A stretch of DNA of 64,000 bases from an uncultured Actinomycetes bacterium (GTDB lineage Bacteria > Actinomycetota > Actinomycetes > Actinomycetales > Bifidobacteriaceae): positions 184,729-248,728 of the forward strand of contig OMWX01000003.1 in NCBI GenBank assembly GCA_900314875.1, read 5' to 3'. The notes below the pieces were generated by a model. It was not told the origin of the DNA. It worked only from the letters and a program-made list of their open reading frames with translations, and ran no database searches. Within the stretch, counting starts at the first letter, position 1. The number at the start of each line of letters is the position of its first letter. The translations under genes and the position numbers were made by a program. Shown here in pieces: positions 1 through 64,000 of this stretch.

Positions 1-1895
1 ATGCAAGTCTGAAGGAAAAGCTTATTTCGGTCGTATCCGATTTGAATGTCGCAAGCAACAAGGGTTTGTCCGAAAGATTTGACTCGACAATCGGAGCCGG
101 AACGGTTCTTATGCCGTTCGGCGGACGCAGACAGCTTTCGCCCGCGCAGGCAATGGTTGCAAAGTTCCCGGTTGAAACCGAGACAAGAACCGCTTCCGCG
201 ATGGCTTGGGGATTTAATCCTTATATCATGGAGAAAAACCAGTTTGCCGGAGCTTATCTGTCGGTAATCGAGTCGATTTCGAAGCTGATTGCGGCAGGTT
301 TCTCGCGCAAAAATGCTTACTTGAGCTTCCAAGAGTATTTCGAAAAGCTTCGCGATGTTCCGACACGATGGGGAAAGCCTGTTGCAGCGGTTCTGGGAGC
401 TTTGGAAGCGCAGATTGACTGCGAAGCCGGCGCTATCGGCGGAAAAGATTCCATGAGCGGAAGCTTTGAAGATTTGGATGTTCCGCCCACTCTCATCAGC
501 TTTGCCGTTTCAACCGGCTGCGTTGAAAATACGGTTTCCACAGAATTCAAGAAAGCTTCAAACCGCATTGTTCGCATTGCTCCCAAGTACAGGAGCAACG
601 GACTTATGCCTGAAGCAGAATCGCAGAAAAAAGTTTTCGATATTGTCGAAAAGCTCGCAAAAGACGGCTGTGTTGCAGCAGCAGCAACGCCGGGATACGG
701 ATGCGCAGCTTATTCGATATTCTCTATGTGCATAGGAAACAAGCTGGGCGCAAAGCTTGAAAACATTTGCGAAGAGAAGCTTTTTGTTCCGGCATACGGA
801 AGCTTTATTCTTGAAATTTCCGACAATGCCGACATTGAAGCACAAATTAAAGAAACTGCGGACACAGACGGCGAAAGCTTTGAATTTGAAGTTATCGGAA
901 CCGTTACAGACGAGTACGAATTGTCTGTCAAAACTGAAAACGGCGAAGAGAAAATCGATCTGACTGCGATTCAGGAAGCTTGGGAAAGCTCAATTGAGGA
1001 TGTATTCCCCTACCGCAAGGCAGGCGAGAAAGTCGAAGCGATTTCGTATCCCAAACAGGGAAGACGCAAATGCGCTTCTCTGCTTACAGGCGCAAAACCG
1101 CGCGTTGTCATCCCTGTTTTCCCGGGAAACAACTGCGAATTCGACACGGCTCGCGCTTTTGCTCTCGCCGGAGCCGAAACAGATACGTTCGTTATCAATA
1201 ATCTGACTGCGGAAACTGTTGCTCAGAGCGTTAATACTCTTGCAAAGAAGATTAACGAAAGTCAGATAGTAATGATTCCGGGAGGTTTCTCGGGCGGAGA
1301 CGAGCCTGACGGTTCGGCTAAGTTTATCGCAGCTTTCTTCCGCGCTCCGCAAATCACGGAAGCCGTGCGAGATCTTATCAATAACCGCGACGGACTTATG
1401 TTGGGAATCTGCAACGGTTTCCAAGCTCTTATCAAGCTGGGTCTGGTTCCGTTCGGCGATATCATTCCGGCAGACGAAAACAGTCCTACTCTGACTTTCA
1501 ATACGATAGGACGACACCAGAGCCGTCTGATAAACACCAGGATTTCAAGCACAAAGTCTGCCTGGCTTGCCAAAACGCAGGTCGGAGACATTCATACTGT
1601 TGCGATTTCTCACGGAGAGGGACGTTTTGTCGCAAATGACGAGACGCTCAAATCTTTGATTGCAAACGGTCAGGTTGCTGCTCAGTATACGGACGAATTC
1701 GGCGTTCCCTCCATGGATTGGAACGTGAACCCGAACGGTTCAGCTGCCGCCATTGAGGCTATTACAAGTCCCGACGGGCGAATTTTAGGCAAGATGGGAC
1801 ATTCGGAACGCTCCGGACAGAATCTGTACAGGAACGTGCCCGGAAATATGCATCAGCCGATATTTGAAGCCGGAGTCGAGTATTTCACGGCTTAA
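1..1895 (+). CDS. purL: Phosphoribosylformylglycinamidine (FGAM) synthase, single-chain large form, C-terminal part (5' end outside the window)
   Basis: The reading frame is open to the window edge. The translation ends with a class-I glutamine amidotransferase region (VIPVFPGNNCEFDTARAF, MIPGGFSGGDEP, LGICNGFQALIKLG, SHGEGRF) after AIR-synthase-like repeats. It heads a purF-purM-purD cluster. Confidence 0.9.
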   Translation, partial: ASLKEKLISVVSDLNVASNKGLSERFDSTIGAGTVLMPFGGRRQLSPAQAMVAKFPVETETRTASAMAWGFNPYIMEKNQFAGAYLSVIESISKLIAAGFSRKNAYLSFQEYFEKLRDVPTRWGKPVAAVLGALEAQIDCEAGAIGGKDSMSGSFEDLDVPPTLISFAVSTGCVENTVSTEFKKASNRIVRIAPKYRSNGLMPEAESQKKVFDIVEKLAKDGCVAAAATPGYGCAAYSIFSMCIGNKLGAKLENICEEKLFVPAYGSFILEISDNADIEAQIKETADTDGESFEFEVIGTVTDEYELSVKTENGEEKIDLTAIQEAWESSIEDVFPYRKAGEKVEAISYPKQGRRKCASLLTGAKPRVVIPVFPGNNCEFDTARAFALAGAETDTFVINNLTAETVAQSVNTLAKKINESQIVMIPGGFSGGDEPDGSAKFIAAFFRAPQITEAVRDLINNRDGLMLGICNGFQALIKLGLVPFGDIIPADENSPTLTFNTIGRHQSRLINTRISSTKSAWLAKTQVGDIHTVAISHGEGRFVANDETLKSLIANGQVAAQYTDEFGVPSMDWNVNPNGSAAAIEAITSPDGRILGKMGHSERSGQNLYRNVPGNMHQPIFEAGVEYFTA

Positions 1896-2026
1896 ACGCC
1901 CTGTTTTACATAATCCTTTGCAAACGTTAAAAACAAGAACAAATCTCGAAATGCAGTATGCGTTTTGTATGCCTCGATTGGTATTTTTTAACGTATACGA
2001 ATTGCGCGTGCGACAGGAGCTGAATC

Positions 2027-3604
2027 ATGTCTTGCGAACTTGAAGGCATTCACGAAGAGTGCGGCGTTTTCGGCGTCTGGGGTCATCCGGATGCCTCGCG
2101 TATAACATATTTCGGTCTTCACGCTTTGCAGCACAGAGGACAGGAAGGCGCGGGAATCGTCGCGAATAACGGCGGTTCGCTTAAGGGATACCGCGATCTG
2201 GGTCTGGTAACGCAGGTTTTTTCAGACGAAAAGCAGTTCGAACGCCTTAAGGGTTCGAATGCGATAGGTCATGTCAGATATGCAACGTCCGGTTCGGGTT
2301 CGCTGGACAACATTCAGCCTTTTATTTTCAGATTCAAGGACGGAGACACGGCTCTTTGCCATAACGGAAATCTGACCAACTGCCCGTCTCTTAAAGCTGC
2401 TTTGGAAAAAGAAGGCGCGATTTTCAGATCAAATTCGGATACGGAAGTTCTTATGCATCTGATTCGCAGGTCTTCCAAGCCGACTTTTATCGAAAAGCTG
2501 AAAGAAACGCTTAATCTGGTTCACGGCGGGTTCGCATACCTGCTTATGACCGAGAATGCGATGATAGGAGCTTTGGATCCCAACGGTTTCAGACCTTTGT
2601 CGCTGGGACGCATGCAGAACGGAGCTTATGTGCTTGCTTCGGAAACGTGCGCGCTGGATGTCGTCAACGCCGAATTTGTGCGAGATATCGAACCTGGAGA
2701 ACTGATTATCATCGATGATGACGGATACAAGATTGAGAAATACGCGGAAAATACGCAAAAAGCAATCTGTTCGATGGAGTTTATTTATTTTGCAAGACCT
2801 GATTCCGATATTTACGGCGTGAATGTGCATGCGACGCGCAAACGCGCGGGAGCCAGGCTTGCAAAAGAACATCCGGTCGAGGCGGATATTGTTATTGCAG
2901 TTCCGAATTCTTCGCTTTCGGCAGCTTCAGGGTATTCCGAAGCTTCGGGACTTCCCAACGAAATGGGTCTGGTTAAGAATCAGTATGTGGCCAGAACGTT
3001 TATTCAGCCGACTCAGGAATTGCGCGAACAGGGCGTGAAGATGAAGCTTTCGGCCGTGCGCAGCGTCGTGAAAGGCAAGCGCGTCGTCGTTATCGACGAT
3101 TCGATTGTCAGGGGAACGACATCGCGCAGAATCGTAAAACAGCTTCGCGAAGCCGGAGCTGCGGAAGTTCACATGAGAATAGCTTCTCCCCCGCTGAAAT
3201 ACCCGTGCTATTACGGAATCGATATTTCGCGCACTTCAGAGCTTATTGCTTCCAGAATGTCCGTTGAAGAAATTCGCGATTTTATCGGCGCAGACACGCT
3301 GGGATACTTGTCGATTGAAGGTCTTGTGGAGACAATCGGACTTAATGCCGACGCTCCTTACGGCGGATTGTGTGTTGCTTATTTCAACGGAGATTACCCG
3401 ACTTCTCTGGGCGATTACGAGCGCGAATTCCTGGAAACCGTTTCCGAGGAAGACAGGCGCAGAATCCCGGCTTTCGCGCAAAAACACAGCAATTACAAGG
3501 GCAACGAGTTTGCTCAATTTCTAAAGCAGTGCAATTGCGAGAACGGCTGCAGCGAAGACTGCAAATGCGATGAAGACTGCTGCGACGTCGGCTGCTGCGG
3601 CTGA
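2027..3604 (+). CDS. purF: Amidophosphoribosyltransferase with a Cys-rich C-terminal tail
   Basis: It has an N-terminal Ntn-type catalytic Cys context ([19 protein letters not shown]), a PRPP-binding motif ([14 protein letters not shown]) and lies in the pur cluster. An AGGAG lies upstream of the ATG. Confidence 0.93.
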
Positions 3605-3669
3605 GAAGACAGCAAATAACAGCGACAAACAAATAACCTGAACAAAACAAACAACCGAAAGGAAAAAAT

Positions 3670-4704
3670 ATGCCGGCAGCATACGAAAACGCTGGAGTAA
3701 GCGTGGAAGCTGGATATGAGGTCGTCAGACGAATCAAATCTCATGTTGCCAGAACCGCGAGAAAAGGAGCCGGCGGAATCGGAGGATTCGGCGGAACTTT
3801 CGATTTAAGCTGTCTTAATTATTCTCAGCCGGTTCTGATTTCCGGAACTGACGGCGTGGGCACGAAACTTCTTGTAGCTCAGGCTGCAGGAAAACATGAC
3901 ACGGTCGGAATCGACTGCGTTGCAATGTGCGCAAACGATATAGCCGCGCAGGGAGCTCAGCCTCTTTTCTTCCTTGACTACATCGCCTGCGGAAAAAATA
4001 ATCCTGAACTGCTGGAAAAGGTTGTTTCCGGAGTTGCGGACGGCTGCGTTCAGGCAGAAGCTGCGCTTGTGGGCGGAGAAACCGCAGAAATGCCGGGAAT
4101 GTATGACGAAAACGAATACGATTTGGCAGGATTTTGCGTCGGAGTTGCCGAAAAATCCAAGATTGTGGACGGTTCTTCAATTTGCGAGGGCGATGTCCTT
4201 ATCGGTCTTGCCTCGTCAGGCGTTCATTCCAACGGTTTCTCGCTTGTCAGAAAAGCCTTGTTCGAGCAGGCAGGCTATTCGACCGACACCGTTCTTGACG
4301 GATTTGACGGAAAAACTTTGGGAGAAGTTCTGCTTACTCCGACCAGGATTTATGTAAAAACTCTTATGCCGCTGTTCGAAACAGGCAATATCAAGGGCGT
4401 TGCTCACATTACAGGCGGAGGATTCATAGAGAATATTCCAAGAATGCTTCCCGACGGTCTTGCTGCGCAAATCGAAAATGATTCATGGCCGATTCTGCCT
4501 GTTTTCGATGTTATCGAGAAGGCCGGCTGTGTTGAGCATGCCGAAATGTTCAATATTTTCAACATGGGTATCGGCATGGTTCTTGCTGTTGCGCAAGACA
4601 AGGCCAACGAGATTCTTTCGCTGCTCGAAAACAGCGGAGAAACCGGATACGTTATAGGAAACGTTGTAAAACAAAACGGACAGGAACGCGTGAAAATCGG
4701 CTGA
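3670..4704 (+). CDS. purM: Phosphoribosylformylglycinamidine cyclo-ligase (AIR synthetase)
   Basis: It starts [19 protein letters not shown] and contains [14 protein letters not shown] and DYIA motifs typical of PurM. It lies in the pur cluster. Confidence 0.93.
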
Positions 4705-4760
4705 TTCAGCCGGTTTCCGACTTAAAACTAAAGGCTCAAACGAGCTTAAGGAGAGAATAA

Positions 4761-6125
4761 ATGGCATTGAAAGTTATCGTCATCGGGTCGGGCGCGCGCG
4801 AACATGCGATTGCTCATACGCTGCTTAAAGGCGAAAGCGTCGAGTCGGTTTACTGTATTCCGGGAAATCCGGGAATGGAGAAAGACGGAATTATCTGCGT
4901 TAATCTGTCGACTTCCAACCATGCTGCTCTGGTCGATTTTGCAACAGAGAAGAAAATCGACTGGGTATTTGTAGGACCGGAAAATCCGCTGATCGACGGA
5001 ATTGTCGATGAGTTCGAATCACACGGAATCAAGGCTTTCGGACCGGGAAAGCAGGCTGCGCAAATCGAAGGTTCGAAGAATTTCGCAAAAGAACTTATGA
5101 AACGCCACAATATTCCCACAGCGGAATACAGGACGTTCAGCGACTACGAAAGCGCGGCCGACTATGTTCATTCGCACGGAGCGCCCATAGTTGTCAAGGC
5201 TGACGGTCTGGCTGCGGGCAAAGGCGTGACGGTTGCTCTCGATGAGGAAACTGCAATCGCGGCTTTGAATGATATTTTCGTCGACAGACGTTTCGGAGAT
5301 GCGGGAGCTTGCGTTGTTATCGAGGATTTCCTTGAGGGTCAGGAGTTCTCCCTGATGAGTTTCGTGCGCGGGAATGAGTTTTGGACAATGCCGATTTCGC
5401 AGGATCACAAGCGCGCTTACGACGGCGACAAGGGGCCGAATACGGGCGGAATGGGCGCATACAGTCCCGTGCCGCAGATAAGCGATGAAACGGTTGCAAA
5501 AGCCGTCGAAACAATCGTTGCTCCTGTTACGCAGGGCATGGCTGACGAGGGAATGCCTTTTAACGGAGTCCTGTATGCAGGGCTTATCGCAACGGCAGAC
5601 GGTCCGAAAGTTATCGAGTTTAACGCGCGTTTCGGCGATCCTGAAACAGAGGTCGTGCTGCCTAAGCTCAAGTCTGATTTGGGCAAAGCGATTAATGCGA
5701 TTTTGTCCGGCGAAGAACCAGAATTTGAGTGGGATACTGAGAAAACGACGCTCGGAGTGGTTCTTGCTGCCGAAGGTTATCCGGGCAAGCCGAATAAAGG
5801 CTTTGCGCTGCATGATATTGATCTCTCATCCGATCCGAATGCTCATATTTATGCTGCCGGAGTCGCAAGGCGCGGTCATGATGCTGATGAGGAAGCCGGC
5901 ATTGCAGGTTCTGCTGCAGGCTCTGCTGCCAATGCAGACTCCGCTGCCGATTCAAACTGCAATCTTGCAGCTTCCGGCGGGCGCGTTCTGCTTGTCGAAA
6001 CAACAGCAGACGATATCAAGCAGGCTCAGGAGAAGCTCTATGCGATTATCGAAAATGCCGATACTTCAGGGCTTTTCTATCGCAAAGATATCGGCTCGAA
6101 AGCTCTTGCAATGAGCAAAAAGTAG
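4761..6125 (+). CDS. purD: Phosphoribosylamine-glycine ligase
   Basis: It starts KVIVIGSGAREHAIA and has ATP-grasp motifs (VVKADGLAAGKGV, VIEFNARFGDPE). A low-complexity insertion lies near the C-terminus. Confidence 0.93.
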   Translation: MALKVIVIGSGAREHAIAHTLLKGESVESVYCIPGNPGMEKDGIICVNLSTSNHAALVDFATEKKIDWVFVGPENPLIDGIVDEFESHGIKAFGPGKQAAQIEGSKNFAKELMKRHNIPTAEYRTFSDYESAADYVHSHGAPIVVKADGLAAGKGVTVALDEETAIAALNDIFVDRRFGDAGACVVIEDFLEGQEFSLMSFVRGNEFWTMPISQDHKRAYDGDKGPNTGGMGAYSPVPQISDETVAKAVETIVAPVTQGMADEGMPFNGVLYAGLIATADGPKVIEFNARFGDPETEVVLPKLKSDLGKAINAILSGEEPEFEWDTEKTTLGVVLAAEGYPGKPNKGFALHDIDLSSDPNAHIYAAGVARRGHDADEEAGIAGSAAGSAANADSAADSNCNLAASGGRVLLVETTADDIKQAQEKLYAIIENADTSGLFYRKDIGSKALAMSKK

Positions 6126-6220
6126 GTTACGCTCGCAGAAAAATCAAGCGCAGGGCGAAACCTTTCAAAAGCGGCTTTTCCCAACGCTTTCAGGCTGAGA
6201 TTTCGGCATATCGGACAACT

Positions 6221-6277
6221 TTGCTCTGTCTGTTTTAAATTCTGAATCAGATTGAAACGGACAGAGCAATTTTGTTT
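6221..6277 (+). terminator. Candidate intrinsic terminator after purD
   Basis: Inverted repeat ttgctctgtc / gacagagcaa followed by ttttgtttt. The loop is long (about 29 nt), so confidence is only moderate. Confidence 0.4.
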
Positions 6278-6356
6278 TATGTCTGTCGGCCGCTGCAAGT
6301 TTCAAAGATGTAAAATTGTACAACTGTTAATTTAAAGAGAACAGGACAGAACAGCA

Positions 6357-8186
6357 ATGCAAAAACATTTATCATCCGGACTTCACATGAATAAATCGAA
6401 TGCAAAAAGAAAAGCAGTCAAAATCTGCCTCATAATTACGGCAGCAGTTTTGCTCGTTTATATATCAGTCGGAATCAAATTATATTTCGACTCAAAAAAA
6501 ATCAGGATGCATGAAGAAAAAGCACTGGCTGTTCTCTCGTCTGCCGACATTTCAAGCCCCGAAACGGCAATCAGTTCTCTGCCTGACAAACTTAAAAAAG
6601 CTCAAGAAGAATCACTCGAAGCCGATAATATTGCAAACAGTTTCATATGGAAAATTGCCGGATGCCTGCCTTTTATCGGCGGCGATATCAAATCTGCTCA
6701 GAGCATGACCGAAGCAGTTGACAGAGTTTTAAACGATGTTATCCCCGATTTCTCTGCCGGCGGAACAGAAATAATGTCGATTGATCTCAACAACGAACAG
6801 AAAAAAGCAGATACTGTCTTAATTGACAGCGCTGCATCGAAAATAGTCAGCGCAGACGATAAGCTCAAACAAATCGCATCTGATTTCGGAAAGGCTCCGG
6901 ACGGACATTTCTCATCTGTAAAAAACGCGCACGAAACATGCAGGCAGAAGCTTGAAGAGCTTTCTGAACGAGTAAACATTTATGCAAAAGCCGCAAAAGC
7001 ATTACCGATCATTTTGGGAAGCGATTCAAAACAGACATATGTTCTTGGCGCAATGACTCCTTCAGAAGCGCGCAGTTCGGGAGGATTGATAGGAGCAGTA
7101 GGTTCAATCAGTGCCGACAAAGGAGATTTTAAAACGGGAGATTTCATTTCCGACTTGGATTTGATAGAGGATAATCACGGAGACGCTGATGGGGACGAAC
7201 TGAAAATTTTCAACGAAACCGGTCCTTTTAAATATTCTTTGGATGTGCGGGACATTTCTGCTTATCCTGACACTTCGCGTGTTTCGCAAGCTTTAATTCA
7301 CGTTTGGAATAATTCGAAATACGGTCAGCAGTCTCAGGCAGACGGCGTTATTCTGACCGATCCTGTTTTTCTCCAAGAGCTGATATCAGTTACCGGCAAT
7401 ATAACCATGTCGGACGGAAGAATTCTTACCGAAACAAATACGGCGGAATTTCTTTTGAATAAGATTTATGCCGATATTCCGTCTCCCAAGCTTCAGGATG
7501 CCTATTTTCAGGAAGCAGCGAACAAAATAATGTCAAAATTCTTTGCGAATCTTTCTTCAAAAAATATCCAAAAAATACTCAAAATTTTTGTAAAAAGCGC
7601 GGAAGAACGCCATTTCAGCGCATATTCTGCAGATTCGACAGTAAAAGATTTTTTTGATTCTGCCAATATTGTTTCTTCTGTTCCCAATGATGAGGAAAAT
7701 CCGTCTGTCGGAATATACGTGAATCAGCAGCGGGCTTCAAAGCTTGACTGGTATTTAAAACGCAATACAAAGATTGAACGCACATCATGCAATCAAAACG
7801 GTTCTGCAACCTATCATGTTGTTTATTCTTTGCAGAACACCATTACGCCGGAAGAGGCAGCAAACGGACCGGCATATGTGATCGGCACTTCCAACGAAGT
7901 TTATCCGGTTGGCACGATTGCAGAGAAAATTCTAATTTATCCGCCTGCGGGAGGAAACATAAGCAATCTTAAGATAGACAAAAATGTCGAACTGGCTCCG
8001 CAGGAGACAAGCATGAACGGCAAATCCTTATGGCTGAGCGCAATTGCCATAAATCCTCAGGAAACCGTGCAGTACGAATTTGACGTTACCGTATCCGACA
8101 AAGCCAAGTCTGTTCTCACAACAGACCAGACCCCGGCAGGCCAGTTTAAACCTGAAACAGAATATGATACGTCAAAATGCAAATAA
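6357..8186 (+). CDS. Membrane-anchored DUF4012-like protein
   Basis: There is an N-terminal TM segment (ICLIITAAVLLVYISVGI). The central region QTYVLGAMTPSEARSSGGLIGAVGSIS resembles my recollection of the DUF4012 signature (E-x-R-x-x-GG-x-x-G-x-x-G). The assignment is from memory of the family only. Confidence 0.5.
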   Translation: MQKHLSSGLHMNKSNAKRKAVKICLIITAAVLLVYISVGIKLYFDSKKIRMHEEKALAVLSSADISSPETAISSLPDKLKKAQEESLEADNIANSFIWKIAGCLPFIGGDIKSAQSMTEAVDRVLNDVIPDFSAGGTEIMSIDLNNEQKKADTVLIDSAASKIVSADDKLKQIASDFGKAPDGHFSSVKNAHETCRQKLEELSERVNIYAKAAKALPIILGSDSKQTYVLGAMTPSEARSSGGLIGAVGSISADKGDFKTGDFISDLDLIEDNHGDADGDELKIFNETGPFKYSLDVRDISAYPDTSRVSQALIHVWNNSKYGQQSQADGVILTDPVFLQELISVTGNITMSDGRILTETNTAEFLLNKIYADIPSPKLQDAYFQEAANKIMSKFFANLSSKNIQKILKIFVKSAEERHFSAYSADSTVKDFFDSANIVSSVPNDEENPSVGIYVNQQRASKLDWYLKRNTKIERTSCNQNGSATYHVVYSLQNTITPEEAANGPAYVIGTSNEVYPVGTIAEKILIYPPAGGNISNLKIDKNVELAPQETSMNGKSLWLSAIAINPQETVQYEFDVTVSDKAKSVLTTDQTPAGQFKPETEYDTSKCK

Positions 8187-8412
8187 GGCTCGCGAGAGCA
8201 AAGATGTTTTTTGCCTAAGCTTGTCAAATGACGGCTGTCAGCATGACACGCATATGCAGCGTATGGCAGGCATTCAATTAAATGCACATATGACATGCCT
8301 GCGATTTAGCTGAAACATAGTCCGGTATTGCGTTGTGCCGTTCTGCGACACGCTAATTTTTTGCAACGCGAGTTCTGTATTAATGCTTGACGAGTAAACC
8401 GGCGTTCGAGAT

Positions 8413-8470
8413 AAAAAAAAAAAAAAAAAATCTGTCCCTTTTCGAATAAAACGAAAATGGACAGATTTTT
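8413..8470. terminator. Bidirectional terminator between convergent genes, with an A18 tract, a hairpin and a T5 tract
   Basis: A run of 18 A (8413-8430) is followed by stem tctgtcc (8431-8437) / ggacaga (8459-8465), with inner stem ttttcg/cgaaaa, and then ttttt. Confidence 0.6.
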
Positions 8471-8575
8471 GTTTACGCACCGGGGCTGAATCCGGTTTTG
8501 ATGCAGGGTTTCAATGGTAATGACAATCCGTCAGACCGATTCTGTCGCAGAAAAGCCGGGCGGATTGTCCTCCGA

Positions 8576-9541
8576 CTACTTTACGGAGTCGGAAATCTGG
8601 TCTGCGAGCTTGGTCATGTACTCGATAAGAGTCGAATACTCGCTCGGAATCTGTTCGGTTACTTCAACAATCGAAACATCGGCTTTCTTGGCGGCATCGG
8701 TGATCTGATCGGTGATGTCGTCAGCCTCCTGAGGATTGTAGATAAGAACTTTTATGGTGCCGTCAGAAGCAATCTTAACGAAGTCTTCCAAAGCCGCGGG
8801 GCTGGGTTCGCTCTCGTTCTGAGCAGCATTGAGGTACTCCTGAGGAGTAACATTTTCAAGCTTCAGGTCGGCTGCAAGGTATCCGGCTACGCCTTCTGTT
8901 GCAGCATACTTTACGCCCGAAGTCTTCTCAGAAATTTCTTTGAAGTTGTTTTCGAGCTTTTCTTCGCGCTCTTTCCAAGACTTGTTCTGATCTTCAAAGT
9001 ATGACGAGGAAGCATTATTTTTCTTCTTGTAAGCCTCTGTGATTGCTTCCGCTGCGGCATTGCGAGCCTTTGCGGAGAACCAGAGATGAGGATTGCTCGA
9101 GATTGCGTCTTCAGCTTCGTTTGTTTCTTTGCTCTCTTTGCGCGCTTCGGAAACATCTACGAGAATCGCGTCAGAAGCGCGGTCTGCCTTCTCTGCCCAA
9201 GTGTCGTATTTCTGACCGTTGATAATAACAATGTCAGCCTTGCCGATTTTAGCAATGTCGCCGGCAAGAGGCTCGGACTCGTGAGCGTCCACCGAAGTCG
9301 TATTGATAATCGAAGTTACGTCAACCTTGTCGCCGCCCAATTCCTTTGCAAGAGATCCCCACTGATTGACCGAAGCGACTACATTCAGCTTCTTCTCTGC
9401 CGCAGTCGAGCTTGTTGTTGCCGTGCTTTCGCTTTTCTTGTCAGAATCCTTCGAACCGCATGCGACCGCACTTGACAAAAGAACAGCGGATACTGCCGCT
9501 GCCGTTGCCGTGCGCAATACATTCTTAAAATTGATTTTCAT
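8576..9541 (-). CDS. Metal (zinc/manganese type) ABC transporter substrate-binding lipoprotein, ZnuA/TroA-like
   Basis: The internal ATG at 9541 gives MKINFKNVLRTATAAAVSAVLLSSAVACGS, a lipobox signal peptide. The NPHLW motif and overall cluster-9 SBP layout fit. No permease or ATPase gene is adjacent. Confidence 0.8.
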   Translation of the reverse strand: MKINFKNVLRTATAAAVSAVLLSSAVACGSKDSDKKSESTATTSSTAAEKKLNVVASVNQWGSLAKELGGDKVDVTSIINTTSVDAHESEPLAGDIAKIGKADIVIINGQKYDTWAEKADRASDAILVDVSEARKESKETNEAEDAISSNPHLWFSAKARNAAAEAITEAYKKKNNASSSYFEDQNKSWKEREEKLENNFKEISEKTSGVKYAATEGVAGYLAADLKLENVTPQEYLNAAQNESEPSPAALEDFVKIASDGTIKVLIYNPQEADDITDQITDAAKKADVSIVEVTEQIPSEYSTLIEYMTKLADQISDSVK

Positions 9542-9693
9542 TATTTTGTGTTCCTTATTATTGTCATTTTCCTCTGCCTTCTCGTTTTGCGCGTTGAACG
9601 TTTTGCCGCGCCGCGGTTCTTTGTTCTGTGCAACCGAGCAGACCTGGCGCAAGAAATTTTGTGATTTCCCCGCGACAAATTAAACAATAACAT

Positions 9694-9718
9694 GTTAATG
9701 CGACTTATTCTCATTAAC
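9694..9718. promoter_or_regulatory. Candidate Zur/Fur operator (inverted repeat gttaatg-N11-cattaac)
   Basis: A perfect 7-bp inverted repeat lies in an AT-rich context about 150 nt upstream of the ZnuA-like gene and directly downstream of the Fur-family gene. It resembles TAATGA...TCATTA-type Zur boxes. Confidence 0.35.
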
Positions 9719-9760
9719 AATAATTTCGGCGTGTCGCGAACTGGTTTGCGCTAGGGATTT

Positions 9761-10291
9761 TCACTCAGATTTGCAGGAGGAGCACAGTCCGAAGACTTCC
9801 AAAGTGTGCGATTCTACAGTGAATCCGTGTTTTTCTGCCGTCGAATGCATCCATTTGTCATCGGGCGGCTCGATTTCGACATTATTTCCGCATTTGCGGC
9901 ATACCAGATGGTGATGATGTTTGTGGCGATGTCTGCGGTTTAGAGAACCGTTATGTTCTCCGCCCGCTTGGGGGGAATCAGCACCGGAAGAATCACAGCC
10001 GCCGCGTTCTTCGTTTGCCGCCGCCCGACTGCATGCATTGTCCAAACTGCCGCTCAGGCTTTCATCTTCTTCCGCGCACAGGCGAAAAAGCTGTCGCCCG
10101 TCAAGACGAACTGTGTCCGCGCGTCCGGATTCTGCCAGAACGTTCAGCTGTCTGTACACGGTTGCAAGGCTTATGTAATCGCCGGAGTCTTCAAGTCTGC
10201 GCTGCAAATCGGGTGCGGAAACGAATCCGCTGCTGTTTTTCAGTGCGGATTCGATTAACGCTTTCTGCCTGGTATTGCGGGGCACTGCCAT
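9761..10291 (-). CDS. Fur-family metalloregulator (probably Zur) with an internal insertion of about 45 aa
   Basis: It has an N-terminal winged helix (NTRQKALIESAL..SAPDL..ISLATVYRQLN), an HHHH motif and two CxxC pairs (CRKCG, CSSC). It neighbours the ZnuA-like SBP gene. Confidence 0.8.
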   Translation of the reverse strand: MAVPRNTRQKALIESALKNSSGFVSAPDLQRRLEDSGDYISLATVYRQLNVLAESGRADTVRLDGRQLFRLCAEEDESLSGSLDNACSRAAANEERGGCDSSGADSPQAGGEHNGSLNRRHRHKHHHHLVCRKCGNNVEIEPPDDKWMHSTAEKHGFTVESHTLEVFGLCSSCKSE

Positions 10292-11554
10292 TTAATTTGC
10301 CGCCTTGTCTTCCCGCTCTTCCCAGATTCCCGTCAGCTCCAAGTCGCGCACTGCACGCGCGGGATTTTCGGTCAGCACGGTTATATGCCCCATTTTTCGG
10401 TTGTATTTTGCGTCTGTTTTGCCATAGTCGTGCACATTCCATTCGGGATGTTCAGGCGTTTGAGCGCAAACCGCTTCGCAGTGCTGTCCCAAAACGTTTA
10501 TCATTACGGCCGGGCTTAAAAGTTTCGGCCGGCGCAATGGTCTTCCCGCAATCGATCTTATATGCGCATCAAACTGATCCATATCACAGGCTTCTATCGT
10601 GTAATGCGCAGAATTATGCGGTCTGGGAGCCAGCTCGTTGACAACCAGTCCGTCAGAAGTAACAAACAGCTCTGCGGTCACGGTTCCCGCAAGTTTGAAT
10701 CCCTGTGCAAGCTTCAAAGCCAGGTTTTCCGCCTGCCGCGCAATCTCATCAGACACTTCGGCCGGCGCTGATGTCGTATGCAGAATATTGTTTTTGTGAA
10801 CATTCTTAACAAGCGGGAATGCGAAATATTCTTCTCCGTCGCCAAATACGGTTACGGATGCTTCGAACTTAAAATCAACGAATCCTTCAAGAATCGAGAC
10901 AGGGAATTTTTTTTCGCTCTGCCCCGCATTGCCCCAAACATCGCTTGTTCTAACGGTTTCCAAGTCTTCAGGGGTTTTAAGAACCTGCTGCCCGTGCCCG
11001 TCGTATCCTCCGCGAGATGTTTTCAATACTGCCGGATACCCGATTTTTTCAATTTTTTCGCTAAGCTCTTCAAACGATTCGACGCTTTCCCATCGCGCAG
11101 TTTTCACGCCGCACGAGTTGATGAACGTTTTTTCGGCAATTCTGTCCTGGGTTGCGCGCAAAATCTCAGTTCCCTGAGGAATCGCGACAATATCTGCAAC
11201 GTTGTCAAGCGCGTCCGCGTCAACATTCTCGAATTCGTATGTAAGAACATCGCAGCGTTCCGCCAGCTGCTTTATCGCTTCCCTGTCGTCATAGTCGGAA
11301 ACTATTTGAAAATCGCCGACTTGCGCTGCGGGACAGTCTTCTGTCGGATCGAGAATTCCGATTCGAAAACCCATATATTTTGCGGATAATGCCATCATTC
11401 TGCCAAGCTGTCCGCCGCCGACTATGCCGATTGCGGCTCCCGGCTTAAGATACGGAACTGACGAAGCGGTTTCAGATTTTGCCTGTGATGACTTTATCTG
11501 TGATGATTGAGCTTGCGCTGCTTGAGACTGCGCTGCTTCAGATGAGGTCGGCAT
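10292..11554 (-). CDS. purK: N5-carboxyaminoimidazole ribonucleotide synthase
   Basis: [15 protein letters not shown]-grasp N-terminus. I chose the internal ATG at 11554 (MPTSSE...), which overlaps the purE stop by 17 nt. The stop TAA directly abuts the downstream Fur-family ATG. Confidence 0.9.
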
Positions 11555-12077
11555 TGGAAGCCTCCGCCATTTCTTTGAGTTCCTGACGATAATCTGCCAG
11601 GGATTGCGCGAGTTCTGCATCTGTTACGGAAAGAATGCTGACTGCCAGAAGAGCCGCGTTTACGGCTCCGGATCGGCCGATTGCGGTTGTCGCGACGGGG
11701 ATTCCGCCGGGCATCTGCACGATTGACAGAAGCGAGTCGAGTCCTGAAAGCGCTCGGCTTTGCACGGGAACTCCGATAACGGGCAGCGTGGTTTGTGCGG
11801 CTATCATTCCGGGAAGATGAGCTGCTCCCCCGGCTCCGGCGATGATTGCGCGAATGCCTTTATCTCGGGCGGAATGCGCGAAGTCGGCCATAAGGTCGGG
11901 AGTGCGATGCGCGGAAACGACCTGTTTGACGTAGGGCACGCCGAAACGCTCGAGAGTATCGCAGGCATTTTTCATGGTCTCCCAGTCGCTGGAAGAACCC
12001 ATAACCACTGCGACCAAAGGTGTTTCAGCAGTTTCGCCTGCGCTTGCGCTCTGCGTTTTTTCCTGTGAAGATGTCAT
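11538..12077 (-). CDS. purE: N5-carboxyaminoimidazole ribonucleotide mutase
   Basis: [18 protein letters not shown] and [11 protein letters not shown] are canonical PurE class I motifs. Confidence 0.93.
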
Positions 12078-12364
12078 TTTTCCTCCGCAATCAGACCTTA
12101 ATTCAGCATGAAATATTTATGTATTTATTATACCCGTCCGCCTGTTCATATCTGTTTGACTTTCATGCTGAGACCGGCTGTTTGTTTTTGCAGAGAAACT
12201 TTCACAGTCTTAATATCTTTCTTCCCTTGTTTTAAGCCGAAATCGGGATTTGTACAAGGCTTGTTTTATCCTGAAATGTTCAGCTTCGGGCAATCAATTT
12301 TGACAGCCCGCCGCAGAACGCCGTTAAACACTAAACACGAAAAATCGTTCAAAAAGGAGCGAAA

Positions 12365-15300
12365 ATGACAGGCGAATCCTTCGCAAAGAAAACAAACAAA
12401 ACACCCAAATACAACGATTATGCCATTTCTTTGGACATCGGAAACGGTTCTTGCGGATGGTGCGCAATAGAACCGAATTACAGACTTTTGCGTTTGAAAG
12501 GCAAGAATGCCATAGGAGTTCGCCTGTTCGATCCCGCTCAGACCGCCGCAAAACGCCGAGGATACAGAACCGCGCGTCGCAGACTTTCCCGCAGAAGATG
12601 GAGACTTCGTCTGCTTAACGAGATTTTTGCAGAGGAAATTAACAAAATCGATAAGAATTTCTTTGCTCGGCAGCGTTATTCGTGGGTTCACAAGGATGAT
12701 GAAAACAACCGCGAAAACTGGTACGGAAGCTCTCTTTTCGGAGACAAAAAACGCGATATTCAGTTCCATAAGGATTACCCGACTGTTTACCATCTTCGCG
12801 AAAAATTAATGAATGACGACGAAAAACACGATTTGCGCGAAATATACTTTGCCATTCACCATATTTTGAAGTATCGCGGACATTTCATTACCGAAGGCAG
12901 TCTGAAAGCCGCAACGGAAAAATTTGAAGCAAAAGATATAGAAAAACTGTTCAAACATTTGTACAAAAATCTGTGCAAATCTGTCGAAAAAGAATATTCC
13001 GAATACAAAGAAGATTCAGACTCTGACGAAATCATCAAAGAACTTGATTTGAAGAAGTTCACTGAAATAATCTGCAATTTTGACAAAACAAAAGCAGAAC
13101 GAGAAGAGGAAGCCAATAAATGCGTTACCGAAAGCGCAAAATTCAAAAGCCTTAAAAAGGAAGATAAATGCAGAGCAGACGCTCTGGAAAAATTATGCGC
13201 TCAAATTATTAAGGCTTTGTTTGACTACAAATGTGATTTTCGCAAGATTTTGGGATACGACGCAAAAGATGAATCTTTACAGGAAAAATTCAAATTCAAT
13301 ATCTCTGCAGAAGGAAAAATCGATGCGTTATATGAAGCAATTTCCGAAGAAGAATGCGTTTTAATAGAAGAAGTCGAATCTGCTTACAGCAAATTTACTT
13401 TGATGAAACTGCTCGGAGATTGCAAAACAGTCTCAGAATCAATGATTGCCAAATACGATTTGCACAAGGAACAGCTGAAATTCGTAAAACAGCATTTTGC
13501 AAACACTGCAGAAGACAAGAAAGAATTCAAAAATAATTATCGCGCAATAATAGGTATCGACGAAGAAAAAAACGACGAAGAAAAAGATAAAGCAGCAAAG
13601 AAAGATAAACCAGTAAAGAAAGATAAAGCAGTAAAATATTTCGGCGACAAAATATGGGAACTGTATAAGAAGCAGAATCCCGAAGCGGATGATAAAGCAA
13701 AAACTGTCAAATGTTTTGGAATTTTCACCTTCAGCAAAGGCAGTCTCGAGGACAACAGTCTGTTTCCCGTGCAGCGCGGAACAGACAACGGAGTCATACC
13801 TCATCAGCTTCATCTGATCGAATTGCAAAAAATCATTGAAAAACAAGGCAAATACTATGATTTCTTGCGAGAAGCCGTTTCAATAAAAGACAAGGACGAA
13901 AACAAACTGGAATGTCTTTTGAAATTCAGAGTGCCTTATTACGTCGGACCGCTTGTTTCTCCCGGCGATATGAATAACGGCGACAACAGCGAAAATCACT
14001 GGATGGTCAGAAAAAATAACGAAACAATCACGCCGTTTAATTTTTATAAAGTCGTAGACACGTCAGCTTCCGCACAAGAGTTTATAAACCGTCTGACGGG
14101 AACGGACTCATATCTTTTGGGAGAACCGACTCTTCCGAAAAATTCACTGCTTTATCAGGAATACGAAGTTTTAAGCGAAATAAACAACATTCGCATAATT
14201 GGAAATAACAGCAGAAAAAGACTGAATGAAAATCAAAAAGATGCCTATTTCGATCTTTTTAAAAATCAAAAAAGGGTGACAAAATCTGCTGCATTGAACA
14301 AAGCGGAACTGAAAAAAGATGGCGATGTCATAACCGATTTTACAGGTTTGTCAAAAGAGACCGAATTTGCAAGTTCTTTGTCGTCTTATCATGATTTGAA
14401 GAAAGTTTTTGAAGATGATTTTATTTGGAAAAACCGGGATTTAATGGAAAAAATCATTGAAATTCAAACGGTTTTTGAAGATAAAGATTGCCGTGAAGAA
14501 CAATTGCGCAATCTTAAAATCCTAAGTGAACAAGAAATCAGTCAGCTGAGCAAAATTCACTACACAGGCTGGGGAAGATTTTCAAAAAAACTTTTGAGTT
14601 CAAAAGTCATAAACTGCAATCTGAAAAATGATCGGACAGATGAAAAACACAGCGTTATTGAAATTCTTCGAGATCAGGCAGTTAATTTCATGGAGATTTT
14701 AACCAACCGCGATAACGGTTTTCAAGAATGGATTGAAGATCAGAACAAGCTGCAAAAAGATAAAACCGTCAATGATCTTATTGACAATATTGCCGCCGAC
14801 CCCAAAGTAAAACGAGGCGTCAAACAATCCATTGCCGTAATTGACGACATTATAAAAGCAAATAACGGCAAAGCACCCGAACGCATTTTCCTGGAAATGG
14901 CTGACGATCCTCAGCCCGGAGACGAAATAACAAAATCCAGAAGCAAGCGAATTAATAAACTCTACGAAAATTGCAAAGACATCCCGGATTATCTGAAAAA
15001 ACAATTAAAAGACAATGATTATAAAAACAGACTCAGCGACAAACGATATGCTTTGTATTTCTTGCAGCAAGGAAAAGATATGTACGACACGGAGAAATCC
15101 ATAGACATAGAAAAAATTTCCTCGCATTATGATGTCGACCATATTATTCCGCGCGCTCTTACTACAAACAATTCCTTGGATAATCTTGTTTTGGTTTCGA
15201 GAGCCGAAAATGCCCGAAAAAGCAAAGCAGCCGTGCTCGATCGCGAAATCATCAAGAAAAATAAAGGCTTTTGGGAAGGATTGCTGAATAATAAACTGAT

Positions 15301-16726
15301 TTCGCAAAACAAGTTCGATAATCTTTGCAGAGACAAAGAGTATTCTGAAAAGGAAAAGGAACGGTTTGTCAGCCGTTCTCTGGTTGAAACGCGCCAGATT
15401 ATCGCAAATATCAAGTCAGTTCTTAAAGCAAAATATCCCGATATCGACATTATCGGCTTAAATTCGCAGGTAACAAAAGATATGCGCAAATATTTAGGCT
15501 ACGCGATAAAAGACAGGGATATCAACGATTATCATCATGCGCAAGATGCTTTCTGTCTCGGAGTTGCGGGTCAGTTTGCGCAGAATCGCGTATTTTTTGA
15601 GCGAGGTCAGATTACGAACAGCTTGGGAGATTCATATAATATCTTCTACGAAAAATATGCGAAGAATATGAAAGAGAAAACTAAGGAAGGAAATAAAGTT
15701 GCTTCTTTAGGATTTATTGTCGGTTCCATGCAGTCCGAAAACGACGAACTGAAAACCAATAAAACAACAGGCGAAATCTGCTGGAGCGAAGAAGATAAAA
15801 ATTATGCCCGAAAAGTCATGGGATACAGCAAAATGCTTGTCACCAAAAAACTTGATTTCGACGGCGAACCCGCTTTATACAATGAAACCAGATACAAAAG
15901 AGACATCGGCAAAGAAATTCCTCTTGATAAGTCAAAAACGGCAAAGACTTCTGACGGAAAATATTTATACGGAGGTTTCGATTCCAAAAAAGTTGCTTAC
16001 ACGTGTCTTTATTTCGATAAGAAAAAGAAGAAAACATATCTCGGAGCAGTTTACACTCTGGACTTACCTCTCGCAGAAAAGGAAGGAGTACAAAAATGTT
16101 TGGAAAACAATGGGATTGACTGCATTGTTCTTGGTGAAAGATTATCTAAAGGACAATTGATTATAAAAGACGGTCATAGAACAACAATTTCTTCAGCAAC
16201 AGAATTAAATAATTTTCAACAGCTTTATTTAGACAAGAAAACCTATGAATTTATTCATTTTGTCGTAAATTCCAACACCTTGAACGAATTGAAACAGAAA
16301 CTTCAGAAAAACAGCAATTTAGAATTTTTGCCTGAAGACTCTGTCATAATAAACAAACTCAGAGATTCCTTTATACAAATACTTGCAAGCATTGCTGCAT
16401 ACTATCCGCTGTTTACGCAAATTCAAACAAAAAAGAAACAAGACGAATATCTTAAACAGTTTGATGAACATTTTGCTTCCGGATTAGGCAACACAGTGTA
16501 CAGCGATATAAAAGATTTTTACAAAAATTTGATCGAGGGCATGCATGCAAACAAAACGTGCAAAACCATAAATAAAGGATTAACCAAATCAATTGCCTCT
16601 TTTGGTCGATATCAAAGATCTTCGATAGAACTTGCTGATTCCGACATGATTATTTACCAGTCTGCAACGGGACTGTTTGAAAAGCGCGTTGCTGTCGGAG
16701 AGTTGAAGAAGCTGAAAGGATTGTAA
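12365..16726 (+). CDS. cas9: Type II-A CRISPR endonuclease Cas9 (1453 aa)
   Basis: RuvC-I is YAISLDIGNGSCGWCAI. The Arg-rich bridge helix is RRGYRTARRRLSRRRWRLRLL. RuvC-II is IFLEMAD. HNH is YDVDHIIPRALTTNNSLDNLVLVSRAENARKSK. RuvC-III is NDYHHAQDAF. It is followed by cas1-cas2-csn2 and an array. Confidence 0.95.
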   Translation: MTGESFAKKTNKTPKYNDYAISLDIGNGSCGWCAIEPNYRLLRLKGKNAIGVRLFDPAQTAAKRRGYRTARRRLSRRRWRLRLLNEIFAEEINKIDKNFFARQRYSWVHKDDENNRENWYGSSLFGDKKRDIQFHKDYPTVYHLREKLMNDDEKHDLREIYFAIHHILKYRGHFITEGSLKAATEKFEAKDIEKLFKHLYKNLCKSVEKEYSEYKEDSDSDEIIKELDLKKFTEIICNFDKTKAEREEEANKCVTESAKFKSLKKEDKCRADALEKLCAQIIKALFDYKCDFRKILGYDAKDESLQEKFKFNISAEGKIDALYEAISEEECVLIEEVESAYSKFTLMKLLGDCKTVSESMIAKYDLHKEQLKFVKQHFANTAEDKKEFKNNYRAIIGIDEEKNDEEKDKAAKKDKPVKKDKAVKYFGDKIWELYKKQNPEADDKAKTVKCFGIFTFSKGSLEDNSLFPVQRGTDNGVIPHQLHLIELQKIIEKQGKYYDFLREAVSIKDKDENKLECLLKFRVPYYVGPLVSPGDMNNGDNSENHWMVRKNNETITPFNFYKVVDTSASAQEFINRLTGTDSYLLGEPTLPKNSLLYQEYEVLSEINNIRIIGNNSRKRLNENQKDAYFDLFKNQKRVTKSAALNKAELKKDGDVITDFTGLSKETEFASSLSSYHDLKKVFEDDFIWKNRDLMEKIIEIQTVFEDKDCREEQLRNLKILSEQEISQLSKIHYTGWGRFSKKLLSSKVINCNLKNDRTDEKHSVIEILRDQAVNFMEILTNRDNGFQEWIEDQNKLQKDKTVNDLIDNIAADPKVKRGVKQSIAVIDDIIKANNGKAPERIFLEMADDPQPGDEITKSRSKRINKLYENCKDIPDYLKKQLKDNDYKNRLSDKRYALYFLQQGKDMYDTEKSIDIEKISSHYDVDHIIPRALTTNNSLDNLVLVSRAENARKSKAAVLDREIIKKNKGFWEGLLNNKLISQNKFDNLCRDKEYSEKEKERFVSRSLVETRQIIANIKSVLKAKYPDIDIIGLNSQVTKDMRKYLGYAIKDRDINDYHHAQDAFCLGVAGQFAQNRVFFERGQITNSLGDSYNIFYEKYAKNMKEKTKEGNKVASLGFIVGSMQSENDELKTNKTTGEICWSEEDKNYARKVMGYSKMLVTKKLDFDGEPALYNETRYKRDIGKEIPLDKSKTAKTSDGKYLYGGFDSKKVAYTCLYFDKKKKKTYLGAVYTLDLPLAEKEGVQKCLENNGIDCIVLGERLSKGQLIIKDGHRTTISSATELNNFQQLYLDKKTYEFIHFVVNSNTLNELKQKLQKNSNLEFLPEDSVIINKLRDSFIQILASIAAYYPLFTQIQTKKKQDEYLKQFDEHFASGLGNTVYSDIKDFYKNLIEGMHANKTCKTINKGLTKSIASFGRYQRSSIELADSDMIIYQSATGLFEKRVAVGELKKLKGL

Positions 16727-16730
16727 AATT

Positions 16731-16760
16731 AAAAATCCCTCCCGTTCGGGAGGGATTTTT
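16731..16760. terminator. Bidirectional intrinsic terminator after cas9, also the 3' end of the antisense tracrRNA candidate
   Basis: aaaaatccctccc-gttc-gggagggattttt is a perfect stem with a 4-nt loop. It is flanked by an A-tract on one side and a T-tract on the other. Confidence 0.8.
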
Positions 16761-16900
16761 TAATAAGACCATAAGGTCGACTAAAAGTCTTTATAGCTTA
16801 TAGCCAAACTCATTGCTTGACTCATTGCTTGATTTCAACTTGTGTCCGTCATATCAGCCAATTAGAACACATACTTCGGAACTGCGACCAACAGTTCCTT
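16731..16900 (-). ncRNA. tracrRNA candidate, antisense and between cas9 and cas1
   Basis: Plus-strand 16831-16870 (gatttcaacttgtgtccgtcatatcagccaattagaacac) resembles the CRISPR repeat, with a 19-nt exact core at 16842-16860. A minus-strand transcript would therefore carry the anti-repeat. Downstream on the minus strand are small hairpins and the 16731-16760 terminator. An extended -10 (TGgTATAGT, minus strand, 16905-16913) lies upstream. Confidence 0.6.
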
Positions 16901-16927
16901 AATAACTATACCACACAAGGAGGTCTT

Positions 16928-17803
16928 TTGGCTTGGAGAAATGTTGTCGTGACGAAACATTCGAAGATTACGGCAAAAATGCAGCATATTATCGTGCAGA
17001 CAGACGGCGAAGTTTTTCAGTTTCCGCTTTCGGATATCGGAATTGTCCTTATCGAAACGACAAGAGCAGTCATATCAACCTATGCCCTGTCCCAGTGCGC
17101 GAAAAACCATATCAAAGTCATTTCATGCGATGAGAAAGGAATGCCCATAAGCGAAATAACTCCCTACGCATACAACAAAAACAGGGTCGCAAACCTGCGC
17201 AGTCAAATACAGTGGAAGCAAAGCGACAAAGACCGGCTCTGGCAGCATGTCGTAAAACAGAAAATACTCCACCAGGCGGCAGTCCTCGAACGGTTCGAAC
17301 GTCCGGGAACAGAAGAGATCAAAGCGCTTGCCGACGAAGTGACGACAGGAGATCCGAACAATCGCGAGGGAGTTGCGGCACACATGTATTTTCCCCGACT
17401 GTACGGATACGAGTTCACCCGCGAAAATTCAGAAAATTCGCTTAACCCGATGCTCGACTACGGCTACGCGATCGTACTGTCCGAAGTTTCCCGTCAGATT
17501 TGCGCACACGGATACTTAACCGAATTCGGAATCCACCACTGCAACGACAAAAACCCGTTCAACCTGGCATGCGATCTGATGGAACCGTTCCGCCCGTTCG
17601 TCGACACGCGAGTCAAACAGCTGGAAAACGATTTTCTTAAACCGGAAACCAAAGTAAAACTGGTCGAACTCATGCGCGAAGACATTCCCGAACTGAACAC
17701 GACAGTCACGAAACTGATTGACCGGTTCGTCCGAGACAGTCTGGCATTCCTGTCCAAAGGCAAAGATTTGCCCGAATTCAAAGCAGTTCGGGAGCAAAAA
17801 TGA
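16928..17803 (+). CDS. cas1: CRISPR integrase Cas1 (type II)
   Basis: An in-frame TTG at 16928 lies 5-6 nt after AAGGAGG. It gives (M)AWRNVVVTKHSKI, which is collinear with the MAGWRTVVV start of streptococcal type II Cas1. The ATG at 16817 in the ORF track would translate through the anti-repeat. Confidence 0.9.
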   Translation: MAWRNVVVTKHSKITAKMQHIIVQTDGEVFQFPLSDIGIVLIETTRAVISTYALSQCAKNHIKVISCDEKGMPISEITPYAYNKNRVANLRSQIQWKQSDKDRLWQHVVKQKILHQAAVLERFERPGTEEIKALADEVTTGDPNNREGVAAHMYFPRLYGYEFTRENSENSLNPMLDYGYAIVLSEVSRQICAHGYLTEFGIHHCNDKNPFNLACDLMEPFRPFVDTRVKQLENDFLKPETKVKLVELMREDIPELNTTVTKLIDRFVRDSLAFLSKGKDLPEFKAVREQK

Positions 17804-18120
17804 GGTACAGAGTCATGCGGGTAATGATATTTTTCGACCTTCCCGTCAAAACTGCCGCACAGCGGAAAAACTACAGAATTTTCAGGAAAAAACTTCTGGA
17901 GGAAGGATTTCTTATGATTCAGGAATCAGTGTACGTGCGAATAGTCGTCGACCGCGATTCCGCGCGATTTTTAGAAGAGCGGGTAGCGGGATTCGCTCCG
18001 CCGAAAGGCATTGTCCAATCGCTTATCGTAACGGAAAAACAGTATGCTTCCATGCGATTTTTCGTCGGCGGACAGTCGACGGACGTGAGAAACTCCGACG
18101 CAAGGACGGTTGTCATATGA
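17800..18120 (+). CDS. cas2: CRISPR-associated endoribonuclease Cas2
   Basis: 106 aa, starting MRYRVMRVMIFFDLPV with a ferredoxin-like pattern. ATGA overlap with the cas1 stop. Confidence 0.9.
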   Translation: MRYRVMRVMIFFDLPVKTAAQRKNYRIFRKKLLEEGFLMIQESVYVRIVVDRDSARFLEERVAGFAPPKGIVQSLIVTEKQYASMRFFVGGQSTDVRNSDARTVVI

Positions 18121-18785
18121 TTAAAACGATTTACGCTTATCCTTTCGAACCGATGGAACTGGAAAAGGGAATGAACGTCATCGCACTGGACTCGCCCGAC
18201 ACGCTCTATCAATTCGTTTCGGGATTGAAAACGGAAAAAGACAATTTTGTTATCGCCGACGAGGAAGACCAGACGATTCCCATCGAGAAAAACGTGCTGT
18301 TCGTCGGAGACCCGGCAAACGACATCGATTTAGAAAAACTGTATTTAAGATCGTCAATACAAAAGCTGATTTCCGGGATGGATTTGGATGAGATTCACAA
18401 TATTAAAGCCAAATTCCTCATGTTTCACGAGTCTGTCGGCGCGGCTTTCGTCAACTCGGATATTCCGCTGGGATTAAACGACGAGGAAGAATACGAACTG
18501 AAAACAATGATTTCTTGCCTGAAACCGCATTTTATTTTCCCGCAAGTCAGCTCTTTTTATGATGTTATCCAAACAGTATTGGACACGGCGGGCGCATTGT
18601 GCGAAAAACGAACGATTGTGCTGATGAACGCGTGTCAATATTGTTCGCCCGATCAGGTACAATATTTACAGACAGATATTTTGAGACAAGATTTACAGGT
18701 CATATGCCTGGAGCGAAATGACCGTCGCATTGATATGTCGGGAGTAAGGAACCTTTTTGTCGACAAGGATTTTGTGCAATTTTAA
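18117..18785 (+). CDS. csn2: Csn2 (type II-A signature protein), 222 aa
   Basis: The ATG at 18117 overlaps the cas2 stop (ATGA). Size, position (cas9-cas1-cas2-X-array) and acidic, Csn2-like composition fit. The upstream part of the 355-aa track ORF is out of context. Confidence 0.8.
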   Translation: MIKTIYAYPFEPMELEKGMNVIALDSPDTLYQFVSGLKTEKDNFVIADEEDQTIPIEKNVLFVGDPANDIDLEKLYLRSSIQKLISGMDLDEIHNIKAKFLMFHESVGAAFVNSDIPLGLNDEEEYELKTMISCLKPHFIFPQVSSFYDVIQTVLDTAGALCEKRTIVLMNACQYCSPDQVQYLQTDILRQDLQVICLERNDRRIDMSGVRNLFVDKDFVQF

Positions 18786-18815
18786 GAAAATGCTCAGGAT
18801 TCTTTAAGGCTATAG

Positions 18816-19511
18816 GTTTCAGGTGTCCGTCATATCAGCCAGGTAGACCACAAGCCTCGCCGCTACCCCAACCCATCTTGTGTTTCAGGTGTCCGTCATA
18901 TCAGCCAGGTAGACCACCCATTATAAGGTGTTCGCAACCTACGGTAAGTTTCAGGTGTCCGTCATATCAGCCAGGTAGACCACATTTTGTCTGAGATCCA
19001 ACCCCACATGCCGGTTTCAGGTGTCCGTCATATCAGCCAGGTAGACCACGGAGCGGAAGGATGGTATTCTACGCCCTCCGTTTCAGGTGTCCGTCATATC
19101 AGCCAGGTAGACCACTGCGTTAAAATGTTTGTTTGAATGGTTTTGGTTTCAGGTGTCCGTCATATCAGCCAGGTAGACCACTTTCAACAAGATTGAACAC
19201 TAATAATAACAGTTTCAGGTGTCCGTCATATCAGCCAGGTAGACCACAAGGGCGGTAGCCTTTCTTCTTCAGTTTGCGTTTCAGGTGTCCGTCATATCAG
19301 CCAGGTAGACCACGTCGACCGTGCTTTTTTTACTACGCTCACTGTTTCAGGTGTCCGTCATATCAGCCAGGTAGACCACAGCATTTCGACAATTACAGGC
19401 AAAGCGTTGGTTTCAGGTGTCCGTCATATCAGCCAGGTAGACCACACGAATTAGCAAAAACTCTTTCACAGGCTGGTTTCAGGTGTCCGTCATATCAGCC
19501 AGGTAGACCAC
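18816..19511 (+). CRISPR. CRISPR array with 11 identical 36-bp repeats (GTTTCAGGTGTCCGTCATATCAGCCAGGTAGACCAC) and 10 spacers of 30 bp
   Basis: Repeats start at 18816, 18882, 18948, 19014, 19080, 19146, 19212, 19278, 19344, 19410 and 19476, an exact 66-bp period. I indexed every unit by hand and all repeats are identical. Confidence 0.97.
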
Positions 19512-19541
19512 CCAAACTTAAATGCAAATTCGACAGAAAGC
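19512..19541 (+). other. Spacer-length slot after the last repeat that matches the chromosome at 55447-55475 (29/30), with no downstream repeat
   Basis: ccaaacttaaatgcaaattcgacagaaag occurs at 19512-19540 and at 55447-55475. Identity starts exactly at the first nt after repeat 11. Confidence 0.85.
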
Positions 19542-20089
19542 CGTCTGCGCTGCGGCATGCGTATAACCGCCTCCGCCGCAAATCCCGAGAGAACCGATGC
19601 GTTTCTCATCCGCCGTTCGAATGCGCCGCAGTAACGACCGCATGCTTCCGATTGTCCGAATCATGCCGGCAGATTCATATCATCAAATTCTCTTCGGCTT
19701 ATCTTCAGCTTCTTCCCGGCTTCATGCCGGCGAATTGCAGAATCGGCGGTTCATTCAGCTGTTATCGTCGAATATTAGCAAAATTCATATGTTTTAATCG
19801 AAAATTTCCGATATTCATTTCGCATTAGCACAGGACAAAACCGCATTTGCGCAGAAGCAAAACCGCATTCGCGCAGGAGACAAAAATCCCTCAGAACAAA
19901 AATCTCTGTACAAATATTGTTTTATAACATTTATTTTGCAATAATAATATAAACAAAACGGTTTGACCGAAACGCGCAAACCGCACAAACACAGCTTTAA
20001 CAAACACAGCTTTAACGGGCATTGCTAAATGCAAACTTTGTTTAACAAACTTTGCTTTAAAGCAATTTTGCACAGAAAGGCGCAAGATT

Positions 20090-20311
20090 ATGCAGCACAG
20101 AGATCGAACTCAGTTTTTGGAATGGATGCGCGAAAGAAATATTCTTCAGAAAGATTTGGCAGAGGTTTTGGGACTTTCACTCGGCGCGGTAAACCAAAAA
20201 TTGCAGGGAAACACGGGTTTCACCGAAAAAGACTTTATAAAACTGTTCAACCATTACGGGTTATCCGCCGACTTTGTTATGGGAATAACCGCAAAACCGT
20301 TTGTATTCTAA
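20090..20311 (+). CDS. Small XRE-family helix-turn-helix protein (73 aa)
   Basis: ILQKDLAEVLGLSLGAVNQKLQG is a typical HTH_XRE motif. GAAAGG lies 9 nt upstream of the ATG, and tandem 15-bp duplications lie upstream. Confidence 0.6.
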   Translation: MQHRDRTQFLEWMRERNILQKDLAEVLGLSLGAVNQKLQGNTGFTEKDFIKLFNHYGLSADFVMGITAKPFVF

Positions 20312-20419
20312 GGTTTTCTCTTTTAAGACGATTTCATTCCGGAAACAAAACCGAAGCAAAATCGGAACAAAAATCGCGATTTGTCGTAAATTTTGCCGGA
20401 TATTTTTCTTGATTTGGTG

Positions 20420-20986
20420 TAATTTCAGGGAAAAATTATACGCTGAACTCAATCAACAAATTCAGAAAAAATACGCAAAACTGTTGCATACGCCGTATAT
20501 TCTTCATGCTGACGACCCGGGCGAAAAAGACGGAATCACGTGCCTGTCGGTCTATATGACAAAGCTTCTCAGACTTCGGGACTTCCGATTTGGCAGATAG
20601 CTGCGATTATGTATCAGGAGTCGGCTTTTGATCCGTCCGCGTATGCCGACGACGCGAATGGCGGAACTTGGGGACTTTTTCAGATGAATCGTATCGTATG
20701 GTGCTCAGTGCACGAGGCGGGGAACATGGAATGAAACGCCGGACGGCATAACCGACCCGATGATTCACGCAGAATACGGCGGAAAATATTAAAGGAGCGT
20801 CTGGAAAATATCCGGTCCGCAAAACAACAATATCCGACGGCAGATTTTGCAAGCATTTCCGATTTAGATGCGCTTGTTATCGCTCATAATGCGGGCGAAA
20901 CGACTCTGATAAATTATCCTGACAAGCTTCCCGATATTACAAAAAATTATCTTTCCGACGTTCACAGACTTACTTCTTGTCAGTAA
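20420..20986 (+). pseudogene. Frameshifted and truncated SLT-domain lytic transglycosylase (mobile-element type)
   Basis: The SLT core IAAIMYQESAFDPSAYADDANGGTWGLFQMN is in one frame. The upstream part (..KKYAKLLHTPYILHADDPGEKDG..) and downstream part (..LKERLENIRSAKQQYPTADFASISDLDALVIAHNAGETTLINYP..) are in other frames. There is no signal peptide or intact start. Confidence 0.6.
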
Positions 20987-21020
20987 ATTCGTATCATTGT
21001 TCAAGAACGGCAAAAATCGT

Positions 21021-21056
21021 CTGTCTGCATCTTTGCGGCAGGCGGTTTTTATTTTT
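21021..21056 (+). terminator. Intrinsic terminator after the SLT pseudogene
   Basis: Stem ctgtctgc / gcaggcgg (2 G-U pairs), a 9-nt loop, then tttttattttt. Confidence 0.55.
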
Positions 21057-21440
21057 AAAATTTTTTAAGAAATGCCAGAATAATTTCATAATATTCATCA
21101 AAAAGATTTTCGTTGATTTTTCGGCGATTTCATAATGATTTCATAATGATTTTCCAATGATTTTCGCGATGCTTTCGCAATATTTTCACGGCAATTTTCT
21201 AAAAAATTTTGAAACAATATTCCATTGTCCGATACATCGTGATACGATACTTCATGATACGAAATAACATAACACACAACATAACGCACAACATAAACAC
21301 AACTTAAAACTCGCAAAATTAAAAATCGCAAAACAATTTCGAATTTCAAAATAAAATTCAAAATAGCGAAACAAAATGCGAGAACATTTACAAAAAACGG
21401 GCATCCGCCCGGCACAAAAACGCAAATAAGGAGGTGTATC

Positions 21441-21773
21441 ATCGACATCCAGCTCAAGCGCGGTCTTCTGGACGTATGCGTTCTCGCTTCGATAAAAAAC
21501 GAAGACTCATACGGTTACAAAATCATGAAAGATGTCAAACCCTACCTGGAGCTGTCGGAATCGACACTGTACACGATTCTCAAGCGGCTCGAAGCGGCAC
21601 ACATGCTGACAGTCAAAACCATGACATACAGCGGAAGACTGCGAAAATACTATCACATAACCGAAAACGGAATTGCCCGGCTGAACGACTTTGAAAACGA
21701 CTGGCAGGAAATGCTTCGCATACACCAGTTCATAACCGACAATTCGCAACCGACGAAAGCAGAGAATGAGTAG
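21441..21773 (+). CDS. PadR-family transcriptional regulator (no canonical start codon)
   Basis: The in-frame translation from 21441 reads (I)DIQLKRGLLDVCVLASIKNEDSYGYKIMKDVKPYLELSESTLYTILKRLE, a PadR winged helix. The only codon at proper spacing after AAGGAGG is ATC. Confidence 0.75.
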   Translation: MDIQLKRGLLDVCVLASIKNEDSYGYKIMKDVKPYLELSESTLYTILKRLEAAHMLTVKTMTYSGRLRKYYHITENGIARLNDFENDWQEMLRIHQFITDNSQPTKAENE

Positions 21774-22386
21774 AGAAATATTTTTACAGACGCTGCGCAG
21801 AAAACTGGCTTTTCTGCCGCAGAACGAAATCGAAGAGCGCATAGCCTTTTATGCGGAAATAATCGACGAACGCATGGCAGACGGAATGTCTGAAAATGAC
21901 GCTGTGGCAGCCGCCGGGTCTCCCGACGAGATTGCGCAGCAGATGATGTGCGAAACACCGTTCAAAAAGATTATTTCAGAAAACGTAAAATCTAAAAGCA
22001 CAAAAAACTGGAATCCCCGGAAAACGGCTCTAATACTTTTGACAATCCCCCTGTGGGCTCCGCTGGCTTTCGCGCTGACAATATTTACCGGCGCAATATT
22101 CTTCTCGATTTGGATAATTGCATTTGCTTTGATGTTTGCGGCAGCCCTGTGTCTTTTCAGTTTTATTCTTTCCATACCGCAAAGCATTGAATTTTTCAAA
22201 GAAGGAGCAACAGCCGCGGGAATCTTTATTCTTGGCGAAGGCTTGTGCGGCACGGGACTTGCAATACTCGTGCTGTCATTCAGCGATTCGATTATCTCCA
22301 AAACAAAAGAACTTTCGAACAAGCTGGTGCTGAAAGTAAAATCTTTCGTCGCCAAGAAGGAGAACCGCTCTTATCATGAAGCATAA
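21766..22386 (+). CDS. DUF1700-family membrane protein (PadR-operon partner)
   Basis: The N-terminus SREIFLQTLRRKLAFLPQNEIEERIAFYAEIIDE is typical of DUF1700. It has C-terminal TM helices and overlaps the PadR stop. Confidence 0.75.
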   Translation: MSREIFLQTLRRKLAFLPQNEIEERIAFYAEIIDERMADGMSENDAVAAAGSPDEIAQQMMCETPFKKIISENVKSKSTKNWNPRKTALILLTIPLWAPLAFALTIFTGAIFFSIWIIAFALMFAAALCLFSFILSIPQSIEFFKEGATAAGIFILGEGLCGTGLAILVLSFSDSIISKTKELSNKLVLKVKSFVAKKENRSYHEA

Positions 22387-23233
22387 AAAAATATTCATCA
22401 CAGGCATTGCAGTATTTTCAGCAGGTCTTATTGCCTGCTTTTCAAGCATTGCAGCCTCAGGATTCAGCTACAGCAAATTGCAGAGCGAATACATGGAAAC
22501 CCGCGAATACGAAATAACCGACAATTTCAAAAAAATAGATTTGTCGGGCGATAAAATGAATAATATCGTTTTCGAACGTTCAAACAGCAGCAAAGCAAAA
22601 GTCGTATGCACTGTGAGAAAAAATTCGCAATGCGACGCAAAAAGCGAATCAGACACTCTTAAGATCAGCAGCAAAACTGAGAAAAAGGGTTGGTCTTTCT
22701 CATTCAATTTCGGTCCTTTCAGCAGCGATTCGACCGAAATTAAGGTATATCTGCCTTCCGAAAGCTACGATTCGCTTACAGTCAAATCGTCTTGGGGCAA
22801 CGTAAACATGCCGGCAGATTTCAAATTCAATGCGGCAAAAATCGAAACATCCTCAGGCAACATTAATTGGAGCGCGCAAATCAGCACAAAAGCAGAAGCA
22901 GAAACAAGCGCGGGAAACATCAGATTCAGCAATATGACCGCAGAAAATCTCAACCTTAAAACATCTGCCGGCAACATTGAATTGAACAATACCGTCTGCA
23001 AAAACAGCCTGGAAGCGGAAACCAACATGGGCAACATCAATTTCAATCACAGCGATGCGAAAAGCATTAACGCAGAAAGCAACATGGGAAACATAAGAGG
23101 AACGCTGCTCACCGGCAAGCAATTCTCAACAAAAACCAACATGGGAAGCGCAAAAGTGCCGGAATCGACGGGAGATCAAAAATGCGAGCTGGTCACAAAC
23201 ATGGGAGATATTGACGTCAGCATTGCAAAATAG
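22376..23233 (+). CDS. DUF4097-family beta-strand-repeat protein (putative adhesin-like)
   Basis: It has an N-terminal TM or signal segment. Repeated SAGNI/NMGNI units occur (SSGNINW, SAGNIRF, SAGNIEL, NMGNINF, NMGNIRG, NMGSAKV, NMGDIDV). Confidence 0.75.
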   Translation: MKHKKIFITGIAVFSAGLIACFSSIAASGFSYSKLQSEYMETREYEITDNFKKIDLSGDKMNNIVFERSNSSKAKVVCTVRKNSQCDAKSESDTLKISSKTEKKGWSFSFNFGPFSSDSTEIKVYLPSESYDSLTVKSSWGNVNMPADFKFNAAKIETSSGNINWSAQISTKAEAETSAGNIRFSNMTAENLNLKTSAGNIELNNTVCKNSLEAETNMGNINFNHSDAKSINAESNMGNIRGTLLTGKQFSTKTNMGSAKVPESTGDQKCELVTNMGDIDVSIAK

Positions 23234-23309
23234 AAAGGCATTCTCCCCCTGCTCAAAGGTTCTGTCAGGTTATCTCTGTCAGGTTATCTGACATCAGGGC
23301 GAAAAATCA

Positions 23310-23352
23310 GGGCGGAAGGTCAGGCTTATTTGCCGGTTTCCGCCCTTTTTTG
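23310..23352 (+). terminator. Intrinsic terminator of the PadR operon
   Basis: gggcggaa ... ttccgccc (8-bp stem) followed by tttttt. Confidence 0.6.
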
Positions 23353-23400
23353 ACATTTCGCCTGTTCCTATTTTTAACATCTGTCTGCTGTTTTCATGCT

Positions 23401-23430
23401 TTTTGCTGTTTTTTGCTGTTTTTTGCTGTT
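23401..23430. repeat. Tandem repeat of 10 bp x3 (ttttgctgtt)
   Basis: Three perfect head-to-tail copies, with a degenerate copy upstream. Confidence 0.9.
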
Positions 23431-23487
23431 TCTTTCTTGCTTTTCTTGATTTTCTTGTTTTTTTTCTTTTGCCGCATTTTTCGATAT

Positions 23488-23556
23488 CTGTTTAACGTCT
23501 GTTTAACGTCTGTTTAACGTCTGTTTAACGTCTGTTTAACGTCTGTTTAACGTCTG
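23488..23556. repeat. Tandem repeat of 11 bp x6 (ctgtttaacgt)
   Basis: Six perfect head-to-tail copies at 23488-23553 plus a partial 7th copy (ctg). Confidence 0.95.
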
Positions 23557-23894
23557 CCCGCTTATCTGCTCATTTTTATGCTAATCCGTCGCGGCTGCTT
23601 CGGCATTTTAAGACTCAGCCGTACGCTGTTAAAAACTGCAAAACATCACAAAACACAGCAAAACGTCGAGACAACAGAATATGCCGGCACACTGATACAT
23701 CCTGCGACACGTCCTGCAACACATCCTGCGACACGCCGAGACACGCCGGGACGCGCCGCAAAAAATAAGGCTTTCCGCAAGTTCTGCCTTCATGTTTGAA
23801 ACCAATTGTCCTCACAGGTGCGTAACGTTAATCGGTTCTGCTCCGATAAGCGCAGAACATACGCAAAAGAAAATAAAATTCTATAAGGAGCATA

Positions 23895-24257
23895 ATGAAA
23901 AAGAAAAAACTTGCCTGGATTATCGGCATAATTCTGGCATTAATAATATGCTGCGCCATAAACGAAGCGGCTTCAACACCCGAGGAAATGCCGAATCTGG
24001 TCGGAAAGTCGGTTTCAGAAGCGAAAAATGAACTGAATTCCATAGGATTTAAAAATGTAGAAGTTACAAACAAAATAACGACGGGGACGGTAAAATCTCA
24101 GAATTTCGAGCCCGGAAGCAAGCATAAAAAAACTGAAAAAGTCGTGCTTGAGGCCGAGAGAACCAAAGAAACAAAACAAAAAGAGAAAGAAAAGCAGGAA
24201 GAAAAGCAGGAAGAGCTGAACAAGAAAGCCGAAGAGCTTAAAAGCGAGCAAGGGTAA
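23895..24257 (+). CDS. Small membrane-anchored PASTA-domain protein with a Lys/Glu-rich tail
   Basis: TM segment LAWIIGIILALIICCAI, then MPNLVGKSVSEAKNELNSIGFKNVEV (PASTA-like), then a KEKEKQEEKQEE tail. AGGAG lies upstream. Confidence 0.6.
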   Translation: MKKKKLAWIIGIILALIICCAINEAASTPEEMPNLVGKSVSEAKNELNSIGFKNVEVTNKITTGTVKSQNFEPGSKHKKTEKVVLEAERTKETKQKEKEKQEEKQEELNKKAEELKSEQG

Positions 24258-24333
24258 GAATACAGATACAAATACAAATAAGAAAAAGTGCAGAGCTTTT
24301 CAGCTTCGCACTTTTGTCCACTTGTCTTGCAAG

Positions 24334-24406
24334 TGCCCCGGGCCGGATTCGAACCGGCGACCTCCGACTTAGAAGGACGTTGCTCTATCCCCTGAGCTAC
24401 CAGGGC
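24334..24406 (-). tRNA. tRNA-Arg (anticodon TCT), 73 nt, no encoded CCA
   Basis: The reverse complement folds as a cloverleaf: acceptor GCCCTGG/CCGGGGC, D stem GCTC/GAGC, anticodon loop CTTCTAA, T arm GCCGG-TTCGAAT-CCGGC. From memory, it looks close to E. coli argU around the anticodon arm. The anticodon stem has two non-Watson-Crick pairs. Confidence 0.85.
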
Positions 24407-24579
24407 AATGCGCAAATTAATGCGCACAATGTGCAATTATAACGCATATGCCGCACAATTTGCACGCGCGTGTCAAAATTCGGCAAAATTCAACAAACAG
24501 ACTGCCAAACGAACCGGCTGTCAAACGGCACGGATGCCATATGACTCCTGTCATACGACTCTGCTGCCGACAGACAGAT

Positions 24580-26658
24580 TCAGCCCGCGTAAATCTGCGC
24601 CTGCATATCCCGGCGCAGCTTTTCCAGTTCGGTCAGTTCAGACAGAAGTTCGATTTTCGCTTTCTCGTCCGTCTCCCTCTGCATTCTCAGTTTTCCTTCG
24701 GCAATTTTGCTCATAATCATGCCGTCAAGCATATCCGCAAGAAAACTGCGTGCAAGCTTTTTCTCTTCTTCTGTCGTTTCAATCGATCCGACGCTCAAAT
24801 CAAGCGTATTAATCCTTCTCTCGCTATTTTTAATGCGCTGCTCATGATACGACATGTAAGGAAGCGGCAAAACAAGCAGAGCGCGAATCGCGCTTTCCAA
24901 ACCCGAGCCTGCCGCAGAAAGCAGTTTATTAATCCACTCTCCGCGTTTCATATCATCATCGGGAAGACCTCCGGCAACTACAACAGCCTCAAAAAGCGAG
25001 CGGAAAACCGGATTTTTAAACGCAGACGGCTCAAGATACGAGAACAAAACATTGTCAATAAGCTGCGGCAGCAGAATAAGAATCATAAAAAACTGCTGTT
25101 CGCGAATAAAAACAGGATCCGCAATGCGTGTTTCGGAGTTAATCGGACGATTCTGATAATTGTCTCTCGCATACTGAATGACATTAAGAATCATTTCGTC
25201 GGAAAAAACTGATTTTTTGGGCGCAAAACGCTGTTCGAACTCATTTTCCCTTGCCGAAACCGCCCCTCTGCGCCTGTCCGCTTCGCGCACTTTATCGCGA
25301 ACCGTCTGCCAGTCGGCTCCCGCCAGACCGGCTGCAAAACGCGAAAACTCGTCATGCAAAGAAACGTCGCGAATCGCTGTGATTTCCTCGGCAGCGCGAT
25401 TAATCAGGTCAGCTCTGTTCGACACCTGTTTCATGTCATACTCGTTCACAGCCGCGCGAATAACCTGCTCATACAAAGGAGAAGCCTTCTGAATCAAATC
25501 CCGCACGGCAGCATCTCCGCGCTGAATGCGCAAATCGCACGGGTCAAGATTATTCTCCACAATCGTCGCATAAGTCTGAGTGAGAAAATCATTGTCGAAC
25601 CTGTAAGCTTTGCGCATTGCTTCGCGCCCGGCTTTATCTCCGTCAAAAGTAAAAATAATGCGGCAGCTTCCGTCTTTTTTCGCGCCTCGCAGCTGTATTC
25701 CGCCCAAAGAATCGTCGCGAATGTATCTGCGCGCAATTTTGACATGCTCTGCTCCGAAAGCAGTGCCGCATGTGGCGACCGCCGTATCCACCCCGGCCAG
25801 GTGGCAGGCCATAACATCCGTATAACCCTCGACAACCACAATCTGCCGCTTTTTCACGATTGCCGGCTTCGCAATGTCCAAGCCGTACAAAACCTTGTTT
25901 TTGCGATATAAAACAGTATCGGGCGTATTCATGTATTTTGCAGTGACGGGGTCATCGTCATAAAGCCTGCGAGCGCCGAATCCCAAAGTTCTTCCCATCG
26001 CGTCGCGTATAGGCCATGTGACCCGGCCTCGAAAATAATCGTAAACTCCGCGAGGTCCTTGTCTGGCAACGCCGGCGTCAATCATTTCCTGCTGAGTAAA
26101 GCCTTTTCCGGCAAGATAACGGGTAAGAGCATTCCACTCGTTTAGCGCGTAACCGCAGCCGAAACGCTCGCAGTCTGCTTGGGAAAACTTGCGTTCTGCA
26201 AGCATTTTTCGCGCCGGCAGCGCCTCTTTTTCCGTAAGATTCGACTGAAAGAAATCCTGCGCGACCTGGCAAATCTGAAGCAGACGGGCTCGCGAAGACG
26301 GTTTTGTTCTGTCGTCGCGCGAATTGTTTTTCATTCCCGAGGACTCGTATCGAAGTTCTATATTGTATTTGTCCGCAAGATATTCGACCGCTTCAATAAA
26401 GCCGATTCCTTCGGTTCTCTCAACATACCGAATCGTGTCTCCTCCGGCTCCGCAGCCGAAGCAGTGCCATATTCCCAGTTCGGGACGAATGCTGAAACTG
26501 GGCGTTTTCTCATCATGGAAAGGGCACAGTCCCATGTAGGTTCCCGCACCGGAAACCTTAAGCTGAACCGTAGCGGAAACCAGTTCGTACAAATCCGCAG
26601 CGGCAGTGACTCTGTCGATATCATCAGATACGATACGCATTTGTTTCCTCTTTCCCAA
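24580..26658 (-). CDS. dnaG: DNA primase
   Basis: CHC2 zinc finger (CPFHDEKTPSFSI..WHCFGCGAGGD) and a TOPRIM region (VVVEGYTDV). Confidence 0.93.
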   Translation of the reverse strand: MGKRKQMRIVSDDIDRVTAAADLYELVSATVQLKVSGAGTYMGLCPFHDEKTPSFSIRPELGIWHCFGCGAGGDTIRYVERTEGIGFIEAVEYLADKYNIELRYESSGMKNNSRDDRTKPSSRARLLQICQVAQDFFQSNLTEKEALPARKMLAERKFSQADCERFGCGYALNEWNALTRYLAGKGFTQQEMIDAGVARQGPRGVYDYFRGRVTWPIRDAMGRTLGFGARRLYDDDPVTAKYMNTPDTVLYRKNKVLYGLDIAKPAIVKKRQIVVVEGYTDVMACHLAGVDTAVATCGTAFGAEHVKIARRYIRDDSLGGIQLRGAKKDGSCRIIFTFDGDKAGREAMRKAYRFDNDFLTQTYATIVENNLDPCDLRIQRGDAAVRDLIQKASPLYEQVIRAAVNEYDMKQVSNRADLINRAAEEITAIRDVSLHDEFSRFAAGLAGADWQTVRDKVREADRRRGAVSARENEFEQRFAPKKSVFSDEMILNVIQYARDNYQNRPINSETRIADPVFIREQQFFMILILLPQLIDNVLFSYLEPSAFKNPVFRSLFEAVVVAGGLPDDDMKRGEWINKLLSAAGSGLESAIRALLVLPLPYMSYHEQRIKNSERRINTLDLSVGSIETTEEEKKLARSFLADMLDGMIMSKIAEGKLRMQRETDEKAKIELLSELTELEKLRRDMQAQIYAG

Positions 26659-26828
26659 GGCTTATTTTAAGGTTTTTAGCGGGTTTTTCAGGCTGCTGCA
26701 GGCTATTTTGCATAATGTTTTGCGCACTGGAGCAGGCTGTTTGCAGATTTTGCGGTTTTTGCCGTCCGCAAAGCGTCTGAATCCCATATAACCTGAATCC
26801 CCTATAATTTTACAGTTTTAAAAATCTT

Positions 26829-28166
26829 TCATGAGCACAGCTGCGCATGAGCAGAAGCAGCAGACGCATCCGTAAGACCGGCAACCTTGTCAATTGCAAC
26901 TCTTAACCGCTGAGCGTCATTTTCGGCTCTCTCCCAGTCGCGCATAAAAAGCTTGCCCAGGTAAGGACTCGGATTCGGGTTTTCCTTCATAAAAACTTCC
27001 GTCAGGTCTGCGATAATCTTTTTCTGCTTTTCATGTTCGGGCAGACGGTTTCTGGGAATCATAACAAAATGAACCGCTATTCCTTTGAGGAAAAGAATTT
27101 CGGCGCGAGTCGTTTCAGGCACGACAAGCGAAGCGGAATACCGCATGAGACGGCCTTTGCCGTATTTTTCTCTGGTCATTGCTTCAACCGAGGAAGCAAA
27201 TCTGCCGATAAGCGCGCTTGTAATATTTTTAAGCTCGCCCATCGAACGGCGGGTTCCGTCAAAGCTGCGTTGCAAAAGTCTGTCTTTTACAAGCCTTTCG
27301 AACGCGTTTTGCAAATCGGCAGCGCTCTGAGCGGGCGCATACCATTTCAAAGTGTCTTCGATAATCGCGTCAACCGTTTTCGAATCCGCCAGACTCTGCG
27401 GATTAAGCGTGCCGCACACAATCGCGTCTTCAACATCGTGCACGCTGTATGCGATATCGTCGGCCAAATCCATAATCTGGCATTCGATCGGAGTTTTGTC
27501 TGCCGGAGCATTCTTTTTCAGCCAGCGGAAAACCGGCAAATCGTCGGGATATACGCAGAACTTCGGAGCAGTTTCGCCGTTTTGATTCTGTTTTGCTTCG
27601 CTCAGCGTCCAAGGATATTTCATAACCGCATCCAAAGCTGCACGAGTCAGATTAAGACCGGCAGAAACGCCGGATGGAGAAAAAATTTTCGGCTCAAGCC
27701 TTGTAAGAAGCCGGATTGTCTGAGCATTTCCTTCAAATCCGCCCGCCGGAACCGCGATTTCAGACAAAGCTTTTTCTCCGGTATGCCCGAAAGGCGGATG
27801 CCCCAAATCGTGCGCAAGACATGCGCAATCGACTATGTCGGGATCGCAGCCGAGCATTGCCGCGATTTCTCGCCCGATCTGCGCGACTTCGAGCGAATGA
27901 GTAAGCCTTGTCCGCGCAAAATCGTCGCTGCCGGCAACCAGAATCTGCGTTTTTGCGCCCAGCCTGCGCAGCGCGGAAGAATGAACCACGCGGTCTCTGT
28001 CTCTCTGATATGCCGTGCGCTCTTCGGATTTTGCGGCTTCAGACACGTATCTTTCTTCATCTGATTCGCAATATGCGCCTGATTCGGGCAGCGAAAAACT
28101 CAAATTGCCGGAAATTACCGAACCGTCGTTAAAATACACGCCGTCAGTGCGCCGCGTTTCGCTCAT
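26829..28166 (-). CDS. dgt: dGTP triphosphohydrolase-like HD-domain protein
   Basis: RTRLTHSLEVAQIGR and CLAHDLGHPPFGH are HD motifs. The dnaG-dgt-alr neighbourhood fits. Confidence 0.9.
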   Translation of the reverse strand: MSETRRTDGVYFNDGSVISGNLSFSLPESGAYCESDEERYVSEAAKSEERTAYQRDRDRVVHSSALRRLGAKTQILVAGSDDFARTRLTHSLEVAQIGREIAAMLGCDPDIVDCACLAHDLGHPPFGHTGEKALSEIAVPAGGFEGNAQTIRLLTRLEPKIFSPSGVSAGLNLTRAALDAVMKYPWTLSEAKQNQNGETAPKFCVYPDDLPVFRWLKKNAPADKTPIECQIMDLADDIAYSVHDVEDAIVCGTLNPQSLADSKTVDAIIEDTLKWYAPAQSAADLQNAFERLVKDRLLQRSFDGTRRSMGELKNITSALIGRFASSVEAMTREKYGKGRLMRYSASLVVPETTRAEILFLKGIAVHFVMIPRNRLPEHEKQKKIIADLTEVFMKENPNPSPYLGKLFMRDWERAENDAQRLRVAIDKVAGLTDASAASAHAQLCS

Positions 28167-28267
28167 TTTCTCCTCTTTCCTACCCCGATCCCAGTCCGCT
28201 TTGCGGGAAAAATCTCCGCAAAAAAACGAATCCGGCAGAATAAAACATTATAAAACAAAGCACGGCA

Positions 28268-28372
28268 AAAACACAGTTCAAGGAAACACAGTCCGGAGAA
28301 ACACAGTCCGGAGAAACACAGTCCGGAGAAACACAGTCCGGAGAAACACAGTCCGGAGAAACACAGCTGCGA
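28268..28372. repeat. Tandem repeat of 15 bp (gaaacacagtccgga), 5 perfect copies plus degenerate flanking copies
   Basis: Perfect copies lie at 28283-28357. Degenerate copies lie at 28268-28282 and 28358-28372. The repeat is intergenic between the alr stop and the dgt start. Confidence 0.95.
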
Positions 28373-28415
28373 ACCGATCCCTGTTCAGCAAAACATAACT
28401 TTACGGAACATTACT

Positions 28416-29933
28416 CTATAAAACAGAGCCGGGAACAGCGTTTTCAATCATTGCAATATCCTTTGAACACAAAAATTCGCCGTTCAGATACAGCCGAGGA
28501 ATTCTGCTTCTTAAACATGTGAATATTTCATAGCTTATCGTTCCGGCAGCAGCAGCCCAGTCGTCGGCAGTGGGCTGACCGTATTTAACGCCCTTGCCCG
28601 GACCGAACAGAACTGCAGTATCGCCCTCGCGAATGCCTTCTTTATCAGCCTGAGCGCCCAAATCGACGATAAACTGATCCATGCAGACCCGACCGGACAC
28701 GCGAACGATTTTCGTTCCTGCGTTCGTATTGATTTTTACCGGACCGCCGAGCTTGCATTCCGCTCCGTAACCGGCTTTGTTGAAACCCGACGCGCAACGA
28801 TGGATTCCGTCGGCATACCCTATCGGAACAATCGCGGCAAAAGTCTCGTTTTCGGTCACATATTTTCGCCCGTATGAAATTCCGCACGACTTGCGAATTT
28901 TTTTAATCGTGCCCAGCTGCGCCTGCAAAGTCATTGCCGGCACGAGAGAAAAATCGTCGGGAGTTCCCATCGAAACGTCGGGCGCGTATCCGTAAAACGA
29001 AATGCCGGGTCTGACCATCTCAAAATGAATGTCCGGCCGCGTAAAAGTCGCCGCACTGTTCGCAAGATGACGGATTTGCGGCTCGAGACCGGCAGCCGAC
29101 ATCTTCGAAGTAAAACGATGAAACGATTTTATCTGTTCGTCTGTGCAGTCTTCAAATTCTTTTATTTCCGGCATGTCTGCGACCGCAAGATGACTGAATT
29201 GCCCTATAACCTCAATCAGCCCTTGAGAAACAAAGGGTTTCATAATTCGCAGCGCTTCGTCGAAATTATCTTCCGTAAAGCCGTTTCGCCCGAAACCGGT
29301 ATCGCATTTTATGTGTACCCTCGCTGTTTTCCCGGCATATTCGGCTGCTGCGGCAACTGCGCGAATCGTACCGAAAGAACCTGCCGCTATATCGATATCA
29401 TTTTCAATCAGTTCTTCAAAGGGGGCATAATCGCAAGAAAAAAGCCATGCAAGAATATGCGCTCTGTCTTTCGCAATACCGGCTTTGCGCAAAGCCAAAG
29501 CCTCTCGCGGCTGAGCGGTTCCCAGCCAGGAAGCTCCTCCCGCAAGAGATGCCAAAGCCGCCGGAATAAGCCCGTGCCCGTAAGCATCGGCTTTGACAAC
29601 ACCCATAACCGCAGCGCCGCTGCCCGATTCGGATCTCGCGGAATTAACCGTTTCGACAAGTCTGGCAGCATTGTTTCGCAAAGCATTCAAATCCACCAGA
29701 GCCTGCGCCGGGTATTTTCTCAGAGCATTCTCATACCGGGCATTCCCGGATAAAGCATTCTCACATAAAACATTGCCGCGCAAATTATCGATGCTTAAAT
29801 CACTGCCGCACAAATCACTGCCGATCAAAGTTTCATTTTGTCTTTCGGACGTTTTCACGCTCTGCTTCAGGGCGCATTCCGAACTGTCAGCCGTATTCTG
29901 CTTCAATGATTCCGTTTTCACGCTCTGCGCCAT
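28416..29933 (-). CDS. alr: Alanine racemase with an N-terminal extension of about 75 aa
   Basis: VVKADAYGHG is the PLP-lysine motif, and the C-terminal domain fits (..VCMDQFIVDLG..). The N-terminal 75 aa are low complexity and the start is uncertain. Confidence 0.85.
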   Translation of the reverse strand: MAQSVKTESLKQNTADSSECALKQSVKTSERQNETLIGSDLCGSDLSIDNLRGNVLCENALSGNARYENALRKYPAQALVDLNALRNNAARLVETVNSARSESGSGAAVMGVVKADAYGHGLIPAALASLAGGASWLGTAQPREALALRKAGIAKDRAHILAWLFSCDYAPFEELIENDIDIAAGSFGTIRAVAAAAEYAGKTARVHIKCDTGFGRNGFTEDNFDEALRIMKPFVSQGLIEVIGQFSHLAVADMPEIKEFEDCTDEQIKSFHRFTSKMSAAGLEPQIRHLANSAATFTRPDIHFEMVRPGISFYGYAPDVSMGTPDDFSLVPAMTLQAQLGTIKKIRKSCGISYGRKYVTENETFAAIVPIGYADGIHRCASGFNKAGYGAECKLGGPVKINTNAGTKIVRVSGRVCMDQFIVDLGAQADKEGIREGDTAVLFGPGKGVKYGQPTADDWAAAAGTISYEIFTCLRSRIPRLYLNGEFLCSKDIAMIENAVPGSVL

Positions 29934-30009
29934 CCTGCCTCGATTCCCCGCTATTCAGTTCCGACTTCAAAGCCGGACAAATATACGCATGTCAAATTAT
30001 TTTTGCATG

Positions 30010-30870
30010 TCAATTATAGCAATTCTGCAACATGGCGGCCTGTATAAGCATTTTCGTATATTCATGCTTCGGAGACGAAATAATGTCTTCGGTTTTTCCT
30101 GTTTCGACAATCCGTCCGTCGCATATAACAATAATTTTGTCCGCAATCCGAACAGTCGTTCCCATATCGTGAGACACGATAATAAGAGCGGGACGCTGCG
30201 CTTTTTCTTCCGCCGCGACTGCCGCCGCTTCTTTTCTCTGCTTCGAATCATCGTTTTTTCCCAGCAATTTCTGGAGAGTTTCGGAAATCAGCAGCCTGGA
30301 AGACACATCAACCGCGCTCATCGGCTCGTCTGCGATAAGAATTTTCGGCTCGATTGCCAGCGCTCTGGCAATCGCCGCCCTCTGAGCCTGACCGCCGGAA
30401 ACATCGCAGGGAAAACGGTTCGCATATTTGTCAGGATCGAGTCCCGCGCGGCGAAAAGCTTTATTTGCGCGGCTTTCGATTTGTTCCCGCAGCTCTTTTC
30501 TGTCTGTCCTCAACTCCGCCGACGCTCTCGCCCTGAGCGGCTCAGTCACTGACATTTTCAGCGTATGTCTGGGATTTAAGGATTCGTAAGGGTTTTGGAA
30601 AACGATTCCGCAGACTTTCGATAAATCCCGCTTCGTTTTTTTATCGCGCAAATCGCGGCCGCAAAATTCGATTTTCCCCGAATCCGGATCGTCCAGACCG
30701 GAAAGGAGACGGAGCAATGTTGTTTTTCCGCTTCCCGAACCGCCTATTATTCCTATGCTTTCTCCCGGAAAAATTTGAAAATCAATATCGAAAAGAACCG
30801 TTTTTTCGCCGAAAATTCTTATCGCTTTTTCAGCGCGAATAACAGGAACCGCATTTTTCTCATTCTCCAT
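30010..30870 (-). CDS. Peptide/nickel-type ABC transporter ATP-binding protein (DppF/OppF-like)
   Basis: Walker A is GGSGSGKTT, the signature is VSGGQAQR and Walker B is ILIADEP. I chose the ATG at 30870 (MENEKNAV), which is preceded by AAGGAGG. Confidence 0.85.
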   Translation of the reverse strand: MENEKNAVPVIRAEKAIRIFGEKTVLFDIDFQIFPGESIGIIGGSGSGKTTLLRLLSGLDDPDSGKIEFCGRDLRDKKTKRDLSKVCGIVFQNPYESLNPRHTLKMSVTEPLRARASAELRTDRKELREQIESRANKAFRRAGLDPDKYANRFPCDVSGGQAQRAAIARALAIEPKILIADEPMSAVDVSSRLLISETLQKLLGKNDDSKQRKEAAAVAAEEKAQRPALIIVSHDMGTTVRIADKIIVICDGRIVETGKTEDIISSPKHEYTKMLIQAAMLQNCYN

Positions 30871-30884
30871 TTTTCTACGCCTCC

Positions 30885-31673
30885 TTAAAACTTGTCTTCG
30901 CGCGAAATATGCAGACATTTCGCGGCATATATAAGACTTTTCGCAGCCTCGCTGCACGGGCTTTCAAACAGCTTCTCAGTATCGTTTTCCTCGGCTATTT
31001 TCCCGTCCTCAACCACATAACAGCGTTTCGCGACGCGGCGAATCTGCGAAAAATCATGCGAAACAAACAGAAGAGTTCCGCCGTAACCGTCGACTGCCGA
31101 AACAAGCAGATCAAGAATTTTCTTGCCTGTAACCGCGTCGAGCGAAGCCGTGGGCTCGTCGGCAATAATAAGTTTCGGCTTGGAAATAACAGCAGCCGCA
31201 ATTCCCGCTCTCTGAGCCTGACCGCCGGACAATTCATGAGGATAAGCAAAAGCGGTTTCGCTCTCAAGTCCGACCGATTCGAGAGCTTCCGCAACTCTTT
31301 TGCGAATATTTTGAGAGCTGAGCCGAAAATGATTTTTCAGCGGCATCGATACATTTTCCCCGATATTTTTAACAGGATTGAGCGCGGAAACATTATTCTG
31401 CAAAATCATTCCCGCATATCGGCCGCGCAATTTCGCGATTTGAGAATCTTTCTCTCCGACAATATTTTTTCCGCCCAGCCTAACCGTTCCCTCCGCGCTT
31501 GTTCCGGGAGGCAAAAGCCCTGTCAAAGCTTTGCAAATCATAGACTTTCCGGATCCTGAAACGCCGATAAGTCCAACCCTTTCGCCTTCGGCTGCATTCA
31601 GACAGACATTGTCGACAATTTTTTTCTTTCCTGCTTTTATGCAAAGATTTTCAACTTCGACAATCATTTTCAA
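30885..31673 (-). CDS. Peptide/nickel-type ABC transporter ATP-binding protein (DppD/OppD-like)
   Basis: Walker A is GVSGSGKS, the signature is LSGGQAQR and Walker B is LIIADEPT. Confidence 0.88.
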   Translation of the reverse strand: MKMIVEVENLCIKAGKKKIVDNVCLNAAEGERVGLIGVSGSGKSMICKALTGLLPPGTSAEGTVRLGGKNIVGEKDSQIAKLRGRYAGMILQNNVSALNPVKNIGENVSMPLKNHFRLSSQNIRKRVAEALESVGLESETAFAYPHELSGGQAQRAGIAAAVISKPKLIIADEPTASLDAVTGKKILDLLVSAVDGYGGTLLFVSHDFSQIRRVAKRCYVVEDGKIAEENDTEKLFESPCSEAAKSLIYAAKCLHISREDKF

Positions 31674-31778
31674 TCCTTAACTTTCCTAATTTTCAAAAGC
31701 TCTTCAAACGCTGTTAAAAAGCTGTTCTCTTAACTGCCGGCTCTTAACTGCCGGATTTTGACAGCAGACTCTCGAGGG

Positions 31779-33830
31779 CTAATCGTCAATCGAGCGCAAA
31801 CGTTCGTTAAGCAGCGGGTCTGCGGCAACGCGCGCGCAGTCGCCCAAAATATTAAACATAATCACTGCAGAAACGACAAGAAGCCCCGGACAGAGAACGG
31901 TTGACGGATAAACGGTTATCAGACGCACGCAGGAAGCCAGAGAACGCCCCCAAGTTGGAACATTCGAAGGCGCGCCCAGCCCCAGATAAGTCAGAGACGA
32001 TTCGGCGAGAATAACAGAACCTGCGCAAATCGACAGCTGCACGACAATAACGGGAGCGCATGCGGGAAGAATATGAGAGAAGTAAATTCCCGCGCGGGAA
32101 ACTCCGCTGTATTTCGCGCTTGCGACATAATCGGATTCGCACGCCGATTGAGCAGCCGGACGGGCAATGCGAGAAATATTCAAACCGTAACCGTAAGAAC
32201 ATGCAAAAACAACAACGGCAACGCAGGCTCCCATTTTCGCATTCAAAATCAGCACGACAACAATAGAAGGAACCGAAATAAGCGCATCCAGAATAACAAC
32301 AGCAAACGTCTTCTTCCCGTCTTCCGTTCCTCCCCCAAATGAAATGCCTGCATACAGAAAGAAAATCCCCAAAATCGCACTGCACAGAACCGTCATAATC
32401 ACAATGAACAGCTCCCAAGACGACCCGGCCATAAGCATGCTGAGCATATCGCGCCCGGCTCCGTCCGTTCCCATAAGATGAGCGCTTCCGGGAGCCGACC
32501 ACGCGTTATATCCGTCGCTTTCGTTTATCGGATAAGGAGTATAAAAGAGCGAAACAAAAGAAACGATTATCCACAAAACAAGGCAGACAACACAGAAAAA
32601 ACCTTTTTTCGAAGAGAGCACCGATAAGAAGGCAACATGCGCAGTTCTGCGAAAACGTTTGCCTTCCGCGCCGAAAACAGTGCCGGGAAGACTGCGCAGA
32701 AAACCGCCGAAAGCACGAAAAACAGTCCTGCAATTCCTGCCGAACGCTCTGCAAATATTGACGAAAACTTTGAAAATATTGCCTAAACCGCGGAAAAAGG
32801 CGCGAAAACGGCCTTGCAGTCCGGAAAAATCAAATGAACCGCAGGACATGCAAGCATATTTCTGCGAGCGCGGAACAAGAGCAAAACGCATCAAATCCGT
32901 TATCAGACCGGCAAGCACAAAAACGGCTTCCAAAAGAAACAGCTCGCTTTGCACGGCTGCAATATCGCGATTGCCGATGTCAGTTACGAGAATGCTTGCC
33001 GCTCCGTTGAGTTTGAACAGTTTTTCAACGACGATCACTCCGGTAATCAGTTCGGCAAAATAAAGTCCGACAACTGAGACAAGCTGGGGAGCAAAAAGAC
33101 GCAGTCCCGCGCGGCGAAGAGCTTCAGATCTTGACATTCCCGATGACATTGCCATGACGACAGTGTCGCTTTGCGCATATTCCAAAACGCCGGAGCGCGT
33201 AAATCTGGCTATTTTTGCGGATGTGATGATTCCGACTGTCAAAACCGGCAGAATAAGCGAAGAAAAAGCTGCTCCCGGCGATTTCCACCCGTTAAGCGGC
33301 CAGCCTGAAGCGGGAAGAATATTCGCAAATCCCATCCCTCTGCCGAACAGAATAATAAGAATCATTCCGAACCACAAAGCCGGAAACGAGCCGACCGCAA
33401 TGCTCAAAGCATGTATCGCGCCGGCCGTTTTCCGCTTCGAGGACGCTGCTGCCAAACATCCGATCGGCACGCCGATAAGCAATGAAACCGCCAATGACAG
33501 CACGATCAGCGGAATCGTAATCGAAGCCGCTCGGGCAGCCTTTGAAGCGACCGGCACGCCTGTCAGAACAGAATTGCCCAAATCCGCTCTGAGAAGCCGC
33601 GCAAGCCAGTCGCCGTATTGCTGCGGCAGACTGCGATTCAGCCCCATCGATTCGCGAAGAGCTTCAATCTGTTCCGGCGAAGAATTTGTGCCGCCGGCTA
33701 TCTGCGCGACATCGCCCGGAAGCAGGTGCAGCGCGAAAAAAATCGCCGCAGACAAAAACAGCAGAGTCGCAGCCGCGACGGCAAGTCTTCTGATTACGTA
33801 TCGAGTTGTTTTCAAAATGTCACTTTCCAC
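31779..33830 (-). CDS. Fused ABC permease (DppB-like N-half plus DppC-like C-half, 683 aa)
   Basis: Two permease modules sit in one continuous ORF. They are joined by an Arg/Phe/Gly-rich linker of about 70 aa (FRAFFRGLGNIFKVF..FRAFGGFLRSL). The second half has the typical HLMGTDGAGRD motif. Confidence 0.8.
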   Translation of the reverse strand: MESDILKTTRYVIRRLAVAAATLLFLSAAIFFALHLLPGDVAQIAGGTNSSPEQIEALRESMGLNRSLPQQYGDWLARLLRADLGNSVLTGVPVASKAARAASITIPLIVLSLAVSLLIGVPIGCLAAASSKRKTAGAIHALSIAVGSFPALWFGMILIILFGRGMGFANILPASGWPLNGWKSPGAAFSSLILPVLTVGIITSAKIARFTRSGVLEYAQSDTVVMAMSSGMSRSEALRRAGLRLFAPQLVSVVGLYFAELITGVIVVEKLFKLNGAASILVTDIGNRDIAAVQSELFLLEAVFVLAGLITDLMRFALVPRSQKYACMSCGSFDFSGLQGRFRAFFRGLGNIFKVFVNICRAFGRNCRTVFRAFGGFLRSLPGTVFGAEGKRFRRTAHVAFLSVLSSKKGFFCVVCLVLWIIVSFVSLFYTPYPINESDGYNAWSAPGSAHLMGTDGAGRDMLSMLMAGSSWELFIVIMTVLCSAILGIFFLYAGISFGGGTEDGKKTFAVVILDALISVPSIVVVLILNAKMGACVAVVVFACSYGYGLNISRIARPAAQSACESDYVASAKYSGVSRAGIYFSHILPACAPVIVVQLSICAGSVILAESSLTYLGLGAPSNVPTWGRSLASCVRLITVYPSTVLCPGLLVVSAVIMFNILGDCARVAADPLLNERLRSIDD

Positions 33831-35467
33831 AAGGGCAGCAGATAAGAGTTCATATTAAGCGGATAATTCTTAACCGATTTATCCCATGCGGTGATAATGC
33901 GGTAATAGAAAAGCCAGTCGGCTGCCGAGTCTTGAGAGACAATGCGCGCGGCCTTTTTAAGATATTCGTTGCGTTCATCCTCCAAAAGACTCTCGTCAGC
34001 CTTCTGATAAAGCTGTTTTACTTCGTCATTGTCATAGCCGAAGTAGTAATCAGGCATTGTCCACTGGTAAAAATCGTGGCTTTCCGTATGATTCACAAGC
34101 GACAAATCGTAGTTTTTCCCTTTGTGAACGTCGGTAAGCCATGAGGAAAACTCGACAACTTTCACATTGAGCTTAATATTTGCTTTCGCAAGCTGCGCGG
34201 CAAGCTGATCTCCTAAGTCTGTTCCGTAAATGTTTGCGTATTCGAGCGATATTTCCAGTTTGTTGTTTTCGTTATATCCGGCTTGTTCCAAAAGTTCTTT
34301 TGCTTTGTCGACATCATATGAGATCGATGAAGTCAAATCCTCGTATCCGGGATCGAGAGGAGGAATCGGACCGGCAAGCAGAGCGTCTTCCCCTCTTCTT
34401 GCGGCTATAATCGCTTCATGATCGACAGCAAGGCGAATCGCTTCCCTGACTTTTACGTCATTGAGCGGAGCGCGATTATTGTTCATTGCGAGAACAAATT
34501 TGTCGGTGCCGTCTCCCGCCGAAATCTCGAAACGAGAATCGCTTTTAATGCTTTCGGAAAACTTTGCGTCGACCGGAGTAAGCACCTGCACTTCTGCGGA
34601 TTTGAACGCATTCAGCCCGGCAGCAGAATCCGCATAATATTTCAGCACGATTCTTTTAATCGCAGCCTTGTTTTTGTCAGTCCAATACTGACTGTTTTCC
34701 TTGAAAATAAGGTTTTCGTTCGCAGAAAAGCTTTCAACTTCGTAAGGACCGGATCCCACGGCCTGTGTTTTGGGATCATATGAAGCATTTTTATCGAAAA
34801 CCAGTCCGGCCCGTCCCGTCAGCTGCCAAAGCAGAGAAGAACAAGGAGAAGAAAGTTTCATCACAAGAGTCTTCTCGTCTCGCGCTTCTACCGAAGAGAT
34901 TTTGTTCGCATACTGATATCCCTGATATTTCTTGTCAATCATCTCGCTTACAGACCATTGCGCGTCATAAGCCGTAAGCGGGTCTCCGTTGGAAAACTTC
35001 GCTCCCTCGCACATATGAAAAACATATTCTTTGCCGTCGTCGGAAATATCCCATGAAGAAGCGAGCATAGGCTTTACCTCGTTGTTTTCCGCGCGTTCGA
35101 CAAGTCCCTGATAAACATTGCCGATTAAAGCCTGTTCCAAAGCCGAACCCGACTGAGTGCGAATGTCGAGATTGGTAGGAGCAAGCATAAGACCGACAGA
35201 CAATGTCTTGTTATCATTATCTTTCGCAGATGCGCTCGCTGCGCTGTTCTGCTGTGCTGCCGAGGATGAATTTTGGGAAGACAAATTTTTCTTCCACGCA
35301 AATCCGGCTGCGAGAATCGCAACGGCAGCAATTGCCGCAACTGCGGTGTATATCGTTTTTTTGCCTGCGCCCGATGCCGATGAATTTTTGGCCGCTTCAT
35401 TCAGCTCGTCGTCAAGACCGGCAAACAAATTCTTCCCGGATTCTTTATTGAACTTATCCATTTTCAT
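33812..35467 (-). CDS. ABC transporter substrate-binding protein, family 5 (peptide/nickel)
   Basis: Family-5 SBP layout with an N-terminal TM or signal segment (IYTAVAAIAAVAILAAGFAW). The start is either 35467 or 35461 (MKMDKF), and the track ATG at 35503 is also possible. It overlaps the start of the permease gene. Confidence 0.83.
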   Translation of the reverse strand: MKMDKFNKESGKNLFAGLDDELNEAAKNSSASGAGKKTIYTAVAAIAAVAILAAGFAWKKNLSSQNSSSAAQQNSAASASAKDNDNKTLSVGLMLAPTNLDIRTQSGSALEQALIGNVYQGLVERAENNEVKPMLASSWDISDDGKEYVFHMCEGAKFSNGDPLTAYDAQWSVSEMIDKKYQGYQYANKISSVEARDEKTLVMKLSSPCSSLLWQLTGRAGLVFDKNASYDPKTQAVGSGPYEVESFSANENLIFKENSQYWTDKNKAAIKRIVLKYYADSAAGLNAFKSAEVQVLTPVDAKFSESIKSDSRFEISAGDGTDKFVLAMNNNRAPLNDVKVREAIRLAVDHEAIIAARRGEDALLAGPIPPLDPGYEDLTSSISYDVDKAKELLEQAGYNENNKLEISLEYANIYGTDLGDQLAAQLAKANIKLNVKVVEFSSWLTDVHKGKNYDLSLVNHTESHDFYQWTMPDYYFGYDNDEVKQLYQKADESLLEDERNEYLKKAARIVSQDSAADWLFYYRIITAWDKSVKNYPLNMNSYLLPLWKVTF

Positions 35468-35769
35468 TGTTCCTGTATTTTCCTGTTCTGTTCGGCCGTG
35501 CAAAAGGCTCTGCGGTGCCGTTTAAACAAATCAGCTTTAAACGGACGGCAAGCCTTCGCAGACAAATCGGCGCCTTTCGGTCGTCGTTTCATTCCGAATC
35601 TTTACCGTTTCAGAGTAGTAGAACACAGCGACGGCACGAAAACCATTCAGATTCGAGAACGAAAAATATTGTACGCGCTTCGCACAAATTGACAGCGTTT
35701 TTGTTCGCCGCCCGCTTATGTTGCGGCTGCAGCAGATGACGCAAAGCGGAACAATATATAATTGTTTTT

Positions 35770-36552
35770 ATGTTTATTGCTTTGGACATAGGAAATTCAA
35801 ACACGGTTGTAGGATTCATGAAAGACGGACGAACCGACGGAACATACCGCATTTCAAATACGGCTTCGCACACAAGCGACGAATACGGACTGCTGATTTT
35901 GCAGTTTCTTGCTATGAGCGGTTACCGTCCCGAAGATGTCGAAGACGTTATCATCTGTTCGGTCGTGCCGCAGCTGCTTCGCGGATTCAAATCGTGTTTC
36001 TCGAATTTTTTCGGCATAAAACCTCTTGTCATCGCACCCGGACTCAAAACGGGAATAAGGCTGAAAATGCCCGATCCCAGACAGCTGGGAAGCGATATTC
36101 TCACGGGAATCGTGGCTGCATACAATCTTTACGGAGGTCCTGCTCTGGTAATCGATATGGGCACCGCAACAACTGTCGCAGCAGTAAACAGCGAAGGAAC
36201 CGTGGAAATGTGCCTTATCGCTCCCGGGTTGGAAACGCAGGCAAAATCGCTTTCGAGCAATACCGCGCAGCTGCCGCATGTCGAACTTAAAAAACCGTCG
36301 TCAGCCACTGCAAACACGACCGAAACAGCAATGCAGACCGGTCTTTATTATTCTTTTGTCGGCGGAATCGAACGCATGATTAAGCTGTGCAAAGATGAGC
36401 TGAATTGCGATTTTACCGTTGTAGCCACAGGAGGATTGTCTTCGGTTATTAAAGAAGACTGCAAACTCATCGACATTTACGATCCCGATCTTATTTTCGA
36501 AGGCATGGATATTATTCGCGAAAAAAACAGGCAGAACGCCGGCAAATTCTGA
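35770..36552 (+). CDS. coaX: Type III pantothenate kinase
   Basis: MFIALDIGNSNTVVGF and the DMGTATT motifs fit. Confidence 0.9.
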   Translation: MFIALDIGNSNTVVGFMKDGRTDGTYRISNTASHTSDEYGLLILQFLAMSGYRPEDVEDVIICSVVPQLLRGFKSCFSNFFGIKPLVIAPGLKTGIRLKMPDPRQLGSDILTGIVAAYNLYGGPALVIDMGTATTVAAVNSEGTVEMCLIAPGLETQAKSLSSNTAQLPHVELKKPSSATANTTETAMQTGLYYSFVGGIERMIKLCKDELNCDFTVVATGGLSSVIKEDCKLIDIYDPDLIFEGMDIIREKNRQNAGKF

Positions 36553-36592
36553 CCTTGCAGAGCTTTGCGGCAGTCAAATCACAGCGTTTCAG

Positions 36593-37345
36593 TCACGGCG
36601 CCTGAAGAGGAATATCCGACTCGAAACTCATGTTTTTCCCGCTGAAAGGGTCTGCGAAGCTTAATTTTCGCGCGACCAGCTGAAGCGGGGAAGAAAAATC
36701 ATCGTATGCTCTCTCGATTATTTTCGGATACAAATCATCGCCGGCAATCGGCAGTCCCAGAGAATTCATGTGAACGCGAAGCTGATGAGTTTTCCCGGTT
36801 TCGGGATAAAGCCTGTAAATTCGCGCGTCAGACTGCGGGAAAACATATTGCGTTCCGGGAACAGTTTCGATAACCGTTTTCGCGTTGGCAGGTCCGATCT
36901 GTTCGAAAGCCTGCATTATTCCGCGCTTTTTCACGATTCTGGACATGCGTTCAAGAGGAAAAACCGACGGATCGCAAAGTTTGCGCACAACCCCAGTTTT
37001 CGGCATTTCAACAGGTTTTATCGCAGACACGCATTCGTACATTTTTGAAACTTCGCGATTTTGAAAAAGCATTTGATACGCGCGGCGGGCTTCGCTTCTG
37101 CGCACAAAAATCACTATTCCGGCCGTTGCTCTGTCCAGTCTGTGCGCGGGAGTTATGTCCGGATTGTCAAACTGCCGGCGAAGGCGAATCAGAGCCGTGG
37201 AAGCATGCCACATTCCCCGGGGAGTAACGGGCAGAAAATGAGGCTTGTCTACCGCGATTATGTTCTCATCGCAGTAAATAATGCGGTATTCGAAAGGAAT
37301 ATCCGGCTCATCGACAACAATTCTGTGTTTTTTGTTTCCCTGCAT
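36593..37345 (-). CDS. RluA-family pseudouridine synthase (no S4 domain)
   Basis: The catalytic motif HRLDRATAGIVIF is present, along with KTHQLRVH. Confidence 0.85.
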   Translation of the reverse strand: MQGNKKHRIVVDEPDIPFEYRIIYCDENIIAVDKPHFLPVTPRGMWHASTALIRLRRQFDNPDITPAHRLDRATAGIVIFVRRSEARRAYQMLFQNREVSKMYECVSAIKPVEMPKTGVVRKLCDPSVFPLERMSRIVKKRGIMQAFEQIGPANAKTVIETVPGTQYVFPQSDARIYRLYPETGKTHQLRVHMNSLGLPIAGDDLYPKIIERAYDDFSSPLQLVARKLSFADPFSGKNMSFESDIPLQAP

Positions 37346-37358
37346 TTTGATTCTGTTT

Positions 37359-38363
37359 TTAAGAATTAATGCTGATATTGCCCTGAACCGTCAAAGAGAT
37401 TTCCACGGCTCTGCCAATATGTTCCGCAACATCCATAGCCGATATCGGATGCCCGGACGAAAGATTGCCTGAATCGGGAATCAGACCGGTTTTATGCAGC
37501 GCAATCTCGTCATTGGCAGCAATCGAACCGGCAACAGAATGAATCCACACGGCCGCAGAAGCAGCCTGCGCCAGAGAAAGCGAACCGGAACGCAGAGCCT
37601 GAGCATTCTGAGCCAGAATCGTGCCCGCAATGCCGGCAAGAACATCTCCTGTTCCTGCGGTGGCAAGCCAGTGCGTGGAGCACGTGATTTTGAAAACGTC
37701 GCGTTCATGCGCTATAACGGTTTGCCCGCCTTTAAGAATAACGCAGCAGCCGAGCAGATTTGAAAGTTTTGTCGCATAATCGACAGGCTGTGCGCTTATC
37801 TGTTCATGCGAAACGTCAATCCCGAACTGCGCGAAAATCTTTGCAGCTTCTCCGCAATGAGGAGTTATGACGAATCTGCCATTATCGGGTTTATTGTCAG
37901 GTTTACTGTCAGACTTGCCGATGTCAGAGTCTAAGTCCGAATGTTTTTTCGCGTTTTGAGCAACCGACTGCGCAAAAATCGGCAAAGCTCCCGCATCGAT
38001 TGCGACATAAGAATCAGTCTGAACGGTTTTAGAACAGATAAGACTGCAAATAAACTCCCTGCGGAAGTCATTTTCTATATCCGCCACTCCGCTTCCGACA
38101 ACCCATGCGTCAGCCTTACCTGCACCCAAAACAGTTTCGGGGCGCGAAATCAAAACCATATTCGAACAGCGTTCCGAACCGTAATATCTTACATATCCGG
38201 CGCCGGACAGAATCGCTCCGTTGGCGCACAAAACAGCCGCTCCGGGATATTTATCGGAGCCGACAGCCAAAGCCACCGTGCCGCGCGAATATTTCGAATC
38301 AGAATTTGAAGGAAAACGCATCACGCCGGCAGCCTGCTTGCAATTCACCGATTTAATGTCCAT
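37359..38363 (-). CDS. ADP-dependent NAD(P)H-hydrate dehydratase (YjeF C-terminal family)
   Basis: GTGDVLAGI motif, the RGTVALAVGSDKYPGAA N-terminus and ITPHCGEAAK fit. Confidence 0.8.
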   Translation of the reverse strand: MDIKSVNCKQAAGVMRFPSNSDSKYSRGTVALAVGSDKYPGAAVLCANGAILSGAGYVRYYGSERCSNMVLISRPETVLGAGKADAWVVGSGVADIENDFRREFICSLICSKTVQTDSYVAIDAGALPIFAQSVAQNAKKHSDLDSDIGKSDSKPDNKPDNGRFVITPHCGEAAKIFAQFGIDVSHEQISAQPVDYATKLSNLLGCCVILKGGQTVIAHERDVFKITCSTHWLATAGTGDVLAGIAGTILAQNAQALRSGSLSLAQAASAAVWIHSVAGSIAANDEIALHKTGLIPDSGNLSSGHPISAMDVAEHIGRAVEISLTVQGNISINS

Positions 38364-38408
38364 ATTCGCCCTGCCTTCAGCTTTTTATATTTCTGCCCTT
38401 ATATTTTG

Positions 38409-38518
38409 CCGTTATGCCGTATGTCCGTTATGCCGTCTGTCCGTTCTGACATTTGCCCGTCTGTAATTTACCCGGTCAGCCGTTCATCTGCCCGACCGTT
38501 CATCTGCCCGGTCTGCAG
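38409..38518. repeat. Imperfect tandem repeats of about 15-16 bp (ccgttatgccgtNtgt / cccgNccgttcatctg)
   Basis: About 7 consecutive related units lie between the glmS stop and the start of the downstream gene. Confidence 0.8.
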
Positions 38519-38521
38519 AAT

Positions 38522-40411
38522 TTATTCCACAGTCACAGATTTGGCCAGATTCCTCGGCTTATCGACATCATAATTCTTCAATTTGGCCACATCCATCGCA
38601 AACAGCTGCAACGGGATGACATCGACAAGCGGAGTTATCAGTTCCGGGCATTCAGGACGGCGGAAAACAACATCCGCATACCTGTCCGCATCCTCGTCAT
38701 CTTCCTCGGCGACCGCAATGATAAACGCTCCGCGCGCCTTTACTTCCTGAATATTGGAAATCACCTTATCATGCAGCGGAGAACAGCTTCTCGCAGAAGG
38801 AACTATAACGATAACCGGAGAGCCCTCTTCAATAAGCGCAATCGGCCCGTGTTTAAGCTCGCCGGCAGCAAAACCCTCGGTAAACGTGTATGCGATTTCC
38901 TTAAGTTTAAGTGCTCCCTCCAAAGCCACGGGATACCCCGTATGACGCCCCAAGAAAAGGAACGACTGAGCATTATGCAGCTTTTCTGCCGCTTTTTCGA
39001 CATTCTCATATTGAGTGTCGAGAACATGCTGAATTTTCGACGGAACCTCGACAAGCGAATCGAGAATATCCGTCATCTGACCGCGCTGCATAGTGCATTT
39101 AACCTGAGCCAGATACAGACCGAGAATATAACAGGCCGTAATCTGCGCGACAAAAGCCTTCGTCGAAGCAACAGCAATCTCCGGTCCGGCGTGCGTATAC
39201 AAAACCGCGTCCGACTCGCGCGGAATCGAAGCTCCCTGCGTATTGCATATGGCAAGAACGCGCGAACCGTGCTCTCGCGCATGCCGCACTGCCATAAGCG
39301 TGTCCATCGTTTCGCCCGACTGAGATATCGCAACAACCAAAGTTTTGCCGTTCATAATCGGGTCGCGATACCTGAATTCGTGAGCCAGTTCAATCTCGAC
39401 AGGAATGCGCACCCAATGCTCAATCGCATATTTCGCGACAAAACCCGCATAAGAAGCCGTTCCGCAGGCCACAACAATTATCTTGTCCACAGACTTGAAA
39501 ACGCTTTCGTCAATGTGCACTTCGTCAAGATTAAGCAGACCGTTTTCGTCAACCCGGCCGCGCAAAGTGTCCGCCACAGCCGTCGGCTCCTCGTGAATTT
39601 CCTTATCCATAAAGGAAGACCAGCCGTTTTTCTCGGCCGCGCTTGCATCCCAGTCGACAGTGTAAGGCTGCGGTTTTTCGACTTCACTGCCGTCAAAATC
39701 GGTTAAAACAATGCTCTGACCGGACACGGTCGCAATGCGATCCTGCGGAACTTCCATTGTTTCTTTCGTATACGCAATAAAAGCCGTAATATCTGATCCC
39801 AAGAAATTTTCCCCGTCGGAAAGACCGATAACAAGCGGAGAATTGTGTCTGGCTCCGACGATGATATTCGGCTGGCGCACATCGACGGCAAGCAGAGCGA
39901 AAGACCCTTTAAGCATTCTTGCAGTGCGGCACATGGCTTCATGCAAATCGGGTTCTCCTTTTTCAGAAGCAATCATATTCGCAATTTTGCCCAAAAGTTT
40001 GGCCGCAACCTCGGTGTCGGTATCCGAATAAAAACAGTATCCTTCATTTTTAAGCTCGAATTTCAGCCTGGCGGCATTTTCGATAATTCCGTTGTGAATA
40101 ACGGCAATCTGCCCGTCCGCGCTCAAATGCGGATGAGAATTCGCGTCTCCCGGAACGCCGTTTGTCGCCCATCGCGTATGACCGATTCCAACAATCGCAT
40201 CGGGCATGGGGCAATGTTTTATGTCTTCTTTAAGAACGTCGAGCCGGCCGGCTTTTTTGCGCAGAACAACCTGATTCATTCCCGGAGAGGTCAGAGCGAC
40301 TCCCGCAGAATCATATCCGCGATATTCCAGCCTGCTCAGCCCCTGCAGGCACACGTTCAAAGGTCTGTCGCACGCCGGAGCTGTGCCGGCATATCCAACA
40401 ATTCCGCACAT
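38522..40411 (-). CDS. glmS: Glutamine-fructose-6-phosphate aminotransferase
   Basis: MCGIVGY N-terminal Cys, two SIS domains and a C-terminal KPRNLAKSVTVE. Confidence 0.95.
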   Translation of the reverse strand: MCGIVGYAGTAPACDRPLNVCLQGLSRLEYRGYDSAGVALTSPGMNQVVLRKKAGRLDVLKEDIKHCPMPDAIVGIGHTRWATNGVPGDANSHPHLSADGQIAVIHNGIIENAARLKFELKNEGYCFYSDTDTEVAAKLLGKIANMIASEKGEPDLHEAMCRTARMLKGSFALLAVDVRQPNIIVGARHNSPLVIGLSDGENFLGSDITAFIAYTKETMEVPQDRIATVSGQSIVLTDFDGSEVEKPQPYTVDWDASAAEKNGWSSFMDKEIHEEPTAVADTLRGRVDENGLLNLDEVHIDESVFKSVDKIIVVACGTASYAGFVAKYAIEHWVRIPVEIELAHEFRYRDPIMNGKTLVVAISQSGETMDTLMAVRHAREHGSRVLAICNTQGASIPRESDAVLYTHAGPEIAVASTKAFVAQITACYILGLYLAQVKCTMQRGQMTDILDSLVEVPSKIQHVLDTQYENVEKAAEKLHNAQSFLFLGRHTGYPVALEGALKLKEIAYTFTEGFAAGELKHGPIALIEEGSPVIVIVPSARSCSPLHDKVISNIQEVKARGAFIIAVAEEDDEDADRYADVVFRRPECPELITPLVDVIPLQLFAMDVAKLKNYDVDKPRNLAKSVTVE

Positions 40412-40450
40412 AAAAACCCATTCTACAGGACAATACTCAAAAGGAGAATC

Positions 40451-41275
40451 TCAGAGCACAGAGTCGATAAATTCCTTAAAACGCTTTGTTTTCGGATTGT
40501 CGATTATCTCAGCTCCGCCCTGCTCGACGACAACTCCTCCGTCAATGAAAACGATATTGTCGGCAACTTCGCGGGCAAATCCGATTTCGTGAGTTACCGT
40601 AATCATCGTCATTCCCTCGGCGGCCACATCGCGCATAACGCGCAAAACCTCGCCGACAAGCTCGGGATCCAAAGCGGAAGTAGGCTCGTCAAAAAGCATT
40701 ATTTGCGGATGCATTGCAAGAGCGCGCGCAATCGCAACTCTCTGCTGCTGACCGCCGGACATCTGAGCCGGATACAAATGCTCTTTTCCTTCCAATCCGA
40801 CGCGCTTAAGCTGAAGCAAAGCTTCTTTTTTCGCTTCCTCTTTGGCAATTTTCTTAACATGCACGGGAGCTTCCATGACATTTTCCAGCGCAGTCATATG
40901 AGGGAAAAGGTTGAAACGCTGAAAAACCATGCCCAATTTCGACCTTTGAGCCGCGATTTCTTTCTCATTCAGACAGCGCAAAACGGTTTTGCCCCCGCGC
41001 TGCTCGGTTTTGCATCCGATTCGCTGTCCGCAAACTTCAATGCTGCCGCCGGTAATGGTTTCCATCTGATTTACAAGCCGCAAAAATGTGGACTTTCCCG
41101 AGCCGGAAGGACCTAAAATCACGGTAACGGTTCCGGGCATTACGGTCATATCAATGCCCTTGAGGATATGCGCAGATCCGAACGCTTTGTGAACCTGCTC
41201 GGCTTTGACTGCGGGAACCGCGTTCGCCGATTTGGTTTGTGCCGCTTTTCCGCTCATGTTATTTTTTTCGCTCAT
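40451..41275 (-). CDS. Polar amino-acid ABC transporter ATP-binding protein (GlnQ-like)
   Basis: GPSGSGKST, MSGGQQQRVAIARAL and LFDEPTSALD. Confidence 0.9.
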   Translation of the reverse strand: MSEKNNMSGKAAQTKSANAVPAVKAEQVHKAFGSAHILKGIDMTVMPGTVTVILGPSGSGKSTFLRLVNQMETITGGSIEVCGQRIGCKTEQRGGKTVLRCLNEKEIAAQRSKLGMVFQRFNLFPHMTALENVMEAPVHVKKIAKEEAKKEALLQLKRVGLEGKEHLYPAQMSGGQQQRVAIARALAMHPQIMLFDEPTSALDPELVGEVLRVMRDVAAEGMTMITVTHEIGFAREVADNIVFIDGGVVVEQGGAEIIDNPKTKRFKEFIDSVL

Positions 41276-41287
41276 ATGTCCCCTCGC

Positions 41288-42280
41288 TTACGCGTTTAAT
41301 CCCGCCAGAGTCGCTTCGTTTGTTTTATTGATGTCATTCTTCACTTCTCCCATTGTTTTCCCGGGAAGATGTTCGCTGTCTTTGCCTTTTTCGCCGGCAA
41401 AATTAGCGTCAAACCCTTTTCCGTAATGCTTCTCGAGCATTCTTTGCAAAACCATAAGAACCGAAGTGATAAGCAGATACCAGATGCATGCGACCAGCAG
41501 CAGCGGAATCGGCTTGTACAGTCTGTTTGCAATCGCATTCGAAGCAAACTGCAAATCGAGGGTAAACGGAACGGCCAGAACCAGCGATGTGGTTTTCAGC
41601 ATTCCGATAGCTTCATTGCCCATGGGAGGAACGATAATTCGCATTGCCTGAGGAAGAATAATTCTGCGCATAATCTGCGAATGAGACATTCCCAAAGCCT
41701 TCGCTGCCTCAGACTGTCCCGGATCGACCGCTTCCAGTCCCGCGCGCACGATTTCCGCCAGATACGCCGATTCGTTAAGAGACAAACCTATTACGGCCGC
41801 ATTGAACGCAGTCATCAAATCCTGCGAATCGCAAGACCAGAAAGTAACGTCAGTAAACGGAATCCCCAGCGACACGCGCGGAATAAGAACTGCGAAAAGC
41901 CCCCAGAAAACAAGCTGCGTATAAACCGGAGTTCCCCTGAAAAACCAGATATAAAACCAGCTGACAAAACGAAGAACCGGATTCGCAGATTCGCGCATAA
42001 CCGCCAAAATCACGGACAAAGCCGTTGCTATAACCATGGAAAGCGCCGTAATTACAAGCGTCCAGCCGATGCCGGAAATAATATTTTCATTGAAAATGTA
42101 TTTCCAGACTACATTCCACTCGAAATTCTCATTGGTCACAAGCCCTTTAACCAGCATTGCCGCGAGAATCAGGACGAATACCGCAGCGATAAAAGATCCC
42201 GGGCGGCGAACCGGCAGAGCTTCGACTCTGTTCGGAATGTCCGGCTGTTCCGATTTCTTGTTATTTCTGTTAAAAAGCAT
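41288..42280 (-). CDS. Polar amino-acid ABC transporter permease (HisM/GlnP family)
   Basis: It has a multi-TM layout and an EAA-like loop (SEAAKALGMSHSQIMRRIILPQA). Confidence 0.85.
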   Translation of the reverse strand: MLFNRNNKKSEQPDIPNRVEALPVRRPGSFIAAVFVLILAAMLVKGLVTNENFEWNVVWKYIFNENIISGIGWTLVITALSMVIATALSVILAVMRESANPVLRFVSWFYIWFFRGTPVYTQLVFWGLFAVLIPRVSLGIPFTDVTFWSCDSQDLMTAFNAAVIGLSLNESAYLAEIVRAGLEAVDPGQSEAAKALGMSHSQIMRRIILPQAMRIIVPPMGNEAIGMLKTTSLVLAVPFTLDLQFASNAIANRLYKPIPLLLVACIWYLLITSVLMVLQRMLEKHYGKGFDANFAGEKGKDSEHLPGKTMGEVKNDINKTNEATLAGLNA

Positions 42281-42398
42281 TGGTTTTCCTTGTTTTTGAA
42301 GTTTTGCGAGATTTGAAAGTCTTGCGGTGCTTGCGAGATTTGCGAGATTTGCTGTCTGTCAGATTATTTCTGTCAATTTTTTTCAGTCATTTTTTCAG

Positions 42399-43313
42399 TC
42401 ATGTTATGTCCTCCGGATTGATTTCGGCTTCGCTTAATGCTCCTTCGTTCACCGACCATTTTTTCAAAATCCGGCCATATGTCCCGTCATCCATAAGTTT
42501 CTGCATAGCTTTCTGCATTGCCTGAGCAGTTTGAGAATCGCCTTTTTTTATCGCAATCGCATTTTTCGCAGTATCGGAAGTCTGTCCGACCTGCTGCAGC
42601 TGCCCTGAAGTTTTCGAAACAGCATACAGAGCCACAGGCAAATCCGAATACAGAAGGTCAGCTTTGCCCGTCACGACGGCCGTGGATACTTCTCCCATCG
42701 ATTTCAGCGAAATAACATCGATTTTTTTCTGTCCGGAAGCCTGACATTCATCGCTTAAATCATTTACCAGCTCTTCGTGCGTAGTTCCGGTCTGCACGCC
42801 GATTTTCAATCCGCAAAGCGAATCGGTATCGATGTTTTTCGAGCTGTCCCTTTTCGAAACGAAAATCGAGCCGGATCTGTAGTAACTGACAAAATCAACG
42901 GATTCCATGCGCTCTTCGGTTACGGTAAAACCTGAGAATCCTATGTCGAATTTGGTTCCTATTGCGGGAATAATCGAATCGAAAGAAGACGGGACAAACA
43001 CGGCTTCCACTCCCAAAATGGCCGCGATTGCGTTTGCGAAGTCAACTTCGTATCCTACGATTGTTTTGCCGTCCGAACCTATGAATTCCGCAGGCGCAAA
43101 CCCGGGTTCGAGACCGATTTTAAGTTTCCCCGATTCGGCTATGCTCTTCGGAAGAACAGATGCAATGCTTTCGTCTTTGGCGATCGAGCTGACATCATAT
43201 GGCACTTCTTCGCTCGACAGAGATTCGCTTGTTCCGCAGCCGCTGAAAACAGGCACGCAAAACATTGCCGCCGTCAAAGCAGCAGAAAATCTTCTGAATG
43301 AATTTCTTTTCAT
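42399..43313 (-). CDS. Polar amino-acid ABC transporter substrate-binding lipoprotein
   Basis: The internal ATG at 43313 gives MKRNSFRRFSAALTAAMFCVPVFSGCG (lipobox). The fold is family-3 SBP-like. Confidence 0.85.
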   Translation of the reverse strand: MKRNSFRRFSAALTAAMFCVPVFSGCGTSESLSSEEVPYDVSSIAKDESIASVLPKSIAESGKLKIGLEPGFAPAEFIGSDGKTIVGYEVDFANAIAAILGVEAVFVPSSFDSIIPAIGTKFDIGFSGFTVTEERMESVDFVSYYRSGSIFVSKRDSSKNIDTDSLCGLKIGVQTGTTHEELVNDLSDECQASGQKKIDVISLKSMGEVSTAVVTGKADLLYSDLPVALYAVSKTSGQLQQVGQTSDTAKNAIAIKKGDSQTAQAMQKAMQKLMDDGTYGRILKKWSVNEGALSEAEINPEDIT

Positions 43314-43450
43314 AACTCTTCCGTGTCGCTTCCGGTTTCCCTCTTCCGATCCGCTTTTGCAGCAAACCGGTTTATGTCTGTTTTTCCCATTTGCCGAAAT
43401 TGCCGTTCGGCATAATTGCAAAATTATTGCCTGCCGAAATTATTGTCCGC

Positions 43451-43951
43451 TTATCGCTTGTTGAAATTGCGCATTGCCCGCAGCGCTTCTCTTTTATCCT
43501 GAGCTTCGCGCAAAGCCTGACGCTTGTCATATTCCCGCTTTCCTCTGGCCAGAGCTATTTCGGCTTTTATTCTGCCGTCTTTAAAATACAGCTTAAGCGG
43601 AATAATAGTATATCCTTTAACCTGCGTTTGGCGAGACAACTTGGCAATCTGCTTGGCATGAAGCAGCAGTTTGCGTTTTCTTTTCGGAGCATGATTTGTC
43701 CATGTCCCGTTCAGATATTCGGGAATATTTGCGCCCTCGAGCCAAATCTCCCCGTATTTGTCAGTCGAAACAAAAGCCTCCGCCAGAGAAGCCCGGCCGT
43801 TGCGCAGCGATTTTACTTCCGTGCCGGTAAGCACAAGACCGGCTTCAAGCCTGTCCTCGATTTCATAATCGTGTTTTGCTTTCCTGTTGGTGCAAATCAC
43901 GCTGCTGTTTTCGTCTTTTTTCTTTGCCACGGTGTCTCCTCCTTTCCGCAA
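43451..43951 (-). CDS. smpB: SsrA-binding protein
   Basis: NRKAKHDYEIEDRLEAGLVLTGTEVKSLR and the basic C-terminal tail fit. Confidence 0.9.
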   Translation of the reverse strand: MRKGGDTVAKKKDENSSVICTNRKAKHDYEIEDRLEAGLVLTGTEVKSLRNGRASLAEAFVSTDKYGEIWLEGANIPEYLNGTWTNHAPKRKRKLLLHAKQIAKLSRQTQVKGYTIIPLKLYFKDGRIKAEIALARGKREYDKRQALREAQDKREALRAMRNFNKR

Positions 43952-44053
43952 AGGTTTTGCAGTCTTTTGCCTGCTGTGCGCTTTTATTTCAGATCATGCG
44001 CCTGAGCGGGCTCAAATTTTACAAATTTTACATTGACAATATTAATAATTAAA

Positions 44054-44103
44054 CGGGACGTATCTTTCTCGCGTTTTGAAATCGCGACAAAAACACGTCC
44101 CCG
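44054..44103 (-). terminator. Candidate terminator after the CHAP-domain gene
   Basis: Long hairpin cgggacgt...acgtccccg with inner stem tcgcg/cgcga. On the minus strand it is followed by a T/A-rich tract. Confidence 0.45.
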
Positions 44104-44178
44104 ATAAAAAATAATCAATAAAAATCTGCAGACAGCAAGAACCACGATCTGCGCGGCTGCAGGCAGACAAAGCGCAGA

Positions 44179-45534
44179 TCAGTGCACGTAATAGAACCTG
44201 GACGGACTGTAAAGCGTCCTGCTGCTTACGACATACGGTCCTTTCACATTCATTTCAGAAATAACGATATAACCGTTTCCGACCTGCTCGACAACGGCCA
44301 CATGACCGTATGTGCCGTCCGCATATTCCTGTCCCGGCAGGAACGACAACGCCGCTCCGACCTGCGGATTATGATCGACTCTCAGTCCGTAATTCGGAGC
44401 AGTCTGCCACCACTGTCCGCCATTGCCCAGATAAGACGGCGTTCCGATTCCCATCGCAGCGCGACGATTATACGCATACCAGGTGCATTGCCCCGCCATA
44501 TACATGTTTCCGTAATCGCCGTTATGCGTTCCCTGACCGCCGGGATCGGGCGAAGGAGAAGGAGACGGATCGGGCGTCGGAGTCGGGGAAGGCGTCGGAG
44601 TCGGAGACGGGTCGTGCTTGGAACGATCCTGCGCTCCGTTTTGATCCTGCTGAGCTTTGCGCTGCTCTTCCGCATACTGGAGATTGTACTGATCAATCGT
44701 GTTCTGCAGGAAAAGCGTCTGGGCAGCCTGGCGGGCAGACTCGGTTTCCAGCTCTCCCTGACGGGAAAGCAATTCCTGCGAGCGCGTTTCGGACTGACTG
44801 CGAAGCTGTTCAAGCTGAGCTATTTTCGCATTCGCGGTATCTGACGCTTCTTTCGCAGCCGCCGCAGCATTTTCGGCTTTTACTTTCAAAGCATTAATGC
44901 GTTTTTCGATTGCTTCGAGACGCTGAGAGCGGTTTGCGGAAATATCAAGGATATCGGCTGCTTCGGAAGCCGCATTCGCTTCGGAACGCGAAAGAGCTTC
45001 TCTTGACTGCATGGATTCGACAAATTCTTCGGCCGTGCCTGCTCCGGTAAGAACGTCCATTACGTCTGTTCCTTCAGATCCTTGCAAATCCTCGCGAACC
45101 ATCTGCGCGACAAGAGCTTTCGCATCATCGTAATCTTTTCCGGTCTGTTCTATTTTTGCCTGCAGATCCGCCAAATCTTTTTGTGACGCTTTCAAACGAG
45201 CCGTTGCCGATTCTTCCTCGCTTTTCGCCTGCGCGTACGCGTTGTTTGCTTCGACGACGTCGGTCTGCGCTGCGGGAATTTGCGTATTAATCAGGGAATC
45301 CAGCTCCAAAACCTTCTGAGCAAGTTCCTGGTTTACTCCGGCAAGACTGTTTCTCAAATCGGCTTCCCGCTGAGCGGATGACTGCTGCTGCCGCTGAGCG
45401 GAAACCAAATCCGAATACGTGTCAGCACCGGCAAAACCGTTCGGAATAAAACCTGCAAGCGAGAACGCGAGAACCGCCGCGCCCGAAGCTGAGGCAAATC
45501 TTTTCATTGACGCTTTTTCGGCGGGTTTCAGCAT
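44179..45534 (-). CDS. Secreted coiled-coil plus CHAP-domain peptidoglycan hydrolase (PcsB/RipC-like partner of FtsEX)
   Basis: It has a signal peptide, a long Q/A/E-rich coiled coil and a PTPSPTP linker. The C-terminal CHAP domain has GQCTWYAYNRR..GHVAVVE. It lies immediately downstream of ftsE-ftsX. Confidence 0.8.
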   Translation of the reverse strand: MLKPAEKASMKRFASASGAAVLAFSLAGFIPNGFAGADTYSDLVSAQRQQQSSAQREADLRNSLAGVNQELAQKVLELDSLINTQIPAAQTDVVEANNAYAQAKSEEESATARLKASQKDLADLQAKIEQTGKDYDDAKALVAQMVREDLQGSEGTDVMDVLTGAGTAEEFVESMQSREALSRSEANAASEAADILDISANRSQRLEAIEKRINALKVKAENAAAAAKEASDTANAKIAQLEQLRSQSETRSQELLSRQGELETESARQAAQTLFLQNTIDQYNLQYAEEQRKAQQDQNGAQDRSKHDPSPTPTPSPTPTPDPSPSPSPDPGGQGTHNGDYGNMYMAGQCTWYAYNRRAAMGIGTPSYLGNGGQWWQTAPNYGLRVDHNPQVGAALSFLPGQEYADGTYGHVAVVEQVGNGYIVISEMNVKGPYVVSSRTLYSPSRFYYVH

Positions 45535-45647
45535 TATAATTTTCCTCCCGAATCATTCGAATAAAATTCGCGCAAAAAATCGTAAAAAATATTTTACAGG
45601 ATAAACGTGCTCATAAACGCAAATAAGATTTTCTTCCGGTTTTCTTT

Positions 45648-46568
45648 TCAGGCTTTCATATACCTGCGAAGCGCAACCACGGATGAAAGCGATGACAGAA
45701 GAATCGCGCCGAAAATAATAAACGGCGACACGAGAAGCACGTCATACAGATCGACGAACGGAATCCAGCCCATCGACGAGGAAAGCCAGCCCGAAGTCGT
45801 CTGCACAAGAACCGCGAGAGCCGCGCAAGACAGAAGAGAACCTATAAACGAAGCAAACGCTCCTTCAAGAATAAACGGCATTCGAATCGTCCAGTTGGAA
45901 GCTCCCACAAGCCGCATGATTTCCATTTCTTCGGCTCGAGATGCGGCAGACATTCGAATCGTGGTTCCGGTAAGCAGAACCGCAACAAAAATCATAATTG
46001 CCGCCAGCGAAACGGCCATAACGGTCGCGCGGTTCAGAACATCAAAAACCGGTTCGAAAATCTGCCGCTGATCTACGACTTTTTCTACTCCGTCGCGATT
46101 GGTCAAAACCTCGGAAACCGCTTTATATTTGGACGGATCTTTTAATTTCAGGCGAAGAGAGCTCTGCATGTCGTCCGCAGTAAGAGTCCTGCCCTTGTAT
46201 TGTCCGCCCGGATATTTTTTCAAGAATGTGTTTTCGAAAAACTGTTCTTTGCTCACATAAGTTTCAGATTCGACTGTATCGCTTAAATCATTGTGAATAA
46301 CGGAAATCAGGTTCATGATTTCCTGCTGGCTGGGCGATTTGCCGGTCGAACAGCCGACAGACTGGCTTGTTCCGTCCGGGCACAGCCATACGACGACTTC
46401 AACTTTGTCATACCAGTCGCTTTCGGCCTTGACAATCTGGCTTTGGAACATTGCAGACGCGCCGACAAACAGGAAAGAGACGAAAGCCACGAGCATTACG
46501 GATACAATCATTGCTCCGTTGCGGCGCAAATTCATCCATGTCTGAGATAAAACGAATCTCAGTTTCAT
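45648..46568 (-). CDS. ftsX: Cell-division ABC permease-like protein FtsX
   Basis: It has an N-terminal TM, a periplasmic domain and 3 C-terminal TM segments. Its start overlaps the ftsE stop. Confidence 0.88.
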   Translation of the reverse strand: MKLRFVLSQTWMNLRRNGAMIVSVMLVAFVSFLFVGASAMFQSQIVKAESDWYDKVEVVVWLCPDGTSQSVGCSTGKSPSQQEIMNLISVIHNDLSDTVESETYVSKEQFFENTFLKKYPGGQYKGRTLTADDMQSSLRLKLKDPSKYKAVSEVLTNRDGVEKVVDQRQIFEPVFDVLNRATVMAVSLAAIMIFVAVLLTGTTIRMSAASRAEEMEIMRLVGASNWTIRMPFILEGAFASFIGSLLSCAALAVLVQTTSGWLSSSMGWIPFVDLYDVLLVSPFIIFGAILLSSLSSVVALRRYMKA

Positions 46569-48013
46569 TATTTCACCTCTTTCGAGACAACGGGAATTTC
46601 GCCCGTGTCGTCATTCTCTTCGACGCTCTGATCAGACTGCAGCGTTTGTTCCGTTTGCGCAGAAACAACGGGATTTTCCGCAGCGGCCGCAACAGCCGCA
46701 GTCTGAGCGAAACCTGCTTCGGGCACGAGATCGGCAACAGGTTCGGTCACGGGAAGCGGAAATTCTTGCGCGGCGGTCTGCCTTGTCTGAGGCTGCGCTG
46801 TCTTTGTCTGTGCTGTCAGAGGCTGCGAAGCCGCAAATTGTTGCGCCGGCTGAGAAGTCTTGCCGTCAGCCGAGAATGCGGCAGCAGAATTCGCAGCAGG
46901 TGCTTGCGAAGAGCAAGCCGCACTGCAGCCGTCGGACTTTTGTTCTGCCGAATTCGGCTCAACAGGGCGAACAGGCTTGATTCCTTTGCCCCATGTCAGC
47001 GTTGTTTCAACATCCGGGAATGCTTTCCCGTATCTTCCGGTTCTTCCCGAATGAACGCTTTTCGCCAAAGCAGCAAGTCCTTCATTTTCTCCCGTGTCGT
47101 CAAATCGGCGAAGCGGGACGAAATTTGCATTTGAAGCAGCAGAATCAGCAGCAGATGCGGCAGCAGGATTCGCAGCGGCAGCGCGAACAGAAGCAGCAGC
47201 TTTCTCTTTTGCTGCAGACTGCGCTTTTGCGACGGCGGCATTCGCTTCAGACTGTGCTCCAAACCGTGCCCCTGACTGTCTGTCTGATTTCTCGGCCGAT
47301 TCGTTCTGTTCGTCAAAATACAGCGCAGAATCATACGACCCCTGAGCTTCGTCGCGCACAATATGACCGCCGTGAAGCTCGATAACGCGTTTTTGCATCG
47401 AATTGACGATTTCCTCATTGTGAGTAGCCATGACAATCGTGGTTCCCGTGCGGTTTATCGCATCGAGAACTTCCATTATTCCCACGGAAGTCGTAGGATC
47501 CAGATTTCCCGTAGGTTCGTCGGCAAGAATAATCTGAGGATGGTTTGCATATGCGCGCGCAATGGCAACTCGCTGAGCCTCGCCGCCCGAAAGTTCGTGA
47601 GGATAGCGTTTTTCTTTGCCGGTCAGTCCCACAGCCGCCAAAACCTGCGGAACAACAGACTTAATAACCGATGTTTTCGTGCCGATAACTTCAAGCGCGA
47701 AAGCCACATTCTGCCATACGGTCTTGTTTTCAAGAAGCTTGTAATCCTGAAAAATAAACCCGATATTTCTGCGGTAGAAAGGAATCTGTCTGTCCGGAAG
47801 CCGGCGCAAATCGTTTCCCGCCACGTGAATTTCGCCGTCGGAAGTTTTTTCTTCGCGCAAAAGGAGAGACAGAAGAGTTGTTTTCCCGGCTCCGGAAGCG
47901 CCGACAAGGAACACAAAATCTCCGCGTTCGATATTCAAATTGACTTTATCCAGCGCGGCTCTAGACGCCCTGGGATAAACTTTGGACACATTTTCAAGCC
48001 GAATCTGCGCCAT
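46568..48013 (-). CDS. ftsE: Cell-division ATP-binding protein FtsE with a C-terminal low-complexity extension of about 250 aa
   Basis: MAQIRLENVSKVYP, GASGAGKTT, LSGGEAQRVAIARA and ILADEPTGNLD are followed by an A/Q/S/T-rich region up to the ftsX overlap. Confidence 0.9.
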   Translation of the reverse strand: MAQIRLENVSKVYPRASRAALDKVNLNIERGDFVFLVGASGAGKTTLLSLLLREEKTSDGEIHVAGNDLRRLPDRQIPFYRRNIGFIFQDYKLLENKTVWQNVAFALEVIGTKTSVIKSVVPQVLAAVGLTGKEKRYPHELSGGEAQRVAIARAYANHPQIILADEPTGNLDPTTSVGIMEVLDAINRTGTTIVMATHNEEIVNSMQKRVIELHGGHIVRDEAQGSYDSALYFDEQNESAEKSDRQSGARFGAQSEANAAVAKAQSAAKEKAAASVRAAAANPAAASAADSAASNANFVPLRRFDDTGENEGLAALAKSVHSGRTGRYGKAFPDVETTLTWGKGIKPVRPVEPNSAEQKSDGCSAACSSQAPAANSAAAFSADGKTSQPAQQFAASQPLTAQTKTAQPQTRQTAAQEFPLPVTEPVADLVPEAGFAQTAAVAAAAENPVVSAQTEQTLQSDQSVEENDDTGEIPVVSKEVK

Positions 48014-48070
48014 GTCACTCTCCTTTTTAAGCTTTAACTTTTTTTTCGAACGATTCGCGACATTATTCTG

Positions 48071-49204
48071 TTATTCTGCGGCCGATTCCCTGCGCTGTTC
48101 GTGACGCCATCGAATTCCGGCATCGATAAAATCGTCCAATTCGCCGTCAAAAACGCCCTGAGTATCGGATGTTTCGTATCCCGTGCGCAAATCCTTGACC
48201 ATCTGGTAAGGATGCAAAACATACGAACGCATCTGATCTCCCCAGCTTGCCTTAATATCGCCGGCAAGCTCTTTTTTCTTCTTGGCTTCCTCTTCATGCT
48301 TCAAAACAAGCAGGCGTGACTGAAGAACAGCCATTGCTGCCGCGCGATTCTGAATCTGACTGCGCTCATCCTGCATTGTAACGACGATATTAGTAGGCAA
48401 ATGAGTGATTCGAACCGCCGAATAGGTAGTATTGACGCCCTGACCGCCCGGACCTGAAGCGCAATAAGTGTCAACTCGGATATCCGTATCGGGTATATCG
48501 ATATGATCGGTAGCTTCGACAAGAGGAATCACTTCGACGGCAGCAAAGCTGGTCTGCCTGCGTCCCTGATTGTCAAAGGGAGAAATGCGCACAAGACGGT
48601 GAGTTCCGCCTTCTACCGACAAAGTTCCGTAAGCATAGGGAGCATCCACCTGGAAGGTAGCGGATTTAATGCCGGCCTCTTCCGCATAGGAAGTGTCCAT
48701 AACTTTGGCTTTATATCCGTGTCTTTCAGCCCAGCGCAGATACATGCGAAGAAGCATTTGCGCCCAATCGGCAGCATCGACGCCGCCCGCGCCCGAACGA
48801 ATCGTGACAACTGCCGATCTCTCGTCATATTCGCCGTCAAGCAAAGTCTGAATTTCCAAAGATTTCAAATCTTCGCGAACGCTTTGAATCTCGTTTGCAG
48901 CTTCGGCTTTCGTCTCTTCATCCGATTCTTCGACGCCCAGCGCATACAGAGCCTGAGCATCGTCAATGCGCGAAACAATGTCTTCCAAACGCTTCAGCTG
49001 TCCCTGAGCAGCAGAAAGCCTGCTGGTGACCTGCTGGGCATGTTCGGTATTATCCCAAAGCCCCGGAGCGGAAGCCTGAGCTTCCAAATCCTTTATAACT
49101 TCGCGCAGCCTGTCCAAATCGACTGCTTTTGCAATAGTCTCGTATTTTGACTTGGCTTCTGCCAAATCTTGCTGAAAATCATAGTCCGCCACAACATACA
49201 ACAT
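48071..49204 (-). CDS. prfB: Peptide chain release factor 2 (uninterrupted, no programmed frameshift)
   Basis: SPF (RISPFDNQ) and GGQ (SGPGGQGVN) motifs are present. I chose the start at ATG 49204 ([10 protein letters not shown]), though the GTG at 49192 is also possible. The upstream 145 aa of the track ORF look non-coding. Confidence 0.88.
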
Positions 49205-49418
49205 TACAGACGAGTCGGAATAAACAAAAGCGGCGCAAAAATAATAAAAAGAAATTCTGCGCAAAATCCGCATAAAATCAAGGAAAATAAATGCGAAAAT
49301 CCGACAGAGCGGACGGCGTCGGGTAAAATAAAATTCACAATCAGATTCTGCAATGCAATCCGAACGCTTTGCAGTTTGCGATAAATGCGAACAGATAAAC
49401 GCAAATGAAGGAGAAAAC

Positions 49419-50405
49419 ATGAGCGAAAGCCGCACCGCATGGGGATGGGGTCTTGCAAGCATTGACGAATTCGGGCAGACGCTTGACGTATGGTATCCGA
49501 ATCTGCAATGGGGTCCGGTTCCTGCAGACAAGCCCAGACACGGATTCGATTCCCTGGCAAGCGATGTTCCGGACGCGAGAGGCGTGACGCGCAAGCCGGT
49601 TTTCACGGTTTCGAACGTCGATGAGGAAATTGCGGACACTGCGGACGCTTATCTTCGCCTGCATCTTCTGAGTCTTCGAATGGCGCAGCCCAATACGCTT
49701 AATCTTGACGGCATTTTCGCAAAGCTTGCCAATGTCGTGTGGACGAATTACGGTCCGTTCAATCCGGCGACTTTCAACGACCGCAAAGCCGATGTCATGG
49801 CAGCCGCAAGCAAGCCGGGAAGCCTGCTGCCGTGCGTCAATGTCGAAGTTCTGTCAGTCGACAAGTTCCCGCGCATGGTCGATTATGTCGTTCCGAGCGG
49901 AGTGCGAATCGGCAACGCGGACAGAATCCGTCTGGGCGCATACGTTTCCGAAGGCACGACCGTAATGCATGAAGGCTTTATCAACTTCAATGCCGGAACA
50001 CTGGGAGTCGCGATGGTCGAGGGACGCATTTCCCAGGGAGTCGTCGTAGGCAACAATTCAGATGTCGGCGGCGGAGCTTCAATTATGGGAACCTTGTCCG
50101 GCGGCGGAAAACTGCGCAATTCCATCGGAGAGCATTCGCTTTTGGGCGCAAATGCCGGAATCGGAATTTCTCTGGGAGACAATTGCGTAGTCGAAGCAGG
50201 TCTTTATGTGACGGCGGGAACAAAAGTCACGATTTATGATAAGGAAAAAATTGCTGCAGGACAGCCGCTGCAAGTCGTAAAAGGCGCAGAATTAAGCGGA
50301 AAGAACAATATTTTGTTCATCAGAAATTCGGTTACCGGAACAATCGAGGCCCGTTCCAGAGCAAAAACAGGAATAGAGCTTAATTCGGATTTGCACAAGA
50401 ACTGA
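49419..50405 (+). CDS. dapD: 2,3,4,5-tetrahydropyridine-2,6-dicarboxylate N-succinyltransferase (actinobacterial type)
   Basis: The ATG at 49419 is preceded by [17 protein letters not shown], a left-handed beta-helix hexapeptide region and GGGASIMG fit. Confidence 0.85.
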
Positions 50406-50541
50406 CAGTCTGAACACAAAGGTCTGCTGTCGGAAGAAACAACCGAACAGACAGTCAGATTTGCAATCAAGCATGCAATGCAAGCTGCGGCAATGCAAAC
50501 ATTGACAGCGAAAACCGGCGGTCAAACCGCAGCAGAATAAA

Positions 50542-50580
50542 AATATCTCCCCTGCGAATTAAACCGGAAGGGGAGATATT
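50542..50580. terminator. Bidirectional terminator between convergent dapD and gltA
   Basis: aatatctcccct ... aggggagatatt is a 12-bp perfect stem, with A-rich sequence upstream and T-rich sequence downstream. Confidence 0.7.
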
Positions 50581-50598
50581 TATTTTAAATCCGAAACT

Positions 50599-51936
50599 TC
50601 ACTTTAAATCCGGAACCCTGTAATCCACAGTATCTTCGGGAAGGAATCCGCGCTGAGAAGTGGGAACAAAATCGCGTTCTGACACTCCCGTATACACCTG
50701 ACGGGGACGGCCTATGCGAGTCGCCGGGTCGGCAAGCATTTCGCGATATTGCGCAATCCATCCGGGGATTCTGCCCAATGCAAACAGAGTCGTATACATT
50801 TCAGGATCGAAACCTATTGCCTTGTAAATAAGCCCCGTATAGAAGTCGACATTGGGATACAGGTGACGTTCTTTGAAATAATCGTCATTCAGCGCAAACT
50901 CTTCCAGCTCGGAGGCAACGCGGAAAAGTTCGCGGTCTTCTGCCGAGAGAAACAGCCGGTCGTCGGCGCACAGCTTATCCAAATATTTTTTCGCGATTGC
51001 CGCGCGCGGATCGTAAGACTTGTAAACCCGATGTCCCAGTCCTGCAATTCTTTTGCCTTCTTCTTTGGCTTTCCGCACGTATTCGCACACCGAAATGCCC
51101 GAATCGCGAATAACAGTCAGCTGCCTGAGAACAGCCTCGTTCGCGCCTCCGTGAAGAGGTCCGGACAAAGCGTTGATTCCGGCTGCAACCGCAGAGTACA
51201 TATTTGCGTGAGCCGAGCCGGCGATGCGCACAATAGTCGTAGAACAGTTCTGCTCATGATCCGCATGAATCATAAGCAGCTTGTCTAAAGCCGAAACTTT
51301 AAGCGCATCCGACTCGTACCGCTGATACGGAACAGCAAAGCTCATGCGGATGAAATCGTCCACATATCCGTATGACGTGTCAGTGTAAAGCAGCGGCTCG
51401 TCGCGTCTTCTGCGGTGAATAAGCGAAACAATCGTGCGAACTTTGGCCATAATAATCGAAGCCGAAGCGTCCAGCTGTTCCCTGTCGTTTATGTCGGTAG
51501 TGTCCGGATAATATGCCGCGAGAGCGTTTACCGCAGAAGCCAGAACGCTCATCGGATGCGCGCTGCGGGGAAAAGACGCTATGAAAGTTCTGAATTCTTC
51601 GCCCAGCATCGTATGACGCAAAATCTTGCTTCTGAAAGAATAATACTGTTCTCTTTCGGGCAGTTCTCCATAGATGAGCAGCCATGCGACTTCCAGAAAA
51701 TTAGATTCTTCGCAAAGCTGTTCTATGGGATATCCTCGATATCTGAGTATCGATTTTTTCCCGTCGATATAGGTTATTTTCGATTCGCATTGAGCGGTAT
51801 TAAGAAATCCGGGATCGAGAGAGACAAATCTGTCATCGCGCATGCTCGCCACAATCACTCCGTTCGGACCGCTTGTGGCCTTCGTAACGGGCAAGTCGAA
51901 TTCTGTATCACCTATTTTCAAATGCGCCGATGTCAT
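50599..51936 (-). CDS. gltA: Citrate synthase
   Basis: HADHEQNCST, GPLHGGANE and GHRVYK motifs are present. Confidence 0.92.
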   Translation of the reverse strand: MTSAHLKIGDTEFDLPVTKATSGPNGVIVASMRDDRFVSLDPGFLNTAQCESKITYIDGKKSILRYRGYPIEQLCEESNFLEVAWLLIYGELPEREQYYSFRSKILRHTMLGEEFRTFIASFPRSAHPMSVLASAVNALAAYYPDTTDINDREQLDASASIIMAKVRTIVSLIHRRRRDEPLLYTDTSYGYVDDFIRMSFAVPYQRYESDALKVSALDKLLMIHADHEQNCSTTIVRIAGSAHANMYSAVAAGINALSGPLHGGANEAVLRQLTVIRDSGISVCEYVRKAKEEGKRIAGLGHRVYKSYDPRAAIAKKYLDKLCADDRLFLSAEDRELFRVASELEEFALNDDYFKERHLYPNVDFYTGLIYKAIGFDPEMYTTLFALGRIPGWIAQYREMLADPATRIGRPRQVYTGVSERDFVPTSQRGFLPEDTVDYRVPDLK

Positions 51937-52080
51937 TTTACGTTTCCTTTCTCAACTTCATCGTCCGGCAGACGGCATACTTTCAACTGTTTCCAGCCGT
52001 CTGCAGCCGTTTTGCGGCAAGTTTTGCGGCACTATCTGCAGCAGCCGCCGCACAGCCGCGCAGATTCGGCCGCATAACTC

Positions 52081-52896
52081 TCAGTCGCGATCAGTGAGAA
52101 TAATCGGACCGTCGTCGGTTAAAGCAATCGTGTGCTCGCTGTGAGCTCCCCTGCTGCCGTCGGCCGAACGCAGAGTCCAGCCGTCATTTTCGTCCTGATA
52201 AATTTCGTCGGTCGTCTGCATAAACCAGGGTTCGATTGCTATGACAAGACCTTTGCGCAGACGGTATCCGCGCCCTTTTACTCCGTCGTTGGGAACATGC
52301 GGGTCTCCGTGCATGATTCTTCCCACGCCGTGACCGCCGAATTCAAGATTTACGTCATATCCGTAACCATGCGCAACTTCGCCGATTGCAGCCGAAATGT
52401 CTCCCAGCCTGTTTCCCGGAACAGCCTGCGCAATGCCTGCCGCAAGAGCTTCTTCGGTTGCTTTGATAATTCGCAAATCTTCTTCGCGGGCATTTCCGAC
52501 AACAAAGCTTATCGCAGAATCCGCAACCCATCCGTCAACGTTAATCGCCAGATCCAGGGAAACCAAATCCCCGTCTTTAAGCGCATAGTCAAAGGGAATC
52601 CCGTGCAAAACCGCGTCATTTACCGAAGTGCAGATATAGTGCGCGAAAGGACCGGTTCCGAAATCGGGCGCATAATCGACATAACAAGACTCGGCACCGG
52701 CTCTGGAAACAATTGCATTGCGCACATAATCGTCTATTTCGAGCAGATTTGTTCCTACCTTAACCGATTCGCGCAGGGATTTAAGAATCGAAGCGACGAA
52801 TTTTCCGGCAGGCTTCATCATCTCTACTTCTTTTTCAGTTTTTAATTCAATCACTTCTCGTCCAAACCTTTTTTGTAATGCTTCTGTCAGCAACAT
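52081..52896 (-). CDS. map: Type I methionine aminopeptidase
   Basis: The metal-ligand context fits (DLVSLDL.., GHGVGR, HSEHT). Confidence 0.92.
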   Translation of the reverse strand: MLLTEALQKRFGREVIELKTEKEVEMMKPAGKFVASILKSLRESVKVGTNLLEIDDYVRNAIVSRAGAESCYVDYAPDFGTGPFAHYICTSVNDAVLHGIPFDYALKDGDLVSLDLAINVDGWVADSAISFVVGNAREEDLRIIKATEEALAAGIAQAVPGNRLGDISAAIGEVAHGYGYDVNLEFGGHGVGRIMHGDPHVPNDGVKGRGYRLRKGLVIAIEPWFMQTTDEIYQDENDGWTLRSADGSRGAHSEHTIALTDDGPIILTDRD

Positions 52897-53142
52897 TGCG
52901 CTGCCGCGATTCTTTCCGCTGCGAAACGTTTTAAATCAGACCGCGCAATACATGCTTTTTTACTACAATACATTAACATTGCCGACTTTCTTGCGCATTA
53001 AGCGAAAAATGAACGAAAATCGGGCAAAAATCGGGCAAACCGAGACGGTTTTGAAGCAAATTCGGGAAGAAATCGGGAAAAAATCATGCGAAAATCATGC
53101 GAAAAAGGCGATTTTATCCTGAGAAATCATTAATCTGTATAT

Positions 53143-55236
53143 ATGACTGAAACAAACAATGAAAACTTTTCAAATTCTTTGTCTTCCGGCACGGATCGAG
53201 CTTCATATTCAACTTCCGTGCGCCCGGCGGACAATCTGTTCGAATACACAAACGGTCCGTGGATAAACGAATATAAACTGCCCGATGACAAAGCGAGATT
53301 CGGTTCTTTCGACGCGCTTGCCGAAAAAGCCGAAAAGGATTTGCGCGACATAATCGAAGATCCGTCTTCAGGCGCAGAAAAATCAAAGATTATCTACAAT
53401 GCTTTCATGGACGAACAGGCAACAGAAAAAGCCGGATTCGAGCCTGTTAAAAACGATTTGGCAGCTGTGGATTCCGCGCAAAACAAAGAAGAGCTTGCAC
53501 GCGTTATCGGAAAGCTTGAGCCGCACGGAGGTCCTGCTCTGTTTGATTTTGCGGTTTATCCCGATCCGGGAAATTCGTCGAAAAATATTGTGCATATAGG
53601 ACAATCGGGAATCGGACTGCCTGACGAAGCATATTACCGCGAAGACAGACATGAGCCGATTCGCAAGGCTTATCTGAAAATGGTCATATCGTTTCTCACT
53701 CTTTCGGGCTATGCTGCCGATGAAGACCAAGCTCGCTCGATGGCCGAAAGATTTCTTGCGACAGAAACCGCTATTGCTTCTCATCATTGGGATGTAGTAA
53801 CGACCAGAAATGAAGACAAAACCTATAATCCGACAACTTTCGGCAAGCTTTCCGGCGAGCTGGCCGATTTCAATATCGAATTGTGGATTCAGGGATGGCA
53901 GGAAGAATACGACAGCTATGCCGGAGCGAAGCTTAATCCCGTAAACATGCGCGAAGCCCTTGAAAATACTATTGTTCACGAGCCTGACTTCCTGACGGGG
54001 CTGAACGGATTCTGGAAAGAAGCCGATTTGGAAGACCTGAAATTGTGGGCAAGAATCCACATTTTCATCCGATGGAGCAGCCTTCTGAGCAAAGATTTTT
54101 CAGATGCCGTTTTTGAATTTTTCGGCAAAACTCTGTCAGGAACCGTCGTGCAGCGCGACAGATGGAAGCGCGCAATCTCACTGACCGACAACATCTGCGG
54201 AGAAGATTTGGGCCGCGAATACGTTAAACGATTCTTCCCCGCTTCCTCGAAAGAGCGCATGGAGAAAATGGTCGCAAATCTGATTGAAGCATACAGAATT
54301 TCAATCTCAAACAGCGACTGGCTCGGCGAAGAAACCAAGGAAAAAGCCTTGGAAAAACTGGACAAATTCGAGCCGAAAATCGGATATACGAACCGCTGGA
54401 GAGACTATTCCGCACTGATTCTCGACCCGCAGGCCGGAATTGCAGAAAACAGGCGCAGAGCCTGCCTTTACGAGTCCGGATATCAGATCGGCAAAGCCGG
54501 CAAGGATGTCGATAAAGAAGAATGGCTTATGACTCCGCAGACCGTTAATGCGTATTATGAACCCAGCATGAACGTTATAGTTTTCCCGGCTGCGATACTT
54601 CAGCCGCCGTTTTTCAACCCGCTTGCCGACGATGCTGCCAATTACGGCGGAATCGGAGCGGTTATCGGACACGAAATCGGACACGGATTCGACGACCAGG
54701 GAAGCAAATACGACGGAGACGGACATCTTCGCGACTGGTGGACCGAAGAAGATCGGAAGAACTTCGAGCAGCGCACAGCCAAGCTTATCGCGCAGTATGA
54801 CTCGTATACGCCTGCCCAGCTGGTGAAAAAATATGCTGCAGAGGGACGCGATGATTTGCCTCACGTAAACGGCGCTTTCACAATCGGCGAGAATATCGGC
54901 GATTTGGGAGGCGTGAATATCGCACTGAAGGCTTACGCGCTGTCTTTGGGCGGATTCGACGGTTCGGAAGCTTCTTTGAAGACTGCTCTTGAAAAAGCTC
55001 CCGTTTTGGACGGCTTTACGGGACTCCAGCGGTTCTTCCTTTCCTATTCGACAATCTGGAGAACCGTTTTGCGCGACGAACTTGCCGAGCGTTATTTGCA
55101 GATCGACCCGCATTCGCCTGCGGAATTCCGCGCAAACGGCATAGTTTCCAATGTCGACGCGTTTTATGACGCGTTCGGCGTGACAGAAAACGATGCGATG
55201 TATATTGCGCCGGAAGATCGCGTGAAAATCTGGTAA
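53143..55236 (+). CDS. pepO: M13-family zinc endopeptidase (PepO-like)
   Basis: HEIGHGFD zinc motif, NAYY and GENIGDLGG. Confidence 0.9.
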   Translation: MTETNNENFSNSLSSGTDRASYSTSVRPADNLFEYTNGPWINEYKLPDDKARFGSFDALAEKAEKDLRDIIEDPSSGAEKSKIIYNAFMDEQATEKAGFEPVKNDLAAVDSAQNKEELARVIGKLEPHGGPALFDFAVYPDPGNSSKNIVHIGQSGIGLPDEAYYREDRHEPIRKAYLKMVISFLTLSGYAADEDQARSMAERFLATETAIASHHWDVVTTRNEDKTYNPTTFGKLSGELADFNIELWIQGWQEEYDSYAGAKLNPVNMREALENTIVHEPDFLTGLNGFWKEADLEDLKLWARIHIFIRWSSLLSKDFSDAVFEFFGKTLSGTVVQRDRWKRAISLTDNICGEDLGREYVKRFFPASSKERMEKMVANLIEAYRISISNSDWLGEETKEKALEKLDKFEPKIGYTNRWRDYSALILDPQAGIAENRRRACLYESGYQIGKAGKDVDKEEWLMTPQTVNAYYEPSMNVIVFPAAILQPPFFNPLADDAANYGGIGAVIGHEIGHGFDDQGSKYDGDGHLRDWWTEEDRKNFEQRTAKLIAQYDSYTPAQLVKKYAAEGRDDLPHVNGAFTIGENIGDLGGVNIALKAYALSLGGFDGSEASLKTALEKAPVLDGFTGLQRFFLSYSTIWRTVLRDELAERYLQIDPHSPAEFRANGIVSNVDAFYDAFGVTENDAMYIAPEDRVKIW

Positions 55237-55251
55237 AACCGCCGCTTTTAT

Positions 55252-55287
55252 GCCGCGCTTCCCCGTTTCGGGGCGCGCGGTTTTTTG
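55252..55287 (+). terminator. Intrinsic terminator after pepO
   Basis: Outer stem ccgcgc/gcgcgg with inner stem ccccg-ttt-cgggg, followed by tttttt. Confidence 0.7.
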
Positions 55288-55446
55288 TTTTTCGGGGGTC
55301 GCATTGATGCACATTTTCCGACTGCATTGAGAAACGGACGCTCTTGGGAGAATACTTGCAAATACCGCCTGCGGACGCAGACTTAAAAAGTTTCGGCTGT
55401 TTTCCCTCCGCCGGCAAAACTTCAGCCACAAAAAGTCCGCAGCGGT

Positions 55447-55475
55447 CCAAACTTAAATGCAAATTCGACAGAAAG
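55447..55475. repeat. Chromosomal copy of the 29-nt sequence found after the last CRISPR repeat (protospacer-like)
   Basis: It is identical to 19512-19540 and ends 8 nt before the ATG at 55483. Confidence 0.9.
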
Positions 55476-55482
55476 GCAAAAA

Positions 55483-56334
55483 ATGTCTCAGCAGGCAACC
55501 GTAACAATAGAAGGAATAGTCGGCTCAGATCCCAAGAAAACAGGACACGAAGGCTCAATTCCCTTCTGCACGTTCCGAGTCGGTTCGAATCGCGGATTCT
55601 GGAACAGAAAAACAAATCAGTGGCAGGATTCTCCTACAACATGGACGACAATAAAATGCTATAAAAACCTTGCATTGAACGTTTTATCATCCGTTTCGAA
55701 AGGAGACCCGGTAATTATAAGCGGAAACCTGGTAACAGATTCGTGGGAGCGTGACGGAGTCAGAAGGTCGCAGTTAAGCATCGAAGCGACTGCGGTGGGA
55801 CATAATCTGACATCAGGAACCTCGGTCTACAGAAGAAACATAAGGGAAAACGCTTATCAGAAAGCAAAATACGATTCGCAAGCATATTCTTCACCGCAGC
55901 CGGGGTTGCAGACGGCAGCGCAGCAGATGGCAGCGCAGCAGACAGAATTGAATCAGACGAAATTCAAACAAGCAGAGTCATCATTGCCGCAAAACGGTTC
56001 AAACAATGCAGAATTGTCAAATAATGCCGAATCGGGCGAAGAATTTCCGGGATTTGAATTCGAATCCGGCGCGAAAAATACGACAGAAAATAAAATGCAA
56101 TTCAATAGATTACAGTCCGATGAAACACCGTCCGATGAAACAAGACCTGACGAAATAAACAAGGACAGCCATATCGATAAATCAACAGACAAAACAACAG
56201 ACAAAACAACAGACAAACTGCCTTACAAAACAAACGAAAGCGGAAATCAAAGCAAACAGAAACAAAAACCGGCCGAAAACAAAAACGGAAAACAAGCAAA
56301 ATTCGGCAGAAAGGATATGAAAACGCTGGCTTAA
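55483..56334 (+). CDS. Single-stranded DNA-binding protein paralog with a long repetitive tail and no acidic C-terminal tip
   Basis: It has an OB fold (ATVTIEGIVGSDP..FCTFRVGSN..TTWTTIKCYKNLALNV..GDPVIISGNL). The tail carries the repeats SDETPSDETRPDE and STDKTTDKTTDK, and the protein ends ..RKDMKTLA. Confidence 0.8.
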   Translation: MSQQATVTIEGIVGSDPKKTGHEGSIPFCTFRVGSNRGFWNRKTNQWQDSPTTWTTIKCYKNLALNVLSSVSKGDPVIISGNLVTDSWERDGVRRSQLSIEATAVGHNLTSGTSVYRRNIRENAYQKAKYDSQAYSSPQPGLQTAAQQMAAQQTELNQTKFKQAESSLPQNGSNNAELSNNAESGEEFPGFEFESGAKNTTENKMQFNRLQSDETPSDETRPDEINKDSHIDKSTDKTTDKTTDKLPYKTNESGNQSKQKQKPAENKNGKQAKFGRKDMKTLA

Positions 56335-56401
56335 AACAGCTTAAGAAAACAACCTCGAAATAACCTCAAAACAGGCTCGGGGAGAACACAAAACAAAGCA
56401 A

Positions 56402-56423
56402 GGGAGAACAAATCTGTTCTCCC
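56402..56423 (+). terminator. Hairpin terminator after the SSB paralog
   Basis: gggagaaca-aatc-tgttctccc is a perfect 9-bp stem. A second palindrome, gcggttttaaaaccgc, lies at 56435-56450 at the proS stop. Confidence 0.55.
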
Positions 56424-56448
56424 CTGCCGTTTTGCGGTTTTAAAACCG

Positions 56449-58266
56449 CTATTTCAATTCCTGCGCTCTAGAGCAGATACGATCCGCTGCGGCCGATACT
56501 TCGACTGCTTCGCTTTGCGAGCCGTCGCGGTTGCGAATTTCCACAGTGCCGTTTTGTGCCGTATCGCGTCCGGCTACGACAATAAGAGGCACTCCCAAAA
56601 GTTCGGCATCCTTAAACTTGACTCCGGGAGAAACCTTCGCGCGATCGTCGAAAATAACTTCAATTCCGCGTTCTTCCAGCTCGGATACAAGTTTTTCTGC
56701 CGCTTCAAACGCCGCGCTTTCCTTGCCGGCAGCCAGAATATGAACCTGAGCCGGAGCAACGGCTGCAGGCCATGCGAGCCCTTTGTCGTCATGATGGAAT
56801 TCCGCAATGCAGGCAAGCACGCGAGTCACGCCGATTCCGTAGGATCCCATCCAAACCGGAACCGACTTGCCGTTCTGATCCAAAACGTTCAGACCCAGAG
56901 CGTTCGAATACTTCAGGCCCAGCTGGAAAACCTGTCCTATTTCGACTCCGCGTTCAAAGCTTAAAGGTCCGGAACCGTCGGGACTTAAGTCGCCGGTGCG
57001 AACCTGAACAGCCTCAACCGTTCCGTCACACTTGAAATCGCGGCCGTAAACGGCATTCATAACATGAGAGTTCGCATTGTCCGCGCCTGTCACCCACTGC
57101 GAACCGTTTGCCACATGCGCGTCGGCAAGGTAACGCACAGTTCCTTCAAGACCTGCCGCTTCACGCTGCGGTCCGACTTTGGAGAATCCTATAAAACCTC
57201 TTACAAGCTCAGGATGTTTTTTAAAGTCTTCGTCGGATGCTTCCTCAATCTCTGCAGGAGAGAATGCGGCTTCAAGTCTTTTCATATCAACCTGACGGTC
57301 TCCGGGAACTGCGATTACTGCAATCTCTCGCCACGGTTTGCCGTCATGCTCGTCATCTGCCGGGTGTTTTACAGCGATAACGAAATTCTTCAAAGTATCG
57401 CACGCTTCCCATGCTCTTCCGTCTTCGCGCGGGCAATTCTCGTTAAGATATGCAATAAGAGACTCGATTGTTGCCGTTCCGGGAGTAGGAATTTCAGCAC
57501 ATGCGGGAACATTCGAATAATCGATATCCTCGGTTTCGGGTGTCGTCAGAGCTTCTACATTCCAAGCTTTTCCTGAAGGGGCGAGAGCAAAAGTATCTTC
57601 TCCGATTGCCAGAGGAGCCAGGAATTCCTCGGACTCAAAGCCCCCCATAGGTCCGGACACAGCATGAACGACCACATATTTTACGCCCAGACGGTCAAAA
57701 ATGCGCCGATATGCAGCTCTTTCCTCTTCATATGCTTTGACAAGACCTTCTTTGTCGGCAGTAAACGAATAAGCGTCTTTCATAACGAACTGACGGCCTC
57801 GAACAAGCCCGGCGCGCGGACGGAACTCGTCGCGATACTTATCCTGAATCTGATAAATGGTTACAGGCAGATCCTTGTATGAAGAATACATGTCCTTAAC
57901 CATAAGAGTGAACATTTCTTCATGTGTGGGAGCAAGAAGATAATCGGCTCCGTGACGATCCTTGAAACGGAAAATATTTTCGCCGTACTCATCCCAGCGG
58001 CGAGTAGCCTCGTAAGGTTCGCGCGGCATCATAGCCGGGAAATACACTTCCTGTGCGCCGATTTTTTCCATTTCCTCGCGGATAACAGTCTCAACCTTAT
58101 TCAAAACCTTGATTCCCAAAGGAAGCCAAGAAAAAATACCGGGAGCAACTTTTCGCACATATCCCGCGCGAGCAAGCAGCTTTGCCGAGTCCACGTCGGC
58201 GTCTGCGGGATCGTCGCGCAGCGTGCGAAGAAACAAGCCGGACATTCGTAATGCTTTAGAACTCAT
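56449..58266 (-). CDS. proS: Proline-tRNA ligase (bacterial type with editing insertion)
   Basis: Class II aaRS motifs and an INS domain are present. It starts MSSKALRMSGLFLRTLRDDPADA. Confidence 0.93.
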   Translation of the reverse strand: MSSKALRMSGLFLRTLRDDPADADVDSAKLLARAGYVRKVAPGIFSWLPLGIKVLNKVETVIREEMEKIGAQEVYFPAMMPREPYEATRRWDEYGENIFRFKDRHGADYLLAPTHEEMFTLMVKDMYSSYKDLPVTIYQIQDKYRDEFRPRAGLVRGRQFVMKDAYSFTADKEGLVKAYEEERAAYRRIFDRLGVKYVVVHAVSGPMGGFESEEFLAPLAIGEDTFALAPSGKAWNVEALTTPETEDIDYSNVPACAEIPTPGTATIESLIAYLNENCPREDGRAWEACDTLKNFVIAVKHPADDEHDGKPWREIAVIAVPGDRQVDMKRLEAAFSPAEIEEASDEDFKKHPELVRGFIGFSKVGPQREAAGLEGTVRYLADAHVANGSQWVTGADNANSHVMNAVYGRDFKCDGTVEAVQVRTGDLSPDGSGPLSFERGVEIGQVFQLGLKYSNALGLNVLDQNGKSVPVWMGSYGIGVTRVLACIAEFHHDDKGLAWPAAVAPAQVHILAAGKESAAFEAAEKLVSELEERGIEVIFDDRAKVSPGVKFKDAELLGVPLIVVAGRDTAQNGTVEIRNRDGSQSEAVEVSAAADRICSRAQELK

Positions 58267-58657
58267 ATTCCCAATTTATTCTTTCAAGAAGACAAAAGAA
58301 AACAATAATGTTTTTTCATAACCGACAATCCCTCGATTCTCGCAGCGGCATATGCGCGATGCCATTGTGCCGCCGTCCCGCGGAAGATTTCCCGCATGTT
58401 CGTCTTCGCAGAGCAGCCTAAACCCGAATCAGACATTTCGCCGCCTTGCGCCGCACATACAAAACGTATTTCAGACATTTTCCGGTTATAAAGAAAACCT
58501 CCTGTTTTCTCAAGACCAAAAAACGGGAGGCAGTTCATCGGCTTGCGCTTTTCATTATGCTGTTAAACAGAAGCTTCAAAACAAAAAGAAGGAAATGTGA
58601 AATTTCTAATTCCTTAACGCTAAGATCTCAAAAACACAAAAATCTCAAAAAACAAAA

Positions 58658-58694
58658 CTGCTGCGATAATCCGCAAAAAAGATCATCGCAGCAG
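58658..58694 (-). terminator. Intrinsic terminator after adhE
   Basis: ctgctgcgat ... atcgcagcag is a 10-bp stem. On the minus strand it is followed by ttttgtttttt. Confidence 0.6.
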
Positions 58695-58801
58695 TCTGTA
58701 ATTTGAATTGCAGTCTGCGATCAGCTCTGTGAACTAATCTGTAAATTAATCAGTAAAATCAGCAAATTGATCGCAAACGAATAACCGCATTGCCAAGGAT
58801 T

Positions 58802-61495
58802 TTACTTCTTGCCTTCGCCGCGCTTTTCGCGAAGCTTGTGTCCTTCTTCAATGCTTACGCCGTAGTATGCGGCGACAGCAATATCCTTCATATCCTCAAT
58901 CTGAGGAACTCGCGGATTTGCCGGAGCGCATTGATCTTCATAGGCGCGCATTCCGATTTGTTCGAGAACAGACCAGAAGTGCTCCTCGTCAACGCCGGCA
59001 GCCTGGAACGACTTATCCATGCCCAGCTTGTTGTCGCGATAATCTTCAACGGCCTGCGCAAGCTTTTCAACCGCATTGTCTTCGGTCACATCCAAACCGA
59101 GGTTCTTGGCGATCTCATAGTAACGCTTGGCAGCATTGTACTTCGAATACTTCGGCCAGCTTGTCGGCTCCGAGGGAACCTGACCGTTGTAACGGATTAC
59201 GTAAGGAAGAAGAATGGAGTTTGTACGCCCGTGAGCAACATGGCACAAAGCTCCGATCGTGTGAGCCATTGCGTGACACATGCCCAAGAATGCGGAACCG
59301 AACGACATGCCGGCCATGGTAGCCGCATTATGCATGTGCTCTTTTGCTTTAAGACGCGCTTCTCCGTCTTCCCCCGCAACGGAAACGACAAGATTATCCC
59401 AAATCAGCTTGGAAGCGTGCAAAGCCAGACCGTCTGTAAAGTCGTTGGCATATACGGAAACGTATGCTTCAAACGAGTGAGTCAAAGCGTCAAAACCGGA
59501 ATCCGAAGCCAGACGGCGAGGCTGCGTGTAAGCCAGAACAGGATCTACGATTGCAACCGTAGGAGTCAGCGCATAATCGGTGATCGGATACTTGTATCCG
59601 GTCTTATGATCGGTGATAACCGCGAACGGCGTGACTTCCGAACCTGTTCCCGACGAGGTGGGAATGCACACAAGCTTGGCTTTTTTGCCCAGCTGAGGAA
59701 TCTTGAATGCGCGCTTGCGAATATCGAAGAACTTCTCGCGAACGTCATCGAAAGAAATTTCGGGGTGTTCGTAAAGAAGCCACATGATCTTTGAAGCGTC
59801 CATGGGAGAACCGCCGCCGACAGCGATAATCGTATCGGGGTTAAACTCGTCGCGCATCATCTTGGCTCCGCGCTCAACAGTTTCGACGCTGGGTTCCGGC
59901 TCAACATAGTCGATAATGCGAATCTCGACATTATTCATGCGCTGACGCAGCTGGCTGATAACCTTGTCAGCCACTCCCAGTTCGGTCATAACGCGATCGC
60001 AGACGATAACAGCGCGATTAACATCTTCCATATCGCGCAAATACTTGATTGCATTCGGCTCGAAATACGTCTTTGCTGGAATCTTAAACCACTGCATGTT
60101 GTTGTTCCTCCGGGCAATGCGCTTGATATTGATAAGATTTACGGCTTGAACGTTGCCCGAAACGGAGTTTTCTCCGTAAGAACCGCATCCGAGCGTCAGA
60201 CTGGGAGCAATTGAATTGTAGATATCTCCGATTCCGCCCAAAGAGCTGGGAGAATTCCAAATAATGCGGCATGCGTGCATGCGATCTCCGTATTCGCGGA
60301 CAAGCTGCTCGTTATCCGTATGAATCGCAGCCGTATGTCCCGCTCCGTGAACAAGCATCTTCTCGCAGCTGACAAAAGCGTCTTCCTGATCCTTTGCCTT
60401 GACAAAAACCTGAACGGGAGCGAGCTTTTCAAGAGTAAGCGGTTCGCACTCGCCTATTTCCTTGCATTCTGCGGCAAGAATTGTCGCATCCGAGGGAATT
60501 TCAAATCCGGCAGCCTTTGCAATGTATTGAGGAGATTTTCCGGGAACAACCGAGTTGAGCTTAGCAGCCGGCGAACCTGCGGGAGCATAAGCCTCTACTC
60601 CGAACATATACTTCTCAAGCTTTGCTTTTTCTTCGGCGTTCACAAAGTAAGCTTTGCGGCGTTTCATCTCTTCGATAAGCGGCTTGTAAACATCCTTATT
60701 CGCGATAACGGCCTGTTCGGTAGCGCAAATCATTCCGTAATCAAAGTGCTTGGAAAGAACAAGGTCATTTGCCACGCGCTCAATGTCGACATTCGCGTCA
60801 ATGTACGCGGGAGCATTTCCCGCTCCGACTCCCAAAGCCGGCTTTCCTGAAGTGTACGCTGCCTTAACCATTCCCGGACCTCCGGTAGCAAGAATGGTTG
60901 CAACGCCGTCATGCTTCATAAGAGCGCCGGTAGCTTCAATCGAAGGATGCTCAATCCACTGAACGCAATCCTGAGGCGCTCCGGCTTCAATTGCCGCATC
61001 TCGAACAATCTTTGCGGCTTCGACAGAACACTTCTGAGCGCCCGGGTGGAAACCGAAAATAATCGGGCAACGGGTTTTCAAAGCAATCAGAGACTTAAAA
61101 ATAGCCGTAGAAGTCGGATTGGTAACGGGAGTGACGCCTGCTACGACTCCGACCGGCTCGGCAATTTCAATAATTCCGTTTACGTCATCCTCGTTAATAA
61201 TTCCTACCGTGCGCTGTTTTGCCAAATAATTCGTAACATGCTCGCACGCGAAGATATTCTTTACAGCTTTGTCTTCAACCAGTCCTCGACCTGTTTCTTC
61301 AACAGCCATTTTTGCCAGAACAAGGTGCTGTTTCAATGCCGCCACTGATGCTTTTGCAACAATGCGGTCTACTTGTTTTTGATCAAGCTTCTCAAACTCT
61401 TTAAGAGCTTTAAGACCCTTGGTTACAAGAGCGTCGATTTCTTTTTTTGCTTTCGCAGCAGCATCTTCGACATTTTTCACGTTGCTGTCAGACAC
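58802..61495 (-). CDS. adhE: Bifunctional acetaldehyde-CoA / alcohol dehydrogenase
   Basis: 897 aa, with an N-terminal ALDH domain and a C-terminal iron-ADH domain (GGGSPMD, HxxxH region). Confidence 0.95.
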   Translation of the reverse strand: MSDSNVKNVEDAAAKAKKEIDALVTKGLKALKEFEKLDQKQVDRIVAKASVAALKQHLVLAKMAVEETGRGLVEDKAVKNIFACEHVTNYLAKQRTVGIINEDDVNGIIEIAEPVGVVAGVTPVTNPTSTAIFKSLIALKTRCPIIFGFHPGAQKCSVEAAKIVRDAAIEAGAPQDCVQWIEHPSIEATGALMKHDGVATILATGGPGMVKAAYTSGKPALGVGAGNAPAYIDANVDIERVANDLVLSKHFDYGMICATEQAVIANKDVYKPLIEEMKRRKAYFVNAEEKAKLEKYMFGVEAYAPAGSPAAKLNSVVPGKSPQYIAKAAGFEIPSDATILAAECKEIGECEPLTLEKLAPVQVFVKAKDQEDAFVSCEKMLVHGAGHTAAIHTDNEQLVREYGDRMHACRIIWNSPSSLGGIGDIYNSIAPSLTLGCGSYGENSVSGNVQAVNLINIKRIARRNNNMQWFKIPAKTYFEPNAIKYLRDMEDVNRAVIVCDRVMTELGVADKVISQLRQRMNNVEIRIIDYVEPEPSVETVERGAKMMRDEFNPDTIIAVGGGSPMDASKIMWLLYEHPEISFDDVREKFFDIRKRAFKIPQLGKKAKLVCIPTSSGTGSEVTPFAVITDHKTGYKYPITDYALTPTVAIVDPVLAYTQPRRLASDSGFDALTHSFEAYVSVYANDFTDGLALHASKLIWDNLVVSVAGEDGEARLKAKEHMHNAATMAGMSFGSAFLGMCHAMAHTIGALCHVAHGRTNSILLPYVIRYNGQVPSEPTSWPKYSKYNAAKRYYEIAKNLGLDVTEDNAVEKLAQAVEDYRDNKLGMDKSFQAAGVDEEHFWSVLEQIGMRAYEDQCAPANPRVPQIEDMKDIAVAAYYGVSIEEGHKLREKRGEGKK

Positions 61496-61712
61496 TTATC
61501 CCCCTTGTTAAACATCAAACTCAGTCACTTTGCAAAAACCGCAGAGCTTAAATGCCGTTCGAATCGCAGTTCGAGACGGTGCGGTTTCAGCAAAGCAAAA
61601 CAAACAATGAATAAAATATATTATCCGAAACATCGTCTGTTCATACACCGATTGCATATACTATATCAAATTATATGACAACAAATAAAGTGTGCAAAAC
61701 ACGATTTATAGC

Positions 61713-61752
61713 AAAAAAGTCCTTTGCAGAAAATATTTTCCCCACAAAGGAC
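61713..61752 (-). terminator. Intrinsic terminator after rpsI
   Basis: gtcctttg ... caaaggac is an 8-bp stem. On the minus strand it is followed by tttttt. Confidence 0.65.
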
Positions 61753-61770
61753 TTTGTTAAAAGACAAGCA

Positions 61771-62259
61771 TTAACGCTTCGAGTACTGAGGAGCTTTGCG
61801 AGCCTTGTGCAAACCGGCCTTCTTGCGCTCGACCGTACGCGCGTCGCGAGTAAGGAATCCGGCTTTCTTCAAAGCAGCGCGGTTGCTTTCGCGATCAATC
61901 TCATTCAAAGCGCGCGCAACGCCCAGGCGGATAGCTCCGGCCTGCCCCGTGGTGCCGCCTCCGTCAACGAGAACAACAACGTCGAACTTGTTTTCCAGCT
62001 TAAGCAAAACAATCGGAGAGTTTACTTCGCGCTGCAGCAAACGGCTGGGGAAGTATTCCTCGAGAGTTCTTCCGTTGATTGTCCATTTTCCGGAACCGGG
62101 AACGAGACGAACACGAGCGACAGCTTCCTTGCGACGGCCGGTGCCGTAGCCGGGAGCAATCGCGGAAGTTCCTGTGCCTGCGCCCGCGTTTGATTCGGAA
62201 GTGTATGATGTGAGTTCTTCCTCGGTCTGGGGGACCCGGGAGTTTTCGGTATCAGCCAT
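61771..62259 (-). CDS. rpsI: 30S ribosomal protein S9
   Basis: It ends [11 protein letters not shown] and contains [19 protein letters not shown]. Confidence 0.95.
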
Positions 62260-62284
62260 AATTATTTTCTCCTTTCAGTCCCTG

Positions 62285-62734
62285 TCATTTAGCCTGCTGA
62301 GAGACCTGAGTAATCTCAAACCGAACGGGATTCTGCGATGCGTGAGGATGCTCAGCTCCGCGGAATACGCGAAGTCTGCCGAGCTGAACCTTAGCAAGTC
62401 TGTTCTTGGGAAGCATACCCTTAACTGCAGCGCGGATAATGCGCTCAGGGTTCTTCTCAAGCAACTCACCGTAGGAATCCGCGCGCAAACCGCCCGGGAA
62501 TCCGGAGTGCTCGTAAAGATTCTTGCCCAGCTTGCTTCCGGTCAGCGCGATCTTATCGGCGTTAACGATAATCACATAGTTGCCCGAATCTGCATGAGGT
62601 GCAAACGTCGGCTTGTTCTTGCCGCGCAAAAGCGTAGCAGCCTGCACGGCGAGACGACCGAGAACTACATCTTCGGCGTCAATAACGTACCATTCGTGCG
62701 TTAAATCCGCCGGCTTAGGAGTGAAAGTCTTCAC
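62285..62734 (-). CDS. rplM: 50S ribosomal protein L13 (GTG start)
   Basis: It starts [20 protein letters not shown], a canonical L13 N-terminus. Confidence 0.95.
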
Positions 62735-62746
62735 TGTTCAACCTTT

Positions 62747-62870
62747 TCTGTCTATTGTGTTCCGCAGTGCCTTGAAGCAACGGCACCGCATTGTCTGCGG
62801 GTTCCCTGAAAGTCCTAGCGAGTGGGACAGCGCTTTCCGGACCCCTGAGGGAACACAACATCTGTCTATA
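62747..62870 (-). promoter_or_regulatory. Structured 5' leader of rplM-rpsI (candidate ribosomal-protein autoregulatory leader)
   Basis: A closing helix tgtgttcc (62756-62763) / ggaacaca (62850-62857) encloses three helices. These are gttccct/agggaac, ccgca-gacaa-tgcgg and gtgcc-N10-ggcac. Confidence 0.35.
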
Positions 62871-62981
62871 TTATCCTCCCGCGCGGACGTAATCAACAGC
62901 GTGTCCCATCAAACTTTGCAAACCCTTATTTTCTGCGGCTTGCGCAATATGACTTTTGGGGTTTCTTTGTTTTTTCTCTGC

Positions 62982-64000
62982 TTATTTTTCCCCGCGCATC
63001 ACTTCAGCCAGAGAAAGCAGACGCTCATTCGAGAAAAGATGTTCAAGCCATACGACATTTTCCTGCCCGTCGGCAAGCGGCACCCTCCAGTTCGGATATT
63101 CATTGTCGGTTCCGGGCTGGTTCTGAGCGCGCCTCTCCCCTACCGCGTCGGTTATTGCCGCCGCCTGCAGTTTGGAAGGCGCGTCTCGCAAAGCACGGTG
63201 CATGCTCTCGACGATTTCCTGCTCGTGCGAGTCCTGATCATCCGAGAAAGCTTTGTCGAGGTATCCGTTTTGAACAAGCATTGAAATCATTTTGTCATGT
63301 TCATTCTTTGCTTCTTTCATGAATTCCTCAACAGAATTTGTAAGCAGATTCAGCTGTTCGCGAATCTTTACATGCTCATAATTCAAATATCCGGCAGTAG
63401 GCGGCATATCGTGAGTCGTCACGGAAGCCAAAGCATATTCGCGCCAATTCTCAGGCGGCACAAAACCGTTTTCGTCCTGCGTATACCATTCAATGACGCA
63501 GCCCATGAGACCGAATGATTTAAGAGCCTGCGCAACATTGGAAGGAACATTGCCCAAATCTTCGCCCACAATGGTTCCGTTCGCCCTCTTAGCTTCCAAA
63601 GCAAGGATTCCCAGCATTACAGAGCTGTCATAAGCAACATAACATCCGTCGGCTGCAGATCTTCCTTCAGGAATCCACCAAAGCCTGAAAAGTCCCAAAA
63701 CATGGTCGATTCGCACTGATCCTGCCAAATTGAACATCGAATGAACCATTTGGCGATAGAACTTATATCCGCTCTGCGCAAGATAATTCGGATTAAGCGG
63801 CGGCTGAGACCAGTTCTGTCCCTGCTGATTGAAGAAATCCGGCGGCGCGCCCACTGTCGCTCCGACCGCAAAACGCTCGGGATTCCACCAGACTTCAGCT
63901 CCCGACGGATGAACTCCGACCGCCATGTCAGCCATAATTCCGATTTTCATTCCGGCATCGGCAGCAGCTTTTTGAGCCTGAGCGATTTGAGAGACGGCAA
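62982..64000 (-). CDS. malQ: 4-alpha-glucanotransferase (amylomaltase), C-terminal part (5' end outside the window)
   Basis: The frame is open to the window edge. MADMAVGVHPSGAEVW, QNWSQPPLNP and VRIDHVLGLFRLWWIP are GH77 motifs. Confidence 0.88.
   Translation of the reverse strand, partial: AVSQIAQAQKAAADAGMKIGIMADMAVGVHPSGAEVWWNPERFAVGATVGAPPDFFNQQGQNWSQPPLNPNYLAQSGYKFYRQMVHSMFNLAGSVRIDHVLGLFRLWWIPEGRSAADGCYVAYDSSVMLGILALEAKRANGTIVGEDLGNVPSNVAQALKSFGLMGCVIEWYTQDENGFVPPENWREYALASVTTHDMPPTAGYLNYEHVKIREQLNLLTNSVEEFMKEAKNEHDKMISMLVQNGYLDKAFSDDQDSHEQEIVESMHRALRDAPSKLQAAAITDAVGERRAQNQPGTDNEYPNWRVPLADGQENVVWLEHLFSNERLLSLAEVMRGEK

What the first reader, a model, noticed from the sequence alone, without database searches (positions are those of the whole stretch)
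19512..19541. Orphan self-matching spacer in the slot after the last CRISPR repeat, identical (29/30) to a site just upstream of an SSB-paralog gene 36 kb away
Repeat 11 ends at 19511. The next 29 nt (ccaaacttaaatgcaaattcgacagaaag, 19512-19540) recur exactly at 55447-55475. Identity starts at the first nt after the repeat: the preceding base is c in one copy and t in the other. It ends one nt short of the 30-nt spacer length used by all 10 bona fide spacers. The flanks are otherwise unrelated. No recognisable repeat follows 19541, with about 8/36 matches in register. In type II systems a spacer needs the downstream repeat for tracrRNA pairing and RNase III processing. A spacer whose 3' repeat has been lost would therefore be inert, which could explain how a self-targeting spacer is tolerated. 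The single mismatch falls at the PAM-proximal end of the slot. The target lies 8 nt upstream of the ATG of the SSB paralog, in its RBS/5'UTR. Possible readings are a historical autoimmunity event resolved by repeat loss, or residual Cas9 binding that regulates that gene.
Basis: partly seen in the sequence, partly recalled or inferred. Interest (0 to 1): 0.75.

Follow-up and report, generated by a model that had tools for sequence, protein, structure and literature searches.

The report
Frozen self-derived spacer at CRISPR array end
The 29 bases after the last repeat of this type II-A CRISPR array are most likely an old spacer copied from the bacterium's own chromosome that lost its downstream repeat; it cannot make a guide RNA and its chromosomal match lacks the motif Cas9 needs, so it is a harmless fossil and not a regulator or a live autoimmunity problem.

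Summary
CCAAACTTAAATGCAAATTCGACAGAAAG lies at 19512-19540, directly after the 11th and last perfect repeat. It recurs only at 55447-55475, 8 nt before the ATG of an SSB-like gene.

The locus is an intact type II-A system (Cas9, Cas1, Cas2, Csn2, a minus-strand tracrRNA) in an uncultured ruminant-gut Bifidobacteriaceae species. Strain comparison shows that spacers enter at the csn2 side, so the 29-mer sits at the trailer end.

Nine array lineages share no spacer with each other. All 23 arrays whose 3' end is on the contig finish with perfect repeat, the same 29-mer, then the same trailer. No strain has a 12th repeat. The 29-mer is therefore a fixed, species-wide trailer element and not a recent acquisition.

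Sixteen protospacers mapped on a related mobile-element contig give a 3' PAM of NNG (G at +3 in 14 of 16). The self target is followed by CAA, which is not a canonical PAM. The sequence after the 29-mer cannot pair with the tracrRNA.

Best reading: a PAM-less, harmless self-derived spacer that became fixed when its downstream repeat was lost, which makes it immune to repeat-repeat deletion. Autoimmunity rescue is not needed, and Cas9-mediated regulation is unsupported. This is a known kind of thing and of modest interest.

The parts
12365..16726 (+). cas9 (1453 aa), SpCas9-like type II-A
   Evidence: Pfam Cas9_REC, BH, HNH_4, RuvC and PI domains. PDB sequence hits to SpCas9-family structures at E 1e-137 or better. 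The RuvC and HNH motif stretches (ISLDIGNGS, DVDHIIP) are identical between the two alleles aligned.
16731..16880 (-). Putative tracrRNA. The anti-repeat is the reverse complement of about 16832-16870. It is followed by hairpins and a strong intrinsic terminator (about 16731-16760). The 5' end is not determined.
   Evidence: A repeat-like stretch lies on the same strand as the repeats (D2). MFE is -48.8 kcal/mol, z = -5.1. The repeat:anti-repeat duplex is -47.9 kcal/mol with a bulge.
16928..17803 (+). cas1
   Evidence: Pfam Cas_Cas1. The 291-aa gene call in the identical contigs corresponds to this start.
17800..18120 (+). cas2
   Evidence: Pfam CRISPR_Cas2.
18117..18785 (+). csn2, the type II-A signature gene
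   Evidence: NCBIfam TIGR01866 cas_Csn2 at 67.6 bits against a cutoff of 35. Weak Pfam Cas_Csn2 hit.
18786..18815 (+). Leader-proximal 30 nt between the csn2 stop and repeat 1. The promoter has not been located.
   Evidence: New spacers in other strains enter directly after this segment. The sequence is identical in L058.
18816..19511 (+). CRISPR array: 11 identical 36-nt repeats and ten 30-nt spacers
19512..19540 (+). The 29-mer: a fixed spacer-like fossil in the slot after the last repeat, with no downstream repeat
   Evidence: Identical in 23 contigs covering 9 unrelated array lineages.
19541..20089 (.). Trailer. It is non-coding, has no repeat remnant, and is polymorphic from its first base (19541 is C or T).
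   Evidence: No genes are called here except a 43-aa minus-strand ORF near 19891-20022.
55447..55475 (+). Chromosomal copy of the 29-mer (the presumed protospacer). It lies in the 5' region of the SSB-like gene and overlaps the Shine-Dalgarno-like GAAAGG.
   Evidence: Invariant in 19 contigs.
55476..55482 (+). 3' flank of the target, g|caaaaa. Position +3 is A whether the slot is counted as 29 or 30 nt, so the canonical NNG PAM is absent.
   Evidence: compared with the PAM derived.
55483..56334 (+). SSB-like gene (283 aa). It has an N-terminal OB fold and a long low-complexity tail with no acidic C-terminal tip. It is restricted to this species.
   Evidence: Pfam SSB. NCBIfam SSB models score below their cutoffs. 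Only two 90%-identity clusters were found among 5.8 billion proteins. It lies between an M13 peptidase gene and proS.

Best explanation
The 29-mer is the remnant of a genuine spacer that the Cas1-Cas2-Csn2 machinery once copied from the host chromosome, just upstream of the SSB-like gene.

The target has no canonical PAM (NNG), so the spacer was harmless from the start. Harmless self-derived spacers are the only ones expected to survive in a lineage with active Cas9. A later deletion removed its last base and the whole downstream repeat.

From then on it could not be processed into a crRNA. In type II systems the guide is the spacer plus the 5' part of the repeat downstream of it, paired with tracrRNA. 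It also could not be lost through repeat-repeat recombination. The arrays of this species repeatedly collapse and regrow, and the 29-mer stays fixed as the first bases of the trailer.

Shown here:
- geometry and position of the 29-mer
- array polarity
- fixation across strains
- absence of a downstream repeat or any tracrRNA pairing
- the PAM, and its absence at the target

Inferred:
- origin by spacer acquisition
- the deletion of the downstream repeat
- the order of events
For: - Geometry: identity starts at the first base after a sharply defined repeat end and runs 29 nt in an array whose spacers are 30 nt. There are only two copies, with 0 expected by chance.
- Active, intact type II-A system: Cas9, Cas1, Cas2, Csn2 and a tracrRNA. 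153 unique spacers were recovered.
- Polarity: five extra spacers at the csn2 end in L003, L005 and L006 put the 29-mer in the oldest position. The 3'-side PAM confirms the + orientation.
- Fixation: 9 multi-spacer array lineages share no spacer. All 23 arrays whose 3' end is on the contig end in perfect repeat, 29-mer, same trailer. This fits collapse-and-repopulate dynamics with a perfect terminal repeat, as discussed in PMC8047081.
- No downstream repeat: alignment is below the shuffle mean, and the duplex with the anti-repeat is -16 against -48 kcal/mol.
- PAM: 16 protospacers lie on a related Prim-Pol/primase element (L057), against 0 hits for shuffled spacers. G is at +3 in 14 of 16 against a background of 0.29, binomial P about 2e-6. 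The self target has A at +3.
- The target is ordinary chromosome. Its neighbours are housekeeping genes.
- Missing PAM and defective adjacent repeats are recognised categories of tolerated self-targeting spacers (PMC6990116).
Against: - No strain or relative keeps a 12th repeat, so the deletion step is inferred and not seen.
- Csn2 and the SSB-like protein have no relatives closer than the species itself, so no outgroup exists.
- PAM-less acquisition is rare in type II-A systems (general knowledge). The missing PAM therefore also fits a non-spacer origin.
- The PAM comes from a diverged relative of the real targets (3-7 mismatches per protospacer). Two of 16 sites lack the G, and one of these (AAACAA) resembles the self-target flank (CAAAAA), so a weak non-canonical PAM is not excluded.
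- Polymorphic sites number 0 of 29 in the 29-mer against 28 of 291 in the next 291 nt of trailer (P about 0.05). This could hint at constraint.
- The whole genome could not be searched for further copies.
Confidence: 0.68

Rival explanations
1. Autoimmunity escape. The spacer was lethal or costly when acquired, and survivors were those that deleted the downstream repeat. The PAM at the target may have been functional then, for example CAG, and mutated afterwards.
For: The geometry is the same as in the best explanation. Cas9 appears intact and the system is active, so a PAM-flanked self spacer would have been selected against. The deletion of the repeat begins exactly at the PAM-proximal end of the slot.
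Against: The present target flank has A at +3 where 14 of 16 protospacers have G. That flank is invariant in 19 contigs, so there is no trace of an earlier PAM. The commonest escape, repeat-repeat deletion of the spacer, would leave nothing behind. Persistence is explained without selection, because a unit with no downstream repeat cannot be lost by recombination.
Confidence: 0.12
2. Not a spacer at all. The 29-bp duplication is a scar of a rearrangement, for example an ancestral element in which the array was directly followed by the SSB-like gene, later separated, or another illegitimate recombination that happened to end at the repeat.
For: The cas locus lies in a low-GC island with mobile-element debris, namely an XRE-like gene and a broken SLT transglycosylase. 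Csn2 and the SSB-like gene are both restricted to this species. There is no PAM at the target. The sequence is a fixed trailer in all strains.
Against: It requires one breakpoint exactly at the repeat end and a length within one base of the spacer length. No other similarity exists between the flanks. The 36 kb between the copies consists of housekeeping genes (dnaG, alr, glmS, prfB, ftsEX, coaX, citrate synthase) with no integrase, so the copies are not att sites of an element. No tRNA-derived repeat was found.
Confidence: 0.12
3. A functional shared element. The 29-mer would be a regulatory sequence, such as an operator, promoter or 5' UTR module, or an RNA mimic carried on the 3' tail of the pre-crRNA, kept identical at both sites by selection. 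Alternatively it would be a non-canonical guide that lets Cas9 control the SSB-like gene.
For: Polymorphic sites are 0 of 29 against about 10% in the adjacent trailer (P about 0.05). The target overlaps the SD-like GAAAGG and a possible -10 of the SSB-like gene. The region upstream of the neighbouring XRE-like gene shares pieces of the 29-mer (ACAGAAAGGC, AAATGCAAA, CAAACTT), but only at 72% over 43 nt with E 0.35.
Against: Exact 29/29 identity with abrupt ends, one of them at a repeat boundary, is not how operators or promoters recur. Only two copies exist. The array transcript is sense to the mRNA, not antisense. Terminator-like hairpins at 19841-19876 lie between the divergent minus-strand ORF (19891-20022) and the 29-mer, so antisense read-through from it looks unlikely. 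A Cas9 guide must lie 5' of a tracrRNA-pairing repeat, and none follows. There is no PAM and no complementarity between the tracrRNA locus and the target.
Confidence: 0.06

Closest known systems
Tolerated self-targeting spacers (Stern et al. 2010 survey; review PMC6990116)
   Same: A perfect or near-perfect match of an array unit to the host's own non-mobile chromosome. It is made ineffective by a missing PAM and by a defect in the adjacent repeat. The review lists both as the reasons such spacers were classed as non-effective.
   Different: Here the downstream repeat is entirely absent and not merely mutated. The unit sits at the trailer end and not the leader end. It is fixed species-wide across arrays that share no other spacer.
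Trailer-end anchor spacers, degenerate terminal repeats and array collapse-and-repopulate (review PMC8047081)
   Same: The trailer end is conserved while the rest of the array turns over. [quoted passage not shown] Units protected from repeat-repeat recombination persist.
   Different: The usual case is a terminal repeat with a few 3' substitutions or a truncation. Here nothing of that repeat is left, and the functional terminal repeat is perfect. The anchor unit is therefore outside the array proper.
Non-canonical Cas9 guides that regulate host genes: Francisella novicida scaRNA and Streptococcus pyogenes long-form tracrRNA (from my own knowledge, not tested against papers here)
   Same: A type II system with a sequence match in the promoter or 5' UTR region of a chromosomal gene.
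   Different: Those guides carry the targeting segment 5' of a tracrRNA-pairing or Cas9-binding scaffold, use partial complementarity, and have a PAM at the target. Here there is no scaffold 3' of the 29-mer and no canonical PAM.
Streptococcus canis Cas9 (NNG PAM; from my own knowledge)
   Same: An SpCas9-like type II-A nuclease with a minimal 3' NNG PAM, as inferred here from 16 protospacers.
   Different: No close sequence relationship was tested. The PAM here is inferred in silico from a diverged target and may extend further, since positions +5 and +6 are A-rich.

Membership tests
Type II-A CRISPR-Cas locus | Cas9 with RuvC, HNH, REC and PI domains | tested here: met
   Pfam domains. PDB hits to SpCas9 at E about 1e-137.
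Type II-A CRISPR-Cas locus | Adaptation genes cas1 and cas2 plus the subtype signature csn2 | tested here: met
   Pfam Cas1 and Cas2. TIGR01866 Csn2 at 67.6 bits against a cutoff of 35.
Type II-A CRISPR-Cas locus | tracrRNA with an anti-repeat complementary to the repeat, plus a terminator | tested here: met
   Computational only. Minus-strand RNA at 16731-16880, duplex -47.9 kcal/mol, terminator present, z = -5.1. No Rfam family was hit. Expression was not tested.
Type II-A CRISPR-Cas locus | Polarised spacer acquisition at the leader end and a 3' PAM | tested here: met
   Extra spacers at the csn2-proximal end. G at +3 on the 3' side in 14 of 16 protospacers, with no 5' signal.
Bona fide CRISPR spacer | Begins exactly at the end of a repeat | tested here: met
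Bona fide CRISPR spacer | Has the spacer length of the array (30, rarely 31 nt) | tested here: inconclusive
   Identity is 29 nt. Position 30 is C or T in the arrays and G at the target.
Bona fide CRISPR spacer | Followed by a repeat | tested here: not met
   No repeat remnant. No pairing with tracrRNA. No 12th repeat in any of the 23 arrays whose 3' end is on the contig.
Bona fide CRISPR spacer | Protospacer flanked by the system's PAM | tested here: not met
   The PAM is NNG. The target flank is CAA, or GCA if the slot is counted as 29 nt, and ACC in the flipped orientation.
Self-targeting spacer made ineffective (Stern et al. categories) | Matches the host's own chromosome outside the array, in non-mobile DNA | tested here: met
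   There is no relative of the SSB-like gene or copy of the 29-mer in IMG/VR.
Self-targeting spacer made ineffective (Stern et al. categories) | An inactivating feature: missing PAM, defective adjacent repeat, or lost cas genes | tested here: met
   Missing PAM and absent downstream repeat. The cas genes are intact.
Regulatory non-canonical Cas9 guide (scaRNA or tracr-L type) | Targeting segment located 5' of a tracrRNA-pairing or Cas9-binding scaffold | tested here: not met
Regulatory non-canonical Cas9 guide (scaRNA or tracr-L type) | PAM next to the regulated target | tested here: not met
Regulatory non-canonical Cas9 guide (scaRNA or tracr-L type) | The RNA is expressed and bound by Cas9, and target expression changes | not testable with these tools
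   Needs RNA-seq, RIP-seq and genetics.
attL/attR direct repeats of an integrated element | Integrase and mobile-element genes between the two copies, with the segment variably present | tested here: not met
   The 36-kb interval carries dnaG, alr, glmS, prfB, ftsEX, coaX, dapD, gltA and similar genes, with no integrase.

The most novel reading that the evidence does not exclude
The 29-mer is kept identical to the 5' region of the SSB-like gene by selection. It would act through a mechanism that is not canonical crRNA targeting. One option is that the 3' tail of the pre-crRNA carries a sense copy of the gene's ribosome-binding region and titrates a factor, linking expression of the SSB-like gene to array transcription. 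Another is an unconventional repeat-then-spacer RNA used by Cas9 without a PAM. The only hints are that no site is polymorphic in the 29-mer while about 10% of the adjacent trailer sites are (P about 0.05), and that the identity stops exactly where polymorphism begins.
Probability: 0.05. Interest if true: 0.7.

Novelty: new member of a known kind. Interest (0 to 1): 0.27.

Why it matters
As it stands this is a clean natural example of two known ideas. First, self-derived spacers that survive are the ones that cannot target, here for two independent reasons. Second, anything at the trailer end that is not bracketed by repeats becomes permanent while the array proper collapses and regrows.

It is useful as a caution for self-targeting surveys and anti-CRISPR prediction pipelines. 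A pipeline that counted this as a live self-targeting spacer would wrongly predict an anti-CRISPR or a regulatory circuit.

The by-products may be of more practical interest:
- an uncharacterised SpCas9-like nuclease from an uncultured ruminant Bifidobacteriaceae species
- its predicted tracrRNA
- an inferred minimal NNG PAM
- natural PI-domain allele swaps between strains

Tried and rejected
- **Opposite array orientation.** This would make 29-mer plus repeat 11 a complete crRNA. It is rejected by the leader-end polarity of new spacers, the minus-strand tracrRNA terminator and the 3'-side PAM. Duplex energies alone could not decide (-47.9 against -46.2 kcal/mol).
- **att sites or a mobile element between the copies.** Rejected on gene content. 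No tRNA-Arg-derived repeat was found.
- **Cryptic degenerate repeat or tracrRNA-pairing segment after the 29-mer.** None found.
- **Wider homology between the two flanks.** None found.
- **Spacer matches in public collections.**
  - INPHARED phages: none.
  - PLSDB plasmids: none.
  - Three spacer 20-mers and two degenerate spacer-family patterns in IMG/VR: none.
  - Only the degenerate pattern in JGI metagenomes succeeded.
- **The 29-mer core in other collections.** Absent from JGI metagenomes and IMG/VR. No relative of the SSB-like protein in IMG/VR.
- **Genome collection scan with Cas9.** It returned only a 41% relative from an Anaerovoracaceae MAG.
- **Relatives of Csn2 and the SSB-like protein.** Only conspecific clusters were found. 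The nearest Cas9 outside the species is about 42% identical. The 84% hit is the same species with a swapped PI domain.
- **PAM from overlapping spacers of different strains.** Only three flanks, which were not consistent enough to use.
- **T. denticola-type NAAAAN PAM.** I recalled this from memory and it would have fitted the target flank. The data do not support it.
- **Repeat sequence in the literature.** Not found.

Full report
**1. Observation**

The window holds 11 identical 36-nt repeats (GTTTCAGGTGTCCGTCATATCAGCCAGGTAGACCAC) at 18816-19511, separated by ten 30-nt spacers. The 29 nt after the last repeat (19512-19540, CCAAACTTAAATGCAAATTCGACAGAAAG) recur exactly at 55447-55475 on the same strand.

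With up to 3 mismatches allowed these are the only two copies in 64 kb. None occurred in 100 dinucleotide-preserving shuffles.

- The base before the match differs (c in the array, t at the target), and so does the base after it (c against g).
- The first and last bases of the ten real spacers vary, so the repeat boundary is sharp and the identity begins at the first base after it.
- No other spacer has a match elsewhere in the window.
- The flanks of the two copies share nothing else.
- The 140 nt from 19512 (29-mer plus the next 111 nt) contain no repeat remnant. The best local alignment to the repeat scores 14.5, against 17.3 +/- 3.0 for shuffles.

**2. The locus**

Upstream lie four genes:

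| Gene | Coordinates | Evidence |
|---|---|---|
| cas9 (1453 aa) | 12365-16726 | all Cas9 Pfam domains; SpCas9-like |
| cas1 | 16928-17803 | Pfam |
| cas2 | 17800-18120 | Pfam |
| csn2 | 18117-18785 | TIGR01866, 67.6 bits against cutoff 35 |

This is a type II-A system.

Between cas9 and cas1 a stretch on the same strand as the repeats resembles the repeat (16832-16870). Read on the minus strand it gives an RNA with three features:

- an anti-repeat that pairs with the whole repeat (-47.9 kcal/mol, with a bulge near the spacer-proximal end)
- internal hairpins
- a strong intrinsic terminator

Its MFE is -48.8 kcal/mol, z = -5.1. This is the predicted tracrRNA, so crRNAs are read on the + strand. 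Rfam has no model that hits it.

**3. Organism and relatives**

Identical or near-identical proteins occur in many metagenome assemblies and in NCBI MAGs labelled 'Bifidobacteriaceae bacterium'. The sample names point to ruminant gut studies.

Csn2 and the SSB-like protein have no relatives outside this species in the 5.8-billion-protein collection. The nearest Cas9 outside the species is about 42% identical. 'Related genomes' therefore means other strains of the same species.

**4. Strain comparison**

I collected the locus from more than 40 contigs.

- *Polarity.* L003, L005 and L006 carry five extra spacers at the csn2-proximal end of the window's array. The window has lost two internal spacers relative to L003 and L004. 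The leader is therefore on the csn2 side, and the 29-mer sits at the old, trailer end.
- *Turnover and fixation.* There are nine multi-spacer array lineages (8 to 27 repeats) that share no spacer with one another, not even the last one. All 23 arrays whose 3' end is on the contig end with a perfect repeat, the identical 29-mer and the same trailer. None has a 12th repeat.
- *Single-repeat contigs.* Seven Logan contigs show leader, one repeat, 29-mer. These could be real collapsed arrays or a k = 31 assembly collapse, and I could not decide.
- *Position 30.* Position 19541 is C in most strains and T in two. The target has G. The identity is therefore exactly 29 nt.
- *Polymorphism.* Across 15 distinct trailers, 28 of the next 291 positions are polymorphic and 0 of the 29 are. 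That gives P about 0.05, suggestive at most.
- *Target side.* The 250 nt upstream of the SSB-like gene are nearly invariant in 19 contigs, and the 29-mer there is invariant.

A perfect terminal repeat, complete spacer turnover and a fixed unit beyond the last repeat together match the 'array collapse and repopulate' picture. They also match the argument that units not bracketed by identical repeats escape recombinational loss (PMC8047081).

**5. PAM**

None of the 143 spacers searched (of the 153 recovered) matched cultured phages or plasmids. Five exact or degenerate patterns found nothing in IMG/VR.

Different strains carry variant versions of the same protospacer in the same register. I turned one such three-member family into a pattern with N at the wobble positions. 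It hit one JGI metagenome contig, JAEEGL011019747.1 (L057).

On the 4.8 kb held, 16 distinct protospacers from several strains map with 3-7 mismatches. Shuffled spacers give 0 hits. The region encodes a Prim-Pol/primase-helicase protein typical of phages and plasmids.

- The 3' flank has G at +3 in 14 of 16 sites, against background G of 0.29 (binomial P about 2e-6).
- Positions +5 and +6 are A-rich.
- The 5' flank shows no signal.

The PAM is therefore 3' NNG, possibly NNGNAA-like. This independently confirms the + orientation.

The spacers from strains with the window's PI-domain allele follow the same rule. The two exceptions sit in arrays whose other spacers have the G. They most likely reflect divergence between L057 and the true targets.

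**6. The self target**

The target is followed by g|CAAAAAATG. The flank does not fit NNG on any reading:

| Reading | Flank | Base at +3 |
|---|---|---|
| 30-nt slot | CAA | A |
| 29-nt slot | GCA | A |
| Flipped orientation | ACC | C |

The canonical PAM is absent in every case.

One caveat applies. One of the two non-G protospacer flanks (AAACAA) resembles CAAAAA, so weak recognition of NNA is not excluded.

The target lies in ordinary chromosome, between an M13 peptidase gene with its terminator and proS. It overlaps the SD-like GAAAGG of the SSB-like gene.

That gene has an N-terminal OB fold. It scores below the cutoffs of all NCBIfam SSB models and lacks an acidic C-terminal tip. 'Paralog' is plausible but was not tested.

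**7. Rivals tested**

- *att sites of an integrated element.* The 36 kb between the copies carry dnaG, a dGTPase, alr, glmS, coaX, ftsEX, prfB, dapD, citrate synthase and ABC transporters, with no integrase. Rejected.
- *Cryptic guide.* The sequence after the 29-mer pairs with the anti-repeat no better than random 36-mers (-16 kcal/mol, 35th percentile). The tracrRNA locus, cas9 upstream region and leader share no 9-mer with the 29-mer itself; the only two shared 9-mers (cas9 upstream region; 55394, 55485) lie outside it. Rejected.
- *Antisense RNA against the mRNA.* The terminator-like hairpins at 19841-19876 lie between the divergent minus-strand ORF (19891-20022) and the 29-mer, so antisense read-through from it looks unlikely. 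The array transcript is sense to the mRNA.
- *Shared operator or promoter.* The upstream region of the neighbouring XRE-like gene shares short pieces of the 29-mer, but only at E 0.35. Exact identity with abrupt ends, one of them at a repeat boundary, is not how such motifs recur.
- *Rearrangement scar.* Not excluded. It needs one breakpoint exactly at the repeat end and a length within one base of the spacer length.

**8. Interpretation**

The geometry argues strongly for an origin by spacer integration. The missing PAM would be unusual for a random type II-A acquisition. It is, however, exactly what is expected for a self-derived spacer that survived in a lineage with active Cas9. 'No PAM' and 'defective adjacent repeat' are the standard categories of tolerated self-targeting spacers (PMC6990116).

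Loss of the downstream repeat has two effects.

- It removes the only way to make a type II crRNA from the slot. This follows from established type II biogenesis: the guide is the spacer plus the 5' part of the repeat downstream of it, paired with tracrRNA and cut by RNase III.
- It protects the unit from repeat-repeat deletion. This explains its fixation without invoking selection.

I therefore favour 'harmless PAM-less self spacer, later fixed by loss of its repeat' at 0.68, with the rivals as follows:

| Reading | Confidence |
|---|---|
| Autoimmunity escape | 0.12 |
| Rearrangement scar | 0.12 |
| Functional element | 0.06 |

The acquisition and the deletion are inferred, because no intermediate state was found.

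**9. Verdict**

It is a new example of a known kind. Interest is modest at 0.27, mainly as a tidy illustration and as a caution for self-targeting screens.

By-products:
- a predicted tracrRNA and an NNG PAM for an uncharacterised Cas9
- PI-domain allele swaps between strains
- evidence for repeated array collapse in nature

Noticed in passing
window 15887-16726 (last ~840 nt of cas9); L058 7462-8301; L024: Strains of the same species carry cas9 alleles whose PI-domain-encoding 3' end does not align with the window's, while the rest of the gene and the flanks are 98-99% identical. Examples are P0063 (1475 aa), with 1477-aa, 1559-aa and 1567-aa gene calls in other contigs. This suggests natural PI-domain swapping and possibly different PAMs within one species.
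   Followed up: partly
window 13580-13640 region of cas9 (REC lobe, residues ~400-420): The 1453-aa and 1436-aa Cas9 alleles differ by a 17-aa lysine-rich indel that coincides with an 18-nt tandem repeat (13583-13635, 2.9 copies).
   Followed up: partly
L057 (JAEEGL011019747.1) 150-4230: Sixteen protospacers from many strains cluster on 4.8 kb of a Prim-Pol/primase-helicase element. Different strains hold variant copies of the same protospacer in the same register, which indicates acquisition hot spots and an arms race with one family of mobile elements.
   Followed up: partly
L016-L019, L046, L048, L049, L058 (Logan contigs): These contigs read leader, one repeat, 29-mer, trailer. They are either naturally collapsed single-repeat arrays or a k = 31 assembly collapse of the array. 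This was not resolved.
   Followed up: no
window 12000-24400: A low-GC island (0.38-0.46 against about 0.49 elsewhere) holds the cas locus, an XRE-like HTH gene (20090-20311), a broken SLT lytic transglycosylase (about 20540-20990, intact as 148 aa in L015 and L016) and a PadR-HAAS-DUF4097 operon. It ends next to tRNA-Arg(TCT) at 24333-24406. No tRNA-derived direct repeat was found.
   Followed up: partly
window 19821-20060, 21126-21333, 23261-23556, 28269-28366, 38409-38510: Many intergenic regions carry short perfect tandem repeats of 10-16 nt units, for example TCTGTTTAACG x6.4 at 23487-23556 and GAAACACAGTCCGGA x5.6 at 28283-28366. A related 15-nt unit occurs inside the tail of the SSB-like gene (56093-56152). 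Their function is unknown.
   Followed up: no
window 16731-16765: The hairpin after cas9 (AAAAATCCCTCCCGTTCGGGAGGGATTTTTT) has A and T runs on both sides. It probably terminates both cas9 (+ strand) and the tracrRNA (- strand).
   Followed up: partly
L047 4800-5336; L043 3233-3388: These are assembly artefacts at CRISPR repeats. L047 has a chimeric join of a repeat start to an unrelated membrane-protein gene. L043 has an N-gap flanked by a duplicated 'repeat + start of 29-mer'. Neither is biological.
   Followed up: yes
window 55444-55476: A canonical NNG-flanked protospacer (55444-55473, PAM AGG) lies 3 nt upstream of the observed match. The observed slot equals that protospacer shifted by +3 so that it includes the PAM. 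This could be a mis-registered acquisition, but it is expected by chance about one time in four.
   Followed up: no
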